Sequence record: PQ826431.1 | Length of the DNA stretch: 64,000 bases | Origin: a phage | Direction: 5' to 3' (one strand) | Shown: in pieces, positions 1-64,000 of the stretch | Layout: each line of letters begins with the position of its first letter | Position numbering within the stretch: the first letter of the stretch is position 1 | Notes under the pieces: model-generated | The model's input: the letters and a program-made list of their open reading frames with translations, nothing else | Databases searched by the model: none | Told to the model about the DNA's origin: nothing | Position numbers and translations under genes: made by a program

Positions 1-30
1 AATAGTTCCCGCTAAAAAGAGAGAAAGACC

Positions 31-384
31 ATGAAAGCACAAAATGCAATTAAAGAGTACATCCTTGCCGCTATCGATTTTAATGATTATGGTATTACAA
101 CCGAAAAAGAGAAGATCGCGGAATTGATGCGCCGTTTTAATTCCGAATACTGGTACCCTGATAATCAAAAACGGTACGATCATAGTATTATTAAAGCAAT
201 AGCATCATGGTTACAAGGTTTGCCATCAAATATTAATATCGCTTTCGAGTATTGGGAAGTAGATCGGTTGTTAACATCCTGGGGATACATTAAAGAGAAT
301 AGCAGCGATGATAAAATCCAACGAGAAAGGGAAAATTATTGGCTTTATATTGCAGGCGTGATCCTTGCTTGCTCTTATGAATGA
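31..384 (+). CDS. hypothetical protein (117 aa)
   Basis: ORF track; preceded by conserved hairpin fragment (1-13) and purine-rich RBS; no domain recognised. Confidence 0.55.
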   Translation: MKAQNAIKEYILAAIDFNDYGITTEKEKIAELMRRFNSEYWYPDNQKRYDHSIIKAIASWLQGLPSNINIAFEYWEVDRLLTSWGYIKENSSDDKIQRERENYWLYIAGVILACSYE

Positions 385-390
385 TAAACC

Positions 391-444
391 TTGACAATTT
401 TACAAAACAGTTTAAATTAACAATATAGCGGCAATGGTGCCGCT
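391..444 (+). promoter_or_regulatory. promoter (-35 TTGACA) plus conserved 5' stem-loop AGCGGCA-ATGG-TGCCGCT
   Basis: TTGACA at 391-396; hairpin ~427-444 immediately upstream of RBS of 464 ORF. Confidence 0.45.
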
Positions 445-463
445 CATATGAAGAGGAAACAAA

Positions 464-610
464 ATGAATACATCTAATCGCGCAGAAAAAATTCAATCTT
501 CCAAGATCCGCAAGGCCTGGAACGAGGAAGTGATCCGCAAAGGTGACAAGCGTAATAAAACAAAGCGCGGGAAGAGTGACAAATATAATTGGATGGATTT
601 AGAGGATTAA
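464..610 (+). CDS. small highly basic protein (48 aa)
   Basis: ATG with RBS GAAGAGGAAA; not in ORF track (<60 aa); followed by terminator. Confidence 0.4.
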   Translation: MNTSNRAEKIQSSKIRKAWNEEVIRKGDKRNKTKRGKSDKYNWMDLED

Positions 611-618
611 CATAACAA

Positions 619-644
619 GGGCGCATCAAGCGCCCTTTCTTTTT
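619..644 (+). terminator. intrinsic terminator GGGCGCA-tcaa-GCGCCC + T-run (copy 1 of 3)
   Basis: GC hairpin followed by TTTCTTTTT. Confidence 0.7.
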
Positions 645-665
645 ACATGTAGAGGATAAACAAAA

Positions 666-851
666 ATGACTTTAAACGAGCTTAAAACAGCCTACAACGC
701 AACATTAAAAATAGCCGTGCGTTACCGTGACGAGTACGGTTTTATCGCGCAGGGCGTGATCCTGGGCTTTTCTGACGATGGTTTGATCTATGTTGATGCA
801 CATCATAACAAGGTAAAACCTGAAAACGTCATTAGCATAAAATATCTTTAA
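666..851 (+). CDS. hypothetical protein (61 aa)
   Basis: ORF track; RBS GAGGATAAAC upstream. Confidence 0.5.
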   Translation: MTLNELKTAYNATLKIAVRYRDEYGFIAQGVILGFSDDGLIYVDAHHNKVKPENVISIKYL

Positions 852-857
852 AAGTGG

Positions 858-914
858 TTGACACCATAACCGGACCTGTTAAACTGTATTACATCAGGCG
901 GGGAATAGTTCCCC
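858..914 (+). promoter_or_regulatory. promoter (-35 TTGACA) plus 5' stem-loop GGGGAA-TAG-TTCCCC
   Basis: TTGACA 858-863, TGTATTAC box, hairpin ~900-914. Confidence 0.45.
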
Positions 915-936
915 ACCATACAAAAAGGTAAATATT

Positions 937-1143
937 ATGATCACCGCAAAACAAGAGAAAATCATTATCGACGTTGCAGCCGTTGCCGCTATTGCTATTA
1001 TTGGATCTTATTATGATACCCGTTTCCCGTCGGCTATGCATGAGGTCGCCGCCGTTGCATCAGTTGGCGTACTGTTTTACGTTGGTAAACGCTATTTATC
1101 ACCAATGATTAACAAGCTGACACCGTGGAAAAATAAAGGTTGA
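937..1143 (+). CDS. small membrane protein (68 aa)
   Basis: ORF track; hydrophobic stretch; RBS AAAAAGGTAAA. Confidence 0.5.
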   Translation: MITAKQEKIIIDVAAVAAIAIIGSYYDTRFPSAMHEVAAVASVGVLFYVGKRYLSPMINKLTPWKNKG

Positions 1144-1198
1144 CCCTGTTTTACATTGTGTTATAGTTATCGTGTAGGGCGGCAATGGTGCCGCGCCC
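1140..1198 (+). promoter_or_regulatory. promoter (TTGACC-16-TATAGT) plus 5' stem-loop GGGCGGCA-ATGG-TGCCGCGCCC
   Basis: -35/-10 spacing 16; hairpin 1177-1198. Confidence 0.5.
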
Positions 1199-1214
1199 CT
1201 TTGAGGATGCAATC

Positions 1215-1499
1215 ATGAGTAAAGCTAACACCGTGCTAATGTTTTCCCTGATTAATGATCTCGCTTACTTGTCCAACATGACGCAGGAGGGTAACACATT
1301 AACGGCAACATTCACCAATAAGCTTGACCGAGTGATCATCATCTCACTGAAAACAGTTAGTAAAGGCTTTTACTCGTTAGCTTATCATTGGATCACCGAT
1401 ACCGATGAGACAAGCCAGGACTATAGCGCCCCTTTCCCTGAATCAATGGCACGGGAGATCATCGCCGCCGTTGTAAATGATGGTTTGTTTACTGAATAA
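1215..1499 (+). CDS. hypothetical protein (94 aa)
   Basis: ORF track 1185-1499 trimmed to internal ATG with RBS GAGGATG; track start lies inside hairpin. Confidence 0.55.
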   Translation: MSKANTVLMFSLINDLAYLSNMTQEGNTLTATFTNKLDRVIIISLKTVSKGFYSLAYHWITDTDETSQDYSAPFPESMAREIIAAVVNDGLFTE

Positions 1500-1517
1500 A
1501 ATAATTTAGAAAAAGGC

Positions 1518-1574
1518 TTGCAATCATTTTGAGATAGTGTATATTTAATTCATAGGGCGGCGGGAATAGTTCCC
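1518..1574 (+). promoter_or_regulatory. promoter-like (-35 TTGCAA) plus 5' stem-loop GGGAA-TAG-TTCCC
   Basis: same module architecture as 858-914. Confidence 0.4.
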
Positions 1575-1597
1575 AAAGCAAACGAGAGGATTACACG

Positions 1598-1717
1598 ATG
1601 AGCAAGTACACAGTAGAATACACGGTAGAAAATCCGGCAGTATCCGAAGGTAAAAAGATGACATTTGCCATCAGTATAATCGCTTTCGTTGTCACTATCT
1701 TATCAATCATGTTATAA
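1598..1717 (+). CDS. small membrane peptide (39 aa)
   Basis: ATG after RBS GAGAGGATTAC; hydrophobic C-terminus; not in track. Confidence 0.35.
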   Translation: MSKYTVEYTVENPAVSEGKKMTFAISIIAFVVTILSIML

Positions 1718-1727
1718 GGTGCACACC

Positions 1728-1889
1728 ATGAAAACAACAGACATTATCAAAGAGATCGCCCTTGCCGCTGGCGTTGAAGTCGAGGAAGTGATCGCGCTCA
1801 ATCTTACAGAAAACGATCTGCGCAACTATGAAGCGGAAAGCGTGAAAGCAAGCGGCGCGGTCCTGGTATATGATCCGGCTAACAAGTAA
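1728..1889 (+). CDS. hypothetical protein (53 aa)
   Basis: track ORF 1689-1889 trimmed to ATG with RBS AAGGTG. Confidence 0.45.
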   Translation: MKTTDIIKEIALAAGVEVEEVIALNLTENDLRNYEAESVKASGAVLVYDPANK

Positions 1890-1898
1890 GGGGATAAC

Positions 1899-2009
1899 AT
1901 GAATCCGAAAGATATGCAAGCATGGAAAGGGTACGACGATCTAAGCGCCTTGCGCAATAAGTCAAGCCGTAACCTTAGACGGTTGGAAGCAAAGAAAAAG
2001 AAAAAATAG
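1899..2009 (+). CDS. small basic protein (36 aa)
   Basis: ATG with RBS AAGGGGATAAC; not in track. Confidence 0.3.
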   Translation: MNPKDMQAWKGYDDLSALRNKSSRNLRRLEAKKKKK

Positions 2010-2010
2010 T

Positions 2011-2066
2011 TTGACAAGTCCGCCTAGTCTGATAATATGTATCTTGTAGGGCGGCAATGGTGCCGC
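2011..2066 (+). promoter_or_regulatory. promoter (TTGACA-16-TAATAT) plus 5' stem-loop GGCGGCA-ATGG-TGCCGC
   Basis: sequence motifs. Confidence 0.5.
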
Positions 2067-2087
2067 TCACAAGAAGAGAGAAAAATC

Positions 2088-2372
2088 ATGAAAATCACAA
2101 AAAGCCTAACTAATTATGCAGCACGTCGCGGATTATGTTTAACCGTTGAAAACTTAGGGAAAGAAGACTTTTTGTGTTTTTGGGAGCTTGAAAATGATTG
2201 CGAGTGGATGTTTTCTTATTCTATCTGCGAAGATCAAAACGGTTGTTTGTTAACCTGGCGCGGTAATATCTATTTACCGGAAGAAATTAAAGAAGAGTTA
2301 CCAGGTACGATCATGACAGAGAGACAGCTTAAGGAAATGATTAATTTTGTAGGGCAAAACATTAAAAAATAA
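2088..2372 (+). CDS. hypothetical protein (94 aa)
   Basis: track ORF trimmed to ATG after RBS AAGAAGAGAGAAAAA. Confidence 0.55.
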   Translation: MKITKSLTNYAARRGLCLTVENLGKEDFLCFWELENDCEWMFSYSICEDQNGCLLTWRGNIYLPEEIKEELPGTIMTERQLKEMINFVGQNIKK

Positions 2373-2373
2373 T

Positions 2374-2437
2374 TTGACAGCACGCAAACAACGTAGTAAA
2401 GTTTATTACATAGAGCGGCGGAATGGTCCAGCCGCTC
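2374..2437 (+). promoter_or_regulatory. promoter (-35 TTGACA) plus 5' stem-loop GAGCGGCGGA-ATGG-TCCAGCCGCTC
   Basis: sequence motifs. Confidence 0.45.
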
Positions 2438-2458
2438 ACAACAGAAGAGAAACAAATC

Positions 2459-2629
2459 ATGATCCCGACTATGTTTTATGTATCGCGCAAAGGTCACAAT
2501 ATTTTTTGGTCTGAAGATTTAAATGAAGCTATGACGTTTGCCCGTGATCGTGTTGCTATCGGTGGCGTTAATATCACCGTGACCGATGAAAACGGCATTG
2601 AATACTATAACGGCGATGATGAAGAGTAA
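2459..2629 (+). CDS. hypothetical protein (56 aa)
   Basis: track ORF trimmed to ATG after RBS AGAAGAGAAAC. Confidence 0.5.
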   Translation: MIPTMFYVSRKGHNIFWSEDLNEAMTFARDRVAIGGVNITVTDENGIEYYNGDDEE

Positions 2630-2673
2630 TCAACAAGGCGGGATTAATCCCGCCTATATTAAAGGGCAATATA

Positions 2674-2811
2674 ATGAAAACTTTCAACGCAACAGCCTCG
2701 ACAATTGGTTATATTATTACAGTACAAGCCGTTGACCTGGTAGCGGCAGCAAACAAGATTAAAAAAATGATCCCAACAGGCAGCGAATTTTCCGTTTGGG
2801 AAGTAAAATAA
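2674..2811 (+). CDS. hypothetical protein (45 aa)
   Basis: ATG downstream of hairpin GGCGGGA-TTA-TCCCGCC; not in track. Confidence 0.35.
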   Translation: MKTFNATASTIGYIITVQAVDLVAAANKIKKMIPTGSEFSVWEVK

Positions 2812-2814
2812 AGC

Positions 2815-2876
2815 TTGACAATAATTTGTTATCTAGTAAAGTGTATTACGTAGGGCGGGGCAATGGTGCAACGCCC
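2815..2876 (+). promoter_or_regulatory. promoter (-35 TTGACA, TGTATTAC box) plus 5' stem-loop with ATGG loop
   Basis: sequence motifs. Confidence 0.45.
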
Positions 2877-2894
2877 ATTAATGAGGGTAGAATC

Positions 2895-2999
2895 ATGTTA
2901 GAGAAAATTTTCACGGTTGCAGTGGTTGGCCTGGCGTTATCGGTTGGAGTAGTTGCAACTATGGCTAATATGATCCTATCTTCCCACGGTATCGGTTAA
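2895..2999 (+). CDS. small membrane peptide (34 aa)
   Basis: track ORF trimmed to ATG after RBS GAGGGTAGAATC; hydrophobic. Confidence 0.35.
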   Translation: MLEKIFTVAVVGLALSVGVVATMANMILSSHGIG

Positions 3000-3009
3000 G
3001 GTGAAACAA

Positions 3010-3225
3010 ATGATCACGAACAAAACAGGCAAAACGGAATTTTTACGCGGCTTACAAGTTGGTAAGCCTGAGATCTGGCATTGCACGAAGTCCGCGCATA
3101 ATGAAATGAAAGATTTTACCGCTACTTTACAACGTGTTAAAATATCTATCACACAGAAAAAAGCCTTGTTAGTAGTAGAAAACGAGATCCCGCAAACTAT
3201 TATTATTGTCGAGCGTACAGCATGA
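3010..3225 (+). CDS. hypothetical protein (71 aa)
   Basis: ORF track; ATG after RBS AAGGTGA. Confidence 0.5.
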   Translation: MITNKTGKTEFLRGLQVGKPEIWHCTKSAHNEMKDFTATLQRVKISITQKKALLVVENEIPQTIIIVERTA

Positions 3226-3608
3226 AAACAGAAATCATTATTGAAATCATCAACGGCTATAAAGAAGCCTTTATTTTTGCTGAATCAGCAAGGGATCATG
3301 AAGGTAATTTTATTGAATACTTAGACTATTATGATTTTTCTCCTGGTGCGGATGAACGGATCGCCCAGGATGTAACAGCCTTTATTAATGCTAATCTTGC
3401 CGCTATCTCTGAGGCAATGAGCGACGGCGCAACAGCCATCCAGATCGGGAGTGATTTACATTTTACCCGTAACGGTCACGGCATAGGCTTTTGGAATCGC
3501 CCTGAAATATACACCACTAACACGGCAAACCGCTTAACCAGTGCCGCCGAGGTCATGCCGGACGTGTCGGCTTACATTGGGGAAGATAATTTGATTTATA
3601 TAGAATAA
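3222..3608 (+). CDS. hypothetical protein (128 aa)
   Basis: ORF track; start overlaps upstream stop (coupling). Confidence 0.55.
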   Translation: MKTEIIIEIINGYKEAFIFAESARDHEGNFIEYLDYYDFSPGADERIAQDVTAFINANLAAISEAMSDGATAIQIGSDLHFTRNGHGIGFWNRPEIYTTNTANRLTSAAEVMPDVSAYIGEDNLIYIE

Positions 3609-3614
3609 AAAGTA

Positions 3615-3673
3615 TTGACACCGATCCCCAATATGTTACTATTTACCACGTGGGCGGGAAATGGTTTCCCGCC
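3615..3673 (+). promoter_or_regulatory. promoter (-35 TTGACA) plus 5' stem-loop GGCGGGAAA-TGG-TTTCCCGCC
   Basis: sequence motifs. Confidence 0.45.
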
Positions 3674-3696
3674 AGGTAATCAAAAAGGTAAATACT

Positions 3697-4086
3697 ATGC
3701 GCAACCTGGTTTCTGTTTCTAACGTTGAAAAATTCCAATCTTTACAGGGTATCATTAACAACGTAGCGCCTTTTTTAGTCAATGGCTTGATTGCAAAGAT
3801 GAAGAATAAGCATCATGCGGCATGGTCTGCTTACTGCTTTGATAATGATGAAAAAGCGGCTGAAATGATGTTAAATATGCTGTTAGACAGTGTAGAATCA
3901 TCTTTACCGGAAAACATCGCAGAAGAGATCACCTATCGTTATAATATGGCGATCACTTACCAGGAAGTGGCACAGTTCAACATGATGGATGATGACGAAC
4001 AACAGGATCAAGAAATGTTTTGGGAGTATGCAGATCGTCAATCGGCTTTTGATGAAAAGTTAGCGATGTATTATAACGAATATTAA
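3697..4086 (+). CDS. hypothetical protein (129 aa), acidic C-terminus
   Basis: track ORF trimmed to ATG after RBS AAAAAGGTAAATACT. Confidence 0.6.
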   Translation: MRNLVSVSNVEKFQSLQGIINNVAPFLVNGLIAKMKNKHHAAWSAYCFDNDEKAAEMMLNMLLDSVESSLPENIAEEITYRYNMAITYQEVAQFNMMDDDEQQDQEMFWEYADRQSAFDEKLAMYYNEY

Positions 4087-4102
4087 TACACGGTAGAAGA
4101 AA

Positions 4103-4126
4103 GGGGCGCACTAAGCGCCCTTTTTT
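4103..4126 (+). terminator. intrinsic terminator GGGGCGCA-ctaa-GCGCCC + T6 (copy 2 of 3)
   Basis: hairpin plus T-run. Confidence 0.75.
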
Positions 4127-4473
4127 GTATTCTTTTTTCACGATGGAAACAACACGTAAAGAATAGGCGTAAAGGTGGCGTAAAACCATCTAAAACCGAC
4201 TGTAACCGCTTAAACAAGGTAGGGATGATTAATCACCTTACCAGGATGAAAAAGCCGTTATAAAGCTATCTAGAGCGTTTAAAGCACATAGGAAATAATT
4301 TGCTTTTTATCTTGCCTTTTATTCTGCTTTTGATTATTATTATGGAACGGGCGGCACCTGGGGGACAGGGGAAGATAATCACCGGAAGATCCCGCTATAT
4401 ATCGATAGCTAATACCTATCAAACAACAAAACATCAAAGAGATAAACTATCAAATCTTTACAATCCTACATAT

Positions 4474-4502
4474 TGACCGATAAATCACAACAGTTTAATA
4501 TT
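4474..4502 (+). promoter_or_regulatory. promoter (TTGACC-17-TAATAT)
   Basis: consensus-like -35/-10 upstream of 4550 ORF. Confidence 0.45.
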
Positions 4503-4549
4503 GTTTTTAGAGGTTAGAATATTCCCCAAACGAAAACAGGAAAAAGAAA

Positions 4550-4786
4550 ATGAAAGAAGTCATGATCCTCAAAAAATCACCTATTTTACGTGGTGGCTTT
4601 ATCGCTTACTCTGATGATCTGTTAATTGCAACAGTTGCAAAAATACTAAAATCAGAAGATGACAGTAAAAACGGCGTTTATCGTATCTGTTTCACCCGTG
4701 GAAAATTACAAGGTAAGATCGCTTATGCTTTTGATTTACAAGATGTAAACGATAAAATATGCGCTGTTATTGATTATGCAAAATAG
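4550..4786 (+). CDS. hypothetical protein (78 aa)
   Basis: ORF track; RBS AACAGGAAAAAG. Confidence 0.55.
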   Translation: MKEVMILKKSPILRGGFIAYSDDLLIATVAKILKSEDDSKNGVYRICFTRGKLQGKIAYAFDLQDVNDKICAVIDYAK

Positions 4787-4798
4787 TTAATTTTCTTA

Positions 4799-4827
4799 TT
4801 GACACCGGATCACGCTTGCATTATTAT
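4799..4827 (+). promoter_or_regulatory. promoter (TTGACA-17-TATTAT)
   Basis: good consensus; followed by degenerate TAGGGC box. Confidence 0.5.
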
Positions 4828-4873
4828 TTATCACGTAGGGCAAATCATTTTAAACGGTAAACGAGGAATCACC

Positions 4874-5257
4874 ATGAGCAATATCATCAACCTGGCAGCG
4901 ACTGTAAACGGTAAAGACTTTAACGGCGCTGTAGACCGTGATCCTATGTGGTGCTTATCAGTGTTTAAAGGCGACCTGGTTGAAGTTAGAACAACCGAAG
5001 GATATAGCGATGATTATAAATGTGAGGTCCATTTGCATAACTGGTACACGGGTAAAACTTATGCGCTGAATCACGCGTTTATCGGAAAAATCGAATATCG
5101 TGAGATGATCGACGAAGAAACGGGGCAAGATTTTAGCGAAAACGTTTATATCCGTTCAGAAACATTGGCCGAACGTTTGATCGAGAAAATGAAAGCAAAA
5201 AATAAAATTAACTTATCTCATTGGATTGATATAACAAACGATCCAGCTTATCAATAA
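4874..5257 (+). CDS. hypothetical protein (127 aa)
   Basis: track ORF trimmed to ATG after RBS AAACGAGGAATCACC. Confidence 0.6.
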   Translation: MSNIINLAATVNGKDFNGAVDRDPMWCLSVFKGDLVEVRTTEGYSDDYKCEVHLHNWYTGKTYALNHAFIGKIEYREMIDEETGQDFSENVYIRSETLAERLIEKMKAKNKINLSHWIDITNDPAYQ

Positions 5258-5273
5258 ATAACATTTCATACCA

Positions 5274-5299
5274 GGGCGCACCAAGCGCCCTTTCTTTTT
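5274..5299 (+). terminator. intrinsic terminator GGGCGCA-ccaa-GCGCCC + T-run (copy 3 of 3)
   Basis: hairpin plus TTTCTTTTT. Confidence 0.75.
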
Positions 5300-6780
5300 G
5301 CCCGAACAATGTTGATAGCTTCCGCCTATGAAAAACCGACACAGAACAAAACTGAATAAATCACGGTATCGAGCTAATCAACCAGCAAACGAATAACCAT
5401 ACACCCCAGGGCAACAGGCTGTTAGAGAGCTATTTAGAGCGGTTAAAATCGATCAACAACCAACAACAAACCATCAAAAACACGCTTTTCTTTCCTTTCC
5501 AGTGCAATGATAACCATTATCATCTACCCATGATTATCTATGCAATATAAGCGCATAACTATAATGTTGATAATAGTTCGCAACAACTAACCAACCAACA
5601 ACCTAAAACAATAAGCAAACTAATCATAATCAAAGGAATAATAGAAAGATGATTGATAACGACAAACAATCAAACCATGATGAATACTAAGCAAGATAAC
5701 GATAACACGACAAAACAACCAACTAACGAACAATAACAAACGAAACCATTAAAATAATAACTATTGCCATAATAGTGACTGAATGAAATCATTCCCAGGA
5801 TCATCATTAGCACGCTATGCCGGACACATAGCGAGCTAATAATAAGCCAACTACACCCCAACAATCATAACCATCGGTGATGGTTATTTCTTGTTACTGC
5901 GTAGCTTGCAATAATTGCAAGCGTAATGACGCTTACACTTATTGCGCTGGCTTATTATTAGCATTATATGTAATTACCAAGATCATAACATTAGCGCAAT
6001 AACAATAATCATTGTAATAATTACAGTATGAGATCATTAGCATGGCAATAATTATTGGGGGCAATGGGAGGATGATTATCATCATTCCGATACATTGCAC
6101 ACTATGCACATAATAGAATAAAAGTCAATACTTTTGGGGGCGAAATGTTACCGCCACAGGCGGGAATGTTGAGCATCTTCTCTTAAACGTAAATAAAATC
6201 AGAAAATTCTTGATTTATTCTGGTTTTTATGTTAATAAACGTTTAAATAATAATCATTCTCATATAAATAATAGTCTGCTTGTCATGAGCGGGATTAGTT
6301 GACATTGTTCCGTCATATGATGAAGTTGCCAAACCATTGATAAATAAGTGTTTGTGTGATTTATAATCAAGTGGCCCACCTTGTCGCTACGTTGGCATAA
6401 GCCTTGCATAAGTCATTGAATACGAATGATAATTATTCTCATTCGCATGATATTTGGGAATTGTCGCTGCGTGGACCTGACGGCCCGAAAATTCGCGTTA
6501 AGCACTTCTTACGTATGCGCCATGATTTTTGCCATATCCTATTGATTCTATTAGATATTCTTGCCATGATTGCCATGAAACAGGGTGTCCCGAAATAATC
6601 TCTCCCCGTAGATATTTTGGGTTACTTTTTATACAAGAGTGGGGTGTCAAAAATAATCGGTATATATGGGATAATTGATAGGAATCCCCTATGATAATTC
6701 GATTGTAATTCCCTAAGATTGATCGTATGATGTTGGTGATTGATGATTGCCATGAAAGATGGCTAACGATGAGAGGAGAT
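5300..6780. other. long non-coding region: G-poor A/C-rich tract with CAA/AAC repeats (5300-5880) then AT-rich palindromes (5880-6400)
   Basis: no RBS-supported ORF; strong strand compositional skew; palindrome GCTTGCAATAATTGCAAGC near 5903. Confidence 0.6.
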
Positions 6781-6784
6781 TATC

Positions 6785-7129
6785 ATGCAAGAGAGTAAAA
6801 ATGTTCCGTTGAGTAGCTTACGTCTAATGAAGTTTTACAAAGCTTGGCTTGCTGGTGAGGTAGAAGGTCACACAACGAGTGGTTTGTGCATATGTTTGAT
6901 TAAGTATGTAGAGGGAACATACCCTGATGAACTGTTACCTCGTCTACAACAGGAGATGAAATCACAGTTTATTAGTGCAGGATTGGATTACAATTTCCCG
7001 TTTAATGAAGGTGGTTATGAGGAATACACCTTCGAACATAAAAAACATATTTGCCATAAAAACAAACATCGTATACAATGGGTGCTAGATAGAATTCAGG
7101 ATTACGAAGGAGAGAAAAATGACAAATAA
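6785..7129 (+). CDS. paralog family member 1 (GLCxCL / WVKDR motifs), 114 aa
   Basis: ORF track; RBS GAGAGGAGATTATC; shares FYKAW, TSGLC, GLDYNFPFN, QWV-DRI motifs with six other ORFs. Confidence 0.65.
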   Translation: MQESKNVPLSSLRLMKFYKAWLAGEVEGHTTSGLCICLIKYVEGTYPDELLPRLQQEMKSQFISAGLDYNFPFNEGGYEEYTFEHKKHICHKNKHRIQWVLDRIQDYEGEKNDK

Positions 7130-7487
7130 TATTCCGTTGAGTAGTGCAGCATTGCTTCGCTTCTATAAAGCATGGATTGCCAACTATCCTGCAATGAATC
7201 GCACAACGAGTGGCTTATGTGGTTGTCTGGTAGATTATGTAGATGATTTTGTTGGTGAGACAACTAGAGAAGAAGATAGAAGATGGCGGGATAGTTTGTT
7301 AGACCGTTTGAAATATGAAATGAGGAAACAATTTACATGTGCAGGGTTGGACTACAATCTTCCGTTCAATGCAGATTGCATGGATTACCTTTCAGAGTGT
7401 ATAAACTTGGCGTGTCATACCAACACGTTACGTCTTCAATGGGTGAAAGATCGCATTGAAGATGCAAATAATGCTTGCATTGAATAA
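7119..7487 (+). CDS. paralog family member 2, 122 aa
   Basis: ORF track; motifs FYKAW, TSGLCGCL, GLDYNLPFN, LQWVKDRI. Confidence 0.65.
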   Translation: MTNNIPLSSAALLRFYKAWIANYPAMNRTTSGLCGCLVDYVDDFVGETTREEDRRWRDSLLDRLKYEMRKQFTCAGLDYNLPFNADCMDYLSECINLACHTNTLRLQWVKDRIEDANNACIE

Positions 7488-7546
7488 AAATGTCTGTATG
7501 ATAGTTTGCATACCGCGCATAACAGATAGCCAATGAGGAGATTGAA

Positions 7547-7813
7547 ATGTCAAATATGAAAAATACCTTTTACTCTGAAATTTGTGATCGATACGAAGCC
7601 ATTCTTCTTCAAGTAGAAGATCCAGATCAAGGTAAAACAGGTGCAAATCATTTGTTGTGGATGCTCAGTGAACTGCAAGATGATAGCAACCAAATGTCAG
7701 AAACCAAACGTCACCGTTGGTTGGGCTACATTCAGGGCGTAATGGTTATGAAAAATCTCATTAACGTTGAAGATGAACGTAATGCCACCCGCCCTATTTT
7801 TAAAGGAGCGTAA
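7547..7813 (+). CDS. hypothetical protein (88 aa)
   Basis: ORF track; RBS GAGGAGATTGAA. Confidence 0.55.
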   Translation: MSNMKNTFYSEICDRYEAILLQVEDPDQGKTGANHLLWMLSELQDDSNQMSETKRHRWLGYIQGVMVMKNLINVEDERNATRPIFKGA

Positions 7814-7814
7814 C

Positions 7815-8015
7815 ATGAAAATTCGTATTGAGAATGATGGTGGTTATAAAGGATTGGCACATGCAGAATTTCCACTTGTGTTGGAAGCTACAGTGGAATA
7901 CAGTGGGCTTGCTCATGTGCGATTCTCGAAGATGATGGAAGTGCAGGAGTGGTTTTGGGACGAGATAGATGCACGAGAAGGGGGAAGATTATGTTTTCTT
8001 TCCTCACGAATATGA
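7815..8015 (+). CDS. hypothetical protein (66 aa)
   Basis: track ORF trimmed to ATG after RBS AAAGGAGCG. Confidence 0.5.
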   Translation: MKIRIENDGGYKGLAHAEFPLVLEATVEYSGLAHVRFSKMMEVQEWFWDEIDAREGGRLCFLSSRI

Positions 8016-8040
8016 AATTGTCTATTAAAGGTTGTGTGCA

Positions 8041-8280
8041 ATGATCACACCACAACAGAACGAAGCAGCAATGGATCTTCTTGATAGTTTGTATTTCGAT
8101 AATTGGTACTCCGAATGTGAATGGATGAATATGCAAACTCTGAAAGAGAAAACAGAAGCGTTGATTACAGTAGATCAATTTCTTGCAGAGACGGAAAGAA
8201 TGAACTATGATATGGCATCTCGCGCACGACGCGTTTCCATTTTCAATAAAATGTTAGCATTATGGGGAGGTAGAAAATGA
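8041..8280 (+). CDS. hypothetical protein (79 aa)
   Basis: ORF track (TTG 8032) trimmed to first ATG. Confidence 0.5.
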   Translation: MITPQQNEAAMDLLDSLYFDNWYSECEWMNMQTLKEKTEALITVDQFLAETERMNYDMASRARRVSIFNKMLALWGGRK

Positions 8281-8738
8281 GACAATTCACTATACTGGCA
8301 GCTTATGTGCAATGTGTTCACGATTATGTTAGTGCTCATACAGGTTTGCTGGAAGTTACCAGTAAAATTGAAGGTAATATGGGTACTGTCTGTGTGCAAC
8401 ATACTTTATCCAATGTGCCGTTTAAAGTGTTCACTGTTGTAGCTGCCGATTACAATCGTGTAGATGTGCGTTTCTTGGATCATAATTTTCGTAACGCACT
8501 AGATAATATCGAAGATTATCTTCCCGTGAAACCTTTGTCATTTCCACCGAGTCGTGCAAATAATGTAGTGACAAACCTTAATGAAAGGAATGTGGCTATG
8601 CACAAAAAAGTCCGTCAACTGAAAACGCTGATGGAAATGCAAGAAGAGATTGAAAAAGAACTGAAAGAAGATTTTGGTATGCTTACAAAAGACGCTTTGA
8701 AATGGTATGATGAACTAGGAGGAGAAAGTTATGAATAA
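8277..8738 (+). CDS. hypothetical protein (153 aa)
   Basis: ORF track; RBS GGGAGGTAGAAA; overlaps upstream stop. Confidence 0.6.
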   Translation: MRQFTILAAYVQCVHDYVSAHTGLLEVTSKIEGNMGTVCVQHTLSNVPFKVFTVVAADYNRVDVRFLDHNFRNALDNIEDYLPVKPLSFPPSRANNVVTNLNERNVAMHKKVRQLKTLMEMQEEIEKELKEDFGMLTKDALKWYDELGGESYE

Positions 8739-8925
8739 AGGAACTACTGTATATTTAGTAACAAAGAATACCCCAGGCTGGAGCCAATGCAGCACTGTCC
8801 CTTACAAGATCTGTGCAACATTAGAACTAGCACAACGTGCAGAAGAAGAAGTGGATGCTATGCGATACAGCTACGGTGAAATCATTCCTTTTACTCTTGA
8901 ACAAGAAGGAGCACATCGTGTTTAA
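8731..8925 (+). CDS. hypothetical protein (64 aa)
   Basis: ORF track; RBS GGAGGAGAAAG. Confidence 0.5.
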   Translation: MNKGTTVYLVTKNTPGWSQCSTVPYKICATLELAQRAEEEVDAMRYSYGEIIPFTLEQEGAHRV

Positions 8926-9373
8926 AGTAGGGTTTACTTATAAATTCAAAAGCGTTGCTGACCAAGGAGCTATGGCAACACAGGACAAAGCAAATATTGC
9001 TGTTTGCCAAGCAATTGGAAACGAAGTTTTCAAAGTTATGAATACAGATGATAAGTATGGTCATGTTCTTGAGTTTTATATCAATGGTACCCTCTATACA
9101 GCAGGTGTTACCCCAGGGTTTAATTCGTATACTTATTTGATTGATAACGAAGAATTTAAATATTTTGAAGAAGCAAAGGAGGAAACAATGGGTAAAGCAG
9201 AACCACAATGGCATGTTGTGATCGTAGGATCAGAGTGTGTAGATGTTTGTTCTAGTTTTGAAAAAGCTTCTGAAGTCGCTACAAAAGCTAAGAAGGATTA
9301 TCCGTCGAAGACGGTTGAGATTTACGCTCGTGTTGCAGTAGCAAACGCCACAATCACTATTGATAAGGAGTAA
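8918..9373 (+). CDS. hypothetical protein (151 aa); C-terminal domain paralogous to 9379-9834
   Basis: GTG start 6 nt after AAGAAGGAG; track ORF 8837-9373 starts upstream without RBS. Confidence 0.5.
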   Translation: MFKVGFTYKFKSVADQGAMATQDKANIAVCQAIGNEVFKVMNTDDKYGHVLEFYINGTLYTAGVTPGFNSYTYLIDNEEFKYFEEAKEETMGKAEPQWHVVIVGSECVDVCSSFEKASEVATKAKKDYPSKTVEIYARVAVANATITIDKE

Positions 9374-9378
9374 AGCCA

Positions 9379-9834
9379 ATGTTCAAAGAAGGTCATGTCT
9401 ACCGTTTCCAGGATGAAGATTATATGCAATTATATTCTACCTTTGATAACAGTATGGCTGCTATCATTGGAGAGAATTTTTTCGAGGTGTTGAGCACTGA
9501 TGCAAATGGTAATATCTTGTCAATTGTTGTGATAGGGAGAGACGGTATTATCACTGCTAGTGATGGGGATCGTTACATAATCAATTCTGCTCATATAGAT
9601 TATTTTGTTGACGGTGGTATTCGTGGTGGTCGTGGAAAACCCCAAGAAGAACCTGTTGATACAACAAAAGAAGAGTGGTATGTTGTAATGACTGATGACA
9701 CCTGTATTTCTGGATTTGAAAGTTATGAAGAAGCTTTGAAAGAAGCAGCAGAGCATAAAATGGCTAATCCTACAGAAGAGGTTGAAGTTTATAAACGTTT
9801 GGTTGTTGCTACCATCGGCGTATCTTTTGTTTAA
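9379..9834 (+). CDS. hypothetical protein (151 aa)
   Basis: ORF track; RBS AAGGAG; C-terminus W-x-VV...VE-Y-R similar to preceding gene. Confidence 0.6.
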   Translation: MFKEGHVYRFQDEDYMQLYSTFDNSMAAIIGENFFEVLSTDANGNILSIVVIGRDGIITASDGDRYIINSAHIDYFVDGGIRGGRGKPQEEPVDTTKEEWYVVMTDDTCISGFESYEEALKEAAEHKMANPTEEVEVYKRLVVATIGVSFV

Positions 9835-9846
9835 AAGGGGAATGTT

Positions 9847-10284
9847 ATGTTTAAAGTTAATGCTGTTTACTGTTTCAAAAGTAAAGCTGCATGTGAAGCT
9901 TTCTCTATGATCTCTGATGAAAATTTCAAAATGGCAGCTTTGATTGAAGGGTCTTGTTTCCGCGTCGAAGATGTTAGTGAATCAGGGTCTGTTTGCTCAT
10001 TGACTTTATTGGACAGCGGGGATATTATTGAAGCTGGACAGTATCCGTTCAGGAGTTGGGAGATATTGTTAGCTCGCGGAGAGCGTAACTTTTTTATGTG
10101 CGTGTCTGCGGGGGAAATTGTGAAAGAAACTAAGGATGTTTCTGTTTACAATTCTGAATTTATAAGTTATAGTGAGTATCAACATCTGGAAGGCATTGTT
10201 GGTCACTTGTTATCTCTGATTGACATTGAATGTGACTTGCCTGAATCATTGAAAGAAGAGTTGAAAGCATTAGATCTGCTGTAA
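9847..10284 (+). CDS. hypothetical protein (145 aa)
   Basis: ORF track; RBS AAAGGGGAATG. Confidence 0.6.
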   Translation: MFKVNAVYCFKSKAACEAFSMISDENFKMAALIEGSCFRVEDVSESGSVCSLTLLDSGDIIEAGQYPFRSWEILLARGERNFFMCVSAGEIVKETKDVSVYNSEFISYSEYQHLEGIVGHLLSLIDIECDLPESLKEELKALDLL

Positions 10285-10311
10285 TGTTTCACACAACGAA
10301 AGGAGAATAAG

Positions 10312-10611
10312 ATGAATCTGACTGAACAGTTACGCCGTATTGCAAAAGAAGCTTCCTTCAACTTCCCTGTTGAAGAAGTGATCGAGACATGTTTCGCTGA
10401 AGCACGAGCGGGAAACTCTTCAAGAAATTTCACGCCATCTGATTTTGGTTTGGATAATTCTCCTACTCATCCAGGGGAAATCTACAATCAGGTGAAGTGG
10501 ATGGATGAAGCAGTAGCAATTCTTCGTGAGCGTGGGCTTATTGTTTATAAAGAAATGGATCTGAACGGAGCATATGAGTGGATCACTATTGATTGGTCCG
10601 AGGTGAAATGA
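10312..10611 (+). CDS. hypothetical protein (99 aa)
   Basis: ORF track; RBS AAAGGAGAATAAG. Confidence 0.6.
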   Translation: MNLTEQLRRIAKEASFNFPVEEVIETCFAEARAGNSSRNFTPSDFGLDNSPTHPGEIYNQVKWMDEAVAILRERGLIVYKEMDLNGAYEWITIDWSEVK

Positions 10612-10844
10612 TGAAAGGTAACAAGATGAAAGTTAATCAAGTGCCGAGCGCATACACTTTGTGGCTTGCGCGAGCATTACACCAGACGATCAAAAACCCT
10701 AAGAAGCCAATGAAGAGTGGGAAGAAGTTTATGTCTAAGGGCAAAACAACCTTTGGCTTCACTCGTATGTCTGTTAAGATGAAAAGGCTGGGGTACAAGC
10801 CAAACTACGCTCGTTACCCTTCTGAATACAACTGGTTTGACTAA
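10608..10844 (+). CDS. small highly basic protein (78 aa)
   Basis: ATG overlapping upstream stop, RBS GAGGTG; K/R-rich. Confidence 0.55.
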   Translation: MMKGNKMKVNQVPSAYTLWLARALHQTIKNPKKPMKSGKKFMSKGKTTFGFTRMSVKMKRLGYKPNYARYPSEYNWFD

Positions 10845-10857
10845 AAAGGAGAAAGCA

Positions 10858-11331
10858 ATGGCAGGTTTGAAACTGGAGATGTTGACAAAGCAAGAATTTG
10901 TTCCCGAACACGGTGAAACTTACATTGCTTTCTTGATTAGTGATTTTTATGGGGATTTAGAGTATGTTGAACTGGAGTGTGAGTTTCACTACCAAATGAT
11001 CGACGCAGAAACTGGTTATTGTCTGGGTACGTCTGCGGTGTATAATGGTGATAATGGCATTCCTTTTCATACCCCAATGAGGTACGAAGCGAAAAACCGA
11101 TTCAAACTTCTCACAGAAGAAGAAAAAGAGACATATAAATATCACGAAGAGGAGGATCAACGCTTCTGGTGGGAGAAAACTTGGTTCCTGTCTGATCGCC
11201 GTAATCTTCAGATTCACCCAGAAGAACTGGATGAAATGTCTATTGGCATTATGAAGAAGAAAGACTTCATGTTCCAGGTGAGAGAAGCTAATAAGTTCCG
11301 TATTGCAATTAAAGAGGAGAACAAAACATGA
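10858..11331 (+). CDS. hypothetical protein (157 aa)
   Basis: track ORF trimmed to ATG after RBS AAAAAGGAGAAAGCA. Confidence 0.6.
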   Translation: MAGLKLEMLTKQEFVPEHGETYIAFLISDFYGDLEYVELECEFHYQMIDAETGYCLGTSAVYNGDNGIPFHTPMRYEAKNRFKLLTEEEKETYKYHEEEDQRFWWEKTWFLSDRRNLQIHPEELDEMSIGIMKKKDFMFQVREANKFRIAIKEENKT

Positions 11332-11612
11332 AAACATCTATTCGCGTAAAACATGATCCAAACAGCAGTTACCCATACGCGGATGTTGAACGTCATGAAG
11401 GAGACTATTACACCATAAAACGTAAAGTCCCAACTGATACAGGGTTTAACTTTGATGTTATTGCGCTGGATGATCAAGGTGTTGATAATCTGGTGAATGC
11501 ATTACTCGCATTGAAGGAAGTGCGATATGAAAATCAGACTAAAGGTAAAGTGGCTTTCGATTCTTGTGATCGTTTAGCCGAAGAGATTGCCGAATGGCGT
11601 GACACTAACTAA
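11328..11612 (+). CDS. hypothetical protein (94 aa)
   Basis: ORF track; RBS AAAGAGGAGAAC. Confidence 0.6.
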   Translation: MKTSIRVKHDPNSSYPYADVERHEGDYYTIKRKVPTDTGFNFDVIALDDQGVDNLVNALLALKEVRYENQTKGKVAFDSCDRLAEEIAEWRDTN

Positions 11613-11627
11613 AACAGGAGAAAGATT

Positions 11628-11804
11628 ATGGCTACTTTTCAACAATTGAAAGATGTTTCACGTTTAGTAAGAAAAATCCGAGAAGCAGACGCTGCTGTGC
11701 GGAATGCATTAACGCCAGCAGAGCGTGAAGATCTTGAAGAGGAGGTGAAAACAGCCGAGAATGCTTTTGCTGTGTATCTTTCAACACTGTATACAGGAGG
11801 TTAA
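11628..11804 (+). CDS. hypothetical protein (58 aa)
   Basis: ATG after RBS CAGGAGAAAG; fills gap; not in track. Confidence 0.45.
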   Translation: MATFQQLKDVSRLVRKIREADAAVRNALTPAEREDLEEEVKTAENAFAVYLSTLYTGG

Positions 11805-12119
11805 ATGTCAGAAGAACTTAAAGAATTTTATCAGGCATATCATAACTGGCTATTAGCTGGTGCTCCAGATAATAATCCTTTCTGGCATGATAAAGGATTA
11901 TGTAGTTGCCTCTACCTTTGGACTGGTGGTTACGATGATCTAAATTATGAAATGCAAATGCAATTTCGAGAAGCAGGGTTGTCTGAAGAATACCCGTTTG
12001 ATGACGGAGACTGGTTTAAATATGATTTTGCACAAAGAAACGGGCTATTGCATTTGAATGCTGCCCGTATAAAATGGGTAAAAGATCATGCTACACAGGA
12101 GGATGTGCAATGCCAATAG
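11805..12119 (+). CDS. paralog family member 3, 104 aa
   Basis: ORF track; motifs FYQAYHNWL, GLCSCL, EEYPFDDG, IKWVKDH. Confidence 0.65.
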   Translation: MSEELKEFYQAYHNWLLAGAPDNNPFWHDKGLCSCLYLWTGGYDDLNYEMQMQFREAGLSEEYPFDDGDWFKYDFAQRNGLLHLNAARIKWVKDHATQEDVQCQ

Positions 12120-12310
12120 TGTTTAGTTTCTTGATAATTGTTATGGTTGTTCTTTTCGCGGCATGGCTTTGGGATTTTGACCCAGGAGCAGCGCAGCAAA
12201 GAGCTACAGACTGGAAAGAACAATGTATTGTGCTCAAACATGAACGAAATGCGGAGAAATTTCTTGACCTAGAGTGTGATCGCCTTGTAAGATACAAGCA
12301 AGATAAATAA
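12110..12310 (+). CDS. small membrane protein (66 aa)
   Basis: track ORF trimmed to ATG after RBS CAGGAGGATG; one predicted TM helix. Confidence 0.5.
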   Translation: MPIVFSFLIIVMVVLFAAWLWDFDPGAAQQRATDWKEQCIVLKHERNAEKFLDLECDRLVRYKQDK

Positions 12311-12324
12311 CCTTGAGGTGCAAA

Positions 12325-12513
12325 ATGGTAATTGAGATTAAACTTGAATATGCTGGGGCTGTTGCTCTGATCGCACAAATGCTTGGAGCAAAGATTGAAG
12401 AAGTGTATATCAATGCCTGGAGCGTAGAGATTGATGTTCCTATGGACAACATTGCTAATCGCTTGCTGGTGGCAGAGTGTGAACGCACCAACATAATCTA
12501 CAAAGGAGCATAA
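12325..12513 (+). CDS. hypothetical protein (62 aa)
   Basis: ATG after RBS GAGGTG. Confidence 0.5.
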   Translation: MVIEIKLEYAGAVALIAQMLGAKIEEVYINAWSVEIDVPMDNIANRLLVAECERTNIIYKGA

Positions 12514-12514
12514 T

Positions 12515-12736
12515 ATGAAAATTAGAGTTTGCGATGTATTGGGTTATGTTGGTTTTGAGAATGTTCAGATTCCTTTTGTTGTTGAAGCACATCTTGTTAG
12601 CGATGATATGACAACATTCTTTGTTACGATAGAAGAAATGTCCAAAGTTGAGGGATGGGAGTGGTTTGAAGAAGATGTTTGGGAAGGTTGTGATTACGTA
12701 TTTTTCTCTGATGAAGTGAATGTTCTTTCGGAGTAG
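12515..12736 (+). CDS. hypothetical acidic protein (73 aa)
   Basis: ORF track; RBS AAAGGAGCATAAT. Confidence 0.55.
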   Translation: MKIRVCDVLGYVGFENVQIPFVVEAHLVSDDMTTFFVTIEEMSKVEGWEWFEEDVWEGCDYVFFSDEVNVLSE

Positions 12737-12738
12737 GT

Positions 12739-12945
12739 ATGTCTTGTTTTACAAAAGCAGTGTCCATATGTAAGAAACAGTATGAAAGTGATTACGGAAT
12801 ATTTAATATTCCAGTGGATCATACGGAGTATTGTTCATGTGGTGGCAGGATGAAGAAAACAGTGATTTATGCGGATAGTGGAGACGAACTTGTTCCGGTT
12901 ATGGTTTGCAAAGCTTGTCATTCTGTTAAAACATTAAAAGCGTAA
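12739..12945 (+). CDS. small zinc-ribbon-like protein (68 aa)
   Basis: ORF track; Cys pairs CSCGG and CKAC. Confidence 0.55.
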   Translation: MSCFTKAVSICKKQYESDYGIFNIPVDHTEYCSCGGRMKKTVIYADSGDELVPVMVCKACHSVKTLKA

Positions 12946-13040
12946 GGAGTCGGGACACCCGACGATTGGAGCTAAAAATTTTGCGTACAACCCTTTCCGC
13001 CCAACAGGGGCGCGTCGGGTAAATAAAGAGGAGAGTTTAT

Positions 13041-13439
13041 ATGAAAAAGATCATTGTAGGTTTATTGTTACTCATTGCATCACTTGGAACAGCAAATGCG
13101 TCTCAAGTTTATGAGTGTGTGTCAGAGGTGGTTGTTAAAAATCTGAAAGGTGAAGTTATTTCTGGTCCTAAGAAAATGGCTTCTGTTGTCATTAACAAAG
13201 ATAACTCCTTTATCCTTAAAAATTCAGGTGGTGCTTTGATGAGTGGCATTCTGCAATACACAGGAGAAAAAAGTAAAGATGGTAGTGCTATGTACGGTTC
13301 ACAACAGTTTATTGGCACTACTGAAGTAGTAATGATGCGCACAGAGTATCGAGACACTTTGGCTTGGTTTGCATTTCTAAAAAATGATAAAACAATAACG
13401 AATGTTCTTACTCTAGAAGCTGATTGTACGCAACGATAA
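13041..13439 (+). CDS. secreted/periplasmic protein with N-terminal signal peptide (132 aa)
   Basis: ORF track; MKKIIVGLLLLIASLGTANA signal-like N-terminus; RBS AAAGAGGAGAG. Confidence 0.6.
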   Translation: MKKIIVGLLLLIASLGTANASQVYECVSEVVVKNLKGEVISGPKKMASVVINKDNSFILKNSGGALMSGILQYTGEKSKDGSAMYGSQQFIGTTEVVMMRTEYRDTLAWFAFLKNDKTITNVLTLEADCTQR

Positions 13440-13448
13440 GGGGGATTT

Positions 13449-13895
13449 ATGACTAAAATGAGACATTACGCTGTAAACTGCAACGATGCTTGGCGTTTGT
13501 GTCCTGATGATCCGACAGAAGGCACATTTGTAAGATATGAGGATTATAAAGAGTTATCGGATGCTGTGATCGCATTGTTAACTGATATCCGTTCACGTTA
13601 TCCAGGACAAGATTTCACTTGCCCTCACATCAAACTTCTTGCTTGTCTGGTAGAAGGTGAGAAAGAAGTGGAAGATGGCTTCAAGCGTGTAGAGTATCAA
13701 GGTGAAACTTTAGATGTTCCTGAATTTGTTAATTATATTGCAACAGACTCGGATGGTGATCGTTATGGTTACAGCCATAAGCCAGAGATTCCTGATTGGA
13801 TTCCCGCTTGGCGTATTTCCGTTAGTACCGGAGACTATATCTTCCTTGGCGTAGGTAGTAGTAAGGATTGGCGTTTCTCTTTGACAGAGGTTTAA
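13449..13895 (+). CDS. hypothetical protein (148 aa)
   Basis: ORF track; RBS AAGGGGGATTT. Confidence 0.6.
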   Translation: MTKMRHYAVNCNDAWRLCPDDPTEGTFVRYEDYKELSDAVIALLTDIRSRYPGQDFTCPHIKLLACLVEGEKEVEDGFKRVEYQGETLDVPEFVNYIATDSDGDRYGYSHKPEIPDWIPAWRISVSTGDYIFLGVGSSKDWRFSLTEV

Positions 13896-13899
13896 TAAT

Positions 13900-14163
13900 A
13901 TGAAAGAGACATTGCCAGCAGCATACCGTTTGAATGATGAACGTATTTGGGAGTGGACCGACGTTTCTTGTTTTTACCCTGAAATAGTTCAATATTGGCG
14001 AGCAAAAGGGTGTGTTGTAGTTATCAACCCTTGTGGACCAGTAGATGAAGATTGTTTGTATCTCAATGGAAAGTGGCACAGTTATTGTCGCTGGCCTTTT
14101 GAGTGGATGTGTAAAGAAGATCTCCCAGAGGGTTGGGAGTATCCGAAAGCAAATAGGAGATAA
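13900..14163 (+). CDS. hypothetical protein (87 aa)
   Basis: ORF track. Confidence 0.55.
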   Translation: MKETLPAAYRLNDERIWEWTDVSCFYPEIVQYWRAKGCVVVINPCGPVDEDCLYLNGKWHSYCRWPFEWMCKEDLPEGWEYPKANRR

Positions 14164-14164
14164 T

Positions 14165-14527
14165 ATGTCTAAAGATTTTGTTGAAGTGTTTGTCAAAGAC
14201 GAAGAAACTGGTTTAGGCACAGGTTTCATTTGCGAAGAAACTTTTAAGCGTGAACAAGAAAAAGCTATTCTTATGCACCGTTATGATCATGCATTAGAAC
14301 AATGGAAAAATGCAGAACAAAAATGCAAAAACCTTTACGCAGAAAATAGAAAACTACAAGATCAAATGGAGTTGTTAGCTATCAGTTTACGATCTCTCAT
14401 TTTGGCTGTAGAAGATGGTTTTAAAAATCCAGATGGTTTTCCTGTGAGCGATATTGAACATGATTTGTATCTTGCTCGTGGTGCTTACTTTTATGTTAAA
14501 CAGAAGCCTGTAGAAGGAGAGAAATGA
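14165..14527 (+). CDS. coiled-coil protein (120 aa)
   Basis: track ORF trimmed to ATG after RBS AATAGGAGATAAT. Confidence 0.55.
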   Translation: MSKDFVEVFVKDEETGLGTGFICEETFKREQEKAILMHRYDHALEQWKNAEQKCKNLYAENRKLQDQMELLAISLRSLILAVEDGFKNPDGFPVSDIEHDLYLARGAYFYVKQKPVEGEK

Positions 14528-14724
14528 TGGAAGAAAAACTGGAACGTATTATCGAGTTAGCCATGTCTATTGGCTACGACGATTGTTTTCTCCAAACTAT
14601 TGGAGAAACACAGGACGATTACGACTCTTGGGTGAAAGAGTTGGAAGAACTCAAAACTTCCTTGATTGCTGACTTTGCTGAAGCAGAGGATAAAGCAGAT
14701 CGTTACAACTATCTGTGTCGATAA
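14524..14724 (+). CDS. hypothetical acidic protein (66 aa)
   Basis: ORF track; RBS GAAGGAGAG. Confidence 0.55.
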   Translation: MMEEKLERIIELAMSIGYDDCFLQTIGETQDDYDSWVKELEELKTSLIADFAEAEDKADRYNYLCR

Positions 14725-14727
14725 GCC

Positions 14728-14756
14728 TTGACATTTATTTTATGTATGGTATACAT
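14728..14756 (+). promoter_or_regulatory. internal promoter (TTGACA-17-ATACAT)
   Basis: -35 consensus; intergenic. Confidence 0.4.
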
Positions 14757-14786
14757 ACATTATCAACGTGAGAAAGGTGGTGTAAT

Positions 14787-15059
14787 ATGAATAAAGATCG
14801 GTTTCTTTCTTTAGTCGCGGAAGCGCCTTTTGATGTTCTTGGGGTGAGATTATGGAAAGACAGAAACTATGGGTTAGATGTTCAAACATATTCTCTTTGG
14901 TTGGTTGGGGAGCACAGCTTAGATGAAAGCTTGTGCATGGGTAGGGATTCTCGTTCCCTTTGTTTAAAGTTTAGAAGCTTAGAACGCGCAAACAAAGAGC
15001 AAGAAAAACTAACGAGGTGGCTAAATGAAAACAAGCGCAGGGTTGATGGAGTTTTATAA
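14787..15059 (+). CDS. hypothetical protein (90 aa)
   Basis: ORF track; RBS GAAAGGTGG. Confidence 0.55.
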   Translation: MNKDRFLSLVAEAPFDVLGVRLWKDRNYGLDVQTYSLWLVGEHSLDESLCMGRDSRSLCLKFRSLERANKEQEKLTRWLNENKRRVDGVL

Positions 15060-15351
15060 AATTTATCTAGCATGGATTGATGTTGGTGCTCCTGAAGGTG
15101 AACCTTTTCGGCGAGATTGCGGTTTGTGTGCCAACTTGTTCGATTATGTGCACGCAGATGGCTACAATCTCCTTATAACAACCTTGTCAGACGAAATGCA
15201 CTCACAGTTTTACTACAAAGGGTTGAGTCAAGAACTCCCTTTCAATGAGAACTACGATGCATATGTCTTAGAATCAGATGCAGAGGTATGTCACCTGAAC
15301 GTGGACAGGATTAATTGGGTAAGAGATCGTATTGCAGAGGAGGATGAATAA
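15025..15351 (+). CDS. paralog family member 4, 108 aa
   Basis: ORF track; motifs FYKIYLAWI, GLCANL, ELPFNEN, INWVRDRI. Confidence 0.65.
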   Translation: MKTSAGLMEFYKIYLAWIDVGAPEGEPFRRDCGLCANLFDYVHADGYNLLITTLSDEMHSQFYYKGLSQELPFNENYDAYVLESDAEVCHLNVDRINWVRDRIAEEDE

Positions 15352-15578
15352 TGTCGGATTATAACTGGTATGAACTTGAGGCCGTTTGTCAGTTTTACGA
15401 CTCAATAGTTCTGCGTGATCCAATCTGTCAAGAATTAAGTCGCCGTGCAAGTGCATTGGCAATCAATGTTAAAGTGCACGATTGGAACGCAGATCTGGAA
15501 AAAGAATTGGAATTCCTTTTGGAAACAACCCGTGTCTTCCATAAAGTGTTCCCTGAATGGTTTGAGATGGAGGAATAA
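15351..15578 (+). CDS. hypothetical protein (75 aa)
   Basis: ORF track; RBS GAGGAGG; ATG overlaps upstream stop. Confidence 0.55.
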   Translation: MSDYNWYELEAVCQFYDSIVLRDPICQELSRRASALAINVKVHDWNADLEKELEFLLETTRVFHKVFPEWFEMEE

Positions 15579-15580
15579 GC

Positions 15581-15793
15581 ATGTGGATTGTCCGTCTTAA
15601 GTATGATGGCAAGTTTCCGTGGGAGAAAGATGTTTGTGCCTGTGATTCAGCAGCACATGCCAAAGCAGCGGGTCAGGCAGTAGTTGACATGTATAACAAC
15701 ACCCCTTTTGATCCAGAAATGGCAGGTGTTACAATGAGCATGTTCACTTACTATTCTTTTGAGGTTTACTATCACGAAGGAGAGTGGAAATGA
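15581..15793 (+). CDS. hypothetical protein (70 aa)
   Basis: ORF track; RBS GGAGGAATAAGC. Confidence 0.55.
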   Translation: MWIVRLKYDGKFPWEKDVCACDSAAHAKAAGQAVVDMYNNTPFDPEMAGVTMSMFTYYSFEVYYHEGEWK

Positions 15794-16110
15794 GCGAAGA
15801 ACTATTAACATTTTACCGCACGTATTTGGCATGGTTGGAAGCTGGTGCTCCTGAAGGTGAACCGTTCACCCGTTGCACAGGTTTGTGCACGAACCTCTAT
15901 GATTTTTACGACATAGGAGAAAGCGAACGATACGAACCTGTACTGGATGAAATGCATGAGCAGTTCTACCTCAAAGGTTTGGTTATGGTGTTGCCTTTCA
16001 ACAGTAATTTTGGAAAGTACACCTTAGAAGCGGAAAAAAGCCGTTGTCATTTGAATGTGGATCGTGTGAACTGGGTAAAAGAACGTGTAGCAGAAGAAAT
16101 AATTGGTTGA
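15790..16110 (+). CDS. paralog family member 5, 106 aa
   Basis: motifs FYRTYLAWL, GLCTNL, VLPFNSN, VNWVKERV. Confidence 0.65.
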   Translation: MSEELLTFYRTYLAWLEAGAPEGEPFTRCTGLCTNLYDFYDIGESERYEPVLDEMHEQFYLKGLVMVLPFNSNFGKYTLEAEKSRCHLNVDRVNWVKERVAEEIIG

Positions 16111-16135
16111 CAGAAGGATCTGTCTTTGTCATAAT
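16107..16135 (+). promoter_or_regulatory. promoter (TTGACA-17-CATAAT)
   Basis: good -35/-10 consensus upstream of 16165 ORF. Confidence 0.5.
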
Positions 16136-16164
16136 CATCTCATCGAAACAGAGAGGAGAAAATC

Positions 16165-16578
16165 ATGAAAAAGTTTATTTGCACCCGTTCCACTAACAGT
16201 GATATCCTTGTAGGTAAGGTTATCAAAGGAGACCTCTTCCATGCAAACGGTAAGAAATATATTCTGCTGAAAGATTCTTTCAACGGGGAATATCCGCGCT
16301 GCACTTTCTTCAATTACAACACTCCATTTGCTTTAGAAGGAGATTCTTGGGACTGGGCTGAACTCAATCCTTGTTGTGAGGAAGAAGAATCTATGTTCTT
16401 AGGTTTAAACGTTTACCGTGTAGATTACACCATGTGCGGAGCGGAACATTCTGTTCGCGTAGAAGCCGAATCCAAACTACAAGCACCTTTCAAGGCAGGA
16501 TTGACTTTGGGTCATTGTTTGGCAAACATTGAAGATGTTGTGATCCAAAGGGTTGTTTTAGAGAAAGAGGCTATTTGA
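16165..16578 (+). CDS. hypothetical protein (137 aa)
   Basis: ORF track; RBS AGAGAGGAGAAAATC. Confidence 0.6.
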   Translation: MKKFICTRSTNSDILVGKVIKGDLFHANGKKYILLKDSFNGEYPRCTFFNYNTPFALEGDSWDWAELNPCCEEEESMFLGLNVYRVDYTMCGAEHSVRVEAESKLQAPFKAGLTLGHCLANIEDVVIQRVVLEKEAI

Positions 16579-16631
16579 CAGAAGACGGTACAATATTTAA
16601 AATATAAAGATTAACCACAAAGGAGATAGAT

Positions 16632-16931
16632 ATGCAAGTTGAAGACCTGATCCACATTCTGAATAAAGCTAAAGAGAAGGGTGCTATCAAAGACTGGAAA
16701 CGTGAAACAAGTGAAGATTTATCTTATTGTTGCCGAGAGTTTTACATCGAAGGTATTGCTGACGATCATTATACTATCGAATGGTATATCAACTTAATGA
16801 CTCTTAAGCACGGTTCGTTTGAGGTTTGGTTTGATGACATTGATGTAAATGGTTTTCATCCTGGCTATAAAATCGCTATGCAGTTATCTTATCGTAGAGA
16901 AGTTGTAGCACATTTGGGTTTACATAACTAA
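16632..16931 (+). CDS. hypothetical protein (99 aa)
   Basis: ORF track; RBS AAAGGAGATAGAT. Confidence 0.6.
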   Translation: MQVEDLIHILNKAKEKGAIKDWKRETSEDLSYCCREFYIEGIADDHYTIEWYINLMTLKHGSFEVWFDDIDVNGFHPGYKIAMQLSYRREVVAHLGLHN

Positions 16932-16941
16932 GGAGAAAAGA

Positions 16942-17265
16942 ATGCAAGCAGTTGTTAACGAAGCTATTATGAACTTATCCTTCTTGTTAGCTGGTTTAGG
17001 AGGTGTTCTCATAGGCTTGGCTCTTATCTGGTGTATTCGTCGATTAATCGGGTACCGACAAAAAGGTGTTTCATGTTTTGTATCTTACAATTTTACAACT
17101 GCTTACAGTAATGAGGTTGGATCTGGCAATGCTCAAGCATTTTTACCAACATATCCTCCTACGGTGGAAGATATTCGAAACTTGGAAGTAGAACTTATGG
17201 GACTAGGTGATAACTATACATCTCTCGTTATTCAAAATATTTTTCGACTAAAACAGGAGTCGTGA
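16942..17265 (+). CDS. membrane protein (107 aa)
   Basis: ORF track; one TM helix; RBS AAGGAGAAAAGA. Confidence 0.55.
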   Translation: MQAVVNEAIMNLSFLLAGLGGVLIGLALIWCIRRLIGYRQKGVSCFVSYNFTTAYSNEVGSGNAQAFLPTYPPTVEDIRNLEVELMGLGDNYTSLVIQNIFRLKQES

Positions 17266-17478
17266 ATGAAGGCACATTACCCTCATCCCTTTGATCCTAA
17301 AAACAAAGCCGTAATTCTTCGTCAGTGGCAACGGGTTTGTCGTACTAAATGTCCAATCAATAGCCCACACAATGTAGACAAGGACTATCTTGGGACATTT
17401 GTTGAATACACTTACATAGACAAAAACAAGCGTAAACAACATGTCGAGGAATACTGCTTAAGAGTAGAATGGCTGTAA
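17266..17478 (+). CDS. hypothetical protein (70 aa)
   Basis: ORF track; RBS CAGGAGTCG. Confidence 0.5.
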   Translation: MKAHYPHPFDPKNKAVILRQWQRVCRTKCPINSPHNVDKDYLGTFVEYTYIDKNKRKQHVEEYCLRVEWL

Positions 17479-17490
17479 ATAATAAATACC

Positions 17491-17519
17491 TTGACAAGTG
17501 TTTATTCGTTTTGTAAAGT
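17491..17519 (+). promoter_or_regulatory. promoter (TTGACA-17-TAAAGT)
   Basis: upstream of recombinase gene. Confidence 0.45.
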
Positions 17520-17548
17520 GAGAATACAGTAATAGTTTAGGAGTGGTT

Positions 17549-18220
17549 ATGAAAAAGTTTGTTGTTTACAGTCGTCTTTCTAAACAGAAAAAAGGTGAGG
17601 CACAATATGGTATGGAGAGCCAAGAGAACGATATCCGTTACTTCTTAGACTCTGTGCCTGATGCTGAAGTTATTGGTCAATTTTCTGAATACTATTCGGG
17701 TAAGGGCGATTGGAAGCAACGTAAGGAACTGGTCAAAGCGGTTGAAATGTGTAAAGCTACCGGAGCAACTTTATTGGTAGCTAAAGTTGATCGCTTGGGT
17801 CGTAACAACGCCTCCGTAGCAACTCTTCTGGAGATGATCGATGTTAAGATAGCCATCATGCCAGACGCAGATAAAATGGTTATACAGCTTCTGTCTGTTC
17901 TGGCTGAACAAGAAGTTAGAGGTATTGCTGATCGTATTAAAAAGGGTCTTGCTGTAGCAAAAAGTAAAGGTGTTTTATTAGGCAGTGCTAATCCTAAAAC
18001 TGCCGCTGCACGTAGAAAAGGAAAAATGGAATACAATTCTGTTAAAGCAGACGCTTTTGCAGAGACATTCCGTGAACGCTTGGAGATCCTTAGAGATTTA
18101 AATACACCTTACAAAACTATTGCTGAAAAATTCAATAGTAAGAAAATAGCAACAGCACGTGGTGGTAAATGGGATGCTAAAACTGTTTCTCGTTTGTGTG
18201 CCAGACTGAACATTAAATAG
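17549..18220 (+). CDS. small serine recombinase (resolvase/invertase family), 223 aa
   Basis: N-terminal Y-S-R-L-S catalytic serine motif, LVAKVDRLGRN motif, GIADRIKKGLAVAKSKG, C-terminal HTH; RBS AGGAG. Confidence 0.7.
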   Translation: MKKFVVYSRLSKQKKGEAQYGMESQENDIRYFLDSVPDAEVIGQFSEYYSGKGDWKQRKELVKAVEMCKATGATLLVAKVDRLGRNNASVATLLEMIDVKIAIMPDADKMVIQLLSVLAEQEVRGIADRIKKGLAVAKSKGVLLGSANPKTAAARRKGKMEYNSVKADAFAETFRERLEILRDLNTPYKTIAEKFNSKKIATARGGKWDAKTVSRLCARLNIK

Positions 18221-18228
18221 GAGAGGAT

Positions 18229-18651
18229 ATGAAACAAGAAAATGAATCTGTAGATCACTTAATCATGCTGTCAGCCCTTTTTGCCGGATGGGACGTATTT
18301 TTTGAAAATTTGTTCAATTCTGCTACAGATGGTTCCGATTTTATGCGCCAGTTTAAACGACGAACTGTTGAGGACTATACCTTCTATTCAGGTCTGATTG
18401 AAAAAGGTTACGAAGATACAAATACAACACTCACCATTAAAGTTTTAGATGTGATGTTTAGTGTTATAGATGCTATCGACGAAAGTCTTCCGATCCTAGA
18501 CAATTGTAATACGAAAGCCTATGTTTACAAAATAGCTTGTGCTTATGTGTCTGCAAACAGTTGTCTTCTTTCCACCCAGATTGCCGTGAACAATCTTGCC
18601 AACTTGTTTGATGAAGGAGAAACTTTTTATGACAATCGATTTGAAGTGTAA
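18229..18651 (+). CDS. hypothetical protein (140 aa)
   Basis: ORF track; RBS TAGGAGAGG. Confidence 0.6.
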   Translation: MKQENESVDHLIMLSALFAGWDVFFENLFNSATDGSDFMRQFKRRTVEDYTFYSGLIEKGYEDTNTTLTIKVLDVMFSVIDAIDESLPILDNCNTKAYVYKIACAYVSANSCLLSTQIAVNNLANLFDEGETFYDNRFEV

Positions 18652-18994
18652 GAGGATTCTTTTAGATTTCTATAATAATTGGTTAGAACACCTCCGTCTC
18701 TTTCCAAGAGAAAGTGGTTACGCTGATGTTGGCTTATGCCGAGGTCTGCGTATGTATATAAGTGATGAATTTCGGGCAGAGCATTCTTTAGCATATTCTG
18801 TTTATGGTATGCAATTAGCCAGTTTTGAAAACGCTGGCTTAGATACAACTTTCCCATTTAACACAGCAAAATCTTTTGAGCAAGAGTGTAAGGAAAAACG
18901 TTGTATGTTTAATGAAAAACGTGTACAGTGGGTTAAGGATCGAGTTAAACAACTGGAACAAGAGTTGGATTTCTTCTATGATGAGGCAGAATAA
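18629..18994 (+). CDS. paralog family member 6, 121 aa
   Basis: track ORF trimmed to ATG after RBS AAGGAG; motifs FYNNWLEHL, GLCRGL, TFPFN, VQWVKDRV. Confidence 0.65.
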   Translation: MTIDLKCKRILLDFYNNWLEHLRLFPRESGYADVGLCRGLRMYISDEFRAEHSLAYSVYGMQLASFENAGLDTTFPFNTAKSFEQECKEKRCMFNEKRVQWVKDRVKQLEQELDFFYDEAE

Positions 18995-19266
18995 TGGATA
19001 GACAAACCTTAAAAACAATGGCAGATGCTACTAATTCCCCGTACTTTGAAAAAGTAAGTAAGTTGGTAGCTCAAGCCGCAGAGGAAGGATATTATAACAT
19101 AAACATCCACAACCCAAGTCTTATACTAGAAATGCCAAATGATAAGAAGATACAAGAAAGTATCTGCGAAGGTATTGTTAGTTACTGGCGCGAGCGTGGG
19201 TGTGGTGCAAACATGGCTTTAGACAGTGCAAACATTGTAAGATATATAAATATTTCTTGGGGGTGA
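18994..19266 (+). CDS. hypothetical protein (90 aa)
   Basis: ORF track. Confidence 0.55.
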   Translation: MDRQTLKTMADATNSPYFEKVSKLVAQAAEEGYYNINIHNPSLILEMPNDKKIQESICEGIVSYWRERGCGANMALDSANIVRYINISWG

Positions 19267-19270
19267 TTTT

Positions 19271-19882
19271 ATGATTCAATGCACTCATATCCAAATTACT
19301 TGGAGAGATGAACTTTACCATTTGGGACAATTTACTGTAGGGGAAACATACCCTATCATTAAACATAATCCTAACATCGCAAACTTTGACAGGATGGTTC
19401 TTGTTGAGGACGATCTAGGTCAAACTTATTCTTTAGATCTAAAATATCCGTTTTCTTACGGCTACGATTGGATCGTTACTTTTGAAGACGCGGAGGAAAA
19501 TAAAACAATGAACGAAAAAAATTCTTGGTATTATCGTTGTGAACTGCCGCCAGTAGGTGAAAAGGTTATCTTTGTTCCTGATTTGGAAAGATATTCTTGG
19601 GACAGTTCTTATTCTGTTCCTAAAGAAGGAACAGAAGTTGAAGTTATTGCACATCGCACAACTTCGCATGGTAACGATGTAGCAGTTGTTTTCTGGGATG
19701 ATGAAGGCGCTGCTTGTGCAGGTGGCTTTGTTGCAGGTAATTTTGAACCCCTGCCAGATCCTTTGAAGGAGGCAATTTTAGGCGTAGCTTCTTTTGGACT
19801 CTCTTACACATCTGCACAAGAGATCGTAGAAGGTATTTTAAACGGTACCGTTCCAAACGAAATTTTTAAACAGATTAAATAA
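19271..19882 (+). CDS. hypothetical protein (203 aa)
   Basis: ORF track; RBS GGGGGTGATTTT. Confidence 0.6.
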   Translation: MIQCTHIQITWRDELYHLGQFTVGETYPIIKHNPNIANFDRMVLVEDDLGQTYSLDLKYPFSYGYDWIVTFEDAEENKTMNEKNSWYYRCELPPVGEKVIFVPDLERYSWDSSYSVPKEGTEVEVIAHRTTSHGNDVAVVFWDDEGAACAGGFVAGNFEPLPDPLKEAILGVASFGLSYTSAQEIVEGILNGTVPNEIFKQIK

Positions 19883-19887
19883 TAGTT

Positions 19888-19915
19888 GCACCCCGTTCTG
19901 CGGGGTGTTATTGTA
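19888..19915 (+). terminator. weak terminator-like hairpin GCACCCCG-ttct-CGGGGTG + T-rich
   Basis: hairpin plus TTATTG. Confidence 0.35.
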
Positions 19916-19933
19916 TATGTAAAGGAGGCGCTA

Positions 19934-20272
19934 ATGTATTACACTGAAGACTACATACTGTATAACTTTTTTAAAAGCTGGTTGAAATGGGCTGAACAAG
20001 CTCCTGTCGGAGATTGTGTTTTTCCTTGGGATTCTCGTCAAGGTTTGTGTCGTTGTTTGGAAGATTGGCTTATAACCACAAACTACAATTCAGAAACTAA
20101 GAAATCTACATCAAATCGATTAAAAATGTTGTTTGAAGAAGATGGTTTAGATCCAATTTATCCTTTCGGTGAGGAAAGTTTCCACAATGGTCTTTTCCTT
20201 GGCACTCAACATTATGATAAAGATCGTGTAGATTGGGTAAAAGAAAAGGTAGCACAGTATGAATGGGGTTAA
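19934..20272 (+). CDS. paralog family member 7, 112 aa
   Basis: track ORF trimmed to ATG after RBS AAAGGAGG; motifs FKSWLKWA, GLCRCL, IYPFGEES, VDWVKEKV. Confidence 0.65.
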   Translation: MYYTEDYILYNFFKSWLKWAEQAPVGDCVFPWDSRQGLCRCLEDWLITTNYNSETKKSTSNRLKMLFEEDGLDPIYPFGEESFHNGLFLGTQHYDKDRVDWVKEKVAQYEWG

Positions 20273-20462
20273 GAATTATCACCGCTGGTTAGAAAGCTAT
20301 CTTAAGAAATGTGAACTTGGTGTTCCAGGTTATACTTACGACACGGACGAGATCCTTGATGAAATGGAAGTTTGGTTTAAAGAGCCTCGTGAACTATTGG
20401 AAAACATTCTAATGGCTTGGGATGGTACGGCACAAAGCATTGAAGGAGGTAGAAATGAGTAA
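20259..20462 (+). CDS. hypothetical protein (67 aa)
   Basis: ORF track. Confidence 0.5.
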   Translation: MNGVKNYHRWLESYLKKCELGVPGYTYDTDEILDEMEVWFKEPRELLENILMAWDGTAQSIEGGRNE

Positions 20463-20589
20463 GAAATTGTTTAATATTCGTGAGAACCGTGATGGATCGT
20501 TCTCTGTAGTCAATGAGTTTAACGTTTCGGTTGGGACTTTTATTACTAAACGTCAAGCAGAACAAGTAAGAGATACTTTAAACAAGTAA
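20455..20589 (+). CDS. hypothetical protein (44 aa)
   Basis: ATG after RBS GAAGGAGGTAGAA; not in track. Confidence 0.4.
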   Translation: MSKKLFNIRENRDGSFSVVNEFNVSVGTFITKRQAEQVRDTLNK

Positions 20590-20606
20590 ATTTTTAAGGG
20601 GGACTT

Positions 20607-21026
20607 ATGTTAGGTAAGATCAAAGCCTTTTTCAAACGTATTATCGAAGGAAGTCCAACAGAAGGTGCATTAGGAAGATCCCTAACAGGAGAACCACTTG
20701 CCATAATTTCTATCAGTCGGCATGGTGGATATTCCATTCGACAAACACCTTTAGGTATAAAAGGTAGTATGCTTTCTTGGACAATATCTCAAGTTGGTGA
20801 TAACAGGCTTGCAGCTATAGCGTTACTTCGTGGGGAGTATGACTACTGTTTATCAGCATCTTCTAAAAAGCACCTCATAGAGCACATTAGAGACAGAGTA
20901 GAAAGAGAAGGCGGATACTTCTTCGAAACTAAGAGAAACGAACAAGGAACTCTTGACTTCACTAAGGTTTACTGGGACAATCATACTCGTCAAACTGTTG
21001 AACAACTTCTGGAGGAAAGATGTTAA
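20607..21026 (+). CDS. hypothetical protein (139 aa)
   Basis: ORF track; RBS AAGGGGGACTT. Confidence 0.6.
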   Translation: MLGKIKAFFKRIIEGSPTEGALGRSLTGEPLAIISISRHGGYSIRQTPLGIKGSMLSWTISQVGDNRLAAIALLRGEYDYCLSASSKKHLIEHIRDRVEREGGYFFETKRNEQGTLDFTKVYWDNHTRQTVEQLLEERC

Positions 21027-21229
21027 AAGCTTTTGCTGTATACTCTACTGTAGGATTCTTTTATTGGATTATAGTTGTTGTTGGATGTTGGTTGGGTTCT
21101 TCTGTTGTGATGGGAGAATGGTTAACATACAATGTATTTGAATGGGATGTAGTTTGTAGATCATTACTTGTTATATGGACTGCTATTGTTTGTTGGATAA
21201 CTGTTAGTCTAACATTAGATCTATATTGA
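21020..21229 (+). CDS. small membrane protein (69 aa)
   Basis: ORF track; two hydrophobic helices. Confidence 0.5.
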   Translation: MLKAFAVYSTVGFFYWIIVVVGCWLGSSVVMGEWLTYNVFEWDVVCRSLLVIWTAIVCWITVSLTLDLY

Positions 21230-21522
21230 TTAATAGATGGTAGATAGATGATCATAGTTTATCTACCTTCACTTACGTTTCATACCTCACTATCGTGAGT
21301 AACATGAAACATTATTATATAGAAATCTACTACTCGCTATCGCTCGTAAACATATGTTTAGGGTACCATATTTTTTTGAAAAAGTCAATGCTGATTCACC
21401 TATCAATTATCTGTTTAAGATAAGTCTTACCTATCAATCTAAGTCTTAACTAGTATTGCACCTATAGTAAGACTATTCCTATAGTTATTAACCCTCTTCT
21501 TCTGTAGAATGTAATTAGATCC
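21230..21522. repeat. intergenic region with short repeated motifs (CCTATCAAT, AAGTCTTA, CCTATAGT) and inverted repeat GGTAGATA...TATCTACC
   Basis: no ORF; repeated words visible by eye. Confidence 0.4.
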
Positions 21523-21551
21523 TTGACAAACTCACAAAACTTGTGTTACAT
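21523..21551 (+). promoter_or_regulatory. promoter (TTGACA-17-TTACAT)
   Basis: -35 consensus upstream of 21590 ORF. Confidence 0.45.
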
Positions 21552-21589
21552 TGTGTCTCACAGGTGAATAATACCGAACAGGAGGAAGA

Positions 21590-21805
21590 ATGAGTTCCAA
21601 TTTTCTATACAAAGCAAAAGATTCACGAGATGGAGAGAACCATTGGTGGTTGATCACAGAAGATGGTGTTATCATCCTACCGTGGGACGGAGAGACGAAA
21701 GTTCAAATATTAGAGAAAGTAAAAGGTGTTAGTTTTAATGTTAGTCATGACATAACAACTTTCAAAGCTTTTGCTATGAATCCTAATCTTGTTGCTGAAT
21801 GGTAA
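21590..21805 (+). CDS. hypothetical protein (71 aa)
   Basis: ORF track; RBS AACAGGAGGAAGA. Confidence 0.55.
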   Translation: MSSNFLYKAKDSRDGENHWWLITEDGVIILPWDGETKVQILEKVKGVSFNVSHDITTFKAFAMNPNLVAEW

Positions 21806-21818
21806 TCCAGGAGAAAAT

Positions 21819-22037
21819 ATGACTAAAATGTATGCAGCCGTTGATAAGCTGGATGGGTCTGATTCTGTTTTTATTTTGAATAAAATGGGTGTCTTAGTTT
21901 ATGCCCGAACTTCTCAAAACATAGAACACCAAGTGGAAGCAGCACAAATTTTAGAGCAAATAACCCCTCCATACCTATACTCAAATGTTGAGCGTTTTAA
22001 CGATGCACTTGGTTTGACGTTAATAGCAGAATGGTAA
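21819..22037 (+). CDS. hypothetical protein (72 aa)
   Basis: track ORF trimmed to ATG after RBS CCAGGAGAAAAT; C-terminus ...IAEW resembles preceding gene ...VAEW. Confidence 0.55.
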   Translation: MTKMYAAVDKLDGSDSVFILNKMGVLVYARTSQNIEHQVEAAQILEQITPPYLYSNVERFNDALGLTLIAEW

Positions 22038-22039
22038 TA

Positions 22040-22237
22040 ATGGCGAAAATGTTGGAAATTGATAATGTTGTAACAATCACTACGTCCATACCTTGTCATC
22101 CTATGCCTTGCCCTTATTGTGGTGGTGCAGGATATGTTATGGCGGATGTAGGTCAAATTTACGAGTGTAACCCGTGCAAAACCACAGGCTATATCGAAAT
22201 AGAATCAGAGGAGAAACACTATGAGCCAAAACGCTAA
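22040..22237 (+). CDS. small zinc-ribbon protein (65 aa)
   Basis: CPYCGG and CNPCKTTG Cys pairs; start uncertain. Confidence 0.5.
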   Translation: MAKMLEIDNVVTITTSIPCHPMPCPYCGGAGYVMADVGQIYECNPCKTTGYIEIESEEKHYEPKR

Positions 22238-22670
22238 AGAAAAAGAAGTAATCACGGTAATCCGTCAGATGGAAGGTGCAGAAAACAATGCTTTTGTTAC
22301 TAAGATTCTTCTTAATATCTTTGAAGATATTATTTTAAACAATCCTGGTCATAAAGATTATCAGTATGATGTTATGATGGGTGCTTTGCTTGAGATTAAC
22401 AAAAACACTTTTGCTGAATATGAGCAACACATGCTTTTACCAGAGGAAGATCAGGATTATTTGTTATCTGGTGCTTTAAGTGCACAAGAAAATTTCTACC
22501 ACGTTCTTAATATGGCTTATGCAGATGAACTTGCTGTTTCCCTTGAAGAGCGTATTCAAATGGTTCGTGATGTGATGAATGAACAAATCCAAGAAGTTGA
22601 AGATTTGGTGGCAGAACCTTTAGCAGAAATTCGTGCAGCTATTGAAAAACAAAAAGGAACTCAATCATGA
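22221..22670 (+). CDS. hypothetical protein (149 aa)
   Basis: ORF track; RBS CAGAGGAGAAAC. Confidence 0.6.
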   Translation: MSQNAKEKEVITVIRQMEGAENNAFVTKILLNIFEDIILNNPGHKDYQYDVMMGALLEINKNTFAEYEQHMLLPEEDQDYLLSGALSAQENFYHVLNMAYADELAVSLEERIQMVRDVMNEQIQEVEDLVAEPLAEIRAAIEKQKGTQS

Positions 22671-22834
22671 TGCAAGTAGGTGATGTGGTTTGCCTTAAAG
22701 GTGCAAACAAACAAATGACAGTAATAGAAAGTTATGGTGAATCTTGTAAAGTAACTTGGTTCGATGAAAACGGGGAATTGCAACACGCCATATTCGATCA
22801 AAAAGCTTTGAGGAAGGTTGAAGAAAAAGAATGA
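22667..22834 (+). CDS. small beta-barrel protein (55 aa), DUF2158-like pattern
   Basis: GDVVxLKG...MTV...C.V.WFD pattern; not in track. Confidence 0.4.
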   Translation: MMQVGDVVCLKGANKQMTVIESYGESCKVTWFDENGELQHAIFDQKALRKVEEKE

Positions 22835-23094
22835 GCCATCCGTCAATATTTTTCTGTTTTGTAGATCTTGAAAACGAGTCTTTAATCGTTGATAGTGAGG
22901 GTTACTTCACTTATTGGGAATCCGAGCACGAAACTATAAGTGTAGTGAAAGAAATTATGCAAACCAATCCAAACCTACCAGCGCATAAGTACGGTATTGC
23001 AAAAGTGTTTGTTACTAAAACAGAGTACACAAAAGAGCGAAGCACTTTGTACCATAATATTGAAGTGATTCACTATTTCAAAGATGTTATTTAG
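22831..23094 (+). CDS. hypothetical protein (87 aa)
   Basis: ORF track. Confidence 0.55.
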   Translation: MSHPSIFFCFVDLENESLIVDSEGYFTYWESEHETISVVKEIMQTNPNLPAHKYGIAKVFVTKTEYTKERSTLYHNIEVIHYFKDVI

Positions 23095-23102
23095 GAGGTT
23101 AT

Positions 23103-23711
23103 ATGGAAGAGAAGATTTGGGATGGTAAAGATCCTTTAGAAGTTGGACACGTAGTGCGTGTCAAAAAATCTACTACAGGTCCTGGTTTTTCTGGTTTGTA
23201 TCATATACCAGAAGAAGGTCAGCACGTTACAATTTTGGCTCGTGACAAACAAAACGGAGCAACGCCTGTGTGGATTGTTCGTTGGTATGACAAAGATCTT
23301 AACATTTGCTTGTCACCTATTATGGCGCATTTGCTGGAAGCACCTTGCTCTGAAGAAGCTCTAATTTTTGTTTCGGCTTTTCAGAAAGCCACAGGTTTAA
23401 CATTAGATGCAAAAGATGTGCAAAAAGCATTTGACATTATTCAGGAAGACAACGATACTACATCTAACGACGAACTGGTTGAAGTTACAATCTTATCTTC
23501 AGCAGATATCCGAGAGATTGATAATTGTGATTTTCCAATCACATTTAAAATGTCGCAGAAAGACATGCAGTCATCTGGAAGTTGTTTTGGTATACCTCGT
23601 TGGTTTTTTGATTCTATCAAAAATTCTACTACAGAGGGATCAGACTATGATCAAGATGACGTGCTTTGGTTCTTAAAAAACCGAGAGATTGTTCTCTCAC
23701 CACTTAAATAA
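23103..23711 (+). CDS. hypothetical protein (202 aa)
   Basis: ORF track; RBS TTAGGAGGTTAT. Confidence 0.6.
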   Translation: MEEKIWDGKDPLEVGHVVRVKKSTTGPGFSGLYHIPEEGQHVTILARDKQNGATPVWIVRWYDKDLNICLSPIMAHLLEAPCSEEALIFVSAFQKATGLTLDAKDVQKAFDIIQEDNDTTSNDELVEVTILSSADIREIDNCDFPITFKMSQKDMQSSGSCFGIPRWFFDSIKNSTTEGSDYDQDDVLWFLKNREIVLSPLK

Positions 23712-23720
23712 GGAGAAATA

Positions 23721-23822
23721 ATGGTTTCATTTATCGTAGGTGTAGTTGTAGGCTATCTTATTAACAAATATCAAGACGTTATCACGGCAAAAGTAAAAGA
23801 CATTTTAGACTCATCTAAATAA
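23721..23822 (+). CDS. small membrane peptide (33 aa)
   Basis: ATG after RBS TAAGGAGAAATA; hydrophobic; not in track. Confidence 0.3.
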   Translation: MVSFIVGVVVGYLINKYQDVITAKVKDILDSSK

Positions 23823-23874
23823 TCTATCAAAGCTGCATCTTCAATAGGTGCAGCCTTTTAAAAGGAGATATGGC

Positions 23875-24048
23875 ATGACTAAACGCACTGATTTTAAATG
23901 TATGCATTGTGGGAAATCTTTTGGGGATCATCAAGCTCGCACATTCAACTGTCCACGTAAAGGTCGCGGAAATTTTAAAGGTTTTAATCCCGCACATGTT
24001 TATTCTCCAGATTACGATAAGCCAGAAGAAGAAAAATTTGTTATTTAA
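23875..24048 (+). CDS. small zinc-binding protein (57 aa)
   Basis: track ORF trimmed to ATG after RBS AAAAGGAGATATGGC; CMHCGK and CPRKG motifs. Confidence 0.45.
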   Translation: MTKRTDFKCMHCGKSFGDHQARTFNCPRKGRGNFKGFNPAHVYSPDYDKPEEEKFVI

Positions 24049-24060
24049 TAAGGAGGTCAT

Positions 24061-24342
24061 ATGGAACTCGTTCAAGAATTGTATAATGCTTTAGGAGCAA
24101 AAGGAAAAGATTGGCCCGAACATGCGCTTATTGCTATAAGAGACTCCGATGGTGAGATTAAGTTTTCAAGCGTAAGTAAAGAGCACATCGTAGAAACAAA
24201 ACTGGGTATTTACATGCGTGGAACTTATTGCTTATTCAACACCAGAATGGTAGAAGCCCCTGTTATCGAGGATGGAACAAAAGATTGCCCCACAATCGTA
24301 ACAAAATCTGAATATGAGAAGTTTTTCTACGCTAAGGCTTGA
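24061..24342 (+). CDS. hypothetical protein (93 aa)
   Basis: ORF track; RBS AATAAGGAGGTCAT. Confidence 0.6.
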   Translation: MELVQELYNALGAKGKDWPEHALIAIRDSDGEIKFSSVSKEHIVETKLGIYMRGTYCLFNTRMVEAPVIEDGTKDCPTIVTKSEYEKFFYAKA

Positions 24343-24387
24343 CACAGAAACAATACTATAGGATAGTGATCCTATCGTAGCAATAGA

Positions 24388-24409
24388 ACCCGCTTCGGCG
24401 GGTTTTTTC
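24388..24409 (+). terminator. intrinsic terminator ACCCGC-ttcg-GCGGGT + T6
   Basis: hairpin plus TTTTTT. Confidence 0.6.
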
Positions 24410-24433
24410 ATATCTGTAGCAATAGGAGGTCGT

Positions 24434-24664
24434 GTGTTAAATAAAATCGAAGAAGGTTGTATGGCATTTTTGGTAGATAACCCGTTTCCCTTTATGGTTA
24501 AGGTCCATGTAGGAGAGTATTTAGGTTATGACGAATGGGATTGTAGTATCAATAGTGAAATGCACCACTACCAACCAACAATACTTAAGACGGATCAAAT
24601 AGCGCGTATTACAGTAGAGGATGAATTGATCATTGAGTTATACGAGAGAGCACTACACAAGTAA
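24434..24664 (+). CDS. hypothetical protein (76 aa)
   Basis: ORF track; GTG start after RBS TAGGAGGTCGT. Confidence 0.5.
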   Translation: MLNKIEEGCMAFLVDNPFPFMVKVHVGEYLGYDEWDCSINSEMHHYQPTILKTDQIARITVEDELIIELYERALHK

Positions 24665-24708
24665 GCTAGAACCCACCTAAATCGAACAGAGACGCTCTAA
24701 AATAGAAA

Positions 24709-24737
24709 AGGCACCCACTTGGGTGCCTTTGTTTTAT
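24709..24737. terminator. bidirectional terminator at convergence of plus and minus gene blocks
   Basis: hairpin GGCACCCA-ctt-GGGTGCC flanked by A-run and T-run. Confidence 0.65.
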
Positions 24738-25006
24738 TCTTCGTTAGATTGCGTCTCAGACGCGTTAAATTCGGTTTCAGTACAACTTGCTAGGTAACTT
24801 ATATTTTGCATCACTACAACTACAGGTGTTTGAAGTTTATTTTCTAGCCCCGCAGCCACTTGAGCCAAGGCATTATCAATATTTGATTTTCTAACGCCTG
24901 TTCCATGTCCTGTTGCCAAGTAAAGATTACCTTCCCCTTTTTGCGTAGCATTGGCAAAGTAGTAAACGTAATGTGCAAGGTAGTAATCACGGATTTCTTC
25001 AGTCAT
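24734..25006 (-). CDS. hypothetical protein (90 aa)
   Basis: ORF track; RBS AGGAGAATAAA. Confidence 0.55.
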   Translation of the reverse strand: MTEEIRDYYLAHYVYYFANATQKGEGNLYLATGHGTGVRKSNIDNALAQVAAGLENKLQTPVVVVMQNISYLASCTETEFNASETQSNEE

Positions 25007-25049
25007 TTTATTCTCCTAATAAGAAAGGGGCCGAAGCCCCTTGAGTGGT

Positions 25050-25865
25050 TTATTTGTTTAAGTGGTCTTCGACCATTTTAATGAAACCTTCATTGCTGAA
25101 GGCTGTTGCAGCTTTTTCTCGGTAAACAAAAACTCCACGATCTTCATAGAGAAGTGTTTCTTCGTAATTAACTCCAGGGTTAACTACAACCATTTTTGTA
25201 CCCATACTAAGTGCAGGAAATAATTCCCAATTAAAATTGATAACTTGGTTTGAACATCCTACTACTACAACCAAATCTTGCATGGTCAAAGTATCGAACA
25301 AGTGAGCCATATCTGCATACAAAGGTGCAGCCTCACCAAAAAATACAACATTAGGCTTCACCCAGTTATAATCATCTATGTTTATACTATTGTAACCAAT
25401 ATCTACCAGTGTTTTGTAATCTCCAGGATGCATACGGTAAACTACTTCAGGAAGATATCCGTGTACGTGAATAACAGAATCTCTGTCTACACCTGCTCGC
25501 TCTAGTAGATCATCAACGTTTGTTGTCAAGTTTACTATTTGGTTAGGATATTCCTTAAACCACTTTGCTATTTGAATATGTGCAGCATTAGGTTGTACAT
25601 CTTTAAGCTCAACACGTCTTTTGTTATAAAATTCGTGTGTTTTGGCATACAAATCCATACCGTTCTCGTCTACACCACCGACCACTGGAAGATCTGGAGA
25701 TGTTCTAACACGATAACCTGCTTGGAAAGCTCCAATATCGCAGACCTCTTCTAAATCATATTCTTCCCATAAAGCACGACCACTATCTGTGTCTGTTCTA
25801 AATGTTCGAATCCCACTGTCTGCACTTAAACCTGCACCGCTTACAAAAATCACTCGTCTTGGCAT
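25050..25865 (-). CDS. Sir2-family (sirtuin-like) NAD-binding protein, 271 aa
   Basis: N-terminal FVSGAGLSADSGIRTFR (sirtuin GAG-S-x-x-SGI-P-x-FR-like motif), IHVHG motif; no Zn-ribbon cysteines seen. Confidence 0.65.
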   Translation of the reverse strand: MPRRVIFVSGAGLSADSGIRTFRTDTDSGRALWEEYDLEEVCDIGAFQAGYRVRTSPDLPVVGGVDENGMDLYAKTHEFYNKRRVELKDVQPNAAHIQIAKWFKEYPNQIVNLTTNVDDLLERAGVDRDSVIHVHGYLPEVVYRMHPGDYKTLVDIGYNSINIDDYNWVKPNVVFFGEAAPLYADMAHLFDTLTMQDLVVVVGCSNQVINFNWELFPALSMGTKMVVVNPGVNYEETLLYEDRGVFVYREKAATAFSNEGFIKMVEDHLNK

Positions 25866-26335
25866 TCTTCCTCCTCAAATGGATCATAAGAATTGTACTC
25901 GTAAGTATCATCTTCTGAAAATTCTACTTCGAAATAAATATCAAACTCTGCAAACAGACGTAGGATGTTAGACATGCTGTAATAATTATCGTAGGCAGAT
26001 TCAGCTTCATAGTAAACATAAAGCAAATGGTTAGCCTTATCATCTTCCAAATATTTCCCGTCTGCATACGCATAGTCTGCATATGCTTTACCTGCATCTT
26101 CCACAAGAGAACGATCAAGCAGAGTAGGAAATGGTTTCTCTTTTTCTTTTAGTTTGCTCACTAACCAATGTGCAATATCATTCCATTCTGCATCCATACC
26201 ACTAAAGCAACTTGCTTCTTCTCCAAAAGAAGCTTCTCCTAAATCGCCACTAATACGAACAACATTAGATGAATTATAGCCACACGTTTCACAATCAGAG
26301 TAACTATTATGCACATTGACATTTACTTGAAACAT
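25850..26335 (-). CDS. hypothetical acidic protein (161 aa)
   Basis: ORF track; D/E/Y-rich. Confidence 0.55.
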   Translation of the reverse strand: MFQVNVNVHNSYSDCETCGYNSSNVVRISGDLGEASFGEEASCFSGMDAEWNDIAHWLVSKLKEKEKPFPTLLDRSLVEDAGKAYADYAYADGKYLEDDKANHLLYVYYEAESAYDNYYSMSNILRLFAEFDIYFEVEFSEDDTYEYNSYDPFEEEECQDE

Positions 26336-26393
26336 ATTCCCTCCTATAAAAGAAAAGCCCCCTGAAACAGGAGGCTTTGTTCAGATATTGGCA

Positions 26394-27047
26394 CTATACC
26401 AGACTTTCAAGGTATTTGTCAAGGGCTTCTTGATCACCTTGACAAACATAGCAACGGAAGTCTTGAGCCGAAGGTTGTTTATTTTCATCCCAATCCCAAT
26501 AAACATTACCTTTATAACGCGAGCCAGGGAACTCAAAAGAGGCTGTATGTGTAATGTATCCTGGGCCACCAGTGAAATCACAGAATGAGAATTGAGGGTA
26601 TGCCGCCTTTACTGCCTCAATAAACCAAGCTTTACGATCTAAAGCTTCATTGATGCTATACGCATGTCTCTCCATTTCTTCCCACGTTTTCCAGACACTT
26701 CTCTCATCAGGAGAAAAGACAAGCCATTCTGGAAGGTATAGAGTGTCATAGTAATCATCATATTCGATCTCGGAGGCGCACGAAGCTGACTCCTCCAGTT
26801 TTGAGTAATCAAAAGCAGAATATACCCACCAACCATCTTCCAGTAACGCTTTGATAGGGACGAAGCCTTTATCAGCATATTGATCGAATTGTTTGACACG
26901 GTGGCTTGTGCAGTCTTCAAACTCACATTCTAAACGATATGCACCTTTTCGACGAGCCTCAAGACCGTGTGTACTGAAAATAACAACACTTCCTTCACCA
27001 TCATTACGATCTACTTGATAAGCAACCACTGGTTTTGAATTTGACAT
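26394..27047 (-). CDS. hypothetical protein (217 aa)
   Basis: ORF track. Confidence 0.55.
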   Translation of the reverse strand: MSNSKPVVAYQVDRNDGEGSVVIFSTHGLEARRKGAYRLECEFEDCTSHRVKQFDQYADKGFVPIKALLEDGWWVYSAFDYSKLEESASCASEIEYDDYYDTLYLPEWLVFSPDERSVWKTWEEMERHAYSINEALDRKAWFIEAVKAAYPQFSFCDFTGGPGYITHTASFEFPGSRYKGNVYWDWDENKQPSAQDFRCYVCQGDQEALDKYLESLV

Positions 27048-27730
27048 TATTTCTCCTTATCTAGAAGATTGTTAGACAAAAACACTGCACGAGCAAAACC
27101 ACGTGCGGTTAGTGATCTAAGTTGTTTTGTTTTTGCACTAGCTCCACCTAAGCTTTTCCAACCCCAGAAGCAGCCTATATGATCTACTGGTTTCTTCACT
27201 GGTTGAACAAAACCATTGCCGTGCCAAATACAAGTTTTCTTTGTATACCCATCACGGGTAGGCATTTTAGGATGAAAACTTCCTTCCTCTTCAAACAAAT
27301 ACCCACCATACTCATAAGGATCAAAGTAAAAATCAGGTTTACGCCATAAGGTTGAAAGTTTACCTACTGGGTTTTCAATCATCCAAGGAACATTATATTT
27401 GTTACCCAAAGCTTCCACTACACGAATATTAGCTAAAGCTTCATCTAATTCCTCTGTGCTACGTTCGTGTTTGCTACCACTACCTGCTAACATAGTGCAG
27501 GGTGGAAATCCAAAAATAATATCGGGTTTAGGTATCCCATGATCTTCAGGGTTGAATGTAGAATCTATCCAGGCATTCACATAAGTTATGTTTGGGTGCT
27601 CCATCCTAACCTCGTATTTACCGTGATCCCCTTCATCAGCGTTTACACAAAAACACTTGTGACCTGCTTCGGCATAACGTAACACCATGATCCCAGATCC
27701 GTCAAACATAGACAAAACTGTTTTACTCAT
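27047..27730 (-). CDS. C5-cytosine methyltransferase-fold protein, short (227 aa), Pro-Cys-Thr in place of Pro-Cys-Gln
   Basis: motif I-like FDGSG, motif IV-like DIIFGFPPCTMLAGSG, motif VI-like ENPVGKL; track ORF trimmed to ATG after RBS GGAGGGG. Confidence 0.5.
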   Translation of the reverse strand: MSKTVLSMFDGSGIMVLRYAEAGHKCFCVNADEGDHGKYEVRMEHPNITYVNAWIDSTFNPEDHGIPKPDIIFGFPPCTMLAGSGSKHERSTEELDEALANIRVVEALGNKYNVPWMIENPVGKLSTLWRKPDFYFDPYEYGGYLFEEEGSFHPKMPTRDGYTKKTCIWHGNGFVQPVKKPVDHIGCFWGWKSLGGASAKTKQLRSLTARGFARAVFLSNNLLDKEK

Positions 27731-28118
27731 TACCCCTCCATTCAAGACAAGCCATAACTTTACGCCAATCACTTTCTGTAAGAAAAATCTCGTTTGCTTT
27801 CTTCCACAAATCTAAATCGTGAAGGGTTGGAATACGATATGTTAGTTCACAGAATCTATGCTCTTCTTCTGTAATATAACCAAAATGCAGAGCCACATCG
27901 TGAAACCAACACCAACCATGCATCTCTCGAACAACATGGTCATGCTGAGACATTGTTTTATGCCGTAAACCTAACCAACAAGGAACAGATACTTTAGTAG
28001 TCTTTAATCTGTGATCAACAGTATTAGAGTATTCAATAATAGCTGTCAGTTTCAATCGTGCTTTTTCTAAATCCTCATGCGTCACTTTGAAATAACTTTC
28101 TGAAAGATATCCACACAT
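27723..28118 (-). CDS. hypothetical protein (131 aa)
   Basis: track ORF trimmed to ATG after RBS GAAGGAGG. Confidence 0.5.
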   Translation of the reverse strand: MCGYLSESYFKVTHEDLEKARLKLTAIIEYSNTVDHRLKTTKVSVPCWLGLRHKTMSQHDHVVREMHGWCWFHDVALHFGYITEEEHRFCELTYRIPTLHDLDLWKKANEIFLTESDWRKVMACLEWRGNE

Positions 28119-28119
28119 A

Positions 28120-29061
28120 TTAATAACCTCCTTCAAAAGGCTTTACTACATGTTGATTAGCTTTAAAACGTTCAACATAGTCGTTTTCGCCCATGTTTTC
28201 ATATAGCTTAGTAACAACATAAAAGTTTTCCCAAGCATATTCCCTAAACCAACCACTAGTGATGGATGTGCAGACTTTAGATAAAGCCATTATAAAACTT
28301 TGCTTAGGGGTTGGACCTCCGATCTCTCCACCGAAAGGAATTTGTGAACGTTCCAAAGCCAAAACACACGCTTCTTCATAAACACCTAACAGGCGCACAT
28401 GTTTTGGTTGAGCAAAAAACTTTTCTTTGCTGGTCATAACTTCACTTCCATCTTTCATATAAGATTTATATGCCGGAGCATCCATTACCGCGATTGCTTC
28501 ATGGATAGAATCATGATCATAAACATACGGAACCTCATCACCTTTAAAAAAGTCTTTACTTTTTACGTTTAAGTTCGGATGAGAGTAAGTGTATGTTTCT
28601 TTCTCACGCAACTCATAAATACTCTTAAGATTTTCTGGGATCTTTGCGCCCAGTGACCGCATGAAATGAATATCTTTCATAGTTTTAAAGAAGTGAGGAC
28701 TATCCTTTTTAAAACGATGACTCATTTTAAGAAGGTAGAGCACATCTAAAGGAGCAACAACATGTCCAGCGTAAGTTCGACGAACATCATCAGAATCTTC
28801 ACAATAACTAATCAAAGCTTCTGTGCTATCTCCTTGAGAAGCAATATCGTATTCCAAATGTGCACCAGCTATCATTTTGACATGGCCTTTGTTTCCTTTA
28901 CGTTCTACAAGTTCAACAAACTCCTCTTGAGAGAACATTTTTGATAATTCTTCCCACTCTTGTTCTGTACACAGGTAATCTAAATCTACACAAGGGCGAT
29001 ACAAGTCTTTTCCCATGTCCATAGCATGAATTTGCAATGCACGGCTACCAATTAACACCAT
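28120..29061 (-). CDS. hypothetical protein (313 aa); possible nucleotidyltransferase-like N-terminus
   Basis: ORF track; N-terminal LIGSRAL...DLD pattern only weakly resembles NTase GS...D-x-D motif. Confidence 0.5.
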   Translation of the reverse strand: MVLIGSRALQIHAMDMGKDLYRPCVDLDYLCTEQEWEELSKMFSQEEFVELVERKGNKGHVKMIAGAHLEYDIASQGDSTEALISYCEDSDDVRRTYAGHVVAPLDVLYLLKMSHRFKKDSPHFFKTMKDIHFMRSLGAKIPENLKSIYELREKETYTYSHPNLNVKSKDFFKGDEVPYVYDHDSIHEAIAVMDAPAYKSYMKDGSEVMTSKEKFFAQPKHVRLLGVYEEACVLALERSQIPFGGEIGGPTPKQSFIMALSKVCTSITSGWFREYAWENFYVVTKLYENMGENDYVERFKANQHVVKPFEGGY

Positions 29062-29091
29062 AATATTTCTCCTCTATTGGTTGATAGGTTA

Positions 29092-29120
29092 AGTTTATCA
29101 AGCTTCCAGATTCCTGTCAA
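29092..29120 (-). promoter_or_regulatory. promoter on minus strand (TTGACA-17-TAAACT)
   Basis: reverse-complement reading; upstream of 28120-29061 gene. Confidence 0.5.
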
Positions 29121-29141
29121 TAAAAAACCCGCCGAAGCGGG
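29121..29141 (-). terminator. intrinsic terminator (CCCGC-UUCG-GCGGG + U6) on minus strand
   Basis: UUCG tetraloop hairpin followed by U-run in minus-strand RNA; abuts promoter. Confidence 0.6.
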
Positions 29142-29151
29142 TTATTATTTA

Positions 29152-29424
29152 CTAACACATTGAGGAAGAAGAGATCCAAACACCTCTTGTGGTTAAACCA
29201 TTTTCATCCAACTCTACACCATAATCTTCACAAATGAAATCAATATAGTGATCTGCGGCTGGCGTTCCTGTAGGGTAATAAGTTTCTCCGTTACCGTAGT
29301 CACCTATCCAAGCTTGTTCCTGAAACTGTTCACAAAGTTCTTCAATCTCCTTACGGAACTTTCTTTGTGCTTGTTCCATCTCTTTAACTTTCTTTTTTAT
29401 CAGCAGTTCGCCTTCAGACTCCAC
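29152..29424 (-). CDS. small acidic protein (90 aa) with C-terminal GVW-x-SSS-x-C tail
   Basis: ORF track (GTG start); tail shared with 29434 and 29939 ORFs. Confidence 0.5.
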   Translation of the reverse strand: MESEGELLIKKKVKEMEQAQRKFRKEIEELCEQFQEQAWIGDYGNGETYYPTGTPAADHYIDFICEDYGVELDENGLTTRGVWISSSSMC

Positions 29425-29433
29425 AATCTCTCC

Positions 29434-29652
29434 TTAACAGCTACTACTGTGCCAAACGCCTTGAGAATTAACGACGAAACCATCATCACCTTCACCATAA
29501 CAAGAAGAGGATTGCCAATCTTCAAAACAGATTGCGTCATTTTCTAAACTAAGACCAAAACCAGCATCTTCAGCTTCTTTTGTAAGTTCGTCCACTAAAG
29601 CCATAATAGCTTGGGCTTTTTCAGTTAATTCTTCAACATTACGATCACTCAT
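29434..29652 (-). CDS. small acidic protein (72 aa) with C-terminal GVWHSSSC tail
   Basis: track ORF trimmed to ATG after RBS AGAGGAGAAATACTA. Confidence 0.5.
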   Translation of the reverse strand: MSDRNVEELTEKAQAIMALVDELTKEAEDAGFGLSLENDAICFEDWQSSSCYGEGDDGFVVNSQGVWHSSSC

Positions 29653-29927
29653 TAGTATTTCTCCTCTGGTTGGAAAACTGAACGACAAGCCCACATACTA
29701 GCTTCTTTTAAATGTTTAATAGCACAACGGATTTGATCAATACGTTCGTATGCAAGATCTAATTCTTTTTCTGTGCCGTCAAAAGACCCATGATCTGCTT
29801 CACAATACTCTTCCTCTAAAGCTTTGAAGATTAAACCTAAACGCTCTTCTGCATCTTTAATAGCGTTAACCTTGCCAATCTTATCGTCAGTATGCGCCTT
29901 ATAACCTTTGATATCTTCGATTCCCAC
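29652..29927 (-). CDS. hypothetical protein (about 91 aa)
   Basis: track ORF 29652-29966 (TTG, no RBS) trimmed to GTG after AGGAGG; start uncertain. Confidence 0.4.
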   Translation of the reverse strand: MGIEDIKGYKAHTDDKIGKVNAIKDAEERLGLIFKALEEEYCEADHGSFDGTEKELDLAYERIDQIRCAIKHLKEASMWACRSVFQPEEKY

Positions 29928-29938
29928 TTTACCTCCTA

Positions 29939-30136
29939 TTAACAACTTAAAGAAGATGGATGCCAATTTGTTCCAGTATTCTCATTTTCATCTTCTGGAT
30001 CATAATAGCCACCCATCCCATATTCAGGGGAGAAACGGAAACCTTTACCAGTCTCATCTGCTAACTGCTCTGCTTCCGCTAAAGCCTCATAAGCTGCTTT
30101 TACGGCTTCTTCTACTGTTTTAAACTTGGTCGTCAT
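29939..30136 (-). CDS. small acidic protein (65 aa) with C-terminal NWHPSSLSC tail
   Basis: ORF track. Confidence 0.5.
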   Translation of the reverse strand: MTTKFKTVEEAVKAAYEALAEAEQLADETGKGFRFSPEYGMGGYYDPEDENENTGTNWHPSSLSC

Positions 30137-30410
30137 AAAATTTCTCCTCTCCTAAAGACATGTTGACATGAAATGCACGATATGTAAATTCGTTGTCCGT
30201 TGTGTTTGAATAAAACTCAAATTGAACAACACCGTCTTGAGAAGACAGATACATGCCAATTTGAACTGTCCCTTCTGGTACCAGGTAAGCATACTCTGGA
30301 CGTAGTGTTACATTGTAAAAATAAAGTTCCCCAACACCCATTTCATCCCAAGCTTCCCAAGCGGTAACGAAGTTACTTTCAAAACTTGTTACTGATCCGA
30401 ACTCTGCCAT
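30120..30410 (-). CDS. hypothetical protein (96 aa)
   Basis: ORF track. Confidence 0.5.
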   Translation of the reverse strand: MAEFGSVTSFESNFVTAWEAWDEMGVGELYFYNVTLRPEYAYLVPEGTVQIGMYLSSQDGVVQFEFYSNTTDNEFTYRAFHVNMSLGEEKFYDDQV

Positions 30411-30901
30411 AAAACCTCCTCAATCTTGTAGTTTGACTCCATCTCCAACACATTTCCACGAACGTCTCTCCGAAGAAAGGCATAAGCTTTATTAGGTATT
30501 GTAGACTCATATTTAACCATATCTGGCACAGCAAAAGATACTACTACTCCTGCTGGGCTTCTGTCAAGAGCCTTATTAATATTTCTAAGAATATCGTTAG
30601 CCAAGATTTCTGCCAATTCTCCAAGAACAGTTTCGGTTATATCTTTATATCCCATTAAGTATTTGTTGATATCTTTCATCTCTGTATTGTTCAGAGTATA
30701 ATCCAAAGGATAGAAATTCAAAGCGGAGTCACTTTTATGTGTCCACATGAAATGCACCCGATCCGAGCAGAATCGTAACCCTCTTTGAAGAATATCTTCT
30801 ACAACAGGCAGAATTTCTTTTGTCACATCATTAACCATGTTGTAATCTAAGATTTCTGCCAAGTTTGTTCTTTGTTCACCACGTTTACGTTTAGGAATCA
30901 C
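30389..30901 (-). CDS. hypothetical protein (170 aa)
   Basis: ORF track. Confidence 0.55.
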   Translation of the reverse strand: MIPKRKRGEQRTNLAEILDYNMVNDVTKEILPVVEDILQRGLRFCSDRVHFMWTHKSDSALNFYPLDYTLNNTEMKDINKYLMGYKDITETVLGELAEILANDILRNINKALDRSPAGVVVSFAVPDMVKYESTIPNKAYAFLRRDVRGNVLEMESNYKIEEVLWQSSDQ

Positions 30902-31472
30902 TTGTTATTGCCCTCATTACCAAAGGTCGTAGAAAATCGTAAATCTCTTGTTTTGTTTTCCCACGAATGTTTAAACAAGGAACATTATTGGCTTTAGCTA
31001 TCTTCCAAGCCGTAGCTGTTCCACCTTTTGCATCTCCATGTTTATCAGTATTAGCACAAGCCAACAAGAAACATGATGGAGCAGGATTCTCCAAATCTCT
31101 ACCTAACACTTGATGCACATTACGTTGGTGCAATTTTCTAGCACCCTGCTTAAGCTTTTCATAGACTGGGTGAACATCTTTGATCCATTGCACAGAGATA
31201 GCATAGTTCATTGTATCTGGTTTTGCAAGAACAATAACATCCCCTGGAATCTGATTACCTTTGAAATTTTCCCAAGGAACATAAATCTCCTTGTTAGTAG
31301 GATTTTCAGACTCTTGGACACCTGTTTCAAAAGCAGAATCACTACCCTCTGCCTTCCCAGACCTTAATTTAAACCCAAGGTTTGAAAGCCATTTCCCTAT
31401 GCCTACCATCAAAGCCCACTCTTCTTCGGATATGTCTCTACTTCCAACTCCCGTATAGAACAGTTCTGCCAT
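30891..31472 (-). CDS. hypothetical protein (193 aa); weak DprA/SLOG-like Rossmann pattern
   Basis: VGSR...SGKAEGSDSAFETGV resembles DprA/SLOG nucleotide-binding motif; track ORF trimmed to ATG after RBS GAGGTG. Confidence 0.45.
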   Translation of the reverse strand: MAELFYTGVGSRDISEEEWALMVGIGKWLSNLGFKLRSGKAEGSDSAFETGVQESENPTNKEIYVPWENFKGNQIPGDVIVLAKPDTMNYAISVQWIKDVHPVYEKLKQGARKLHQRNVHQVLGRDLENPAPSCFLLACANTDKHGDAKGGTATAWKIAKANNVPCLNIRGKTKQEIYDFLRPLVMRAITSDS

Positions 31473-31479
31473 AATCACC

Positions 31480-31788
31480 TCAACAAGTAATTTCAAAAGG
31501 TGTATACGGTTCCGTATTTCTCATGATCCAAGGACTGCTAGGATTGCTCGGATCATAAGGACCAAAAGGTTTTATGGTCGGTTGTGTTTCTTTCTTCTGA
31601 ATCTCTTCAAAAATACGACGAAGTTCAGAATATTCTTGATCCACCATAAGATTCGGTGCATCTGATTCTACAGCTTGCAGGTTATCTTCCTTAAGAACAA
31701 TCTCACGAACAAGATTAACATCTTCTGTTTCTAAGATAACTTCTTTACGGATATTACCTACACTTTGAATAATTGTAATCTTATACAT
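31480..31788 (-). CDS. hypothetical protein (102 aa)
   Basis: ORF track. Confidence 0.55.
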   Translation of the reverse strand: MYKITIIQSVGNIRKEVILETEDVNLVREIVLKEDNLQAVESDAPNLMVDQEYSELRRIFEEIQKKETQPTIKPFGPYDPSNPSSPWIMRNTEPYTPFEITC

Positions 31789-32531
31789 TAATCCTCCTCA
31801 AGAGTTGAATAAAATTGAAGACCACCGTCCATATCGAAATAAGCAAATGTTAAGTTATTATTGAACACAGATCCAGTATCCATATAAACACGATTCGCAT
31901 TGATAATAGGTGTTTTTACATAAGAGTGTCCATGAAACACATAATCCACACCCATCACAACAGGAAGTTTCATTCCCTCTTTAGCACAGTCTACCATATC
32001 TCTGTCCCACATAAGTGCTTCAGCAAAACGGTTTTCCTGTGTTTTTGTCATCTTCGAAATGTATTCTGGAATATCTGTTACAGGGAGATATTCCAAAGAA
32101 GATGGATACCCACCATGAATAAACGCAAGTTTCATGCCTCTGTAGTTAACAATGAGAACAACAGGTAAATCTTCTGTCATCATTGCTAAGGCTGTAGCTC
32201 CTTCTTCACCACATTCTTCAAAGACCGTATATCCTCCATTTTGATACCAACACTCGTAGTAGCTACGATCTCCTTCCAGCATACCTTTAATCATCATGTC
32301 TTCATGATTGCCACGAATAGCGTAGCGATTGTGTTTACGAGTAAATTCTAAAACACAACGAAAGTTTTGCTTTCCACGGTCAGTAAGATCTCCTAGAGAT
32401 ACAACCACATCTGTATCTCGGATACCTAACTTTGCCTTTCCTTTTTCATACAAATTATAACAACCGTGTAGATCTCCAATTATAAAAAGATCTTGATCGC
32501 TTTTAACAGTAATTTCTCTGTGTATGATCAC
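31788..32531 (-). CDS. Ser/Thr protein phosphatase (calcineurin-like metallophosphoesterase), 247 aa
   Basis: GDLHG, GDLTDRG and GNHE motifs. Confidence 0.85.
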   Translation of the reverse strand: MIIHREITVKSDQDLFIIGDLHGCYNLYEKGKAKLGIRDTDVVVSLGDLTDRGKQNFRCVLEFTRKHNRYAIRGNHEDMMIKGMLEGDRSYYECWYQNGGYTVFEECGEEGATALAMMTEDLPVVLIVNYRGMKLAFIHGGYPSSLEYLPVTDIPEYISKMTKTQENRFAEALMWDRDMVDCAKEGMKLPVVMGVDYVFHGHSYVKTPIINANRVYMDTGSVFNNNLTFAYFDMDGGLQFYSTLEED

Positions 32532-32857
32532 TTATCCTCCTCAAAATCTAAGAAAATAAAAATATTCACCTTTCCTTCAATCTCTTGTTCTAAAACAAGA
32601 TCGGCAAATTCTGCATAAGCTTTCTCTTCAACTTTTTCAATATGTTCTGCGGCATCTTTAAAAGGCGTATCCCCATCCACCTTTACTAATAAGAAAAGAG
32701 ATCGCATTTCGACGTTTTTACTGTTACGAGGAAGGAAATCTACAGCTTCAACAATTCTCCAACCCAAATAGCCAGGGGTTTTATGAATCTCCCCTAAATA
32801 CTTTTCTAAGATTTTACGACCCTCGTCGATAAGGGCTTGTTCTGTAGTAATTTCCAT
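32528..32857 (-). CDS. hypothetical protein (109 aa)
   Basis: ORF track. Confidence 0.55.
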   Translation of the reverse strand: MEITTEQALIDEGRKILEKYLGEIHKTPGYLGWRIVEAVDFLPRNSKNVEMRSLFLLVKVDGDTPFKDAAEHIEKVEEKAYAEFADLVLEQEIEGKVNIFIFLDFEEDK

Positions 32858-32867
32858 TCCTTCCTCC

Positions 32868-33458
32868 TCAAATTATTAACGAAACCGCATGACTAAATCT
32901 TGGTTCAGATATAACCTCTGCTACAGTCACATATGTATCGTGCAGCCAAAAAGATTCTACTCTACAAACACAAATACCGTTGATAATGAAATCTACACAG
33001 GCTTTATTATTTTCGCACACTTGTTGACTATAAACAACCCCTAAAGAGTCATAAAGTGATCTCACTGTTGCTACCATTTCATCTGTTTCGTCTTCCTGTG
33101 AAACAAAGAAAACGAATACAGACAAGTTATTAGCGAAAGTATTGCTATTCTCTACTTCAACCGACTTACAAGGTAAAAAGGAGTAATATTTACCGTTAGG
33201 TATCAATTTCGCCTCAACCTGGTTAAGTATGCTTTGAGATGGTTTTGTTACATAAAAAAGATTTTCTGTTGGGTTTTCAACATTGCTCCTTACTATGCAA
33301 CGAGTGGGGTTCGAAGGATCAAAAACATGATCGAAATCGACACACACAGGTAAGTTAACAACTTTAAACTTTTTGCTAAGAATGCTTACTGCTGTAAAAA
33401 TCAAACCAGCATTTATTTTGCCAGTGAAAGTTGAACGCATAACTACTCCTCGGATCAT
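32868..33458 (-). CDS. hypothetical protein (196 aa)
   Basis: ORF track. Confidence 0.55.
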   Translation of the reverse strand: MIRGVVMRSTFTGKINAGLIFTAVSILSKKFKVVNLPVCVDFDHVFDPSNPTRCIVRSNVENPTENLFYVTKPSQSILNQVEAKLIPNGKYYSFLPCKSVEVENSNTFANNLSVFVFFVSQEDETDEMVATVRSLYDSLGVVYSQQVCENNKACVDFIINGICVCRVESFWLHDTYVTVAEVISEPRFSHAVSLII

Positions 33459-33649
33459 TCTACCAAAGAGAATTCCGCCTCTTCCAGGTAGATTACAGAC
33501 CTTGTTGCATGATATTTAACGCTCCAGAAATTACCTTCGCGCCGTAAAAGTATCTCATTCACATCAAGATTGCTTAGAAAAACCATATAACTTAAAGCTT
33601 GTTGACGCGTTGAGAATTGTTTCTCTAAAAGTTCTTCTCCGCTCTGCAT
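33455..33649 (-). CDS. hypothetical protein (64 aa)
   Basis: ORF track; RBS AGGAGGG after hairpin. Confidence 0.5.
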   Translation of the reverse strand: MQSGEELLEKQFSTRQQALSYMVFLSNLDVNEILLRREGNFWSVKYHATRSVIYLEEAEFSLVE

Positions 33650-33694
33650 AATCCCTCCTTAAAATACTCCCTCCGAAAAGGGAGTATAAGTATA

Positions 33695-33898
33695 TCACGT
33701 AGTTGTTATGTTGTCTTCTTGGATACTAGAATCCACTTCTGCAAACATATCTTCTGCACTGTAATTATTTCCAGTCCAGCGTGATAAAAGGATAGCACCA
33801 ATCTCTTTTGCATGAGATTCGGACTCTGCATAAACGTTAGTCCCAGTGTCACCTTTTTTCTTTTCATGTGCATAAATGCAGTAATAATTGTAAGCCAT
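33695..33898 (-). CDS. hypothetical protein (67 aa)
   Basis: ORF track. Confidence 0.5.
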   Translation of the reverse strand: MAYNYYCIYAHEKKKGDTGTNVYAESESHAKEIGAILLSRWTGNNYSAEDMFAEVDSSIQEDNITTT

Positions 33899-34134
33899 TA
33901 ATCTTCCCAGTCATTGCCCTCGGTAGAGTGAACTAAAGCTCGCACGATACCACCGTAATCTACTGCCTGATTTGCAGCATGTTCGGCATAAACTTCAATG
34001 GCTTTTTTGAAGAAAAGAGCAGTAGCTGCTTCAATATTATCCATTTCGCCATCTACGTCAGTAGAAAGTGAAAGGTTGAGGCTTTCATCTACTTCATCAA
34101 AATCAATAGCCACTGTCATAATTAGTTTACCCAT
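33898..34134 (-). CDS. hypothetical acidic protein (78 aa)
   Basis: ORF track. Confidence 0.5.
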   Translation of the reverse strand: MGKLIMTVAIDFDEVDESLNLSLSTDVDGEMDNIEAATALFFKKAIEVYAEHAANQAVDYGGIVRALVHSTEGNDWED

Positions 34135-34146
34135 AGTTCACACTCC

Positions 34147-34656
34147 TTAAACAAAATAAAATGGTTGAGAGAGGCCCAAACGATTCTTTGGGTCGTATAC
34201 ATACCAAGCGTATGCTGTCTTATCTGTTCCACCTGCAACAAACGAAGGCCGTTCTGAAAGGACTATAAGGTTTGTTGGTGGATTCTTTTGATGGAACTCT
34301 CGTCGTTTCTTTGACTCCAAGAAGCCCAACCGAAGAAGATAAATACAAACATCCGCCTCTTTTAAGCTCTTTTCCAAGAACTCCATTGCTAACTTAAATG
34401 GAGGATTTGTGATTATAATGTCGGGACGATTTTCCCATTCATGACTAAAATAATCTTTACCTTCTTCAAGTTCGCAATATTCTGAACCTTCAGGAAAATG
34501 GCGATAAATCGCTTCAGCTTCACCTCTGCAAGGTTCTGCAAAAACCCAACCTTCTTCCTTTAGATTTTTGAAATCTATAACACTAAACAAACTATTGATT
34601 GCTTTTTGCGGTGTCGGATAATAATCGCTCGTTGGGCGATCATAATCTAATGCCAT
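34147..34656 (-). CDS. putative N6-adenine (amino-)methyltransferase-like protein, 169 aa
   Basis: catalytic-type IIITNPPF (N/D-PP-F/Y) motif and N-terminal YYPTP motif. Confidence 0.5.
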   Translation of the reverse strand: MALDYDRPTSDYYPTPQKAINSLFSVIDFKNLKEEGWVFAEPCRGEAEAIYRHFPEGSEYCELEEGKDYFSHEWENRPDIIITNPPFKLAMEFLEKSLKEADVCIYLLRLGFLESKKRREFHQKNPPTNLIVLSERPSFVAGGTDKTAYAWYVYDPKNRLGLSQPFYFV

Positions 34657-35074
34657 CTAAAATCTCCTCTTTTGTAATATTATCCAACTCTTTAAAGGAT
34701 GAAATCTCGTTTAATAATCCTATTTGATCAGCTTCTAGAGGATAAGTGTTTTTATCTGTTTTTCTAGACAGAATATCTTCAACAAACTTATCAATAGCCA
34801 AAGAAGAATCATAAAATTTTAAAAGTTGGTAATCCATAGGAGATATTTTGTCATCTCTTAGAAATATTTCTAACATGTTTTCAGGAGTATCATGGTTTAG
34901 TTTATGTTCACCAAAAATATTAACTTCATAAACATCTTTGCCAAACCAACGTTTCTTCTTTTCAACAGTATAGGTTTTTGCCACCAGACCATCTAAACAG
35001 TTTCTTGCCCTCTTACATGTTTGACGGTAAGAGTGGATAGCGCCTTCAACAAACTTAGCAGGAACTTGTAACAT
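34640..35074 (-). CDS. hypothetical protein (144 aa)
   Basis: track ORF trimmed to ATG after hairpin and RBS TAGGAGATTAATA. Confidence 0.5.
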   Translation of the reverse strand: MLQVPAKFVEGAIHSYRQTCKRARNCLDGLVAKTYTVEKKKRWFGKDVYEVNIFGEHKLNHDTPENMLEIFLRDDKISPMDYQLLKFYDSSLAIDKFVEDILSRKTDKNTYPLEADQIGLLNEISSFKELDNITKEEILDGIRL

Positions 35075-35120
35075 TATTAATCTCCTATGTTTAAGAAATG
35101 CCCCCGAAGGGGGCAGTTTG

Positions 35121-35813
35121 TTAAATAGCGGTTCCTTCGAAATCCGCCACATTTACGAGATTAATATTTTCAGATTTAGAAGTCAAGTTGTTTTCTGCAA
35201 CAGATTTTTCTTCAGTATCCGCCTCGTTACCTGCCACGTTACGAGGTTCTTCTTCACCGTAGGGATTACCGAATTTCAAAAGATTGATCAATTCTTCTTT
35301 GGAGAAGTTTTCTAAATCATCATCTGTTAATTCAATAATCTCGTCTTGTTCTTCAATAAATGTTTCACCACCAGAAAAAGCATCTCGCTTTTTAGCTACT
35401 TCCATAGCCTGTTCTGGTGTTGCTCCTGCATCAAGAGCAGCTAAAGCAAAGTCTGACCCGCTTCCTACCGCATAATATTCTTCATCAATCGGATATGCAC
35501 GTGTTGGGTTGTTACCTTCGTGCAGGAAAATACGTCCATCTGGATGAACAACAAGTGCAATAAACTCTTCATCTTCTTTATCTGGATCAGAGTGAATCAT
35601 CAAACCAGGGACAGCATCACGTGCTGCTTCGCACTGTAGATTTTGTTCAAACCATTGAAAGAAAGAAAGCACGGAGGTCAGACGACCAGCACCGCCTACA
35701 AGGTAATCTCCAATTTTTCGGACCTTTTTGAAATTAATAGAATCTACACGTCCACCAAAAGTTACCTTACCGTCACTCAAAATCTTATTTTTGGTCGCAA
35801 TAATTGTCGTCAC
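35121..35813 (-). CDS. HslV-like (proteasome beta-type, N-terminal Thr) peptidase with acidic C-terminal extension, 230 aa
   Basis: MTTIIATKN N-terminus, GGRV, LVGGAGR, AVGSGSDFALAAL resemble HslV/ClpQ. Confidence 0.55.
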   Translation of the reverse strand: MTTIIATKNKILSDGKVTFGGRVDSINFKKVRKIGDYLVGGAGRLTSVLSFFQWFEQNLQCEAARDAVPGLMIHSDPDKEDEEFIALVVHPDGRIFLHEGNNPTRAYPIDEEYYAVGSGSDFALAALDAGATPEQAMEVAKKRDAFSGGETFIEEQDEIIELTDDDLENFSKEELINLLKFGNPYGEEEPRNVAGNEADTEEKSVAENNLTSKSENINLVNVADFEGTAI

Positions 35814-36316
35814 TATTCTTCCTCCTCTGTTAATGTTTTAAGAACCGCTTTCCCGCCATTCACATATTTGCAGATGTATTCTATCGCACGTAGTGTCTCT
35901 TTGTCAACAAAAATTTGATCAGACGTTGCGAGCGGGTTATTAAGAAGATCACTGCAATCACGAACAAGCAGTGCTTTCTTATTAAACAAATTACTTAAGA
36001 ACAGTAACTTCGCCTCTTCTTCTGTTATGTGCAGAAGGCTAGGATCGGAGCCAGCTATTCCTATTATACAATCAAACAAGCTTTCTTTACTATCAGAAAG
36101 TTCTTGAAAATGGTTTAAAAGCCAATCTTCTCCTAGACACCAACATTTAAACATTTCCAGTTTATCTCGGAGGGTCATATTCTCTAAAGTAAGAGCAATC
36201 TCTTTTTCAATATGGTTTACACAAATTTGACGAAATTCGTTAGGTTTTACGAGTCCCGTTTGATAGCACTCATCTATACCGCTTCTTCCGATAGCTATTG
36301 TTGCTACACCCATCAA
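35813..36316 (-). CDS. hypothetical protein (167 aa)
   Basis: ORF track. Confidence 0.55.
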   Translation of the reverse strand: MMGVATIAIGRSGIDECYQTGLVKPNEFRQICVNHIEKEIALTLENMTLRDKLEMFKCWCLGEDWLLNHFQELSDSKESLFDCIIGIAGSDPSLLHITEEEAKLLFLSNLFNKKALLVRDCSDLLNNPLATSDQIFVDKETLRAIEYICKYVNGGKAVLKTLTEEEE

Positions 36317-36348
36317 TCCTCCTTATAAATGGCTTCCCTGCCACATTA

Positions 36349-37107
36349 TTAAATAAACACTTCAGTAATCAGTTTAGACAAACGTCCACGTTTATTATCG
36401 TCCGTTGTCAGTTCAACATATCCAATAAAATCTACAATTGGCTCACGAACACCCTCTTCATTCTCTGGATATAAAAGTTCCAAAATTTGATGCAGACCAT
36501 TGCTACGTTTTTTAATTGCATATGTCTGGCGAACATCGCCTAATACAATAACATGCGTATTAATACCTGCACGTTCAATAAGAAGTTTAAGTGTTTCTGT
36601 TGACATAAGTTGTGCTTCGTCAATAATGACGATTGTATTATCCAGGGTAGCCCCCAACAAATAGTTAGGAATATTCAATTCGATCTTACCTGATCCAATA
36701 TCGTTTTCCAATTTGTTGGCTGTCATGAATTGCTGGAAAATACGTTTTGTAGATTCATAGTGTGCTGCTAGTTTATCTGTTTTATCCCCAGACAAGAAAC
36801 CAATCTGGTCATCTCCGACTTCAGTAGGGTTCTTGATAAAAAGTAGTTTACGGAAGTCTCCTGAACGAAGCATCTGCAAAGCTTTCCATAAAGCAACAGA
36901 GGTTTTACCAGTCCCTGCCGGAGCATTTACAACAGTCAGATCATTCCAAATCATGCTTTGAACAATCTTATTTTGGTCCCCTTCAGGCATAAATTCATCT
37001 AAACGGTAATCGTCATTACCTACCGCTTTTGCTGCATAACGGCTTTCAATCTTTGCTGAATTAGCCAGTTTCTGCCGTTGTGTTTTAGCTGCGGTTTTAT
37101 TTCCCAT
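36349..37107 (-). CDS. phoH: PhoH-like ATPase
   Basis: Walker A APAGTGKTSVAL, IIDEAQL and GDVRQ motifs; track ORF trimmed to ATG after RBS AAAAGGAGTG. Confidence 0.85.
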   Translation of the reverse strand: MGNKTAAKTQRQKLANSAKIESRYAAKAVGNDDYRLDEFMPEGDQNKIVQSMIWNDLTVVNAPAGTGKTSVALWKALQMLRSGDFRKLLFIKNPTEVGDDQIGFLSGDKTDKLAAHYESTKRIFQQFMTANKLENDIGSGKIELNIPNYLLGATLDNTIVIIDEAQLMSTETLKLLIERAGINTHVIVLGDVRQTYAIKKRSNGLHQILELLYPENEEGVREPIVDFIGYVELTTDDNKRGRLSKLITEVFI

Positions 37108-37126
37108 AGTAGCACTCCTTTTAGAA

Positions 37127-37140
37127 GGGGCCGAAGCCCC
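37127..37140 (-). promoter_or_regulatory. intergenic UUCG-tetraloop hairpin GGGGC-UUCG-GCCCC (copy; also at 25027 and 41413)
   Basis: identical 14-nt hairpin at three minus-strand junctions, each followed by RBS. Confidence 0.5.
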
Positions 37141-37144
37141 TTTA

Positions 37145-37645
37145 TTAGTTGTAAGCATCTAAAGTTCCAGAAGTCAGAACTTTAATTACTCGTTCAGCAC
37201 GGTTTGGCGTCTGGCTATACCATCGGCTTTTACGCATGTTTTTACCTGCTTGAGTATAATATGCATTGCTGATTAAAGTCAAGCTATTTTGAAACCCTTC
37301 AGCACCTTTTAACCCCAACTGGAAAACCATGTTGATTATTCCCAATTTACGAGTATCACTAACCTTATCATAGATTGGTGATAAGATAGTACTGTTTTTT
37401 ATGTCTCTCTTCACTTTTGCAACATCGTCAGCAAAGATTTGACGGGCTTCTTTTTCTGTGATAACTCCATTAGTCTTACGACCAAGAAGATTATCTAAGA
37501 TTTGAATAGCCTTTGCTTTATCTTTTATTTTAGTCAGAAGGTGTCCTATGCCGACTGTCCAATAACCAAGATGGTCTTGATAAACAGTAAGCTTCAGTCC
37601 TTCATCGACTCGTAGCATATCAAACTCATCTACTACTTTAGCCAT
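37145..37645 (-). CDS. T4-type lysozyme (endolysin, GH24), 166 aa
   Basis: near-colinear similarity to T4 lysozyme: EFDMLRVDEGLKL..YQD..GYWTVGIGHLL, catalytic E/D/T positions conserved. Confidence 0.9.
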   Translation of the reverse strand: MAKVVDEFDMLRVDEGLKLTVYQDHLGYWTVGIGHLLTKIKDKAKAIQILDNLLGRKTNGVITEKEARQIFADDVAKVKRDIKNSTILSPIYDKVSDTRKLGIINMVFQLGLKGAEGFQNSLTLISNAYYTQAGKNMRKSRWYSQTPNRAERVIKVLTSGTLDAYN

Positions 37646-37652
37646 TTACTTC

Positions 37653-37802
37653 CTATTCGTCGTCTCCTACTCCGTGATCCAACTCGTTAAACAACAAATG
37701 TTCTGGAGAAGTTTCACGTTTTGGTTTCGTTTTCTTTATGTTGGACTTCAGCTCATTTGCCAAAGCACGAGAAAAGATCTTACGTTTCTGTTTACTTTTC
37801 AT
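37653..37802 (-). CDS. small basic protein (49 aa)
   Basis: ATG after RBS GGAGTAACAATT; not in track. Confidence 0.35.
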   Translation of the reverse strand: MKSKQKRKIFSRALANELKSNIKKTKPKRETSPEHLLFNELDHGVGDDE

Positions 37803-37807
37803 AATTG

Positions 37808-38068
37808 TTACTCCGCAATTTGAGCCATGAGATCACGCAGTTCGGTAAAACCGCCTACGTATGTTACCTCCCCGTTCACTTCAGACAGAATTTGTGGAAA
37901 TGTGCGTGGAGGAACTCCGGTAAGATCAACAACTGTTTTAGTCATTGATTCTAAATCATAGTCTTGATCAAGACTTAAATATTCAAACTGTTTATTGCGC
38001 ATGGTTAATAGTTGTTTTGACATTTCGCAAAATTGACAGTTAGGTTTACCAAAAATTACAAATTCCAT
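37808..38068 (-). CDS. glutaredoxin-like protein (NrdC/NrdH-type), 86 aa
   Basis: thioredoxin-fold CxxC (KPNCQFC) and TFPQI...GG motif. Confidence 0.75.
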   Translation of the reverse strand: MEFVIFGKPNCQFCEMSKQLLTMRNKQFEYLSLDQDYDLESMTKTVVDLTGVPPRTFPQILSEVNGEVTYVGGFTELRDLMAQIAE

Positions 38069-38910
38069 TACCTCTCCTTATTAAGTAATACTGCTAAAGA
38101 CTGTTCAATACCTTTATTTAAATCTGATTTTGTAAGATAGTGACTGGTTACTAGTTGTGACTTCACCGGACGTGCTGCTGGAGCATTATAGGTTGAAGCT
38201 GATACCGCCGATATCTTAACAGGTTCTGGCATCTGTGTCAAGATCTTTTCCGCAAACTCCGCCCAAGAAATAAAATGGCTTCCTGCAAAATGGTAAGTCT
38301 TAACAGACCTTGACCAACCTGTTTTTAATACTTCAAAAATAGCTTCTGCTAAATCTGGAGCATATGTTGGACAAGAGAACTGATCAGCAACAACAATAAA
38401 ATCACGTTGTCCATCATTATAGCGAGACAACATGGTTTTTAGAAAGTTATTTCCAAATTCGCTATATACCGAGGCTGTTCGAATAATATATGCATTTGGG
38501 TTAACTCCTCGCACCATTTTTTCACCAAGTTCTTTCGTATACCCATAATTGTTTATTGGGTTAGGTGTAGTATCTTCAAAAATAGGATGAGAATAATTAA
38601 AAATATAATCTGTAGAAATATGCACAAAATCAATTTTAAGTTTGCTGCACACTGCCGCAATATTTGCAGGTCCATACGCATTAACAGCCAAAGCAGTAGC
38701 AAAATCATGTTCTGCTTTATCTACAGCCGTATAAGCGGCGCAATTAATAACACCATCTACATAATCTTCAACAATAGCGTTTCGCACAGCTTCAAAATTT
38801 GTAATATCTACACGTTCTTTAGGATAAATTAAAGATACATTTGAAGGAACCACTTTACGTAAAGCTTGTCCCAGTTGTCCATTACCGCCCAATACCAGAT
38901 ATGTTAGCAT
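38068..38910 (-). CDS. rmlD: dTDP-4-dehydrorhamnose reductase
   Basis: GGNGQLG, INCAAYTAVDKAE, HISTDYIF, YGYTKELGEK (YxxxK), RTASVY..GNNFLKTML closely match RmlD. Confidence 0.85.
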   Translation of the reverse strand: MLTYLVLGGNGQLGQALRKVVPSNVSLIYPKERVDITNFEAVRNAIVEDYVDGVINCAAYTAVDKAEHDFATALAVNAYGPANIAAVCSKLKIDFVHISTDYIFNYSHPIFEDTTPNPINNYGYTKELGEKMVRGVNPNAYIIRTASVYSEFGNNFLKTMLSRYNDGQRDFIVVADQFSCPTYAPDLAEAIFEVLKTGWSRSVKTYHFAGSHFISWAEFAEKILTQMPEPVKISAVSASTYNAPAARPVKSQLVTSHYLTKSDLNKGIEQSLAVLLNKER

Positions 38911-39470
38911 ACACCCTCGCTACGTAACTGTTGAAAAGATTTAGCCATTGCATCTTTTGTTGATAGGATAGGTTTAAAACCTTCGTCAAAAATCATATCG
39001 AAGCCCCAATCGATCCCTATGTCAGGATCATCCCAACGTAAACTTTGTTCACTAGAAGGGTCGTATGGAGTTGTGCATTTGTATTCAAAGATCGCATCCA
39101 TACTCAAAACTATAAAACCATGTGCCAAACCAGGAGGAAGCCAAAACTGCGTATGGTGTCGTGCACGAAGAACAACACCGTCCCAAGCACCGTAAGTTGG
39201 ACTGTCTTTACGTAAGTCTACAGCGAAATCCAATACTTCCCCACTTACACAACGAACAAGCTTACCTTGCGGATTATTTGTTTGAAAGTGCATTCCTCGC
39301 AAAACACCGAAGTTTGATTTAGACATATTATCTTGAACGAAAGTTTGTTTACCAATAATATCTTCGTATTTTTGTTCATTGTATGTTTCTAAAAAGAAAC
39401 CACGATCATCTTTATAAACGTCTGGTTTGATAATTACCGCACCTTCAATTTTTGTTTTTTCTACTTTCAT
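38904..39470 (-). CDS. rmlC: dTDP-4-dehydrorhamnose 3,5-epimerase
   Basis: DDRGFFLETY, FVQDN-SKS-FGVLRGMHFQ match RmlC cupin signature. Confidence 0.85.
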   Translation of the reverse strand: MKVEKTKIEGAVIIKPDVYKDDRGFFLETYNEQKYEDIIGKQTFVQDNMSKSNFGVLRGMHFQTNNPQGKLVRCVSGEVLDFAVDLRKDSPTYGAWDGVVLRARHHTQFWLPPGLAHGFIVLSMDAIFEYKCTTPYDPSSEQSLRWDDPDIGIDWGFDMIFDEGFKPILSTKDAMAKSFQQLRSEGVC

Positions 39471-39479
39471 TTTCTCTCC

Positions 39480-39806
39480 TTACCAGACATGTTGAGAAAT
39501 AATAGTTTCCGTTTTAATGTTATATTTTTCAAGTAGCTCTGCATAGGCTTCTTTTGCATTCTCATTCAATTGCTCAAGATCTACAGCTATGCTTCCTTCT
39601 CCACCTTCTAAATCAAGGCCATATATGCAATAAGACTCATCTGCATCGTAGAAAGGAGAGATGCGGCTTAAGTCAAGACCTTCTTGTAAGAACCAATTAA
39701 AATCTCCATCAAATTCTTCTTCAATTCTAGGATCTTCTCCTACAGCCTCTTCCCACTTATTAAAAGGTGCACCCTGTAACATACGCCATTCGATATCAAT
39801 ACCCAT
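39480..39806 (-). CDS. hypothetical acidic protein (108 aa)
   Basis: ORF track. Confidence 0.55.
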   Translation of the reverse strand: MGIDIEWRMLQGAPFNKWEEAVGEDPRIEEEFDGDFNWFLQEGLDLSRISPFYDADESYCIYGLDLEGGEGSIAVDLEQLNENAKEAYAELLEKYNIKTETIISQHVW

Positions 39807-39960
39807 TTTTCATCTCCTCCTCTTCTTGAGCAGCTTTAATAATTGCTTCATAAATATCGTAAGCAATGCCTCCACAACATCTAGCTTCGAAAGCTATTGC
39901 TTCTGCAATGTGATCTGTTAATTCTCGTGGAATACGGACATACTCTTTTTCATTCTCCAT
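39796..39960 (-). CDS. hypothetical protein (54 aa)
   Basis: track ORF trimmed to ATG after RBS GAGGTGGAAG. Confidence 0.4.
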   Translation of the reverse strand: MENEKEYVRIPRELTDHIAEAIAFEARCCGGIAYDIYEAIIKAAQEEEEMKNGY

Positions 39961-40096
39961 CTTCCACCTCTTCTTTTTCAAAGACTACTACTCGTCCCTC
40001 ACCATGACAATTCAGGCAAGGAAATGTTACCATAATTTCCACTTCCATCTGTCCAGTCCCACCGCACACAGGACAAAAAATAAGTTTTTCAGCCAT
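39956..40096 (-). CDS. small zinc-ribbon protein (46 aa)
   Basis: CPVCGG and CLNCHG Cys pairs; not in track. Confidence 0.4.
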
Positions 40097-40305
40097 TATT
40101 CCTCCTTAATTATTTCAAACTTGGCAACACCATTTACAATAATATGACCACAAGACATAACTCCTAGCCAAGGATCGCCGTTTTTCTTCAGGCGTTTACC
40201 GAATACATCACAAAAACCATTCTTCATTTCGGAGGCTTCATAAGAAGCCCCTTTGTCAAAAACGTCTTTGAATGTGTCGATTATACCAACACATCTCAAA
40301 ATCAT
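40096..40305 (-). CDS. hypothetical protein (69 aa)
   Basis: ORF track. Confidence 0.5.
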   Translation of the reverse strand: MILRCVGIIDTFKDVFDKGASYEASEMKNGFCDVFGKRLKKNGDPWLGVMSCGHIIVNGVAKFEIIKEE

Positions 40306-41390
40306 TAGAAGTCAAGCTCCTCATCATCAGAGAGATCTTTGTTAGCTGAATTCAATTTGTAGTTAGTTAACTGAATCTCTTGGGCTGCTGACTGAATCAA
40401 ATCAGGATTCAACCATTTTTCCATCCAAGCTAAAGGACTATGTTTAGGTGCTTTAAACTTAGCTTTCATTTTCAATCGACGATAAATAGGAGCAGCATTG
40501 AAATAAACCCACTGTTTAGACAATTCGGCGTTAAGACCTACAATAAAACGACCTTCACTAAACAGGTAGTCACACCACTGTTCCTCTTGTTCAACAACAG
40601 TGTCGAGGATCAAAGTCAACTCTTCAATATTGTCTTCGTAAATTTTACGCCAAATTGGGTCATGCATCAATGCATCAATTACAGCATAATCCATCTTAAC
40701 ATGCAAGATTTCATCTAGCATAATTTTCTGGATCAGTTTACAAGCCCCAACAAACAGTTGTTGTTCTGCCATAGCAAAAGTAGCAGAGAAGGAAGATATA
40801 AACTGAATACCTTCTAATCCAATCAGGGCTACCATCCCTTTAAGAATCAGCAGTCGAAGTTCATCGTTAGCTTCAATCAATCCTAGAGCATACTTATGAC
40901 CAGCTTCTTCCAACTGACCCATGATATCAGCAATGATACCCATACGATTGAAAATTTTATCATTAATCATAATCTGATTGATGACTTCAATTGGATCTGG
41001 AGTACATTGACGGATTATTTCAGAATACGTTAACGCATGGAGAACTTCCATTTCACTCTGCTTCATCATCATAGCACAGGCTTCATTGTTACTCAAGAAT
41101 GGAGAGAACAAAGTGATGATTGATTTTGCAAGAGAATCATTTTCCCATTGGAACGATAAGTTTTTAATCATAACATCATAGTTGTTTTTAGAACAAGCTA
41201 CGAAATCTTTACGTGTCTGATCCAGATTAACTTCGTTTTCATCCCAATCTTGTGCTTTTTGAAGTTTGTAGAGTTTGTGCATTTCTGGATAAGTTACGTT
41301 AACAGAATCAAAGATCCCTAATTGCTCCCCCAAAAATACTGGATATTTTCCTGTTTTGTAAACTTCATTGTGTAAATTAATTGCTGCCAT
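40305..41390 (-). CDS. nrdB: ribonucleotide reductase class Ia beta subunit
   Basis: di-iron ExxH motifs (MEVLHA, DEILHV), size and adjacency to nrdA. Confidence 0.85.
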   Translation of the reverse strand: MAAINLHNEVYKTGKYPVFLGEQLGIFDSVNVTYPEMHKLYKLQKAQDWDENEVNLDQTRKDFVACSKNNYDVMIKNLSFQWENDSLAKSIITLFSPFLSNNEACAMMMKQSEMEVLHALTYSEIIRQCTPDPIEVINQIMINDKIFNRMGIIADIMGQLEEAGHKYALGLIEANDELRLLILKGMVALIGLEGIQFISSFSATFAMAEQQLFVGACKLIQKIMLDEILHVKMDYAVIDALMHDPIWRKIYEDNIEELTLILDTVVEQEEQWCDYLFSEGRFIVGLNAELSKQWVYFNAAPIYRRLKMKAKFKAPKHSPLAWMEKWLNPDLIQSAAQEIQLTNYKLNSANKDLSDDEELDF

Positions 41391-41407
41391 TTAAAATTCT
41401 CCTCAAT

Positions 41408-41426
41408 AAAAAGGGGCCGAAGCCCC
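41408..41426 (-). terminator. UUCG-tetraloop hairpin + U5 (attenuator-like) immediately upstream of nrdB RBS
   Basis: GGGGC-UUCG-GCCCC followed by UUUUUAUUGAGGAGAA in minus-strand RNA. Confidence 0.55.
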
Positions 41427-41433
41427 TTTATAT

Positions 41434-42087
41434 TTAGCCTCGAAATACTGTTTTTGTTTCCGCCAGGTGCCAATAGAAATCCGCCTTGTTTACAAGAGTG
41501 TTGTACACCTCTGGATAAAAATGTTCTTCCTCTTTGTAACGATCCGCTGTTTCCCTGATTGACTTAGCTTTATCTTTTAGCCAAGCGAAGTGTGCCTCTT
41601 CCTCTGTAGCGAAGTAACCTAAATGCTTTCCTTTGTGTCCAGATGATTTAGAAGAAATCTTACCATCGGATTTTCTTACAGTTACCCCTAAAAGGGATTT
41701 TCTTTCCGTCCTTTTTGAGTAACTTAACAGAGTATTCACATATGCTGGAACAAACCTACAATACGCTGGACAATAGACCGTATTACCTTCAAGTACAAGG
41801 TCTTTGTCCAGAACAAAGTTTGCTACAAAGTTTTCTTGATACCACATGTCGAAGTTTGAAAACATAAACCACTCGTCACAAACCGTCACACCTGTATACC
41901 CAGGTCTTGCTTGTTCCATTTTATAGGCTCTTTCGAACATGTTTTTCCAAGCTTTGTAAGACGGGTCTGGCTTCCCGTCTACAAATAATCGTCTTTCTAC
42001 ATCAACTACTAAGGGGATTTCTCCCCTTTCGGTAGTAACGGTCACTGCACGTTTACCTTTGAGCATTTGACCTCCTACATGCTGCAA
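41434..42087 (-). CDS. homing endonuclease-like protein (degenerate HNH-type N-domain + AP2-like DNA-binding domain) between nrdA and nrdB
   Basis: YKAW..M..RAY...GVTVCDEW..F.NFDMW pattern shared with 52446 ORF; C-terminal GYFATEEEAHFAW AP2-like motif. Confidence 0.5.
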   Translation of the reverse strand: MQHVGGQMLKGKRAVTVTTERGEIPLVVDVERRLFVDGKPDPSYKAWKNMFERAYKMEQARPGYTGVTVCDEWFMFSNFDMWYQENFVANFVLDKDLVLEGNTVYCPAYCRFVPAYVNTLLSYSKRTERKSLLGVTVRKSDGKISSKSSGHKGKHLGYFATEEEAHFAWLKDKAKSIRETADRYKEEEHFYPEVYNTLVNKADFYWHLAETKTVFRG

Positions 42088-44321
42088 CCCTCACATCCAG
42101 ACTCTTTCAGGTTATCTTCTTGTGCTAAAGAATCTGCTGATTTTGTTCTACTATTAAGGTAATACAATGACTTACCACCCAGTCTAGCAAAGTTCAAAAT
42201 AAATTTCATCTCTTCTTTAACTGATAAACGTCCCCCTACCAATTTAGAATAATCTAACCAAGAATCACAAGAAATTCCTTGGTCCGTAAACTTGGTAAAG
42301 ATACCATACATTTCTGCAAGATCTTTAGCCGGAGTATCCCAGGCAGATTGGTAGAACATTTTCAGTTTTTCATAGTCTGGAACAATAAATAATACACTGC
42401 CTTTCTGACTTTGTTTATACATAATGGTATCACGAACAGGATACAGAGAGTTAGTAGTATTGCTTACCAAACTGCTGGACTCATTAGGTGCAATAGCAGC
42501 CAAGACACTGTTACGGATACCACCTTGTTCAATGATTTCAGCACGTAAGCCTTCCCAGTCCATTTTAAGATCAAAATTACCGATACTATCTACTGTTTTA
42601 GCATAAGTGTCAATTGGTAGCCAACCTTGAGGCCATTTGGTCTTATCGATCCACTCCGCATTACCTTTTTCCTTAGCCAGACGCAGAGAGGCTTTTGCCA
42701 ACCAAAAGTAATGACGTTCTGCAAGTTCATGCATTAATTTTTTAGCATAAGCATCTGAATAATTTACAAAATTACTTGCCAAGTAATGCGCTAAGTTTGT
42801 AATGCCTACACCAATAGATCTACGTGCTTTAGCAGTTATTTCGTTATGTTTAAATGGATAATCCATTGTTTCAATAACGTTGTCAATTGTCAATACAGTG
42901 TAGTATGCAACATCTTCATATTCTTCAGGTAATACACGACCAGCAACAATAGAAGATAAGAAACATAAAGCCAATTCTTGATCTTCTGTATTCTCACCAG
43001 TAAAGAGATCCGGCATACTGTGGAAAGCTTTAGTTGGTAAGAAGATCTCTTGACACAGGTTTGATTGATACACCGTATCCAGGAAAGGTGTATGGTTGTT
43101 AACGTTGTCAGCAAAGAACATGTAAATACGTCCTGTTTCTGCACGTTGAACAATAATCTCTGTCAGAAGATCACGAGCCTTAACAAATTTTTTCTTAATG
43201 CGACGACGGCTTACTTTGTCATAAACTGCATCAAACTCTTCTTCACTTTTATACAAAGCTTCATAAAGTTCAGGAGCATCATCACAACTAACTAACATCC
43301 AATCTTCGTTTTTTGCTGCTCGACGCAAGAACGAACGGTTAACAACAATAGAATAATCCAGTTTGTCTACTCGTTTATCTATAGGTGTTGTTGGATTCTT
43401 CAGTCGAATCAGATCGTCGAAGTCTGGTTCAAGTATGGTAAAGGTAACTGTAGCACTACCTCCACGGCTTGCTTGCTTCGAAGCTCCAACACTATCTTCC
43501 ATCCATTTCAGATACGGAAGAAGACCACCATGAATAATACGATTATTCTTAACACCTTGACCTGTGGCACGAGTTTGAAGATTAACACCAATACCTGCGT
43601 TATTCAACGTATACTCATGAGCTAAGTAATTAGCAATGGCTAAAGATTCTGCCGTATCGTCTGCACGGAATAAACAACAAGACGCACTTCCTTTGATTGG
43701 AGTTCGTAGAGTTGTCAGATACGGCGATGGCAGATTAATCTTAAGATCGCTAACATAAGTATAAAGTTTTTTAATATCTTCTATACGGCGTTCTTTTGGT
43801 TGGATCTCCATAACCTTCATTGCGATACCAATGAAAAGAAACTGTGGAGACTCATGCACCACATCGTTTACTGCATCTCGAATAAGATATTTATCTACCA
43901 TCTGACGTAAAACAGAATAACCATAAGTTAGATTTTTATTATGCTTTACAATCTTACCGATTTCTTTGATCTCTTCATCAGTATAATCCATTTTAGCCCA
44001 ATGTCCACGTTCTACCATATCATGATAAAAGGTATTCAGTGAAGGGATACTGTGGTATCCCCCATGAGCCTGTTTGTAAATCATACCCAGAAGAAGTCTT
44101 CCTGCCATATCACTGTAAGCTTGTGTTTTCTTGTCAATACACGCTGCAATCATTGCTTTATGCAGATCACGTGTAGACACACCGTCATAACACCGCTTCA
44201 CAGCTTCTAATTCAATTTCAGACCAGTTTAGTTTACCTGCTGCAAATTCAGACCACTTGCGAAGTTTTTCTGGATTAAACTCCTCTGTCTTACCGTTAGA
44301 TTTAGTTACAAAACGAATCAA
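42075..44321 (-). CDS. nrdA: ribonucleotide reductase class Ia alpha subunit
   Basis: 748 aa; ATP-cone N-terminus, catalytic-core motifs (NLCQEI, PNESSS), C-terminal CEGCSM tail analogous to T4/E. coli NrdA. Confidence 0.9.
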   Translation of the reverse strand: MIRFVTKSNGKTEEFNPEKLRKWSEFAAGKLNWSEIELEAVKRCYDGVSTRDLHKAMIAACIDKKTQAYSDMAGRLLLGMIYKQAHGGYHSIPSLNTFYHDMVERGHWAKMDYTDEEIKEIGKIVKHNKNLTYGYSVLRQMVDKYLIRDAVNDVVHESPQFLFIGIAMKVMEIQPKERRIEDIKKLYTYVSDLKINLPSPYLTTLRTPIKGSASCCLFRADDTAESLAIANYLAHEYTLNNAGIGVNLQTRATGQGVKNNRIIHGGLLPYLKWMEDSVGASKQASRGGSATVTFTILEPDFDDLIRLKNPTTPIDKRVDKLDYSIVVNRSFLRRAAKNEDWMLVSCDDAPELYEALYKSEEEFDAVYDKVSRRRIKKKFVKARDLLTEIIVQRAETGRIYMFFADNVNNHTPFLDTVYQSNLCQEIFLPTKAFHSMPDLFTGENTEDQELALCFLSSIVAGRVLPEEYEDVAYYTVLTIDNVIETMDYPFKHNEITAKARRSIGVGITNLAHYLASNFVNYSDAYAKKLMHELAERHYFWLAKASLRLAKEKGNAEWIDKTKWPQGWLPIDTYAKTVDSIGNFDLKMDWEGLRAEIIEQGGIRNSVLAAIAPNESSSLVSNTTNSLYPVRDTIMYKQSQKGSVLFIVPDYEKLKMFYQSAWDTPAKDLAEMYGIFTKFTDQGISCDSWLDYSKLVGGRLSVKEEMKFILNFARLGGKSLYYLNSRTKSADSLAQEDNLKESGCEGCSM

Positions 44322-44337
44322 CTTCTCCTCCCTATTA

Positions 44338-44592
44338 TTAATGCATATTCAAAACATCTACATCATAACCGAACTTCATTTCATTAAAAAGTCCATTAGC
44401 ATATAGAAAACCTTCAAAATGAGTTATGTCATCAAACCCTTTTGCTTTTGCTCGACGGTCTGCTTCTTGTCTTTTAGGAGATAAACGTTTTGAAGTGTCT
44501 AGAATTACAGTTACATTACAACCAACAGTTTCATCAAAATAGACTTCGATTTCACAGCCTTCATATTTATTATCAGTCATTGTCCCTCTCAT
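44338..44592 (-). CDS. hypothetical protein (84 aa)
   Basis: ORF track. Confidence 0.5.
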   Translation of the reverse strand: MRGTMTDNKYEGCEIEVYFDETVGCNVTVILDTSKRLSPKRQEADRRAKAKGFDDITHFEGFLYANGLFNEMKFGYDVDVLNMH

Positions 44593-44999
44593 TGATTAGT
44601 ATCATCTGCTTTCGCAGGATCATAAGAGTTACCGAAATCATCCATCTTAATATGTGACGCACCCCAACCTGTAAATTCTTCATCACCAAAATGAAAAATA
44701 TCATTTTCTTGATAGATTCGTTTAAAACCACAATTAGGTGAAACAGGGAAAGTGAAAAGCGTTGTATTTGCAAACACTACTCGCTTATCGTTATTGCTTC
44801 GGATATTCACATTACGCTCAACAGAATAGTGTGAATCTTCAGCCATACCCAGCATTACAAGCGACGCTCTAATAACAGCATTTTGTTTCTCGTGTGGGAT
44901 ATTACCATTGTGTTTATTTGATTCTAGTTTCCAGATAGGGGTAGACATTACAGTAGACATGCTTACGGTAGCCCAAGTTGTAGTATTTACTAATGACAT
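44589..44999 (-). CDS. hypothetical protein (136 aa)
   Basis: track ORF trimmed to ATG after RBS AAGGAGAAAAT. Confidence 0.5.
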   Translation of the reverse strand: MSLVNTTTWATVSMSTVMSTPIWKLESNKHNGNIPHEKQNAVIRASLVMLGMAEDSHYSVERNVNIRSNNDKRVVFANTTLFTFPVSPNCGFKRIYQENDIFHFGDEEFTGWGASHIKMDDFGNSYDPAKADDTNQ

Positions 45000-45053
45000 A
45001 TTTTCTCCTTCATTTTGAATGGGAGGACTCACCTCCTCCCAGTATTGTGCTAT

Positions 45054-45081
45054 ATTATACTAAAACTAATACTAAAGTCAA
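45054..45081 (-). promoter_or_regulatory. strong promoter on minus strand (TTGACT-16-TATAAT)
   Basis: near-consensus -35/-10 in reverse complement. Confidence 0.6.
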
Positions 45082-45097
45082 TAACTATTTAAACAGA

Positions 45098-46096
45098 TCA
45101 CCATTTAGTATGATTTGTTAAAAGTTGACGATGTTGAATCCAGCCTTTGAAATTGCCAGACCAAAACTTACCATTACGATCTACATGGGTAATGCCTGGC
45201 TCCCAAGAGTTAAAATCCCAAGGAGCATTGATAAACAAATCTTCAAAACAGTTCTCTCCATATTGTTCGTATGTTTCTTGCATTGGAGTGGCTTGATGTT
45301 CAAACGGAGAAGCATGAACCTTGCGCCCAGTCAGCAAACGACCATAGATATCTAAAGCTTTATCTTTAGTTGCATTCAAACGACGATAGCTAACCTGTGC
45401 ACAACACGAAGCTGAAATAGCTTTGGCTTCTTCCAAAGTAAGCACAACAACTTCTCCAGATTCATCTTGAACGTAGTATCCACCAAAAACAAAATGATCG
45501 TCACCTTCTGTGCCAATAGTATCATAGAAATGGTCTACATAAGGTGTGTGCCATTGCCCTGGTTTCAGCACTTCTGGTGTAGATCCTTCATACTCTTTGT
45601 GCATCTCTTTAGCCAAAGCTTCGATAGTAGGATCGGCTTCTTTGTCATCACGCAGCCACCAGAAATTTTCATATTCTGTTGCTGTCAGAACTGTTTTAAT
45701 TCGTTGGAAAGGTTCCAGAAGACGGTTTGCAACTTGTTTGTGGTACCCTGCCAAAGAGAATTCTTCTGCAAAACGTGCTGCACTAAGCGCGGCAAGATCC
45801 CACCACTCTTGAGCAGTATAACCTGCATCAATAAGAGCGTCATGATCAACACCTTTATCCTGCATACCAGGTTGGTTAGCCCCAAAACGATAAGGACGAG
45901 CAGGTTGATTTCGCACCATTTCAATCAGTGTTTTAACAGGTATAGCACGGCTAGAAGCAGCATTACGACTGAACAGGCGGTGAGTCATCAATTCTGAATG
46001 AATAATACGTGGATATTCTAGTTCAAAAGTTACAATCTCTTTTCCGTCTTCAGTGATGGAATGCGCAATAATACTAGCCGAAATCTGTTTTGTCAT
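45098..46096 (-). CDS. thyX: flavin-dependent thymidylate synthase-like protein
   Basis: ThyX signature variant THR-x3-S-x4-SSR (LMTHRLFSRNAASSRAIP); 332 aa. Confidence 0.65.
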   Translation of the reverse strand: MTKQISASIIAHSITEDGKEIVTFELEYPRIIHSELMTHRLFSRNAASSRAIPVKTLIEMVRNQPARPYRFGANQPGMQDKGVDHDALIDAGYTAQEWWDLAALSAARFAEEFSLAGYHKQVANRLLEPFQRIKTVLTATEYENFWWLRDDKEADPTIEALAKEMHKEYEGSTPEVLKPGQWHTPYVDHFYDTIGTEGDDHFVFGGYYVQDESGEVVVLTLEEAKAISASCCAQVSYRRLNATKDKALDIYGRLLTGRKVHASPFEHQATPMQETYEQYGENCFEDLFINAPWDFNSWEPGITHVDRNGKFWSGNFKGWIQHRQLLTNHTKW

Positions 46097-46112
46097 TTTT
46101 TCTCCTTAGTTT

Positions 46113-46715
46113 TTAAAAATTGTTCAAAGTGTTAAAAACATCCAAACATGTTAGCCACTGATCTTCTAAACCTGTGATCACAACATTTGGTTTTTTCTTT
46201 AGTTCTTCTAGATGGTTATCTTTATAAGGCGTATTAAAATATATTTTAACCACTTCATCTGGAAAATATAGTAGGTTATCAGCCCTGTCATCTATTGCTA
46301 TATCACAAGGCAATAAGTATTTTTCTTTCGTAGCAAAAAAGCCGTTGCCAGATCCTTTGCTAAAATCAATCGTATCTAATGTTCTTAAAACATGCTTATG
46401 TTTAGAACTTAAGTGACCACCTTTTGTCACACTTGCGATCAAAAGATTGCTACCTTTCCTTGAAACATACTTTAAGAAATCTGGCATACCTGGAACAAAA
46501 CCCATTGTATCATAGAGATGAGGATTATCCAGAAATCCGTAAGGATCTATATTGAACTCCTCCCTGAAACCAGGAAAGTAGTTGGTAAGATCATAGTCTG
46601 CATTTTTTGTGAATGTGTCTATCTTAACACCAAGTCCACTAATCTTATTCAACCATTCTAACCAAGCAACATCTAATGGAGCCACAACTAAATCCCAATC
46701 ACATACTATCTGCAT
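46113..46715 (-). CDS. HAD-superfamily phosphatase, 5'(3')-deoxyribonucleotidase-like, 200 aa
   Basis: N-terminal CDWDLV (DxD motif I) and IAIDDRADN (motif IV). Confidence 0.5.
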   Translation of the reverse strand: MQIVCDWDLVVAPLDVAWLEWLNKISGLGVKIDTFTKNADYDLTNYFPGFREEFNIDPYGFLDNPHLYDTMGFVPGMPDFLKYVSRKGSNLLIASVTKGGHLSSKHKHVLRTLDTIDFSKGSGNGFFATKEKYLLPCDIAIDDRADNLLYFPDEVVKIYFNTPYKDNHLEELKKKPNVVITGLEDQWLTCLDVFNTLNNF

Positions 46716-46736
46716 AAAACCTCCTCTCTCTCTTTT

Positions 46737-46764
46737 AGTATAGTTATCTTATACTAACTTTCAA
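46737..46764 (-). promoter_or_regulatory. promoter on minus strand (TTGAAA-16-TATACT)
   Basis: reverse-complement reading; upstream of 46715 start. Confidence 0.45.
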
Positions 46765-47329
46765 TTTCCTGCAATAGGATTTTGACTATTTGTTTGCGGC
46801 GTTTTGCTACTGTGCTTTCAGGTTCTATTTTACGCTTCTTCAGCCATGCCTTATCTTTCTTAGCTCTACACAAAGCTATCGCTTCTTTTTCAGCTTTTGC
46901 TTCTTCAAAAGATATGCCTTGCTTGTCTGCATAAGCAAGAATAGAGTTGCACAATTTACAAACCATTCGCAAATCTTCTTCTTTCACATAGATCAAACGG
47001 AAAACAAAAAGAGGAATATCATCAAAACATTGAAGTTGTTTTGCTGCGTGAATATGATCCACTTGGAAGTCTTTCATTCCTCCCCTATGTCCACATATTT
47101 CGCACTCACAATTCCAAACTTGTTTTGGTTTTCCAGTTTTCTTGTCTATCATTACATTGCCGTCTTTATCTACTCGATCAACTTTAAAACGCCTTGCATT
47201 GATAACCTTAATTTTATTAGGGTGTCTCATCCATGCTTTTCTAAAACATCCCCTAAGATAAGTATAAAATTCAGCTTGTGTTTTCCAGGGTGTTCCTTCA
47301 CCCCACATTATTTTTGGTTCACCTGCCAA
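46754..47329 (-). CDS. HNH endonuclease, 191 aa
   Basis: CECEICGH...DFQVDHIHA...LCKLCN (CxxC-HNH-CxxC); start uncertain. Confidence 0.6.
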   Translation of the reverse strand: MAGEPKIMWGEGTPWKTQAEFYTYLRGCFRKAWMRHPNKIKVINARRFKVDRVDKDGNVMIDKKTGKPKQVWNCECEICGHRGGMKDFQVDHIHAAKQLQCFDDIPLFVFRLIYVKEEDLRMVCKLCNSILAYADKQGISFEEAKAEKEAIALCRAKKDKAWLKKRKIEPESTVAKRRKQIVKILLQEIES

Positions 47330-47375
47330 TATTGCTCACCTTTTTAGCTGTATATTCCCCTGGTGGGATATTGTG

Positions 47376-47408
47376 TTTAAAAAACAAAAGGCGGTCTAAC
47401 CCCGCCTT
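47376..47408 (-). terminator. intrinsic terminator on minus strand
   Basis: hairpin GGCGG..CCGCC followed by UUUUGUUUUUU in minus-strand RNA. Confidence 0.6.
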
Positions 47409-47496
47409 GCACATTGTTTCTGGAATAGTCAAAGTTAGTAAAAGTTTATCACCTTTTCGGTTGAATATTTTATAAACTTCTCCTGCTCCATATTGT

Positions 47497-47898
47497 TTAG
47501 TATTGCTCGCCACTAATACGTTCCTTAAGTTGTTTAATAGCTTCAACTGCATCTACATAAGAAGAGTTATACATGTGTTTCAGTGCCACTCGGATTAAAG
47601 GATCTTTTGTGAAGAAATCAATAAGAAGCATAGCTTGATCATGTTTAGCTGCATTTGTCATAGATGGATAATTTTCACGAACCATATACGTGTTATTTTC
47701 CATAAGGGTTCTTTCTAGTTCAATACAATGAATAGCTTTATCTAGGTTAATCTGACGTTCACCTTTGATACGTGTTGCGTATTTTGCCAATTTGCAAAAA
47801 CAAGGTGTGCCACCAACCAAATAAGCTAGTTCAATAGGTTGCATTGCCATTTTTGTGTAGTGATCACCGTCAACCTGATTATCAAAAGCATTAGACAT
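47497..47898 (-). CDS. DUF3310-like phage protein, 133 aa
   Basis: VDGDHYTK..MQPIE...KYATRIKG pattern typical of DUF3310. Confidence 0.6.
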   Translation of the reverse strand: MSNAFDNQVDGDHYTKMAMQPIELAYLVGGTPCFCKLAKYATRIKGERQINLDKAIHCIELERTLMENNTYMVRENYPSMTNAAKHDQAMLLIDFFTKDPLIRVALKHMYNSSYVDAVEAIKQLKERISGEQY

Positions 47899-48118
47899 AA
47901 TTTTCCTCCTGAATTCCTACTGCGCCGTCTTCTGGGTAGTCTGTATAATAAGCTACCCTACCTTGATAGATAACATCACCATCGCTATTGTAGATTGCTG
48001 TATCTTCTTGAATTGTTATTTCAACGTCAAGTAAATCTGGGTCTTTCTCGATGGTATAGTTCAAACCTAACATTTCAAACAGTTCGAAAATTTCGTTACC
48101 TGTTAATGTAATGCTCAT
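47891..48118 (-). CDS. hypothetical protein (75 aa)
   Basis: track ORF trimmed to ATG after RBS AAAGGAGGAAAT. Confidence 0.5.
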   Translation of the reverse strand: MSITLTGNEIFELFEMLGLNYTIEKDPDLLDVEITIQEDTAIYNSDGDVIYQGRVAYYTDYPEDGAVGIQEENYV

Positions 48119-48145
48119 ATTTCCTCCTTTTATTGTGGTTAGCAG

Positions 48146-48174
48146 AGTATACACTAATATAAAATTTTTGTCAA
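48146..48174 (-). promoter_or_regulatory. promoter on minus strand (TTGACA-17-TATACT)
   Basis: near-consensus in reverse complement. Confidence 0.6.
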
Positions 48175-48175
48175 T

Positions 48176-48198
48176 AAAAAAGGGAGCAATAAGCTCCC
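48176..48198 (-). terminator. intrinsic terminator on minus strand abutting promoter
   Basis: hairpin GGGAGC..GCTCCC + U-run. Confidence 0.6.
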
Positions 48199-48204
48199 TG
48201 ATTA

Positions 48205-49164
48205 TTAGATTCCAATAATAGTTGCTGCTCGTTTATCCTTGGATCTGGTGTTTGCTCTACTACGTGACAAACCTCCACAAGATTCACAACGAATGATATC
48301 GAAAGAACTTACCGCAGTGTGGTATTGTTTACCAGTAACAACGTGAACGTGATCACTGCCACAACGAGAACAACGGACCTTCTCATCTGGGTAATAAGCG
48401 GATAAGTTAGGATGCTGTGGAATCCACGGAAGGATTTTCATATACAAATCACGGAGTGAAACAACATCACCATCATTGTAAATCTGCATACGTTCAAAAG
48501 CATCACGATCACCTTCACAACATGCTTTCCATAAAGGGAACCCCTCGTTATCCAGTTTTTCACTTTCTGTTTCGAAATATGCTCCCATTTCTTTAAGGGA
48601 GTTGGAAGGAAGTGCAAATTGTTTCTTAGCTGCCTTCAATGTATCAACGACTACATAATTAGAAGGAGGAGCCATATCGTGATATGCAAATCGTTGGTTA
48701 ATGTATGCACGGTCAAACTTATACCCGTTGTGTGCCACAACTACATCTGCCTCGTTCAGAAGGTTCCAAAGATCTTGGCAAAGCTCCCAATCATCTGTAT
48801 GATCAATATCAAAAAGAGGATAAGAAGACAAGTTCTTACCTTCCACTTCACCTGTATACAAATCAGCAGAAGAGTAAGATAACAAATAACCCCTACGAAT
48901 TACTTGATCTGGAGAAATGAAGGCTTTGAATCGACGGAAAGTATATGCAATCTCTGGTGCAGTTTCAACATCAATAATTTTAATAACTGGTTGTTTCTTT
49001 TTAACTGGCTCTTGTCTACTTGCTCCGAATCGTGCAAGGAAATCGTTCACTGTGCTTTTTCTTGTTGGACTACCTAAAACAATTGCTGCAATATTGCGAG
49101 AAGACATACCCTCTGCACTCATACTAAGGATATCTGCTTTCTGCTCTTCTGTTAATCTGCTCAC
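48205..49164 (-). CDS. DnaQ-like DEDD 3'-5' exonuclease with N-terminal HTH and C-terminal zinc ribbon, 319 aa
   Basis: Exo I IIDVETAP, Exo II VVAHNGYKFD, Exo III YNDGD; CSRCG/CESCGG. Confidence 0.6.
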   Translation of the reverse strand: MSRLTEEQKADILSMSAEGMSSRNIAAIVLGSPTRKSTVNDFLARFGASRQEPVKKKQPVIKIIDVETAPEIAYTFRRFKAFISPDQVIRRGYLLSYSSADLYTGEVEGKNLSSYPLFDIDHTDDWELCQDLWNLLNEADVVVAHNGYKFDRAYINQRFAYHDMAPPSNYVVVDTLKAAKKQFALPSNSLKEMGAYFETESEKLDNEGFPLWKACCEGDRDAFERMQIYNDGDVVSLRDLYMKILPWIPQHPNLSAYYPDEKVRCSRCGSDHVHVVTGKQYHTAVSSFDIIRCESCGGLSRSRANTRSKDKRAATIIGI

Positions 49165-50279
49165 TCTGCCTCCTGTTGCGAGATGTATGACTGAAGCATA
49201 CTCTCAAATGTTGTATCGTCATTATCCCAGCGTTTCATGTATACCAACTGGAAAATTGTTTCTATCCATTCATCTGTTGTCATATGGACTTCTTCTCCAT
49301 CCCAAGAAGTAAAATTAACACCATCTGGGAACCATGAGTAGTAAGTATCTTTAACTGTTTGGAAAAGTTCTGCTTGAGTTTTACAAGCTGAAAGAAGATT
49401 AAAACAAGTAATATCTCCGAACTTAATATCAAAATCTTGATAAGGTCGGATACTATCTGTTTTATCTCCCATTAGCATCTGGTATGCTAACCAGTAACTG
49501 CCCCAACCTTTAACTTCTTTCTTTTTACCTTTATCTACGATCCATATATCGCCAATAGACTCGTCAATAAGAATTATATCTGGATTTTTAAATACTCCAT
49601 CCTCTTTGTAGAAATTAAAAAGGATACTAGGAGTATGTAAACTATCTTTATCTATAGATACTACGATATAAGAAAATTTACCCGTCCTTTTATAATCTTT
49701 ATAACCTTGGAAACCATACTTCTCTAACTCATCATCAGCTTCTATTACAGTAACAACATCACCATTGTGGAACTCCACAAGATAATCTTTGGTTTCTGAA
49801 AGCTGAAGTGGTTTGATATCTAATCGTTCAGATTTATATTCTACAGGCATTTTGAAGGCGTGTCTGAAAGTTTTTCCTACGCCAATAACTCCGCAATATT
49901 TTTCTAAACGTAGATGTTTTAGAATACCTAAGACTTTTGTTTTAGCTGCTTGGAAGGTGTGTCCGATATCTTCTGGCGGGTATTGCTTATCAATGATTTC
50001 GAACTCTTCCTTTGTGAAGGGACGTTTGTTTTTGGAGGCTCTTTCTGCATTTGTATCTCCTAGCCAACCTCCAATTTTAGTCTTACTTTTACCCCAAAAC
50101 TCTGTCTTATTTTTAAATTCCTTTTGAGCACCTGAAGGGATGTGCTTCGCAATGATTGTTCTTTTCTCTAATGCAGACGCTGCTTGGAAAGCGATCTGAT
50201 CATAATCAATTGCAGCTATTGTTTCTTCGTTGACATATAAATGAAGATCTTCAGGTTTAATTAAAATATAACCGCTAAT
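49161..50279 (-). CDS. rnh: T4 RNase H-like 5'-3' exonuclease / flap endonuclease; start codon unresolved
   Basis: IAAIDYDQIAFQAAS and GDKTDSIRPY resemble T4 RNase H; conserved N-terminus lies in open frame upstream of first ATG (49850) with no ATG/GTG/TTG; 5' end placed at candidate ATT. Confidence 0.6.
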   Translation of the reverse strand: MSGYILIKPEDLHLYVNEETIAAIDYDQIAFQAASALEKRTIIAKHIPSGAQKEFKNKTEFWGKSKTKIGGWLGDTNAERASKNKRPFTKEEFEIIDKQYPPEDIGHTFQAAKTKVLGILKHLRLEKYCGVIGVGKTFRHAFKMPVEYKSERLDIKPLQLSETKDYLVEFHNGDVVTVIEADDELEKYGFQGYKDYKRTGKFSYIVVSIDKDSLHTPSILFNFYKEDGVFKNPDIILIDESIGDIWIVDKGKKKEVKGWGSYWLAYQMLMGDKTDSIRPYQDFDIKFGDITCFNLLSACKTQAELFQTVKDTYYSWFPDGVNFTSWDGEEVHMTTDEWIETIFQLVYMKRWDNDDTTFESMLQSYISQQEAE

Positions 50280-50291
50280 ATTTCCCCCTAA

Positions 50292-50501
50292 TTATTCATC
50301 GTCATCCTCTGTTGAGAATGTTTTAGTATACGGACATTGACGACTTTTCGGGATTGCTATAACTTCATCTTGGTTAGCGTTAGAATAGTAGCAATATTTT
50401 GTATTGCCATTAACTTCAGAATCAGACAAGATTAAAGTAATTTGACCTGCTGCTACTGTGAAACTAAAAGCTAAAAGAACGACTGTCAGAATCTTTTTCA
50501 T
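50292..50501 (-). CDS. small secreted protein with signal peptide (69 aa)
   Basis: ORF track; MKKILTVVLLAFSFTVAAG signal-like; RBS AGGAGG. Confidence 0.55.
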   Translation of the reverse strand: MKKILTVVLLAFSFTVAAGQITLILSDSEVNGNTKYCYYSNANQDEVIAIPKSRQCPYTKTFSTEDDDE

Positions 50502-50539
50502 AACGCCTCCTAAAAGCCTACCTCATTAAGTAGGTAGGC

Positions 50540-50568
50540 ATAATATCATAACTAATCCCGCAAGTCAA
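50540..50568 (-). promoter_or_regulatory. promoter on minus strand (TTGACT-17-TATTAT) followed by 5' hairpin
   Basis: reverse-complement reading; hairpin GCCTACCT..AGGTAGGC between -10 and RBS. Confidence 0.5.
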
Positions 50569-50572
50569 GAAC

Positions 50573-51451
50573 TTATTTAAGGATTGTTGCTTTGGTTAAA
50601 TCTTCCATCAGACCTCGAATCTCATTGAAGCACAGAAGGACCGAAGCTTCAATACTACCTTCTTCGTCTGCAAAATATTTCGGAAAACGTAGTTTAGAAA
50701 GTTTAAACTCTTTATCCACTACAAAATCTACAACACCATCATATTCAAGACCGATTGCAACAACATTTTTACCATCTTCTTTTAGTTCGACAGCTTTAGA
50801 CTCATATAAGGATTCTTTACTCCAAACAACAACGCCCTCGCTATCCTCCATTTTGATATAATTTCCGAGAGTAATACGATCTGCTTCGTGATTCTCCAGC
50901 AATTCACCAAAACCTTTTACAATAGCTTCTTCATGCACACTAAAACCTACTGAAGGGAAAGTCCCCAGAACGGAACGGAGGAAAGAAGTAATCTCTTCTG
51001 CAACCTTTTTACTTCCATTAAGAACATAAAGAAGATTCGTAGTTTTATCCAAGACAACATAGTTAAAGAAATCTTCAGGTTCTGTTTCAGGCAATAGTGC
51101 AAATTCAATATCTTCCTTCATTGCTTTGACTACTTCTTTATCGACATAAAACTCTTTACCTTCGCTCTCCATGTCCTGACGCATTTCTTCTAGACGTTCA
51201 TTCAGAATACGTTTAACTTTCTTTTTATCTACCTTCTTCACAGATTGACCTACATTAAGTAGTTCAAGATCTGAGAACTCTTTTACAAATTTAGAGTCAT
51301 CTTCGAAACGAACAAGACCGATAGTGTGTGACTGGGAGCCTTCTGCTGTTACAAATTCCAGAGGAATATCTGTAATGCTGTTAAGGGATGCTACAGAAGC
51401 ATCGTCACCAACAACCATAGGCAGAGCGGATTTAAAAGATTTTACAAACAT
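50573..51451 (-). CDS. RdgC-like recombination-associated protein, 292 aa
   Basis: LRSVLGTFPSVGFS and LNGSKKVAEE resemble RdgC; size matches. Confidence 0.45.
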   Translation of the reverse strand: MFVKSFKSALPMVVGDDASVASLNSITDIPLEFVTAEGSQSHTIGLVRFEDDSKFVKEFSDLELLNVGQSVKKVDKKKVKRILNERLEEMRQDMESEGKEFYVDKEVVKAMKEDIEFALLPETEPEDFFNYVVLDKTTNLLYVLNGSKKVAEEITSFLRSVLGTFPSVGFSVHEEAIVKGFGELLENHEADRITLGNYIKMEDSEGVVVWSKESLYESKAVELKEDGKNVVAIGLEYDGVVDFVVDKEFKLSKLRFPKYFADEEGSIEASVLLCFNEIRGLMEDLTKATILK

Positions 51452-51507
51452 GTTTCCTCCTATTTAATACATCTCACATTACCGCCCGTAAAGGGCGGCT
51501 TACAACA

Positions 51508-52233
51508 TTACTTGTTAATAATACCTGCGATATTAGGTTTAATGAAACCTGACCACTTCATGATCTTACCTTTATCATCAAAGAACACATACACTTTCTG
51601 TTTTTCATTATAAACGGCATGAACACCAGTGTATGCCCCTTCTGGACGATTGGCATTTCGTTCTTCAATTGAAGCGCATTCTTGTGCAATGGCTGAATCG
51701 ATATCTGAAGTTTTCCAAGTTTTCAGCAACTGTTGTTTAGTTGGATACTTGGAATCATTACTTTTCAATACCTCTTTAATAACTTTCTTTTCTGGATATT
51801 TTGAACGGATTAGAGTGTCACGAGACATACGCATGATACCAGCAGCCATTAGTGCCATTTGAACTGGCTCTGTAAATGTTTGTTCCAAAGCATCAAAATC
51901 AGTATACACAGTTGGAGTAAAAACATCGCCTACAGCATAGTCCAAGAAATTCATCGTATGTTCTTCACCAAAGAACATGTAAGTAAGATAACTGGATACT
52001 ACAAAAATATCCGCTGCTGCATCCAAGAGTTCTACATGATCGTTTACTTTCGCGGCTGTTTCATACTCTTTAAGCTCTTCACGAACGAACCCGATTTGGG
52101 ACATAAATAGCTCTTGAGTGAATTCAGGTTGTTCACCACCTCGTGCTTTGGCATTCCAATCAATTACGTGCTTTGCTGCATTTTTGAAAAATTCAGTATC
52201 GAATTTAATATCTTTAAAAAAATTCTCGATCAT
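51508..52233 (-). CDS. MazG-like nucleotide pyrophosphohydrolase-domain protein, 241 aa
   Basis: EExxxYE...ELLDAAADIF resembles MazG EExxE/D motifs. Confidence 0.4.
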   Translation of the reverse strand: MIENFFKDIKFDTEFFKNAAKHVIDWNAKARGGEQPEFTQELFMSQIGFVREELKEYETAAKVNDHVELLDAAADIFVVSSYLTYMFFGEEHTMNFLDYAVGDVFTPTVYTDFDALEQTFTEPVQMALMAAGIMRMSRDTLIRSKYPEKKVIKEVLKSNDSKYPTKQQLLKTWKTSDIDSAIAQECASIEERNANRPEGAYTGVHAVYNEKQKVYVFFDDKGKIMKWSGFIKPNIAGIINK

Positions 52234-52242
52234 TGTTTCTCC

Positions 52243-52434
52243 TTATTTAAAATATTGTTTTGTAAATTCCACCAGATATACAACAACTGCACCCATTTGT
52301 GTACCTGCTGCACCGTAGACAATAATTAGACTAACCTTCTGCCACCATGTTGGGTGAGGGAAAGTTGATGCGCCAATTATACCACAAGCAACAATAGAAA
52401 GGAACACAAGAACCAGAATAACTTCAATGCTCAC
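52243..52434 (-). CDS. small membrane protein (63 aa)
   Basis: ORF track; GTG start after RBS AAGGAGG; two TM helices. Confidence 0.5.
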   Translation of the reverse strand: MSIEVILVLVFLSIVACGIIGASTFPHPTWWQKVSLIIVYGAAGTQMGAVVVYLVEFTKQYFK

Positions 52435-52445
52435 TGCAACCTCCT

Positions 52446-53075
52446 TTATGTTTTAATCTTGCCAAAATACAATACTTCAGCTTCCTGTCTTGCTGATATA
52501 GCATCTTCAATATCAGTAAATGCTCCAAGACGGATATCTTTTCCTTGATAGGATATACGAGCAATCCATCTTTTTTCTTTCTCGCTCCACACAACACCTG
52601 TTTTACCAGAAGTGTTGTTTTTCTGTTTTCGTGTATTGTATGACTGGACAGACCTTGTAGCCCAGCGACAATTTTCTTTACTGTAATCTTTTTCCGAGTC
52701 TATTCTGTCAAGAGATAAACCTTTAGGTCTATCTCCCATATCCTCAAAAAATGCAGAGAATGAATTTCTCCAAGCATCGCAGACCTTAATACCACGACCA
52801 CCGTAGTATTCAAAGTGAGTATTGTTTTTGTTATAGCATCTCCCTAACATAGCTTCCCACGATTTGTATGCTCCTGTTTGTGTTGTTTGCGGTCTACACT
52901 TCGAACAATAAGAACTTTTATTCTTCCTAAGTGTTGCCATAGTTACCGTGCAAATATTACCACAATCACAAGAACAAGTAAAACGTCTTTTGCCATGCTT
53001 GTCCCTTTCAATCTCTTCTAAGACAGTATAACAACCACATTTCTTACCTACAAGGTCTACTCTCTTGGCTCCCAT
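52446..53075 (-). CDS. HNH-AP2 family homing endonuclease-like protein, 209 aa
   Basis: LDRIDSEKDYSKENCRWAT (HNH_3-like) and C-terminal AP2-like WIARISYQGKDIRLGAFTDIEDA. Confidence 0.6.
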   Translation of the reverse strand: MGAKRVDLVGKKCGCYTVLEEIERDKHGKRRFTCSCDCGNICTVTMATLRKNKSSYCSKCRPQTTQTGAYKSWEAMLGRCYNKNNTHFEYYGGRGIKVCDAWRNSFSAFFEDMGDRPKGLSLDRIDSEKDYSKENCRWATRSVQSYNTRKQKNNTSGKTGVVWSEKEKRWIARISYQGKDIRLGAFTDIEDAISARQEAEVLYFGKIKT

Positions 53076-54184
53076 GTTCCCTCCACCATTTCCCGTAAAC
53101 GGACACCTGTTGGTTTAGTAGGTATTCCACCATCAGAAAACTCTTCATACTCAATCTCAACAAATTTACCAATTAACATTTCGGCATTCTCTGCTTTACG
53201 ATAATTGATAGTCTCATGAGCATCTTTACGCATTAAGAATTCGACTACTTTACCATTTTCCATCTCACCTGTCAACACTCCATCGCCATTTTTATCACTT
53301 TTTGAATTTGTTACTTTAACTTCAAGGGTGTGGCGAGGCTTACGTTTAATAACGTCATAAGAACGTTTATCAAATTCGTAAACTCCGTGAGCATTACGAT
53401 ATACTACACCTTCAGCTTTCTCAAGTAAAGCTTTTTCATAGAAAGCATCAAACTGTTCTTGGTTTTCAATATACTCTGTATGAACTACGCAAATAAGCTC
53501 GTCAAGACCATAATCTTCAACTACTGCCTTAAGAGCAGTAAGAACATCAACACGTTTTTCAAACGGTAGATCTGGAACTGGAATATCGTATACGTAATAG
53601 TTCAGCAAAGGTGTATTTGCATTATGCTTCTTCCAGGCACTGTTAATTTGTTGTAGACTAAGGACACCTAACCCAGCAAACACTTCACCATCAAGAGGAT
53701 GACCAACAACTTCACTAATAAAGTTTGGAATACCTTTCCAATGAGGTGGCAGGTTGTACACTTCCCCAGCTTTTGATAAACACTCTCCTTTCATGTTAAT
53801 CATAGAACGTAACCCGTTCAGTTTGTATTGTGCATAACCAGGGAACACAACCCTTTCAGGATAATCTTTATAATCCTGGCATTTCATTGGTGTGGAAGGA
53901 ACATGGTTTTCAGCTTCTTCTTTTGTTTTATAATAGCCATTCTTTAACTGTTTTGTCCATTTGGCAAAAGCTTCAAGTTCAGCTTGTTCTTCTGGTGTTG
54001 TTTCATTGGAACGACCAATGTTTTTTGCTTCTGCTGTATAAGATTTTTCTGTGATTTTTCCACCTACCCTTCCATGAGCTACAGTAACAACTGCACCATC
54101 TGTATACACTGTCCACTGTTTAAGTTTTCCTTTTGAATCTTTACCATACAGCGTTTGATTTGTTTGTTGCATTAGTCCTCCCAC
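53057..54184 (-). CDS. ATP-dependent DNA ligase-like protein, 375 aa
   Basis: nucleotidyltransferase motifs I (KLNGLR, Asn replacing usual Asp), III (DGEVFA), IV (EGVVYR), V (VIKRK). Confidence 0.6.
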   Translation of the reverse strand: MGGLMQQTNQTLYGKDSKGKLKQWTVYTDGAVVTVAHGRVGGKITEKSYTAEAKNIGRSNETTPEEQAELEAFAKWTKQLKNGYYKTKEEAENHVPSTPMKCQDYKDYPERVVFPGYAQYKLNGLRSMINMKGECLSKAGEVYNLPPHWKGIPNFISEVVGHPLDGEVFAGLGVLSLQQINSAWKKHNANTPLLNYYVYDIPVPDLPFEKRVDVLTALKAVVEDYGLDELICVVHTEYIENQEQFDAFYEKALLEKAEGVVYRNAHGVYEFDKRSYDVIKRKPRHTLEVKVTNSKSDKNGDGVLTGEMENGKVVEFLMRKDAHETINYRKAENAEMLIGKFVEIEYEEFSDGGIPTKPTGVRLREMVEGTWEPRE

Positions 54185-54393
54185 TTAAAAACTGAAATTT
54201 TCAATCTGTTACACACTTCATCCAAATCTGCGTCGAGTAACGTTGTAGATGTTGCCAACATATAATCAATGCTTGTGAAACCTTGCCCTTTGGCATAGTC
54301 AAGCATATCTTCATACATATCTTCAAGATCACCGTCATCAAAAGTAGCTAGAAAATCCTCGTCCCCGCTACGAACATAAAATGCAGTACTCAT
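54172..54393 (-). CDS. hypothetical acidic protein (73 aa)
   Basis: ORF track. Confidence 0.5.
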   Translation of the reverse strand: MSTAFYVRSGDEDFLATFDDGDLEDMYEDMLDYAKGQGFTSIDYMLATSTTLLDADLDEVCNRLKISVFKWED

Positions 54394-54578
54394 TCATCTT
54401 CATCCCAAGATTCACAAGCACAACAATCATAGATTTCTATAATACCAGTACGTCCACAAGAAAGGCAAGTGATTTTATCACCGTAGAATACATAATTCTC
54501 GTCTCCGTTGGTATTCACGGAAATCAGATCACTGCCACAGGGACATTCCAACCAAGGCACAATGATATCTTTCTTCAT
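54390..54578 (-). CDS. small zinc-ribbon protein (62 aa)
   Basis: CPCGSD, CLSCG, CCAC. Confidence 0.5.
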   Translation of the reverse strand: MKKDIIVPWLECPCGSDLISVNTNGDENYVFYGDKITCLSCGRTGIIEIYDCCACESWDEDE

Positions 54579-54587
54579 GTTTTCTCC

Positions 54588-54740
54588 TTAACCTTTAGGT
54601 GTGCAGAATCCACGATCAAATACATTCTTACGGATGCCTTCTGCTAAAGCCATCTCACAAGCCCCTTGCGATCCGAATTCTTGTGTATAATCATTACTAC
54701 CATGACTCCAAAGAGCAAACAAAATATAGATTGTTGCCAT
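54588..54740 (-). CDS. hypothetical small protein (50 aa)
   Basis: ATG after RBS AAGGAGG; not in track. Confidence 0.35.
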   Translation of the reverse strand: MATIYILFALWSHGSNDYTQEFGSQGACEMALAEGIRKNVFDRGFCTPKG

Positions 54741-54749
54741 TTTTCCTCC

Positions 54750-55076
54750 TTAAGCATTCAGTTCGCTGTTGAGTTCATATATCTCCTCTTGAAGAGAATA
54801 GATCTCTTCCTCCAAACGGGAGATCTCTTCTTTTAGATATACCATTTCGGATTCTTTCTCTTCTAATTCATTTTCAAATTTTACTTTATTAGCCTCATTT
54901 TCATAATGCAGTTCAGCGTAATCATCACGCATTTGTTCAATAAGATGAATCAGAGACAAGATATAATTGTCTCCCGTTTCATCACACCACTCTTCACCGT
55001 GACGGAGAACGGTAATTCGTCCAGTATCTTCATCTAAAATTGTCTCATATTTACAATCATCTGTATAAATCTGCAT
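54750..55076 (-). CDS. coiled-coil protein (108 aa)
   Basis: ORF track; heptad-rich C-terminus. Confidence 0.55.
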   Translation of the reverse strand: MQIYTDDCKYETILDEDTGRITVLRHGEEWCDETGDNYILSLIHLIEQMRDDYAELHYENEANKVKFENELEEKESEMVYLKEEISRLEEEIYSLQEEIYELNSELNA

Positions 55077-55085
55077 TATTTCTCC

Positions 55086-55490
55086 TTATTGAAGTTTAAG
55101 TGAACCACGAAGACGTTTCTCTTGCTGATCACGGATATATTGTGGAACCTCGTGAATTGAATCATTACCGTGCCTATTTTCAACAACTAAAGAGATAACT
55201 TGATAACCAAACTCTTCAGCAAGAGCTAGATAAGGTTTAAGTTCTTTCTCTGTGGTTGAAGTATTAGAAACAATAATCTTGTTAAGATTAGATGCCATAG
55301 CATCACGAACAATACCCTGACACCATGCGTGTGCTTTACCTACATTTTCTGGCTTCCAATCGTAAACACCACTCTCTGTGTAATGATATTGATCTGCCTC
55401 ACAGATAGGCCAATAACCTTCAGAAATAATTTCTGCTACTGTAGATTTACCAGCACCTGAAACACCACGTAAAATGATAAGTTGTTTCAT
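55086..55490 (-). CDS. P-loop nucleotide kinase (polynucleotide kinase-like), 134 aa
   Basis: Walker A GVSGAGKST; immediately downstream of RNA ligase gene. Confidence 0.6.
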   Translation of the reverse strand: MKQLIILRGVSGAGKSTVAEIISEGYWPICEADQYHYTESGVYDWKPENVGKAHAWCQGIVRDAMASNLNKIIVSNTSTTEKELKPYLALAEEFGYQVISLVVENRHGNDSIHEVPQYIRDQQEKRLRGSLKLQ

Positions 55491-56423
55491 TTATCCTCCA
55501 AAAAAGTTTTCGATTTTTTCACGTCGCTCTTGCTGATTTAAAGCAGCCCATTGAATCTTCGTAAAATTATTTCGAATCCATTCTAACAAAGCGTAATATT
55601 CTTCGTCAACCATTTGTTTGGCATTTTTTGGATTATCCCAAATCAGATCCCACTTTTTATCTCCACCGCGCATAAGAAACTTCTTAGTAAGATAGTGTGG
55701 TGATTTAATTTTTAAAAGTAAGTTGAACGGATAGTTTGTTTCACGAACTACAAACCCTTCGTGTTTACAATGTTTAGACATTTCAACAACATCTGAAAAC
55801 TTAACCATTGGATGAACTTCAGGACGCTTAAATTTGGTGACAGAAGCAATTCCATCAAGAGCACCTTCAGGTAACATAAAACTTGTCCCATCAGGATTTT
55901 GAATTCTGGCACCAATTAAGTATGCACCTGGTTCTTCTTCGACAATATGCGGATCAGAAGGATCACAGATTTCAAAAAGGAAAGTTGCTTTTGCACTCTC
56001 TGTCCATTTGATGAAATGTTCTATGTCATCACACTCTGAAATAATATGATTCTTTGCAATACTTGCAAAATCTGATTCAAGGCTTCCTGTTGTCGATACA
56101 ATAAGTTGACCTTTATATACACCTACAGAGGCCATAAAACCATTTACTTTACGAACCACATCTACAAGTTCATCCGCTGGTAGATCTGTGCCATTCTCAA
56201 AACGATTAAAAATCTTAGTGAAAGGCCAAATAACAACATTGTCATCAGCATCAACAACGATTCCGCGACATTCTAGAAGACGAGAATCAATGCTCCATAA
56301 GTTATCCCAGAAAACTTTGTTCTTATACTTAAGAACAGATAGACCAGAATACTCTCCTTCTTTATATGTTTTCTTATGAACTAAACCTTTTTCAACCAAA
56401 TCGTCGCAATTAAATTTAGCCAC
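55491..56423 (-). CDS. RNA ligase (Rnl-type nucleotidyltransferase), 310 aa
   Basis: motif I RKVNGF (K-x-x-G), motif IV EGFVVRE, motif V LLKIKS. Confidence 0.6.
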   Translation of the reverse strand: MAKFNCDDLVEKGLVHKKTYKEGEYSGLSVLKYKNKVFWDNLWSIDSRLLECRGIVVDADDNVVIWPFTKIFNRFENGTDLPADELVDVVRKVNGFMASVGVYKGQLIVSTTGSLESDFASIAKNHIISECDDIEHFIKWTESAKATFLFEICDPSDPHIVEEEPGAYLIGARIQNPDGTSFMLPEGALDGIASVTKFKRPEVHPMVKFSDVVEMSKHCKHEGFVVRETNYPFNLLLKIKSPHYLTKKFLMRGGDKKWDLIWDNPKNAKQMVDEEYYALLEWIRNNFTKIQWAALNQQERREKIENFFGG

Positions 56424-56424
56424 A

Positions 56425-56976
56425 TTATTCTCCTTTGATTATTTTGTGATGGTCTACAGTCACGATATCTCGTTTACTCATCATAGAAATTATCTCATCA
56501 AAATGCAAGATTTTTCCGTGTGCATCCCAACCCACATCTAACATTTTACCATAAGCTTCATCAGGGAAAGATCCGTGGGAATGCCCGTGTAGCATGATTG
56601 ATCCACGACCTTGTTTATTCCAGGAGGCCATAGGGTAATGGCTTAAGACGAAGAACAGCTTCTGATATTTCACTTCGTCATAATACACCACTTCTCCATA
56701 CTCTGCAAGCACTTCTCGGTGTTTGCTGTAGTCATGGTTCCCAACACAGTAGGTGATATCTCCTTGGAGACGGGAAGCAATTTTACGGGTATCTTCTTCA
56801 GTTCCGAAACAGAAGTCGCCCAAATGCCACATCTTAACACCAGGAGTAGTAGCACATTTGTTCCATGCTTCGATCAAGGCTTCTGTCATGTGGTCCATAT
56901 CTTCCCACGGACGATATTCAGGAGCAAACTCTCGAATACGTTTATGCATAAAATGCAAATCGCTTGTAATAAACAT
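56425..56976 (-). CDS. calcineurin-like metallophosphoesterase, 183 aa
   Basis: DLHFMH, GDF, GNHD, HGHSH motifs. Confidence 0.7.
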   Translation of the reverse strand: MFITSDLHFMHKRIREFAPEYRPWEDMDHMTEALIEAWNKCATTPGVKMWHLGDFCFGTEEDTRKIASRLQGDITYCVGNHDYSKHREVLAEYGEVVYYDEVKYQKLFFVLSHYPMASWNKQGRGSIMLHGHSHGSFPDEAYGKMLDVGWDAHGKILHFDEIISMMSKRDIVTVDHHKIIKGE

Positions 56977-57332
56977 TAGTATAATCCCTCGCTAAATAAT
57001 TCATGGTCGTGACCATTACGCTCATGGTCGATCTGGTCAGCATTTTCCGCGATAATGTAAGCATCCGCACGACTCCACCAATTGTAATACTGATCGATAA
57101 AGCCTTGATTATCTGGTGTGCACAAAGTTTTGTTGATTACACCTGCTTCTTTCAACACGTTTAACTGTGCATATAGTACAGGATTTGCATGTCGAACACA
57201 AGGAATAATTAATTCTTCACCATTATTCAAAATATACTTATTTGCAGCACAGACGATAACACGTTGCGCATAATGCCCCTCACCAATCCAGGTAAGAGGT
57301 TGGTAACAAATGTTGTTTTCAATACCACTCAT
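56976..57332 (-). CDS. hypothetical protein (118 aa)
   Basis: ORF track. Confidence 0.55.
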   Translation of the reverse strand: MSGIENNICYQPLTWIGEGHYAQRVIVCAANKYILNNGEELIIPCVRHANPVLYAQLNVLKEAGVINKTLCTPDNQGFIDQYYNWWSRADAYIIAENADQIDHERNGHDHELFSEGLY

Positions 57333-57338
57333 TGTTTC

Positions 57339-57482
57339 CTAATCCTCCTCTCTTAAGTTATCCTCGAAAAAACTAGTATCTGGAAGTAAAAGATCATTGC
57401 TTGTGTCGGGCCAATCCTCTTCTTCTCTGTAGATAAAGTAACCTTCGTCCTCTTCTTGTTCCGACCAAACCGAATGATGCAT
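57339..57482 (-). CDS. small acidic protein (47 aa)
   Basis: ATG after RBS TAAGGAGAG; not in track. Confidence 0.35.
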   Translation of the reverse strand: MHHSVWSEQEEDEGYFIYREEEDWPDTSNDLLLPDTSFFEDNLREED

Positions 57483-57491
57483 GTTCTCTCC

Positions 57492-57848
57492 TTAGTAGTG
57501 CACACGAATCATTTTAATACCATAACGCTGCATGGATTCTTTTGCAAGCATGAATTTATCCCCAGCGGCGGGATTAGAAGTATGCACGAAAATGGTAGGT
57601 GAACCAAAGCAAGGTTTACCAAACGCCAGAAGTTCTTCCAGATGCAGGAAAACATCATACCCATCTTGGTCTGACTCCATACCCAAATCGTTGTCAAAAT
57701 GCCACTCGTCTACAAAACGATAACCCTTCTGCACCTCATTCATGTAGTGAGAGGCAAGAAGTTCCTGTGATGTTTTAAACCAGATTGCATCTGGACAACC
57801 ATAATCTTTTGGATCACGTAAATCATCAAGCCAAATAATAGTACTCAT
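57492..57848 (-). CDS. hypothetical protein (118 aa)
   Basis: ORF track. Confidence 0.55.
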   Translation of the reverse strand: MSTIIWLDDLRDPKDYGCPDAIWFKTSQELLASHYMNEVQKGYRFVDEWHFDNDLGMESDQDGYDVFLHLEELLAFGKPCFGSPTIFVHTSNPAAGDKFMLAKESMQRYGIKMIRVHY

Positions 57849-57858
57849 ATAACCTCCT

Positions 57859-58329
57859 CTAAGCTGGCATTATTAAAAAAGAACTCTCCACTTCAAAATG
57901 CCAATCGTCAACAAGCCCTGATTCCCAATCCTTCTCTTCATGGAAAGAGCAAATCCAACGGTACATACCTGGCGGTGTATTATCAACATCTTCTGGCAAC
58001 CCGTAATCCAAAGCTGTCAAACCGTTCTCTGTAAAACTAGGATGGAGATTAGGAGCTTTCAATACAGAAACCCTTCCTCCAACATCTACAGCCACAATCC
58101 ACTCTGTCATGTATGGGCTGTCATATTGAGGTTCATCAGAACCTACCTCAACAGCCTCTGTGCGTAAGATGATAATAGCCTGCTCTGTGATTGGGGCTTT
58201 GACAATATACCCGTGATCCTCAAAAAGATCGATAACCTCGAACTCATCGCCGTTTTCGACACCATAACTCTTATTCAAAGAGATAAACTTCGGGTTATCA
58301 TCGTAAGCTTTAGTTACTTTAATTCTCAT
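57859..58329 (-). CDS. hypothetical protein (156 aa)
   Basis: ORF track. Confidence 0.55.
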   Translation of the reverse strand: MRIKVTKAYDDNPKFISLNKSYGVENGDEFEVIDLFEDHGYIVKAPITEQAIIILRTEAVEVGSDEPQYDSPYMTEWIVAVDVGGRVSVLKAPNLHPSFTENGLTALDYGLPEDVDNTPPGMYRWICSFHEEKDWESGLVDDWHFEVESSFLIMPA

Positions 58330-58550
58330 TTTTCCTCCTTCACTTTAACCTCAAATTCTACAGGCTTACCCTCAATGTAAAAACAATGATACTCTGCCTT
58401 ATCATCCTCATCACGAGGCCAAGTTACCAAGGAGTTATAGCAATCTTCTGGTGCTTTGAAGATGGTTTTAGTCTCCACAGTAACATTCCCATTAAGTGTT
58501 GCCAATACCACCCACCCAGTTACAGGGATCATAGTGCCTCCACTTTCCAC
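58326..58550 (-). CDS. hypothetical protein (74 aa)
   Basis: ORF track. Confidence 0.5.
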   Translation of the reverse strand: MESGGTMIPVTGWVVLATLNGNVTVETKTIFKAPEDCYNSLVTWPRDEDDKAEYHCFYIEGKPVEFEVKVKEEK

Positions 58551-58711
58551 GTTTTACCCTTATCAACCAAGGTCTTTGCTACAGCATACTCCTTCCCATT
58601 AACAAGGAAATAATAAACGATAAAAGATTTCCCGATTGTTACTGTCTTAGTAACCTCTACACGTTTAACACCTTGCATGTATTTTGCCTTACCGGAATAG
58701 AGTAAAATCAT
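58529..58711 (-). CDS. hypothetical protein (60 aa)
   Basis: ORF track. Confidence 0.45.
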   Translation of the reverse strand: MILLYSGKAKYMQGVKRVEVTKTVTIGKSFIVYYFLVNGKEYAVAKTLVDKGKTWKVEAL

Positions 58712-58989
58712 TTTGCATTCCTCTTGTTGTTGATAACATCCATAGCAGTATATGGTTTATTAGTGCCATGATACTCCAGAATCATTGGAGAGCCTTCTTG
58801 CACTACTTCAAAGATACCATAAACAGAACTTTCAGCAAATACCATTTGCTTCGTGCCTTCATCGTTTACAACGAGAGAAAACTTCTTGCCTGTCCCGTTG
58901 AGGATCTCGTATTTCTTGCCAGCAGTGAATAATCCAGAGTACCACTCATTATCTGTTGCTTTTACACACTTCAGGAAAGTCTTGATCAT
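58708..58989 (-). CDS. hypothetical protein (93 aa)
   Basis: ORF track. Confidence 0.5.
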   Translation of the reverse strand: MIKTFLKCVKATDNEWYSGLFTAGKKYEILNGTGKKFSLVVNDEGTKQMVFAESSVYGIFEVVQEGSPMILEYHGTNKPYTAMDVINNKRNAK

Positions 58990-59339
58990 TTCTTTTTGCT
59001 CCTCTTTTTAGATTTCTCATACAAACCTAACACAGCCGCTTCTTTTGCACAAGTAGGAACTGAAGTCATCCCTCTTCTTTTTGCTTCTGGTAGTTGCAAA
59101 GTCCATATTCCCCACCAATAAATTTGGTCTGCCGTGAGTGGTTCAGCCATTGGATCTGCCTCCTGCTCCTCAAGACGTTGCAACGCTTCTTCAATCTTCT
59201 CGATTGGTGTGTCAAAGACGAATGCCTCCGTATCAAATTTATCTTTCTTAGGAACTGATTTAGCTACTTTGAGAACCTCGTTTTTCGGTTTCTTAGTAAC
59301 GTTCTTTGGCTTTGATAACTTCTTCGGTGTTTTCGCCAC
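58986..59339 (-). CDS. lysine-rich basic protein (117 aa), possible DNA-binding
   Basis: ORF track; N-terminal K/P-rich histone H1-like tract. Confidence 0.5.
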   Translation of the reverse strand: MAKTPKKLSKPKNVTKKPKNEVLKVAKSVPKKDKFDTEAFVFDTPIEKIEEALQRLEEQEADPMAEPLTADQIYWWGIWTLQLPEAKRRGMTSVPTCAKEAAVLGLYEKSKKRSKKK

Positions 59340-59532
59340 TTACTACCTCCATACGATCTAAAAAGTCATTCACAAATCTCCAGTAACGTTGACCTGTTCT
59401 AAGATCTTCATAGATAACCACAGGATCAAACACTTTAGATATTCCGGCAGGTTTTGGAAATTCCACTACTGTATATAAACCACCTTTTGCTACACAAGAA
59501 TAGGTTACGCCTGTAATTGGATAGTTGCTCAT
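59293..59532 (-). CDS. hypothetical protein (79 aa)
   Basis: ORF track. Confidence 0.5.
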   Translation of the reverse strand: MSNYPITGVTYSCVAKGGLYTVVEFPKPAGISKVFDPVVIYEDLRTGQRYWRFVNDFLDRMEVVSGENTEEVIKAKERY

Positions 59533-59723
59533 TTCTTTACGTACTCCATGATTGGGGTATGGTCGCCAGTAAGCGTAACACGGCTGTAGGACACATCTTG
59601 TGTCTTCAGTGTATCAATCCACTCTAAGAAGTGTTCTTTCGCTTCTGTGTAGTTCTGTGTTCCTTTAACAACGTGTATACCATCTAGAGTTACACGGAAT
59701 ACCATTTGAATAACGTCTTTCAT
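59529..59723 (-). CDS. hypothetical protein (64 aa)
   Basis: ORF track. Confidence 0.5.
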   Translation of the reverse strand: MKDVIQMVFRVTLDGIHVVKGTQNYTEAKEHFLEWIDTLKTQDVSYSRVTLTGDHTPIMEYVKK

Positions 59724-59836
59724 TTCTTACCTCCTTTGTTGTCAAAATAACTTACCAGAACATCGTGAACCACACACATGGCAAAAATCAGAACAATTGT
59801 TGTCAGGACTGGATTCTCACTAATTAGTGCTATCAT
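59720..59836 (-). CDS. small membrane peptide (38 aa)
   Basis: track ORF 59720-59917 trimmed to ATG after RBS GGAGGTGG. Confidence 0.35.
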   Translation of the reverse strand: MIALISENPVLTTIVLIFAMCVVHDVLVSYFDNKGGKK

Positions 59837-60143
59837 CTTTAACCACCTCCAATTGCCTTTCGAGTTTGACTTTGTTTGAGAACTGATAATGACACAACTT
59901 ACATTGCATGTCAACAATCTGATCGTGATTTAACCCTACAATTTTAACTTCCTTTGCACCATCCCACTCCAAATACTCAAAGCCATCCAAATGATTACTC
60001 TTGTCCAACAGGAATGCTATCTGCTGCCATTCAATCTGAATGTCATTTAAATGATATGCTGCACAGAAGATATCTTCATAGTAAAAGACGATCATTGTCA
60101 TTGCTTCGTCCAGCACAACTACCTCTTGTCTTGTAAATCTCAT
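59820..60143 (-). CDS. hypothetical protein (107 aa), first gene of minus-strand block
   Basis: ORF track; RBS TAGGAGGCT. Confidence 0.55.
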   Translation of the reverse strand: MRFTRQEVVVLDEAMTMIVFYYEDIFCAAYHLNDIQIEWQQIAFLLDKSNHLDGFEYLEWDGAKEVKIVGLNHDQIVDMQCKLCHYQFSNKVKLERQLEVVKDDSTN

Positions 60144-60624
60144 TCTAGCCTCCTAAACGCGTCTCTGACGCACTTTTTATATATAAGATGATAAATCACC
60201 TTACCTAGTAAGTAAACTTGCTCTACGAGCCTCTTATGAAGCTTGTGTTATAGGCTATACTATTGCTACCTGTTTAAGCAAGGTTTTTGCACACAGAAAA
60301 TAATTTTTAATAAAACTCTTGACTTTTGTGTTCGAAGTATGCTACCCTGGAAATCTATTAACGAGCGCAGCGAGTTAAGGTTTTAGGTTGTTGATGTAGT
60401 ACTCTGTACTCAAGTACTGTATTCCGTACTAGATTAATAATTATTAAATATTAATAATAAATAATTATTAGATCTAACAAACAGGTACAGTGTATCAGAA
60501 CTGGTACGTACAGATCAACTTCTATCAATTAAAAATAAAATAATAAATTATTATAAATAATACTTGATCTATAGATCAGTATGAAGTACAGTACGGAACA
60601 TCTTAACAAGAATGGAGGTGTGCA
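60144..60624. other. divergent AT-rich intergenic region with nested palindromes; candidate origin / bidirectional control region
   Basis: palindromes TGATCTATAGATCA, TAATAATTATTA tracts, distant inverted repeats GTATTCCGTACT / AGTACGGAAC; no ORF. Confidence 0.5.
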
Positions 60625-60810
60625 ATGATTAGTGAGAATCCGTGCAAATGGCATCATGTGCCTATTAAAGATTGTATGTCTTGTAATCCACGTTCTATTT
60701 ATAACATTGCATCTTATGATGACGACAATGTGTTAGACGATGATGAAGGCTGGGAGGATTTAGATTGGACTGGTTATGAAACCAAAAAGGATAAAATTAT
60801 TCCTAGTTGA
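60625..60810 (+). CDS. hypothetical acidic protein (61 aa)
   Basis: ORF track; RBS GGAGGTG. Confidence 0.5.
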   Translation: MISENPCKWHHVPIKDCMSCNPRSIYNIASYDDDNVLDDDEGWEDLDWTGYETKKDKIIPS

Positions 60811-60847
60811 CTTAAGATATCCTTCGTGCTAAACTAGAAGTGAGGAG

Positions 60848-61099
60848 ATGCCGATCACTCCCCATTTGGGGTTCGAAGGATATATGCAAAATAGCTTTTA
60901 TTTTAGGTGCCGTGCTTGTAATAGGCATTTGACAAACCACTCCAGACGTGATAAAAATGGAGTCATCAAGGAATCAGACCTCTGTTCTATTTGCACAGGT
61001 TTGGCTTTTGATGATAGTCCCGAAAGGGTTTATCAGCATCAATGTATAACAGACGTTCTCGTGTCAAACTTGGTAGAGGACGAACAACTAACAGATTAG
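60848..61099 (+). CDS. zinc-ribbon protein (83 aa), start uncertain
   Basis: CRACNRH and CSICTG; RBS spacing poor at track start. Confidence 0.45.
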   Translation: MPITPHLGFEGYMQNSFYFRCRACNRHLTNHSRRDKNGVIKESDLCSICTGLAFDDSPERVYQHQCITDVLVSNLVEDEQLTD

Positions 61100-61107
61100 G
61101 AGGAACA

Positions 61108-61356
61108 ATGTCTCTATTAGAAAAACACGTGTTTGAAGATGGTAACGGCAATGCAGTTTTTCTTTTCCATCCAGAAAAATACACATCTGAAAACAATGGT
61201 ACAACTTCTATTGTAATCACTAAAGATGTTAAAGTTATTGATTTCTTGGCTCTGATGCGAGAGATGGATCTTGAAATTAATACTTTTAACGCAGAAGCTT
61301 TGGTTGTTGCTCTTCTGGAAAAGAAAGATAGTGAAGAAGTAGCAGAATATGCTTAA
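61108..61356 (+). CDS. hypothetical protein (82 aa)
   Basis: track ORF trimmed to ATG after RBS TAGGAGGAACA. Confidence 0.55.
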   Translation: MSLLEKHVFEDGNGNAVFLFHPEKYTSENNGTTSIVITKDVKVIDFLALMREMDLEINTFNAEALVVALLEKKDSEEVAEYA

Positions 61357-61364
61357 ATAACTAT

Positions 61365-61393
61365 TGACAAACGTATCCTTCATATGTTAGGAT
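61365..61393 (+). promoter_or_regulatory. promoter (TTGACA-17-TAGGAT, ATGT box)
   Basis: same promoter class as 61951, 63038, 63803. Confidence 0.5.
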
Positions 61394-61600
61394 ACGTTCA
61401 TCAAGTGTGGTAACAGGGTCGTTGACTTTTGTTAAGAGGGGCTTGCACTGCGGTAGTGTTAGAGACTACTTCTTCAGAGGTTAGCTACCAAAGAGGAAAA
61501 GGAATAGTCTCGGCTCAAGAACTTTTACGCTGAAAGTTGGGCTTGGTCTTAGAGAATGTAGCGGTTCTCTACAATCGTCAGCGTCTCTGTTACCACATTT
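61394..61600 (+). ncRNA. candidate structured leader / small stable RNA upstream of tRNA cluster
   Basis: no ORF; several local hairpins and long-range complementarity GTGGTAACAG / CTGTTACCAC at its ends. Confidence 0.3.
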
Positions 61601-61602
61601 AT

Positions 61603-61677
61603 GGCCCTGTAGCTCAATGGGAGAGCTGTCGGCTCATAACCGATAGGTAGCTGGATCGAAACCAGCCAGGGCCACCA
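61603..61677 (+). tRNA. tRNA-Met (anticodon CAT; initiator/elongator/Ile2 not resolved), incl. CCA
   Basis: manual cloverleaf: acceptor GGCCCTG/CAGGGCC, D GCTC/GAGC, anticodon loop CTCATAA, T-arm GCTGG-ATCGAAA-CCAGC. Confidence 0.8.
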
Positions 61678-61679
61678 AC

Positions 61680-61754
61680 GTCTTTATGGTGTAATGGATA
61701 GCACAGGAGTCTTCTAAACTCTTAGTCAAGGTTCGATTCCTTGTAAAGACACCA
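61680..61754 (+). tRNA. tRNA-Arg (anticodon TCT), incl. CCA
   Basis: manual cloverleaf: acceptor GTCTTTA/TAAAGAC, anticodon loop CTTCTAA, T-arm CAAGG-TTCGATT-CCTTG. Confidence 0.8.
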
Positions 61755-61950
61755 GAACATTTTAACATGAATTAGCTCAAGTGATTTGAACCCACTACTG
61801 ATCATGGTGGCAGAGAATGAGGCAAGTATGTCAGACATTATAAACAAAGGCCACGGTTATATTAGAAGACATAAATGCTCGAAGAGCACCGTTCGTTGAG
61901 AACGGGGGTTGGTGGAGTCACCATTCATGGTAAAATGTTTTAAAAAACTA

Positions 61951-61979
61951 TTGACAACTAACATTATTTTATGTTAGAT
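61951..61979 (+). promoter_or_regulatory. promoter (TTGACA-17-TTAGAT)
   Basis: consensus -35; upstream of tRNA-Ser. Confidence 0.5.
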
Positions 61980-61988
61980 TATAAGTAT

Positions 61989-62079
61989 GGAAGGGCAAAT
62001 CGACGTGGCGACGAAAACGGTCTTGAAAACCGCCGAGCTTGAAAGAGCCTTGGGAGTTCGACTCTCCCTCCTTCCGCCA
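61989..62079 (+). tRNA. tRNA-Ser (anticodon TGA), type II long variable arm, incl. CCA
   Basis: acceptor GGAAGGG/TCCTTCC, anticodon loop CTTGAAA, variable-arm hairpin GCTT-GAAA-GAGC, T-arm GGGAG-TTCGACT-CTCCC. Confidence 0.7.
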
Positions 62080-62084
62080 GATTA

Positions 62085-62170
62085 GGTAGATTGGTGAAAT
62101 GGTAGCCACAACAGTTTGCTAAACTGTAGTCGGAAACGGCGTGTAGGTTCGAGTCCTACATCTACCGCCA
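62085..62170 (+). tRNA. tRNA-Ser (anticodon GCT), type II, incl. CCA
   Basis: acceptor GGTAGAT/ATCTACC, anticodon stem ACAGT/ACTGT loop TTGCTAA, T-arm GTAGG-TTCGAGT-CCTAC. Confidence 0.75.
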
Positions 62171-62303
62171 AGTTCTTTTTAATATAGCTTACTTTAATAG
62201 AGTAAACTTTCAGCAGATGGCCCCCCCACCATCTTACTGATAACTCATAGTTAGTGGTGTGAACACTGGCTATTTTAAAAAGAATTTTAAATATTAGTAT
62301 TTA

Positions 62304-62391
62304 GGTGAGTTAATTCCGTAGGGGTAGCGGGGCAGACTGTAAATCTGTTATCATTGCGATTCGGGTGGTTCGACTCCATCACTCACCACCA
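62304..62391 (+). tRNA. tRNA-Tyr (anticodon GTA), type II, incl. CCA
   Basis: acceptor GGTGAGT/ACTCACC, anticodon loop CTGTAAA, long variable arm. Confidence 0.7.
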
Positions 62392-62397
62392 AATTAA

Positions 62398-62483
62398 GAT
62401 GAGTTGGCTGAATGGTTTAAGCGGCGGACTGTTAATCCGTGTTCGAAAGAACGATATAGGTTCAAATCCTATACTCATCGCCA
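62398..62483 (+). tRNA. type II (long variable arm) tRNA; manual fold gives anticodon GTT (Asn), identity uncertain
   Basis: acceptor GATGAGT/ACTCATC, 3-bp D stem, anticodon stem GCGGA/TCCGT loop CTGTTAA, variable hairpin GTTC-GAAA-GAAC, T-arm ATAGG-TTCAAAT-CCTAT. Confidence 0.5.
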
Positions 62484-62490
62484 GAATTAT

Positions 62491-62567
62491 GGACTTGTAG
62501 AGTTAAGGTAAACCCCCAGTCGCCAAGAGGCTTCTGGAATTGCAGGTATCGAATCCTGCCGAGTCCC
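62491..62567 (+). tRNA. tRNA-like element with non-canonical anticodon domain (possible pseudo-tRNA)
   Basis: acceptor GGACTTG/CGAGTCC and T-arm-like GCAGG-TATCGAAT-CCTGC present, but no 5-bp/7-nt anticodon arm. Confidence 0.3.
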
Positions 62568-62686
62568 AGAAAAGAAACAGGGTCGCTCCCTGTAAGTCGT
62601 CCAACTGAAGCCCACTGCGGTGTTCCTCCTCCCACAGTTTAACTGTGTTCTGGTCAACATCAAGCATGGTTGAAGGGGCGCAATAT

Positions 62687-62762
62687 GCTTCAATAGCTCA
62701 GTTGGTAGAGCACTTGCCTTGTAAGCATGAGGTCGTAGGTTCGAGTCCTACTTGGAGCACCA
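62687..62762 (+). tRNA. tRNA-Thr (anticodon TGT), incl. CCA
   Basis: D-arm TAGCTCAGTTGGTAGAGCA, anticodon loop CTTGTAA, T-arm GTAGG-TTCGAGT-CCTAC; one T-T mismatch in anticodon stem. Confidence 0.75.
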
Positions 62763-63037
62763 ACACAACATTAAGAGCACTGTGATTGATCGTCGTATCC
62801 TGTGCACAAGGTCTGTTCGAAAGACAGTGTTCTTAGTATTGTGTTGATCACACAAAAAGAGTCACCTGAAACTTGACCGGAGTAGGGTTGGATGGGGTAA
62901 AAGAAGAAGCGGCTCTCCCATCGACAGCAACGAAGAATAATATTTGACTTTGGTTTTGTATTATTTTAAGTTAGCTTACCGAACGTAGGGCTAGTCACCC
63001 AATGGGATACTCGTCACTGTCCCACTCAATAAAACTA

Positions 63038-63068
63038 TTGACAACCAATAGTAAAATGTAGTATAGTA
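63038..63068 (+). promoter_or_regulatory. promoter (TTGACA-17/18-TATAGT)
   Basis: consensus -35; upstream of tRNA-Gly. Confidence 0.5.
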
Positions 63069-63078
63069 AAGAGGTAGG

Positions 63079-63152
63079 GCGTTCTTGGTGTAGCGGTAGC
63101 ATTCCGTCCTTCCAAGTCGGCGGCACGAGTTCGATCCTCGTAGAACGCTCCA
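63079..63152 (+). tRNA. tRNA-Gly (anticodon TCC), incl. CCA
   Basis: acceptor GCGTTCT/AGAACGC, anticodon loop CTTCCAA, T-arm ACGAG-TTCGATC-CTCGT. Confidence 0.75.
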
Positions 63153-63250
63153 AATTATTTAATAAAGGGTTGCCAGAAAACTTTCTCTTTTACTCATGGT
63201 TTTCTCCTTCTCTCACACCTCTTCTGGTTGCCCTTCATTAAATGATTTAT

Positions 63251-63326
63251 TGGTTTGTAGTGTAGTCAGGTAGCACACGACACTTTGACTGTCGTAGGTT
63301 TGGTTCAAATCCAGACAGACCAGCCA
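63251..63326 (+). tRNA. tRNA-Gln (anticodon TTG), incl. CCA
   Basis: acceptor TGGTTTG/CAGACCA, anticodon stem CGACA/TGTCG loop CTTTGAC, T-arm TTTGG-TTCAAAT-CCAGA. Confidence 0.7.
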
Positions 63327-63331
63327 TATAA

Positions 63332-63408
63332 CGGAATTTAGCTCAGTTTGGTAGAGCATACGCTTTGGGAGCGTAGGGTCGCAGGTTCGAATCCTGCAAT
63401 TCCGACCA
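63332..63408 (+). tRNA. tRNA-Pro (anticodon TGG), incl. CCA
   Basis: acceptor CGGAATT/AATTCCG, anticodon stem TACGC/GCGTA loop TTTGGGA, T-arm GCAGG-TTCGAAT-CCTGC. Confidence 0.8.
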
Positions 63409-63414
63409 ATTTAA

Positions 63415-63488
63415 TGTTTCGTAGTTCAATGGTAGAACCCACGACTGATAATCGTGAGACACAAGTTCGATTCTTGTCGAAACAACCA
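63415..63488 (+). tRNA. tRNA-Ile (anticodon GAT), incl. CCA
   Basis: acceptor TGTTTCG/CGAAACA, anticodon stem CACGA/TCGTG loop CTGATAA, T-arm ACAAG-TTCGATT-CTTGT. Confidence 0.75.
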
Positions 63489-63490
63489 AT

Positions 63491-63560
63491 TTCCCGTTAG
63501 ACTTACAGGATAAGAGTTCCACAACTTATTGTGATGCTGGTTCGAATCCAGCACGGGATA
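63491..63560 (+). tRNA. tRNA-like element with degenerate anticodon arm (possible pseudo-tRNA); no encoded CCA
   Basis: canonical T-arm GCTGG-TTCGAAT-CCAGC and acceptor TTCCCGT/ACGGGAT but anticodon region forms CACAA-CTTA-TTGTG hairpin (4-nt loop). Confidence 0.3.
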
Positions 63561-63566
63561 CCTAAT

Positions 63567-63645
63567 AGCGGGATAGAGGAGTCTGGTCGTCCTCGCCAGT
63601 TTCATATGCTGGAGATCATTGGTTCAAATCCAATTCCCGCCTCCA
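63567..63645 (+). tRNA. tRNA-Met (anticodon CAT), second copy, incl. CCA; A1-C72 unpaired
   Basis: acceptor AGCGGGA/TCCCGCC, anticodon stem CCAGT/GCTGG loop TTCATAT, T-arm ATTGG-TTCAAAT-CCAAT. Confidence 0.65.
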
Positions 63646-63760
63646 AATATCGCTTGCCAGCGGTATCTTTGAAGACCTTGCCTGGTTCCTTCTAAGATGG
63701 AGGGGTGCGACTCCTTAACGCACAATTATAATAAAGCATTTCAAATTAACAGTATTTATT

Positions 63761-63785
63761 AGCCTCCTTATTGGAGGCTTTTTGC
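63761..63785 (+). terminator. intrinsic terminator after tRNA cluster
   Basis: hairpin AGCCTCC-ttatt-GGAGGCT + TTTTT. Confidence 0.7.
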
Positions 63786-63802
63786 TATCTATTGAATAAA
63801 AC

Positions 63803-63831
63803 TTGACTTATTATTTTTTATATGTTAAGAT
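63803..63831 (+). promoter_or_regulatory. promoter (TTGACT-17-TAAGAT)
   Basis: same class as tRNA-region promoters. Confidence 0.5.
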
Positions 63832-63852
63832 AAAGTTTAGGAGGATTTTATT

Positions 63853-64000
63853 ATGCCTAAACTAAAACGTGGTCGTGGAAGACCAACAGCCGAAATGCAA
63901 CAGATTTACGCAATGGATGCGGCGCAAGCAAGTGTAAAAGAATTATTTGCAGAGCATTATTTAGAAGCTATGCGGTATATTGTTGAACTTGTTAATGATA
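63853..64000 (+). CDS. AT-hook-containing protein, 5' partial (runs off window)
   Basis: ATG after RBS TAGGAGGATTTT; MPKLKRGRGRPT N-terminus; no stop within window. Confidence 0.5.
   Translation, partial: MPKLKRGRGRPTAEMQQIYAMDAAQASVKELFAEHYLEAMRYIVELVND

Follow-up and report, generated by a model that had tools for sequence, protein, structure and literature searches.

Do three small adjacent genes of an Escherichia coli phage encode a pathway that repairs broken RNA? The genes lie on the minus strand at positions 55086-56976 of the window (the whole 64,000-nucleotide stretch of sequence record PQ826431.1 that was analyzed), and the source is a phAPEC8-type Phapecoctavirus of E. coli with 99% identity to sequenced E. 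coli phages. Effectors that cut tRNA (PrrC, RloC, PARIS, retron-linked PtuAB, Cas13 and Cas12a3) are common anti-phage weapons, and the only experimentally established phage repair answer to tRNA cutting is the Pnkp/Rnl1 pair of T4, which repairs tRNA-Lys cut by PrrC. A preliminary description of the sequence had assigned the three genes to the catalytic modules of RNA repair: a metallophosphoesterase (MPE), an RNA ligase and a P-loop kinase. The open reading frames were found exactly at these positions, and all of the motifs quoted for the three proteins were present. The assignment was borne out for the ligase and the kinase; the superfamily of the MPE also stood, but it is only the gene neighbourhood that ties this protein to repair. 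The idea of such a cassette is not new: GenBank records already carry the labels putative RNA ligase, polynucleotide kinase and phosphoesterase, and Iyer et al. 2022 predicted RNA repair. Judged from sequence, the cassette is probably a phage pathway for repairing RNA breaks ('heal and seal'), and its most likely task would be to re-join tRNAs cut by host defences.

Gene layout at the locus

The gene order is MPE (56425-56976, 183 aa), RNA ligase (55491-56423, 310 aa, GTG start) and kinase (55086-55490, 134 aa). The start codon of the MPE is overlapped by the stop codon of an upstream gene (TAATG), the MPE stop codon TAA is separated by one base from the ligase GTG, which has AAGGAG upstream, and the ligase stop codon TAA is followed by the kinase ATG with no gap. 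Because tight gene packing was the rule throughout the leftward gene block at 24.7-60.1 kb, this close spacing is not special to the trio. The cassette is part of a block of early or metabolic genes and is away from the tail genes. The overlapping upstream gene (56976-57332, minus strand) encodes a 118-aa protein of phrog_839, which has 298 representative homologues, was near the ligase in only 3/52 loci and gave no match in Pfam, NCBIfam or PDB, its family profile included. Its membership in the system is doubtful, and the label 'anti-restriction nuclease' that it bears in some records was unsupported.

A predicted short ligase of the Rnl1 clade

The putative ATP-dependent ligase matched the Pfam family RNA_lig_T4_1 (PF09511; E = 5e-15; 56.3 bits against a cutoff of 28.3) over model positions 1-227 and contains the motifs KVNG (residues 92-95), EGFVV (222-226) and LKIKS (237-241). 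When the family profile was compared with PDB sequences, T4 Rnl1 was the sole match (E = 5e-11), and hhalign aligned the ligase to T4 RnlA with a probability of 96%. In Foldseek searches of PDB with the AF2 model (pLDDT 93.6), the best matches were the Trl1 ligase domain (Trl1-LIG) and T4 Rnl1 (1.6e-13 to 9e-12); other RNA ligases scored lower (Rnl3, 4e-10 to 2e-7; Rnl2, ~1e-6; Rnl5, ~1e-5), and DNA ligases were at 1e-4 or worse. Identification as a DNA ligase or a capping enzyme was rejected because the fold was nearest to Rnl1/Trl1 and the profile matched T4 Rnl1, in agreement with the preliminary description.

Among 42 family members, R53, K70, K92, G95, E151, E222, G223, K238 and K240 were invariant and F72 was nearly invariant. 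In sequence order, F72 included, these residues align with T4 R54, K75, F77, K99, G102, E159, E227, G228, K240 and K242, which are said to be the residues found essential in T4 Rnl1 by mutagenesis in the Shuman laboratory. Equivalence to full-length T4 RnlA was absent (NCBIfam TIGR02308, the RnlA equivalog model; 23.9 bits against a cutoff of 242). The C-terminal region of the model comprises only ~65 aa in short helices, about half the length of the 120-aa T4 domain that confers tRNA specificity, and aligns to the first helices of that domain without a ~45-aa insertion. A cluster of basic residues (K247, K248, R252 and K257) follows motif V; it is conserved in the family but missing in T4. 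These sequence and model comparisons place the ligase in a distinct short subfamily of the Rnl1 clade, the clade of T4 Rnl1 and fungal Trl1.

A stand-alone polynucleotide kinase-like protein

The 134-aa P-loop protein resembles 5′-OH polynucleotide kinases. It matched Pfam AAA_33 (E = 2.7e-10; 41 bits against a cutoff of 27) and phrog_2071, with phrog_505 'polynucleotide kinase' at 8e-8, and its P-loop GVSGAGKST spans residues 9-17 (K15, S16). The best PDB matches of the family profile were Pnkp1 (4XRP, 3.5e-7), RazKIN (9D8A, 5e-5), T4 Pnk (2e-4) and CthPnk (2.4e-4), and weaker matches were obtained with PSTK (2e-3), gluconate kinase (5e-3), nicotinamide riboside kinase (0.02) and adenylate kinases (≥0.05). 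Alignment by hhalign to residues 1-149 of T4 PseT, the whole kinase domain, had a probability of 97% (E = 3e-11). By sequence, the nearest solved relatives are the 5′-OH polynucleotide kinases of RNA repair and tRNA splicing, as the preliminary description had proposed. A dNMP kinase was rejected, since the dNMP-kinase PHROG match covers only residues 1-35, the P-loop.

Within 30 family members, K15, D33, R106 and V115-P116 were invariant, and position 16, Ser in this protein, was Ser or Thr. D33 aligns with T4 D35, the catalytic Asp general base, and V115-P116 align with T4 V131-P132, the Val-Pro pair lining the 5′ nucleobase pocket. The acceptor-site residues essential in T4 Pnk are R38, D85 and R126 (PMC2831316). 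At R38 the cassette kinase has His36, which is nearly invariant, and at D85 an invariant Asn76; with a 7-residue gap in the alignment, R106 falls opposite T4 R122 rather than R126, and the counterpart of R126 is ambiguous. Mammalian Pnkp likewise lacks an R38 counterpart.

The metallophosphoesterase and its association with the ligase-kinase pair

The MPE matched Pfam Metallophos (E = 3e-5; 24.9 bits against a cutoff of 21.5) and phrog_547, and its profile matched Aquifex aq_1665 in PDB (1XM7, E = 3e-23). Its motifs are DLHF (6-9), GDF (53-55) and GNHD (79-82), and the metal-binding residues D6, H8, G53-D54, G79-N80-H81-D82, H113 and G131-H132-x-H134 were invariant among 42 members. Structure comparison of the AF2 model (pLDDT 95) confirmed the binuclear metallophosphoesterase fold. 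The protein is an intact member of the uncharacterised aq_1665 type (COG4186 / MPP_AQ1575), and neither sequence nor structure placed it in the 3′-end-healing clade of the CthPnkp phosphatase and lambda phosphatase. Binuclear metallophosphoesterases are able to act as 2′,3′-cyclic phosphodiesterases, an activity measured for lambda phosphatase and the CthPnkp phosphatase domain (PMC2190708). We propose from its gene neighbourhood that the MPE may heal 2′,3′-phosphate ends.

Loci with a ligase homologue (37-87% identity) numbered 52 and came from phages of Escherichia, Klebsiella, Proteus, Pseudomonas, Vibrio, Aeromonas, Ralstonia and Acinetobacter and from metagenomic contigs. An MPE gene was within 7 kb of the ligase in 52/52 loci, usually adjacent and on the same strand, and a kinase gene was present in 50/52. 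The usual order was MPE-ligase-kinase on one strand; several other orders were observed, and no fusion among the three genes was found in these related loci. Across a set of 50,697 phage records, counts by genus were nearly the same for ligase and kinase: 199 and 198, respectively, for Escherichia, 177 and 173 for Pseudomonas, 36 and 36 for Klebsiella, 24 and 24 for Acinetobacter, and 23 and 23 for Campylobacter. The module occurs in >600 sequenced phages. Because some close relatives lack exactly the ligase-kinase pair, these two genes are gained and lost as one unit. The MPE was kept in such relatives. When loci were anchored on the MPE, the ligase was present in only 32/80 (40%), and 48/80 had neither ligase nor kinase; such MPE genes also occur in Staphylococcus, Listeria and Enterococcus phages. 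The MPE-ligase link is one-sided, in that every ligase locus has an MPE but not the converse. Ligase and kinase form the obligate core, and the MPE is a constant companion that also occurs independently.

Neighbouring genes

A gene upstream of the MPE (57492-57848, minus strand) encodes a 118-aa cREC domain protein (cyclic-phosphate-processing receiver-like; Pfam cREC_REC, PF20274, E = 1e-13) whose REC-type active-site residues (DD, FDNDLG, VHTSNP and K98) are conserved among homologues. Iyer et al. 2022 assigned cREC domains a predicted role in resolving cyclic phosphates, and in rV5- and Mydo-type phages the cREC gene lies directly downstream of the ligase; it is a probable accessory component of the cassette. 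A MazG-like nucleotide pyrophosphohydrolase gene (51508-52233, minus strand; Pfam PRA-PH, E = 4e-6; phrog_671) belongs to the conserved neighbourhood and was downstream of the ligase in 14/52 loci. A Sir2-family protein (sirtuin; 25050-25865, minus strand; NCBIfam Sir2/CobB models, E = 1e-30) is encoded 30 kb from the cassette in the same leftward gene block. In 12 loci a sirtuin is encoded at a distance of 1.2-3 kb from the ligase, and the protein of the window shares 46-61% identity with these sirtuins. It is the orthologue of the sirtuin next to the ligase in rV5- and Mydo-type phages, and is annotated Sir2 in phage ukendt. The cREC, MazG and sirtuin genes are lineage-specific additions in enterobacterial phages. 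The three genes are probably not the whole of the functional unit: cREC and MazG-like genes lie nearby, and the sirtuin is 30 kb off.

Two further genes bear on the alternatives discussed below. A second metallophosphoesterase (31788-32531, minus strand; Pfam Metallophos, E = 2.7e-13) is a homologue of lambda phosphatase (PDB 1G5B, E = 5.5e-27) and an alternative candidate for 3′-end healing. An ATP-dependent DNA ligase gene (53057-54184) lies 0.9 kb downstream of the cassette.

Comparison with known repair systems

The cassette shares with T4 Pnkp (PseT) and Rnl1 (RnlA) the ligase clade with all catalytic residues, a kinase domain homologous over its full length and the order of logic (5′ kinase, 3′ end healing, sealing); both systems are phage-encoded and dispensable on laboratory hosts. 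In contrast, the T4 kinase is fused to a DxDxT acyl-phosphatase, whereas the cassette kinase stands alone, has His and Asn at the essential Arg38 and Asp85, and is accompanied by a binuclear metallophosphoesterase as the candidate healer. The cassette ligase is 64 residues shorter than that of T4, with a truncated C-terminal domain, and the cassette genes abut, whereas pseT and rnlA are ~1.4 kb apart with intervening genes. The bacterial Pnkp-Hen1 and Pnkp1-Rnl-Hen1 systems (Clostridium thermocellum, Capnocytophaga) likewise combine a kinase, a binuclear metallophosphoesterase and an ATP-dependent ligase, and the Pnkp1 kinase is the best solved match of the cassette kinase family. Pnkp is, however, one fused polypeptide rather than three proteins, the cassette ligase is of the Rnl1 type, and no methyltransferase, Hen1 included, was detected among the Pfam-scanned neighbours.

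The ligase fold matches Trl1-LIG of the fungal/plant Trl1 system as well as it matches T4 Rnl1. In Mucorales, where tRNA splicing uses a split, stand-alone ligase and kinase (RNL and KIN, with Tpt1), the enzymes are separate proteins as in the cassette, and among solved structures the kinase profile matched the stand-alone RazKIN second best (PMC11571804). Trl1 depends on a cyclic phosphodiesterase of the 2H type, on a 2′-phosphate and on Tpt1; no 2H or Tpt1/KptA protein was found for this phage, and the sirtuin and cREC are proposed analogues.

A parallel in gene content is the sirtuin-centred, NAD-utilising RNA-repair neighbourhood predicted in rV5 and Mydo (Iyer, Burroughs, Anand, de Souza and Aravind 2022, Viruses 14:1977, section 3.7.3). 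Its T4-like tRNA ligase, cREC, nucleotide kinase, MazG and calcineurin-like phosphoesterase are all encoded within 51508-57848 of the window, where the genes are orthologous (36-75% protein identity). The arrangements differ in that the sirtuin is not adjacent to the ligase in this Phapecoctavirus and cREC is upstream of the MPE rather than after the ligase; the phosphoesterase, 'occasional' according to that study, is constant with the cassette ligase family. On a phage-type contig (L061:3351-5714; compare phrog_8238), the same three predicted activities are united in one chain of 787 aa, in which an AAA_33 kinase is fused to a metallophosphoesterase and an Rnl1-type ligase. Its ligase domain was the closest non-family relative found (probability 97.9%, E = 5e-13, 277 aligned columns) and matched the cassette ligase family better than T4 Rnl1 did, whereas its kinase domain was weakly similar (probability 79%) and its phosphoesterase domain, of the GDxxDRG lambda-phosphatase type, is unrelated at the family level to the aq_1665 type.

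Proposed pathway and alternatives

In the proposed pathway, the 134-aa kinase would phosphorylate the 5′-OH end, as its homology to T4 Pnk, CthPnk and RazKIN suggests. The MPE might open or remove the 2′,3′-phosphate, possibly assisted by cREC, a step suggested by gene neighbourhood only. The ligase would then self-adenylylate on Lys92, pass AMP to the 5′-phosphate and seal the break, consistent with its fold and with the fact that every catalytic residue of Rnl1 is conserved.

The chemistry may resemble that of Trl1 rather than that of T4. In its full form, which we consider unlikely, cREC or the MPE opens the cyclic phosphate to a 2′-phosphate, the ligase needs this group and leaves it at the junction, the sirtuin removes it with NAD+ as Tpt1/KptA does, and the ADP-ribose cyclic-phosphate by-product is disposed of by cREC and MazG. 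Iyer et al. 2022 put forward this scheme, which is consistent with the match of the ligase model to fungal Trl1 ligase domains, the basic cluster not seen in T4, the existence of stand-alone Trl1-type ligases that require a 2′-phosphate, and the presence of cREC, MazG and an orthologous sirtuin in the window; sirtuin and cREC directly adjoin the ligase in rV5- and Mydo-type phages, and Pakpunaviruses have NAD-salvage genes and a Poa1p-type Macro domain beside the ligase-kinase pair. However, the sirtuin is 30 kb away in the window, RNA 2′-phosphotransferase activity is not known for any sirtuin, and the 2′-phosphate pocket of Trl1 (R334/R337 in Chaetomium) could not be mapped onto the ligase. 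Because 40/52 ligase loci have no sirtuin and 41/52 no cREC within 10 kb, the core pathway cannot depend on these proteins. It is distinctly improbable that the cassette is the core of a phage counterpart of eukaryotic (Trl1/Tpt1) tRNA ligation in every part, with a ligase needing a 2′-phosphate, the sirtuin as an NAD-dependent RNA 2′-phosphotransferase, cREC as a new metal-independent cyclic phosphodiesterase and the aq_1665-type MPE as an RNA end-healing enzyme.

A different question is whether the MPE heals ends at all. It could have an independent job, e.g. hydrolysing nucleotide or ADP-ribose-derived molecules, with 3′ healing left to cREC, the lambda-phosphatase homologue or host enzymes. 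This is a serious though rather unlikely possibility: the MPE is alone in 60% of its loci, occurs in phage groups without the ligase and survives loss of the ligase and kinase, and the window encodes a phosphatase of the clade with demonstrated 2′,3′-cyclic phosphodiesterase activity. On contig L061, an MPE gene lies between PRPP-synthetase-like and NAMPT-like genes, separate from the fused protein with a phosphoesterase domain of another clade. Its proximity to every ligase, across very different phages and gene orders, and its invariant active site argue the other way. That the kinase and MPE process DNA ends for the DNA ligase, making the cassette one of DNA repair or replication, is very unlikely. 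The DNA ligase gene is within 5 kb of the module in 33/52 loci, DNA ends are also substrates of T4 Pnkp and MciKIN (PMC11571804), NCBIfam gives the MPE a weak match, scoring far under the cutoff (E = 0.003), to PdeM, a ligase-associated nuclease, and P. putida MPE is a structural neighbour of the cassette MPE; but the kinase tracks the RNA ligase rather than the DNA ligase, the DNA ligase remains in relatives without the ligase-kinase pair, and the RNA ligase clearly belongs with Rnl1. Least credible is a ligase acting mainly in tail-fibre attachment, like T4 gp63. The PHROG/GenBank label 'RNA ligase and tail fiber protein attachment catalyst' was carried over from T4, and the N-terminal domain of T4 rnlA does tolerate insertions poorly, but the Bas54 orthologue had a mean of ~190 reads per site, like non-essential genes (capsid genes, 0), and the ligase is strictly coupled to the kinase and lies outside the tail genes.

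Biological role

The most likely role of the RNA repair pathway would be counter-defence, with translation sustained under attack by host anticodon nucleases or similar effectors. The cassette genes are dispensable on laboratory hosts: Bas54 orthologues of the ligase, kinase, MPE, cREC and sirtuin tolerate transposon insertions, and mutants in these genes had no fitness loss on K-12 or two uropathogenic isolates (HIDEN-SEQ supplement). If the proposed role is correct, RNA repair is a widespread counter-defence that could shape host range on tRNA-nuclease strains. Among the carriers are phages that are candidates for therapy against E. coli, Klebsiella, Pseudomonas, Acinetobacter and Vibrio. 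The module would also give a first functional handle on three uncharacterised families, the aq_1665-type metallophosphoesterases, cREC domains and ligase-linked sirtuins.

A tRNA gene cluster about 5 kb from the cassette had been taken to suggest a 'layered' counter-defence. The cluster is real (61603-63645, plus strand; 10 tRNAs by ARAGORN and 2 type-II tRNA-like genes by Rfam) and starts 4.6 kb from the cassette, but nearness is not evidence for layering, and we regard the cluster as context only. In phage AlexBoehm, a tRNA cluster likewise lies 3-4 kb from the module.

Genomic setting of the cassette

The 2.8 kb around the cassette shared 99.2% identity with Escherichia phages Mt1B1_P17 and WPEC1 and 96-99% identity with dozens of other Phapecoctavirus members, with 122 matching phage records. 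The window belongs to the genus Phapecoctavirus, whose members are ~150 kb myoviruses of the Stephanstirmvirinae. The preliminary description had claimed three contiguous genes at 55086-56976, and ORFs were found there on the minus strand for the kinase (55086-55490, 134 aa), the ligase (55491-56423, Pfam RNA_lig_T4_1) and the phosphoesterase (56425-56976, with binuclear-metal motifs); every catalytic motif quoted for the trio was present in them.

The ligase-to-kinase junction is TAA/ATG, the phosphoesterase-to-ligase junction is TAA-T-GTG with a strong AAGGAG, and the phosphoesterase start is overlapped by the upstream gene in TAATG. Because such compact spacing is typical of the entire leftward gene block (24.7-60.1 kb), near the start of which the cassette lies, it is hardly informative about the trio itself. 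The rightward tRNA cluster (61.6-63.6 kb) diverges from this block. A promoter and terminator scan yielded no more sites than shuffled controls, and we therefore claim no operon boundaries.

The ligase is a short member of the Rnl1 clade

The ligase matched Pfam RNA_lig_T4_1 above threshold (E 5e-15). A single-sequence search of the PDB gave no match, and a family profile built from 42 homologues was needed; its only PDB match was T4 Rnl1 (E 5e-11). Alignment of the ligase family with T4 RnlA by hhalign gave a probability of 96%. Residues R53, K70, F72, K92, G95, E151, E222, G223, K238 and K240 align with those essential in T4 Rnl1 by mutagenesis. The aligned catalytic residues are invariant across the family, F72 nearly so. 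The AlphaFold2 model (pLDDT 93.6) was closest to the ligase domains of fungal Trl1, a tRNA ligase, and to T4 Rnl1 (E ~1e-13); archaeal Rnl3, T4 Rnl2 and Naegleria Rnl5 ranked lower, and DNA ligases reached E 1e-4 or worse. The profile match, the aligned residues and the fold ranking together assign the protein to the Rnl1 clade of RNA ligases, in agreement with the Rnl-type ligase first proposed from its motifs; it is neither a DNA ligase nor a capping enzyme.

The score against the NCBIfam RnlA equivalog was 24 bits, with a cutoff of 242. The C-terminal region spans ~65 aa versus 120 aa in T4 and corresponds to the first helices of the T4 domain without a ~45-residue insertion. The ligase thus forms a distinct short subfamily, to which the substrate specificity of the T4 enzyme cannot be transferred because of this shorter C-terminal region.

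The kinase groups with polynucleotide kinases

The kinase matched Pfam AAA_33 (E 2.7e-10), and its single-sequence PDB search returned only P-loop noise. With a family profile of 30 homologues, the top PDB match was Capnocytophaga Pnkp1, an RNA repair enzyme (3.5e-7), followed by the stand-alone tRNA-splicing 5'-OH kinase RazKIN of Rhizopus (5e-5; PMC11571804), T4 Pnk (2e-4) and the C. thermocellum Pnkp kinase (2.4e-4), with small-molecule and nucleotide kinases ranking below these polynucleotide kinases. In hhalign, all 134 residues aligned to residues 1-149 of T4 Pnk (probability 97%, E 3e-11). K15 and the general base D33 (T4 D35) are invariant, position 16 is Ser or Thr across the family, and the invariant V115-P116 corresponds to T4 V131-P132, the Val-Pro pair that lines the nucleobase pocket. 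His36 and Asn76 stand at the positions of T4's essential R38 and D85, and the counterpart of R126 is ambiguous. Membership in the polynucleotide kinase clade is well supported but not perfect.

Ligase and kinase are gained and lost as a pair

We collected 52 ligase-anchored loci, comprising 49 viral contigs and phages AlexBoehm, Mydo and PAK_P4, with ligase identities of 37-87%. In each of these 52 the phosphoesterase lay within 7 kb of the ligase, as did the kinase in 50. Phosphoesterase-ligase-kinase was the usual order, with at least three other gene orders and no gene fusion among these loci. A 'metallophosphoesterase' label on the ligase of Ralstonia phage RSP15 was judged a mis-annotation because the ORFs are separate. 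Anchoring on the phosphoesterase instead, a ligase was found in 32 of 80 loci, a kinase in 33 and both in 31. Among 50,697 phage records, 729 carried the ligase, 625 the kinase and 1410 the phosphoesterase; genus counts of ligase and kinase were almost identical, and the phosphoesterase was also present in phages of Staphylococcus, Listeria, Enterococcus and Bacillus.

A 153-kb metagenomic relative (contig L062), with a phosphoesterase 95% identical to that of the cassette, lacked exactly the ligase and the kinase and kept the cREC gene (a cyclic-phosphate-processing receiver-like domain), a 118-aa gene, DNA ligase and MazG. Two further close relatives (L064 and L065) also lacked the pair, and all three retained phosphoesterase, cREC, DNA ligase and MazG; the vacant site held one unrelated 112-aa ORF (L062:10558-10896) or nothing. 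These results indicate that ligase and kinase form an obligate, dispensable unit, of which the phosphoesterase is a constant companion without being dedicated to it.

The phosphoesterase and a fused homologue

All binuclear-metal motifs of the cassette phosphoesterase are invariant, in line with the calcineurin-type metallophosphoesterase originally described. Binuclear metallophosphoesterases are able to open 2',3'-cyclic phosphates (PMC2190708), and we infer that the aq_1665-type clade (Aquifex aq_1665, COG4186), to which the cassette enzyme belongs, may do the same; a literature search for COG4186 returned nothing on function. The window contains a second metallophosphoesterase at 31788-32531 (minus), 24 kb from the cassette, which is clearly homologous to lambda phosphatase (1G5B, E 5.5e-27).

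On a phage-type contig (L061:3351-5714), a 787-aa protein combines an AAA_33, a Metallophos and an RNA_lig_T4_1 domain. The closest outgroup to the cassette ligase family is the ligase domain of this fusion (probability 97.9%), whose phosphoesterase domain belongs to the lambda-phosphatase type and not to the aq_1665 type. As a set of activities, the trio is supported by the fusion. A separate aq_1665-type gene on the same contig is flanked by a PRPP-synthetase-like and a NAMPT-like gene (L061:8520-12120), which together resemble NAD-reconstitution genes. Together with the repair fusion and a nearby Acb2/Tad1-like gene, these NAD-type genes give the region the look of a counter-defence island.

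The wider neighbourhood

Around the cassette we found a cREC domain protein (57492-57848; Pfam E 1e-13) with conserved REC-type catalytic residues and a MazG-like gene (51508-52233). A Sir2 gene (25050-25865) is 46-61% identical to rV5-/Mydo-type sirtuins; in those phages the sirtuin lies 1-3 kb from the ligase, whereas here it is displaced 30 kb from the cassette. Exactly the same gene set was described for phages V5 and Mydo by Iyer et al. (2022): sirtuin, T4-like tRNA ligase, cREC, nucleotide kinase and MazG, with a calcineurin-like phosphoesterase as an occasional member. Their proposal was NAD-using repair in which the sirtuin takes off the 2'-phosphate, like the RNA 2'-phosphotransferase KptA/Tpt1. 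Because most ligase loci outside enterobacterial phages lack sirtuin and cREC, we treat both as accessories, not core.

In Pseudomonas phage PAK_P4 (3496-9857), phosphoesterase, ligase and kinase are immediately followed by a ribose-phosphate pyrophosphokinase, a nicotinamide phosphoribosyltransferase and a Poa1p-type Macro domain. This pakpunavirus module links RNA repair to NAD/ADP-ribose genes even where sirtuin and cREC are absent. Within the window Sir2 gene, the N-terminal half (25378-25734) was too diverged from phage ukendt to align by megablast, with flanks 96-98% identical; this part of a candidate conflict gene is locally hypervariable.

The 118-aa protein (56976-57332, minus, phrog_839) is rarely linked to the ligase and was therefore excluded from the core. 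An exhaustive HMMER search recovered 298 representative homologues, among which there was no Pfam or PDB match and no informative fusion partner. The signature VCAAN...RH...QGFID...LFSExLY is conserved, homologues often form the C-terminal domain of longer proteins, and the 'anti-restriction nuclease' label in some records has no visible support.

Proposed pathway and alternatives

The gene content, the family memberships, the conservation of the active sites and the pattern of co-occurrence are observations, to which we add a proposed series of steps. The kinase would phosphorylate 5'-OH ends of RNA, 2',3'-phosphates would be cleared by the phosphoesterase, alone or with cREC, and the ligase would seal the break; the substrates would most likely be tRNAs cut by host defence nucleases. 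The ligation chemistry could be either T4-like, leaving a 2'-OH, or Trl1-like, leaving a 2'-phosphate for the sirtuin to remove. A basic cluster after motif V, conserved in the ligase family and absent from T4, would fit the latter. To map the Trl1 2'-phosphate pocket (R334/R337) onto the ligase, we sought Trl1 ligase domains by sequence with a wider profile to which T4 RnlA and the ligase domain of the 787-aa fusion had been added; it matched only T4 Rnl1 and archaeal Rnl3 and gave no mapping of the pocket.

Other roles were weighed for each component. That the aq_1665-type phosphoesterase has a job other than RNA end healing is rather unlikely, although the L061 fusion uses a lambda-phosphatase-type domain while the separate aq_1665-type gene sits among NAD-type genes. 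A dNMP, NAD-salvage or small-molecule function of the kinase is less likely than polynucleotide phosphorylation, since RNA-repair and splicing kinases lead the profile ranking and the dNMP-kinase PHROG match covers the P-loop alone. A tail-fibre attachment factor like T4 gp63 is a highly improbable identity for the ligase: in HIDEN-SEQ transposon data for Bas54 (Vequintavirus), the orthologues bas54_0207 to bas54_0211 (sirtuin, cREC-like, RNA ligase, polynucleotide kinase and phosphoesterase) carried many insertions, at ~90-400 reads per site versus 0 for capsid genes, and this tolerance counts against an essential attachment role. Insertions in these orthologues were not depleted on two uropathogenic isolates, a pattern consistent with accessory genes. 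For a T4-like phage, that study found the PseT orthologue conditionally essential when a clinical isolate was the host, indicating that end-healing kinases matter on natural hosts.

Several GenBank records already label the cassette genes as putative RNA ligase, polynucleotide kinase and phosphoesterase, and the function of the neighbourhood has been predicted in print (Iyer et al. 2022). As far as we searched, three points go beyond these sources: ligase and kinase form an obligate pair, the aq_1665-type phosphoesterase is linked to them in one direction only, and natural deletion variants lack the pair. We regard the finding as sound and its surprise as moderate to low.

tRNA genes and other loci

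Closeness of the cassette to the tRNA cluster had been read as a sign of layered defence. A tRNA cluster is also near the module in phage AlexBoehm, but proximity, even when kept, is not evidence of a functional link. Intron-bearing phage tRNAs that need a splicing ligase were rejected; the long tRNAs are type-II with long variable arms. Rfam detected two type-II tRNA-like genes missed by ARAGORN, Ser(UGA)-like with a GCCA end (61989-62075) and Tyr(GUA)-like (62304-62388). Directly after the latter, the 86-nt tRNA-Asn(GUU) gene (62398-62483) has a long variable arm and a Tyr/Ser-type body, an odd combination of a type-II tRNA with an Asn anticodon.

Between DNA ligase and MazG, an HNH endonuclease gene (52446-53075, minus; phrog_374, E 1e-72) overlaps the 3' end of DNA ligase by 19 nt. 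It is missing at this site in ukendt and Schickermooser, has a 98% identical copy in a metagenomic relative, and is probably a mobile homing endonuclease. RmlD (38068-38910) and RmlC (38904-39470) are kept in the window phage, and ~2.1 kb with rmlA and rmlB of ukendt (L003:18983-21071) is missing (39479-39691), so that the phage-encoded dTDP-rhamnose pathway is only partial. The two ribonucleotide reductase subunit genes are separated by an extra 217-aa ORF (41434-42087, minus) that matches no Pfam family, where ukendt has only 41 bp.

Follow-up and report, generated by a model that had tools for sequence, protein, structure and literature searches.

A divergent intergenic region with three predicted promoters in a phAPEC8-like phage, and the question of whether it is also a replication origin

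Positions 60144–60624 of a 64,000-nt stretch of phage DNA (record PQ826431.1; the whole stretch is called the window here) form a gap of 481 nt that parts two gene blocks, and the question is what such a gap is for. A preliminary description, made from the letters alone, saw in it a candidate origin of replication or a hub that controls transcription in both directions. Both ideas can be compared with the layout of the gap itself, with related genomes and with systems that have been studied elsewhere.

The junction, its neighbours and its relatives

The source phage is a Phapecoctavirus (Stephanstirmvirinae), a phAPEC8-like myovirus of E. coli with a genome of about 150 kb. Members of this genus have been isolated widely and serve in phage-therapy work. 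The gap has a GC content of 0.318, as against 0.386 for the window. On its left lies the first gene of a minus-strand block (59820–60143), and on its right the first plus-strand gene starts at 60625, behind a ribosome-binding site (RBS; GGAGG, 60614–60618, plus strand) that is also annotated in ESCO13. Because the minus-strand gene has its ATG at 60141–60143 and the plus-strand gene starts at 60625, the junction is divergent, as had been noticed at the outset; the accompanying statement that the minus-strand genes end at the gap has to be turned around, as the minus block begins its transcription there. This block starts with small genes of unknown function and goes on with genes for RNA ligase, DNA ligase, exonucleases, ribonucleotide reductase and two methyltransferases. 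The right block opens with three small genes on the plus strand, behind which lies a tRNA cluster (61603–63642). The genes next to the gap encode small proteins of unknown function, which are typical of early regions. The first rightward product, an acidic protein of 61 amino acids with Cys and His residues, belongs to PHROG 26411, a family without a function. Searches of Pfam and PHROGs with ten neighbouring proteins yielded no function, and a protein-guided search of IMG/VR with the two flanking proteins returned one locus for one of them and none for the other.

Some further features of these blocks are worth recording. Two small DNA methyltransferases are encoded on the minus strand at 27047–27772 (PHROG 757) and 34147–34656 (PHROG 799), neither of which matches Pfam; inspection by eye shows FPPC and ENP motifs of a C5-cytosine-like kind in the first, and an N6-adenine NPPF motif in the second. 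At 61989–62075 there is a tRNA-like sequence that matches the tRNA-Sec model alone and falls under its threshold (37.4 bits, vs 47), and at about this place ETEC-TG has an annotated tRNA-Ser. In a low-GC stretch after the tRNA cluster, 63732–63786 gives a weak RyhB-like match (29.4 bits, E = 0.016).

The 1.3 kb round the gap is 94–99% identical to 65 Phapecoctavirus records, and since all the carriers are so similar, conservation within the genus weighs little. The comparison was extended to two sister lineages, 'Wecvirus' (phiWec188, phiWec179 and an IMG/VR contig) and Justusliebigvirus (PHB05), which have the same junction in much-diverged sequence. A Seunavirus locus was considered for a wider comparison and dropped for insufficient synteny. 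Small ORFs annotated in ETEC-TG inside the gap (60243–60350 on the plus strand and about 60530–60655 on the minus strand) were rejected as genes, since indels in the relatives shift their frames.

Three predicted promoters and their leaders

Pairs of −35 and −10 hexamers at a spacing of 16–19 nt occur on both strands of the gap and point outward, toward the flanking genes. The suggestion of a bidirectional control hub is supported by three predicted promoters of the sigma-70 type, one leftward (PL) and two rightward (P1 and P2). Although the sequence around them drifts apart, their −35, TG and −10 elements persist in Phapecoctavirus, 'Wecvirus' and Justusliebigvirus, and both the elements and their conservation can be read directly from the alignments.

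PL (60216–60188, minus strand) was found by a consensus scan and consists of TTTACT (60216–60211), a 17-nt spacer and TATCAT (60193–60188). Its −10 region is conserved in the three-genus alignment, and a 13-mer of the spacer, AGGTAAGGTGATT (60194–60206 on the plus strand), is invariant in the three genera. The 5' leader of the leftward operon (60149–60171, minus strand) contains a hairpin, GCGTC-aga-GACGC (60159–60171), followed by an RBS (GGAGG, 60149–60153) and the ATG at 60143. In Justusliebigvirus PHB05 the pairing of this hairpin is kept with a changed sequence (AGCTC...GAGCT). The scan scored the same hairpin as terminator-like on the plus strand, where no transcript reaches it. Elsewhere in the window, in another gap of 213 nt, there is a partial duplicate of the left half of the gap (4224–4301), in which GATGATTAATCACCTTACC (4224–4242) matches the PL −10 and spacer at 94.7% and GCACATAGGAAATAATTT (4284–4301) matches the stretch just upstream of P1 at 88.9%.

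P1, the distal one of the two rightward promoters (60297–60348, plus strand), is made up of an A/T run (60297–60315), the −35 TTGACT (60319–60324), the TG of an extended −10 (60340–60341) and the −10 TACCCT (60343–60348), a layout written as TTGACT-N15-TGc-TACCCT in a pattern scan. Five cassettes from three genera all have TTGAC, TGn and TACCCT unchanged, and so do 15 distinct cassettes, the versions obtained from an IMG/VR pattern scan filtered for an upstream promoter. That scan gave 59 matches (57 DNA stretches), 10 of them with a promoter upstream, and the rest are about what chance would give in a collection of this size. Every genome sampled has three such cassettes: one in the gap on the plus strand, one at 21388–21332 of the window on the minus strand, and one at 74.7 kb of 536P1, an ordinary promoter that points the same way as its gene. 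The latter two have no A/T tract within 420 nt.

The cassette at 21388–21332 lies inside a 360-nt gap (21230–21589) and opposes the surrounding plus-strand genes. Conservation of its promoter and of the first ~70 nt of its transcript extends to Justusliebigvirus and Citrobacter phage Tr1, and the cassette could drive an antisense or non-coding RNA, or an ORF of 64 amino acids (21255–21061). A different series is found at 391–4827 of the window, with at least seven near-consensus promoters that each have a similar G+C-rich stem-loop within about 10 nt (e.g. GGGCGGCAATGGTGCCGC); this resembles the cassettes of promoter and stem-loop in early regions of T4-type phages.

Downstream of P1, the leader has a hairpin at 60358–60378 (plus strand) with an outer stem (TTAAC/GTTAA), a tandem GA/GA internal loop, a GC/GC stem and a GCA loop. 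The box CGAGCGCAGCGAG (60362–60374) is invariant but for the N positions of the loop (GCA, GAA, GATA or GGGA), and the hairpin sits at about +10 to +35 in all 15 cassettes. The outer stem is observed to covary: 89.7% of its cells are paired, as against 77.9 ± 3.3 in shuffles (none of 500 reaches the observed value) and 25–42% when the partners are slid, and 11 cells have double changes. From this covariation it follows that the P1 element is a real hairpin in a single strand, and its G-U pairs favour RNA over DNA, that is, a strand-specific structure. The hairpin is followed by a short tandem repeat, AAGGTTT(T) (60375–60390), which has 2–4 copies among the relatives and differs in length in anhysbys, UP17 and Ro121lw.

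A hairpin of this kind raises the possibility that the interval from P1 to P2 acts as RNA, either as a structured leader or as a short non-coding RNA, with one or more hairpins that would stabilise the transcript or, in a nut- or put-like manner, make the polymerase resist termination over the untranslated leader and the tRNA cluster. The covariation, the G-U pairs and the fixed position in 15 of 15 cassettes all agree with such a role, the leader folds better than shuffles (z = −2.5, for an RNA of 276 nt), and the operon carries about 2 kb of untranslated tRNA genes. However, beyond the hairpin the interval is unconserved between genera and varies in length within the genus, the scan found no terminator after it, and a search of 60144–60624 against Rfam 15 gave no match even with E up to 1 (at the gathering score it found tRNAs only). 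No N-like factor is known. Such an RNA is rather unlikely to be what the interval is for.

P2, the proximal rightward promoter (60564–60592, plus strand), has the −35 TTGATC (60564–60569), a 17-nt spacer and the −10 TACAGT (60587–60592), and includes two GATC sites. It is positionally homologous to TTGACT-N17-TAGAGT in both sister genera, with GATC just after the −35 in each, and the three genera have a common geometry in which an A/T tract lies beside the −35 and the −10 is followed by about 25 nt, the RBS and the ATG. P2 contains one of the perfect palindromes that had first drawn attention to the gap, TGATCTATAGATCA (14 nt, 60565–60578). The palindrome is indeed present, and because P2 maps there by homology with the sister genera, it is the −35 and spacer of this promoter. 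The consensus score of P2 is 8/12, which is under the threshold of the scan, and its −10 is absent in the EP57 record. That record (130.7 kb) is without ~38 nt (~60577–60614), which takes away the P2 −10 and the right arm of a GTAC repeat described below, and it is also without ~20 nt around 60245–60265.

TTGATC is a −35 at the other divergent junction of the phage as well (76152–76268 of 536P1). There, back-to-back promoters occupy 115 nt, with no A/T tract and no repeat array. As that junction packs two promoters into so little DNA, about 250 nt of the gap are not explained by the needs of promoters. The gap is a real feature and not a random one, and its build goes beyond that of a minimal divergent promoter region.

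Judged by these sequence elements, the gap is probably a three-promoter transcription hub at one of the two divergent junctions of the phage. Host RNA polymerase would start leftward at PL, and the transcript would have a short leader with a 5' hairpin, followed by the 35-kb arm for nucleotide metabolism and recombination. Rightward, it would start at the tandem promoters P1 and P2. P1 would act as a member of a promoter class found three times per genome, whose transcripts open with the conserved hairpin, and P2 would start transcription with its −10 about 25 nt before the RBS of the first small gene, ahead of the tRNA cluster, with the A/T tract at 60527–60562 as a putative UP-like element upstream of it. 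That the promoters fire, when they fire, and what the A/T tracts do is something we infer. A search of the literature found no transcriptome paper for the Stephanstirmvirinae, and no earlier description of these elements was found in the literature searched. In the Wecvirus relatives an extra gene of 70 amino acids with its own promoter is found between PL and P1 (2573–2785, minus strand, in two loci), so what the hub contains can change from genus to genus.

A/T tracts, dyad symmetry and the GTAC array

The long A/T tracts that had been pointed out in the gap are confirmed as two pure A/T runs of 38 nt (60433–60470) and 36 nt (60527–60562). The next-longest such run in the window has 19 nt and lies in the same gap, the chance expectation for the long runs is 2–4e-4, and they are also the longest two in a complete relative of 149,471 bp. 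In the genome of this relative, the A/T stretch is the least stable duplex over 40 bp as well as over 150 bp (z of about +5, nearest-neighbour energies). At any other promoter in the genome, the A/T stretch upstream reaches about half the length of these two tracts. Tract 1 (60430–60476 in full) is a near-palindrome of 47 nt with the flanks TAGAT and AGATCTA, a self-match of 87.5% (E = 2e-9) and internal periods of 7 and 17 nt (TRF). It is not followed by a convincing promoter, and no counterpart was found at the same position in the sister genera. Tract 2 (plus strand) ends one base (c, 60563) before the P2 −35, in the position of an UP element, and a pure A/T tract of 23–50 nt adjoins the P2 −35 likewise in Wecvirus (23 nt) and in Justusliebigvirus (39–50 nt).

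A second perfect palindrome of 14 nt, TTAATAATTATTAA, lies at 60434–60447. Perfect palindromes of at least 14 nt are rare, with 7 in 64 kb, and two of these 7 are in the gap; among first-order Markov resamples of the gap, 7% hold one. The distant inverted repeats, GTATTCCGTACT (60419–60430) and AGTACGGAAC (60590–60599), are also as described, with 9 complementary bases, and they turn out to be one register of a larger dyad in which 60414–60469 is matched with 60539–60594 (74% over 57 nt). An inverted repeat of 15/17 flanks about 150 bp of the gap. The centre of the dyad (60477–60526) includes GATCTAACAAACA, which is common to Justusliebigvirus, as well as GGTACAGT and the palindrome GTACGTAC (60504–60511). 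A GATC at 60513 is inside the centre and another at 60471 is just outside it; four GATC sites occur within 107 nt, a density that is not significant once the possible windows are counted. As single-stranded DNA, the 216-nt core folds with z = −4.3, and none of 200 shuffles folds as well.

The strongest signal, which the first reading had overlooked along with the three promoters, is an array of GTAC sites, at 60399, 60406, 60414, 60426, 60485, 60504, 60508, 60586 and 60591. These are 9 of the 66 GTAC sites of the window, and they fall within 196 nt (Poisson 1.5e-12), although GTAC is depleted across the window (observed/expected 0.36, or 2.8-fold). In a whole genome that was examined, this is the sole such cluster. 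The left arm (60397–60431) has four GTACT units at a period of ~7 nt; most relatives have five, and the window is down one unit through a change from GTAC to GTAT at 60419. In 536P1 the left arm is GTACTCT x4.7 (TRF). The right arm, AGTACAGTACGGAAC (60585–60599), is an inverted copy of the left arm and overlaps the P2 −10. The array is absent in the sister genera, which have the neighbouring genes in common. Its persistence in a GTAC-depleted genome hints at a constraint that the hub does not account for. The rate of change of GTAC is ~1.8x that of an average 4-mer among the good-quality genomes compared, a mild excess that does not decide whether the site is hypermutable. The proposal of an operator array has no direct support; the GTAC repeats are limited to one genus and look slippage-built. 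The repeats were compared by eye with LexA sites (CTGT-N8-ACAG) and with NarL heptamers, and in both cases the critical positions misfit.

It is worth noting that the depletion of GTAC in the window is in line with that of CCGG (0.35) and GGCC (0.38). In the error-prone BI-EHEC record (OL505078.1), 25 of 41 aligned GTAC sites are changed, nearly all of them to ATAC or GTAT, at an overall mismatch of 1.4%. These changes come either from faulty base calling at modified GTAC sites or from a genuine loss under selection.

In the middle part of the gap, tract 1 and the left GTAC arm seem to have arisen by a duplication within this lineage: the 74% match over 57 nt is one between the left module and the inverted P2 module, and both repeat copy numbers and tract lengths vary among strains. 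The sister genera share GATCTAACA(A/G)ACA, which in Justusliebigvirus comes soon after the P1 box. On this evidence, the simplest history would be slippage and inverted duplication within Phapecoctavirus. Slippage with a 7-nt period and an inverted duplication of the P2 module would produce both the dyad symmetry and the distant inverted repeats. This history accounts for the symmetry, and by itself assigns it no function.

Symmetric GTAC arms could also mark a genome terminus, a packaging site or an invertible switch. The pac site of phage P1 has a two-sided repeat layout, which the arms of the gap recall, and the 15/17 inverted repeat with its ~150 bp in between would suit such a site; the nieznany record (MN850598.1) even has its break inside the A/T tract. 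That break is most easily put down to the assembly, in A/T sequence of low complexity. The termini are elsewhere: the 329-bp direct terminal repeat of Schickermooser, present at both ends of its record, maps to 6172–6500 of the window, 54 kb away, so the physical ends of this phage type lie within the window, and a terminus or pac site in the gap was rejected. The published length of the terminal repeat is 328 bp (PMC6563267). As for a switch, no inverted form was found among the full-length matches listed from 65 records, which are co-linear and in single pieces, and the annotation of the adjacent 30 kb has no recombinase. A terminus, packaging site or switch in the gap is thus extremely improbable. 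The left edge of 6172–6500 coincides with the 100 nt of lowest GC in the window (6176–6275, GC 0.19).

Origin readings and comparison with known systems

As the gap holds the most easily melted DNA of the genome, it is a reasonable candidate for a site where replication starts. Cumulative GC skew over a whole genome, the check that the preliminary description had proposed, does reach its minima at the two divergent junctions (76 and 146 kb) and its maxima at the two convergent ones (39 and 111 kb). However, it turns at all four switches of gene orientation and so follows the coding strand, which makes it uninformative on an origin, and as evidence it was set aside. Of the four orientation arms, the one on the right of the gap shows the weakest skew (0.075, vs ~0.15–0.17 elsewhere), and these magnitudes are at odds with a single origin here. 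For rV5, the skew has likewise been reported to track the coding strand (PMC3606486).

An origin driven by an initiator protein, as in oriC, lambda or plasmids, would use the GTACT pentamers or DnaA boxes as binding sites for a protein that melts the A/T tract. The array has some of the right looks, with 4–5 direct GTACT units by the A/T tract and inverted copies on the far side, and with four GATC sites within 107 nt. Nevertheless, the gap contains no DnaA box (TTATCCACA) with up to one mismatch and no IHF core; boxes with two mismatches number 2 within 100 nt of the gap, vs 2.3 expected per 481 nt, which is the chance rate. The units have 5–7 nt, vs 17–22 nt for the usual iterons, the array is absent in sister genera that share the neighbouring genes, and the GATC density is, as said, not significant. 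Origins of the iteron type (lambda, plasmids, T4 oriE) combine several direct repeats of ~12–22 bp, set by an A/T-rich region, with an initiator gene around or beside them; here, no initiator-like gene is adjacent to the gap and the neighbours have no known domain. It is very unlikely that the gap works in this way.

Another candidate is an origin primed by transcription, which may coexist with the hub. A transcript from P1 (or P2) would invade the A/T dyad 80–200 nt downstream, and the persistent R-loop would prime the leading strand of a T7-like replisome, as at T4 oriF/oriG and the primary origin of T7. The analogy draws on the order of the parts, in which the conserved P1 (60319–60348) is followed by the least stable duplex of the genome (60430–60580). 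Justusliebigvirus has the same succession of promoter, ~200-nt spacer and long A/T tract, Wecvirus has a weaker form of it, and the dyad with its repeat array is unique in the genome. In relatives, a Pol A polymerase and a gp4-type helicase-primase belong to a T7-like replisome (PMC3606486), and three active origins of T4 are located at points where transcription diverges (PMC3016281). On the other hand, the skew does not discriminate, and it is weakest in the rightward arm, which would be co-directional with the fork. An upstream element of the promoter would explain the A/T tract beside P2 equally well, no such tract lies within 420 nt of the other two P1-type cassettes, and natural indels in tracts and arms are tolerated, with EP57 and dw-ec as variants that point to tolerance of partial loss. 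A transcription-primed origin is possible, but less likely than not.

In a stronger form of this idea, phAPEC8-type phages would use the gap as their primary replication origin, made out of elements for transcription. Initiation by host polymerase at P1 would open the DNA, the GA-bulged GNA hairpin would form on the RNA or on the displaced strand, and the RNA would invade the record-length A/T dyad as an R-loop and prime the T7-like replisome. The three P1-type cassettes would then be three initiation sites, with the GTAC array as a genus-specific accessory site. This form is improbable.

Whichever reading is preferred, the analysis yields coordinates that can be tested: three predicted promoters, a class of leader hairpins found three times per genome across the subfamily, and the most unwindable segment of the genome. 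If the origin were real, the T4/T7 design of a promoter with an unwinding element would extend to a group of myoviruses that depend on the host polymerase, and there would be a handle for engineering Phapecoctaviruses. If the gap is not an origin, it is an ordinary though ornate early promoter hub.

Several known systems resemble parts of the gap. The lambda nut and HK022 put elements are located just downstream of divergent early promoters. The P1 hairpin resembles them as a conserved hairpin in the first ~35 nt of the transcripts from a small class of promoters, and the comparison extends to the variation, which in P1 is limited to the stem (where it is compensated) and the N positions of the loop. 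The P1 element differs in that it has no boxA and no known N-like protein; its internal loop is a tandem GA, its other loop reads GNA or GNNA, and its function is putative. A second likeness is to the mini-hairpin GCGNAGC / GCGNNAGC, found in the priming sites of phages G4, St-1 and alpha3, in RSF1010 ssiA and in the early promoters of phage N4 (PMC13037366). The core of the P1 box, GCGCAGC (60365–60371), fits this motif, as do the paralogue cores GCGAAGC, GCGATAGC and GCGGGAGC, in which N alone varies. The bare motif is not enriched genome-wide, with 28 and 35 copies vs ~26 expected. The mini-hairpin is a DNA motif, whereas the P1 outer stem has G-U pairs that favour RNA, and a link to priming is putative.

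Among replication origins, those of the oriC type share an A/T-rich unwinding region and several GATC sites with the gap, which in contrast is without DnaA boxes or an IHF site above chance and without 13-mer repeats. The primary origin of T7 has the tandem promoters 1.1A and 1.1B, followed by an A/T-rich stretch. It resembles the gap in these tandem promoters beside an A/T segment; both also lie in linear genomes whose terminal repeats are short, and both go with a replisome that has Pol A and a gp4-type protein. T7 uses its own RNA polymerase, whereas the predicted promoters of the gap are host-type, and the position relative to the genome end is different, the gap being ~54 kb from the terminal repeat, or ~36% of the genome.

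Similar in design are T4 oriF (uvsY) and oriG, where, as in the gap, a promoter stands ahead of an A+T-rich element that unwinds easily; they act through an R-loop and need no initiator protein or conserved origin motif. They too are found at a transcriptional divergence where nucleotide skew turns (PMC3016281). However, the T4 origins have MotA-dependent middle promoters with the unwinding element directly downstream, in a minimal origin of ~100 bp, while the gap has what look like plain sigma-70-type promoters, tracts 80–200 nt downstream of them and a dyad of GTAC repeats.

The three-promoter hub also bears a likeness to the tandem promoters of the E. coli rrn operons, since both have tandem promoters before stable-RNA genes (here the tRNA cluster) and an A/T tract at the proximal −35. 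Tandem promoters of the rrn type carry UP elements of ~20 bp, whereas the tracts of the gap are pure A/T over 36–38 bp, and one of the two is a palindrome and duplicated.

Follow-up and report, generated by a model that had tools for sequence, protein, structure and literature searches.

A structured non-coding leader RNA at the head of the Phapecoctavirus tRNA cluster

A segment downstream of a promoter, ahead of the first tRNA of a phage tRNA cluster, folds into a five-armed RNA, and its alignment across relatives shows it to be a real non-coding structured RNA, kept by compensatory change. The segment was analyzed within the window, i.e., the whole stretch of phage DNA under study, 64,000 nucleotides in length. 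We give an even chance to the reading that this leader, about 200 nt long and genus-specific, is co-transcribed with a tRNA-Ile2-like tRNA and tRNA-Arg (UCU), released by RNase P, and acts as a free stable RNA. The leader is a previously undescribed orphan structured RNA, new as a family; in kind, it belongs with the small RNAs of phage tRNA operons.

Locus, promoter and fold of the leader

The tRNA-cluster region of the window belongs to Phapecoctavirus (phAPEC8-like), a genus of the subfamily Stephanstirmvirinae: positions 61300-61700 were 100% identical to Escherichia phage phAPEC8 and to many members of the genus. The leader sits at the start of the cluster, ahead of the first tRNA gene; between 61603 and 63645, 10 tRNAs were identified by ARAGORN and 11 by Rfam. 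The leader stretch carries no annotation in the record of phAPEC8, and a 34-codon ORF is annotated inside it in the record of PsgM04F. No Pfam domain was found in the five ORFs flanking the leader, including one annotated as 'transposase-like' in phAPEC8. The following features were distinguished:

61364-61404, no strand assigned: palindrome around promoter P1, from -35 to about +5; 16-nt arms, 88% complementary, 9-nt centre
61364-61393, + strand: putative promoter P1, TTGACA, 18-nt spacer and TG-n-TAGGAT (extended -10); motif score and clade conservation
61400-61602, + strand: leader RNA proper; fold, 11-sequence alignment and consensus structure, both ends putative
61403-61425, + strand: clamp helix h1, 5' strand, including GTGGTAACAG; 22 pairs with 61578-61600, one bulged base
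61445-61459, + strand: hairpin h3 (GCACU/AGUGU); two pairs changed on both sides
61462-61511, + strand: long arm h4-h7 with apical hairpin GGU-UAGCU-ACC; covarying pairs in h4 and h6
61512-61543, + strand: arm h8-h9 (GGCUCA AGA ACUUUUA CGC UGAAAGU UGGGCU); the most conserved arm
61544-61577, + strand: arm h10-h11 with the conserved GUAGC loop motif; seven pairs changed on both sides (two in h10, five in h11)
61578-61600, + strand: clamp helix h1, 3' strand, including CTGTTACCAC; stops 2 nt short of the tRNA
61603-61677, + strand: first tRNA, anticodon CAU, probably of the tRNA-Ile2 type (ARAGORN, Rfam); sets the 3' end of the leader
61680-61754, + strand: tRNA-Arg (UCU), gene 2 of the P1 transcription unit (ARAGORN, Rfam)
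62763-62845, no strand assigned: 21-pair hairpin directly after tRNA-Thr; z -4.7 against mononucleotide shuffles

P1 is of the sigma-70 type, with TTGACA at 61364-61369 and TAGGAT, preceded by TG, at 61388-61393; its promoter score was 10/12, with TG. The first-pass annotation had reported a TTGACA-N17-TAGGAT promoter at 61365-61393; the promoter sequence is present, but it starts one base earlier, at 61364, and the spacer is 18 nt long. The counterpart of P1 in the phiWec clade is TTGACA-N17-TAAGAT. P1, presumably used as a promoter, represents a recurring promoter type of this phage, since the motif TTGAC-N15-18-TGTTANNAT was found 4 times in the window versus 0.07 expected. The palindrome around P1 is kept in both clades (z about -5 in each), with two positions compensated between them. 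Its possible roles are that of an operator bound by a dimeric regulator and that of a 3'-end hairpin in read-through RNA from the upstream gene.

Judging by promoter geometry, the 5' end of the leader would lie near A61400, seven bases past the -10 element. The position of the tRNA places the probable 3' end at the RNase P cut expected ahead of G61603 (61602/61603).

The + strand of 61394-61602 folds with -76.8 kcal/mol (z -4.95 against the shuffles of the tool, none of 200 shuffles being as stable), and with a separate set of shuffles, z was -5.5 on the + strand versus -3.1 on the - strand. The fold of the - strand reached -53.7 kcal/mol, so that the + strand was better by 23 kcal/mol. In the window sequence, 15 of the 72 consensus pairs are G-U and turn into A-C mismatches on the opposite strand. 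Owing to these G-U pairs and the energy gap, the + strand RNA is identified as the folded one; promoter and tRNAs are on this strand, too.

The overall shape is a multi-arm junction with five arms, closed by the 22-bp clamp helix, inside which a weak helix, h2, was found. The multiple hairpins described by the first-pass annotation are thus part of a single five-armed + strand fold with z of about -5. The long-range complement that it expected to close the segment, GTGGTAACAG (61407-61416) with CTGTTACCAC (61587-61596), lies inside the 22-pair helix of 61403-61425 with 61578-61600 and does close it, both sequences belonging to a longer inverted repeat. The clamp begins about 3 nt past the presumed start site. 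In the long arm, covariation was seen in h4 (A-U to G-C) and h6 (C-G to G-C), with an invariant apex, GAGGUUAGCUACCAA; arm h8-h9 is invariant except for a single U-A to A-U swap. The GUAGC loop of h11 could pair with GCUAC of the h7 apex, with a predicted duplex energy of -7 to -13 kcal/mol; both motifs are invariant, hence the predicted loop-loop contact carries no covariation signal.

The first tRNA showed 80.8% identity by blastn with ileZ of Stx phages, with the acceptor and T stems in common in the alignment. It had been taken for tRNA-Met at first; a tRNA with the CAU anticodon does begin at 61603, but its ileZ-like stems suggest that it is more likely of the tRNA-Ile2 (lysidine) type. 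Copies of this gene with 95-96% identity are present in many T4-like phages. The succession of tRNA (CAU) and tRNA-Arg (UCU) serves the same pair of rare codons (AUA, AGA) as ileZ-argN.

Conservation, coding potential and distribution

Covariation was analyzed in an alignment of 11 sequences (10 distinct) from three lineages, with about 78% identity between lineages. The RNAalifold consensus comprised 72 pairs in 11 helices, and 13 of the 72 pairs showed changes on both sides that keep the pair, a count that rests on only about three independent lineages, with a handful of events per pair and no broad phylogeny. Standard pairs occupied 98.3% of the cells of the alignment versus 41-49% when the 3' partners were slid by 1-3 columns; the same controls gave 0-1 doubly changed pairs in place of 13, and the observed covariation score was reached by none of 500 shuffles. 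In h3, the sequence differs in each lineage (CACU/AGUG, CAUC/GAUG and CACA/UGUG), and the one-base indels of individual isolates are located in a junction and the h3 loop. The covariation check proposed with the first-pass annotation thus bore out a structured RNA ahead of the first tRNA and downstream of the promoter, the fold of which is preserved in relatives by compensatory changes.

The clamp behaved differently from the rest of the leader: between the window and phiWec181, 1 of its 46 columns differed versus 45 of 164 elsewhere (Fisher p = 7e-5). Since pairing alone would not demand this, the sequence of the clamp itself is constrained beyond its pairing.

No ORF credible as a gene was found between the promoter and the first tRNA, as had been noted earlier. 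The longest frame (61429-61533, 34 codons) has a TTG start, lacks a Shine-Dalgarno (SD) sequence and is open in all three lineages. Its dN/dS was 0.75-0.97, and its differences were evenly spread over the codon positions (6/9/6 versus phiWec181 and 7/8/6 versus the IMG/VR variant); 1-nt indels shift its frame in nepoznato, ESCO5, REC and DIJ07P2. A small protein gene at this position was ruled out by the dN/dS, the even codon spread, the absence of an SD sequence and the frameshifts, and the 34-codon annotation in PsgM04F is spurious. We regard it as highly unlikely that the segment is either that ORF or a neutral relic, i.e., decayed tRNA genes or a decayed small gene folding by chance. An openness of the frame in three lineages and its annotation in one record speak for the ORF, against which stand the four observations just listed. 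The tRNA cluster is indeed mosaic, with many indels and pseudo-tRNA-like pieces, as a relic would have it, but the leader has no match to tRNA models even at E ≤ 10, and 13 doubly compensated pairs are unexpected in neutral sequence.

By blastn, the leader was found in 71 phage records. The main clade comprised 65 of them with 98.6-100% identity, and the second clade six (phiWec179, phiWec181, phiWec186, phiWec188, phiWec190 and PsgM04F) with about 80% identity. A third variant, L006 from IMG/VR, was reached via a search with the upstream protein, and a pattern scan of metagenomes added one further sequence to each of the second and main clades. The leader was present in all 71 records with a close ortholog of the upstream gene (82 aa, at least 60% identity), in one place per record and each time linked to the same tRNA. 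Improbable hosts are given for several records that almost match E. coli Phapecoctavirus sequences (Pseudomonas phage PsgM04F; Campylobacter phages B15, A150 and A110a; Acinetobacter phage ABPW7), labels that may reflect contamination or mis-assignment.

A distant ortholog of the upstream gene (about 46% identity) was found in 57 records, mostly of phi92-like phages, two of which were examined: PHB05 (sister genus, phi92-like) and Citrobacter phage Tr1. The leader was absent from both: in PHB05, the first tRNA lies 8 nt past the stop codon of the upstream gene, and in Tr1 the gap between the upstream gene and the first tRNA is 92 nt. A covariance model of the leader, R1, built from the 11-sequence alignment, revealed no copy in the tRNA regions of PHB05 or Tr1 and no paralog elsewhere in the window. 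A pattern of the conserved core, applied to IMG/VR and metagenomes, retrieved the same genus only. A pattern of the clamp helix with a free interior gave 7 unrelated loci in IMG/VR and GTDB genomes, about the number estimated by hand for chance, and none of them fits R1. A host origin was rejected, as no match to the leader was found among 5,426 E. coli genomes. Because the leader occurs in all records with the close ortholog and not in PHB05, Tr1, T4 or E. coli, leader and promoter together are an addition peculiar to Phapecoctavirus.

Compared with the sister genus, the segment represents an insertion, its promoter lies within a conserved palindrome, and the clamp arms resemble terminal inverted repeats, all of which would suit an element acting as DNA, whether as an operator, as a site of origin-like unwinding or priming, or as what is left of a small mobile element bounded by such repeats. 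We consider such a function very improbable. On the other strand, as in a cruciform, the 15 G-U pairs would turn into A-C mismatches; the fold of the + strand is better by the margin given above; the four inner hairpins show compensatory changes as well; and the segment occurs as a single copy, without paralogs in the window or a flanking target-site duplication. A MITE/IS-like element, for which the inverted termini would speak, was rejected on the same grounds of copy number, missing target-site duplication and strand-specific G-U pairs.

Known RNAs and other elements of the cluster

The Rfam/Infernal scan suggested at first pass showed that the leader matches no described family. In 61394-61602, no match to any Rfam 15 family, with 6S, tmRNA, Y RNA, pRNA, ribozymes and riboswitches among them, was found at gathering thresholds, and at E ≤ 10 the scan of the cluster gave none in the leader; when the leader alone was searched at E ≤ 10 in two lineages, only an 11-nt chance match of 11.6 bits was obtained. 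No tRNA-type match was detected inside the leader by ARAGORN or by Rfam RF00005 up to E ≤ 10, and a tRNA or tRNA-like element was ruled out, as neither revealed a cloverleaf or T arm.

The leader resembles rnaC (species 1) and rnaD (species 2) of T4, which are likewise small structured RNAs of a phage tRNA cluster with unexplained function. In the T4 annotation, these two small stable RNAs lie within the tRNA cluster next to tRNA-Arg, and both are made by processing of tRNA precursors. T4 rnaC is also strongly structured (z -4.6). However, rnaC and rnaD, of 139 and 119 nt, are shorter than the leader and located 3' of a tRNA, whereas the leader lies at the 5' end of the transcript, and rnaC has a tRNA-like T arm (CCGGGUUCGAAUCCCGG), which the leader lacks. 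Model R1 gave no match at E ≤ 10 in T4 68000-76000, the region of the tRNAs, rnaC and rnaD, and blastn of the leader gave no T4-like match. The analogy with the T4 stable RNAs drawn in the first-pass annotation therefore holds for the position in the tRNA cluster but does not extend to homology of sequence or structure, nor to a T arm.

The clamp recalls the leader-trailer helices of rRNA operons (RNase III stems), in which a long-range helix of about two turns similarly surrounds a large folded domain and sequence near the transcription start pairs with sequence flanking a stable RNA gene. The helix of the rRNA operon, however, encloses the mature stable RNA, whereas the leader clamp encloses its own non-coding domain. 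No boxA/boxB antitermination motif was recognised in the leader. RNase III substrates need a stem of about 20 bp or more, near-continuous; the clamp, with 22 pairs and one bulged base, reaches this length and is a plausible RNase III substrate in this respect.

The '6S-like' leader of the PR'-tR' region in Stx/lambdoid phages, situated before ileZ-argN-argO, shows the same order of elements: promoter, non-coding bases, tRNA-Ile (CAU) and tRNA-Arg (UCU). It comprises a few hundred non-coding bases after a strong promoter, and its first tRNA is the relative of the phage one described above. The two leaders gave no blastn match, and R1 scored at most 10 bits on the Stx-phage leader with filters off. 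The Stx leader acts via a terminator and Q antitermination, whereas the Phapecoctavirus leader has no terminator.

The large ornate RNAs GOLLD and ROOL are structured and non-coding, have an unexplained function and often occur beside tRNA genes in phages and prophages. Cryo-EM structures of GOLLD and ROOL were reported (PMC12286853). Both are Rfam families, three to four times larger than the leader, and neither matches it.

No terminator-like site was found in 61394-61603, the first one on the + strand outside tRNA genes being at 63761-63779. A riboswitch or attenuator was ruled out, as there is no terminator and the downstream gene is a tRNA, with no SD sequence to sequester. CsrA-type GGA sites, Hfq ARN sites and a boxA-like motif, inspected by eye, were not conserved between the clades. 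A scan for antisense 11-mers within the window gave 14 versus about 6 expected, none longer than 12 nt, and nothing beyond chance. A search of the literature for transcriptomes of Phapecoctavirus or its subfamily yielded nothing relevant.

Several other elements of the cluster were recorded. The second ORF-free stretch reported as structured, 62763-63035, is so in its first 83 nt only: this part forms the 21-pair hairpin (z -4.7), whereas the remainder gave z values of +0.2 and -1.7 and the whole stretch -1.5. The hairpin is about 97% conserved between the clades, the only change in its stem being A to G in phAPEC8, which gives a G-U pair. Over the whole of 62763-63035, substitutions are few; conservation between the clades is high over 150 nt at the 5' end and over 50 nt at the 3' end, with a variable middle.

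The spacer after tRNA-Gly (63153-63250) was 100% identical in five aligned Phapecoctavirus sequences, above the conservation of the tRNAs. Its fold (z -6.1) consists of a large CU-rich loop on a stem of about 25 pairs, and it has homologs in PHB05 of the sister genus, Citrobacter phage Tr1 and Klebsiella phage phi1_175008. Among four sequences, 7 of the 25 pairs of the stem are doubly compensated, and its wobble pairs point to the + strand. The invariant core of the loop, CUCAUGGUUUUCUCCUUC, is the exact complement of a perfect SD sequence plus AUG (GAAGGAGAAAACCAUGAG); because of this complementarity, the loop may be either anti-SD-like, as RNA, or, on the minus strand, the ribosome-binding site of a mini-ORF of 8-14 codons. 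Present across the subfamily, this element may be of greater interest than the leader.

The spacer after tRNA-Arg (61755-61945) has a 17-pair terminal helix (GAACAUUUUAACAUGAAU with AUUCAUGGUAAAAUGUUU; z -3.6) with one compensatory change, C-G to U-A, in the phiWec clade; its flanks are conserved, its middle is variable, and it encloses a 37-codon ORF annotated in PsgM04F. Segment 61989-62075, missed by ARAGORN in the window, scored 37 bits against Rfam tRNA-Sec, and its counterpart was identified by ARAGORN as tRNA-Ser (UGA) in PsgM04F, the IMG/VR contig and PHB05. A tRNA-Tyr at 62304-62388 was found by Rfam only (39 bits) and was missed by ARAGORN, as were 62490-62570 and 63492-63560, which fold like truncated cloverleaves. 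The mosaic nature of the cluster is seen in a segment of about 115 nt before tRNA-Thr (62570-62686), present only in the window and PsgM04F, and in a block of about 85 nt after tRNA-Gln (after 63326), present in phAPEC8 and phiWec and missing in the window; in the second clade, a small ORF takes the place of tRNA-Asn. A strong intrinsic terminator on the + strand (AGCCTCC-TTATT-GGAGGCT, then TTTTT) at 63761-63779 closes the cluster after the last tRNA, and past it, at 63803-63831, there is a further promoter of the same extended -10 type as P1.

Possible role of the leader

In the reading to which we gave an even chance, host RNA polymerase would start at P1, near 61400, and the nascent RNA would form four arms: h3, h4-h7, h8-h9 and h10-h11. 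The domain would then be closed by pairing of nt +4 to +26 with the 23 nt ending two bases before the tRNA, which yields the 22-bp clamp. A cut by RNase P at 61602/61603 would free a leader RNA of about 203 nt. With both ends buried in the clamp, this RNA would be protected from exonucleases and from 5'-end-dependent decay and could be long-lived, and the clamp would be long enough for an RNase III site. The freed leader may act in trans, e.g., as a protein-binding scaffold or decoy; candidate recognition surfaces are its invariant parts, namely the clamp, arm h8-h9 and the apical loops.

The main rival, which we consider possible though rather unlikely, is a purely cis-acting role, in which the domain and its clamp serve the downstream tRNAs only and the excised RNA is a by-product. 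The folded domain could prevent mispairing between leader and tRNA, shield the 5' end from RNase E/RppH, or serve, in the manner of the leader-trailer helices of rRNA operons, as an RNase III entry that sets the rate at which the tRNA-Ile2-like tRNA and tRNA-Arg (UCU) mature. Its geometry agrees with such roles: it spans from about 3 nt past the presumed start to 2 nt before the tRNA, and 22 bp suits RNase III. The leader was never seen apart from its tRNA. Spacers 61755-61945, 62171-62285 and 63153-63250 are likewise closed by terminal helices, a point against a released RNA, as it could indicate a generic cis role in which spacers are folded away from the tRNAs. The RNase P protein of E. coli normally contacts the single-stranded leader upstream of a tRNA; since the clamp reaches tRNA position -3 and thus occupies this contact zone, release may be slow or may require RNase III first.

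Against a purely cis-acting role, the first tRNAs of the sister genus phage PHB05 and of Tr1 do without such a leader, which is therefore not a general requirement for tRNA processing. Moreover, four compensated inner arms, an invariant h8-h9 arm and two invariant loops exceed the needs of a clamp or shield. Because of the leader-free sister genus, the compensated inner arms and the invariant arm and loops, we favour a role of the released RNA. A more specific version of it is in our estimate improbable: transcribed from an early promoter of its own, the leader would target a host or defence protein in trans, e.g., as a decoy or inhibitor of an enzyme that processes RNA or attacks tRNAs, among which RNase III, TilS, RNase P and anticodon nucleases are candidates. 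If true, it would mean a new class of phage RNA for take-over or anti-defence, with the tRNA-processing machinery as its means of delivery.

Phapecoctaviruses are common phages of E. coli and are widely considered for therapy. With this leader, the few unexplained non-tRNA RNAs of phage tRNA clusters gain a further member beside rnaC and rnaD of T4. The leader also offers a clean genetic test case, with a sister genus that lacks it, an invariant closing helix and arms tolerant of compensatory change. Action in trans would imply that phages deliver regulatory or decoy RNAs by way of RNase P processing, and action in cis would represent a new control over the maturation of rare-codon tRNAs.
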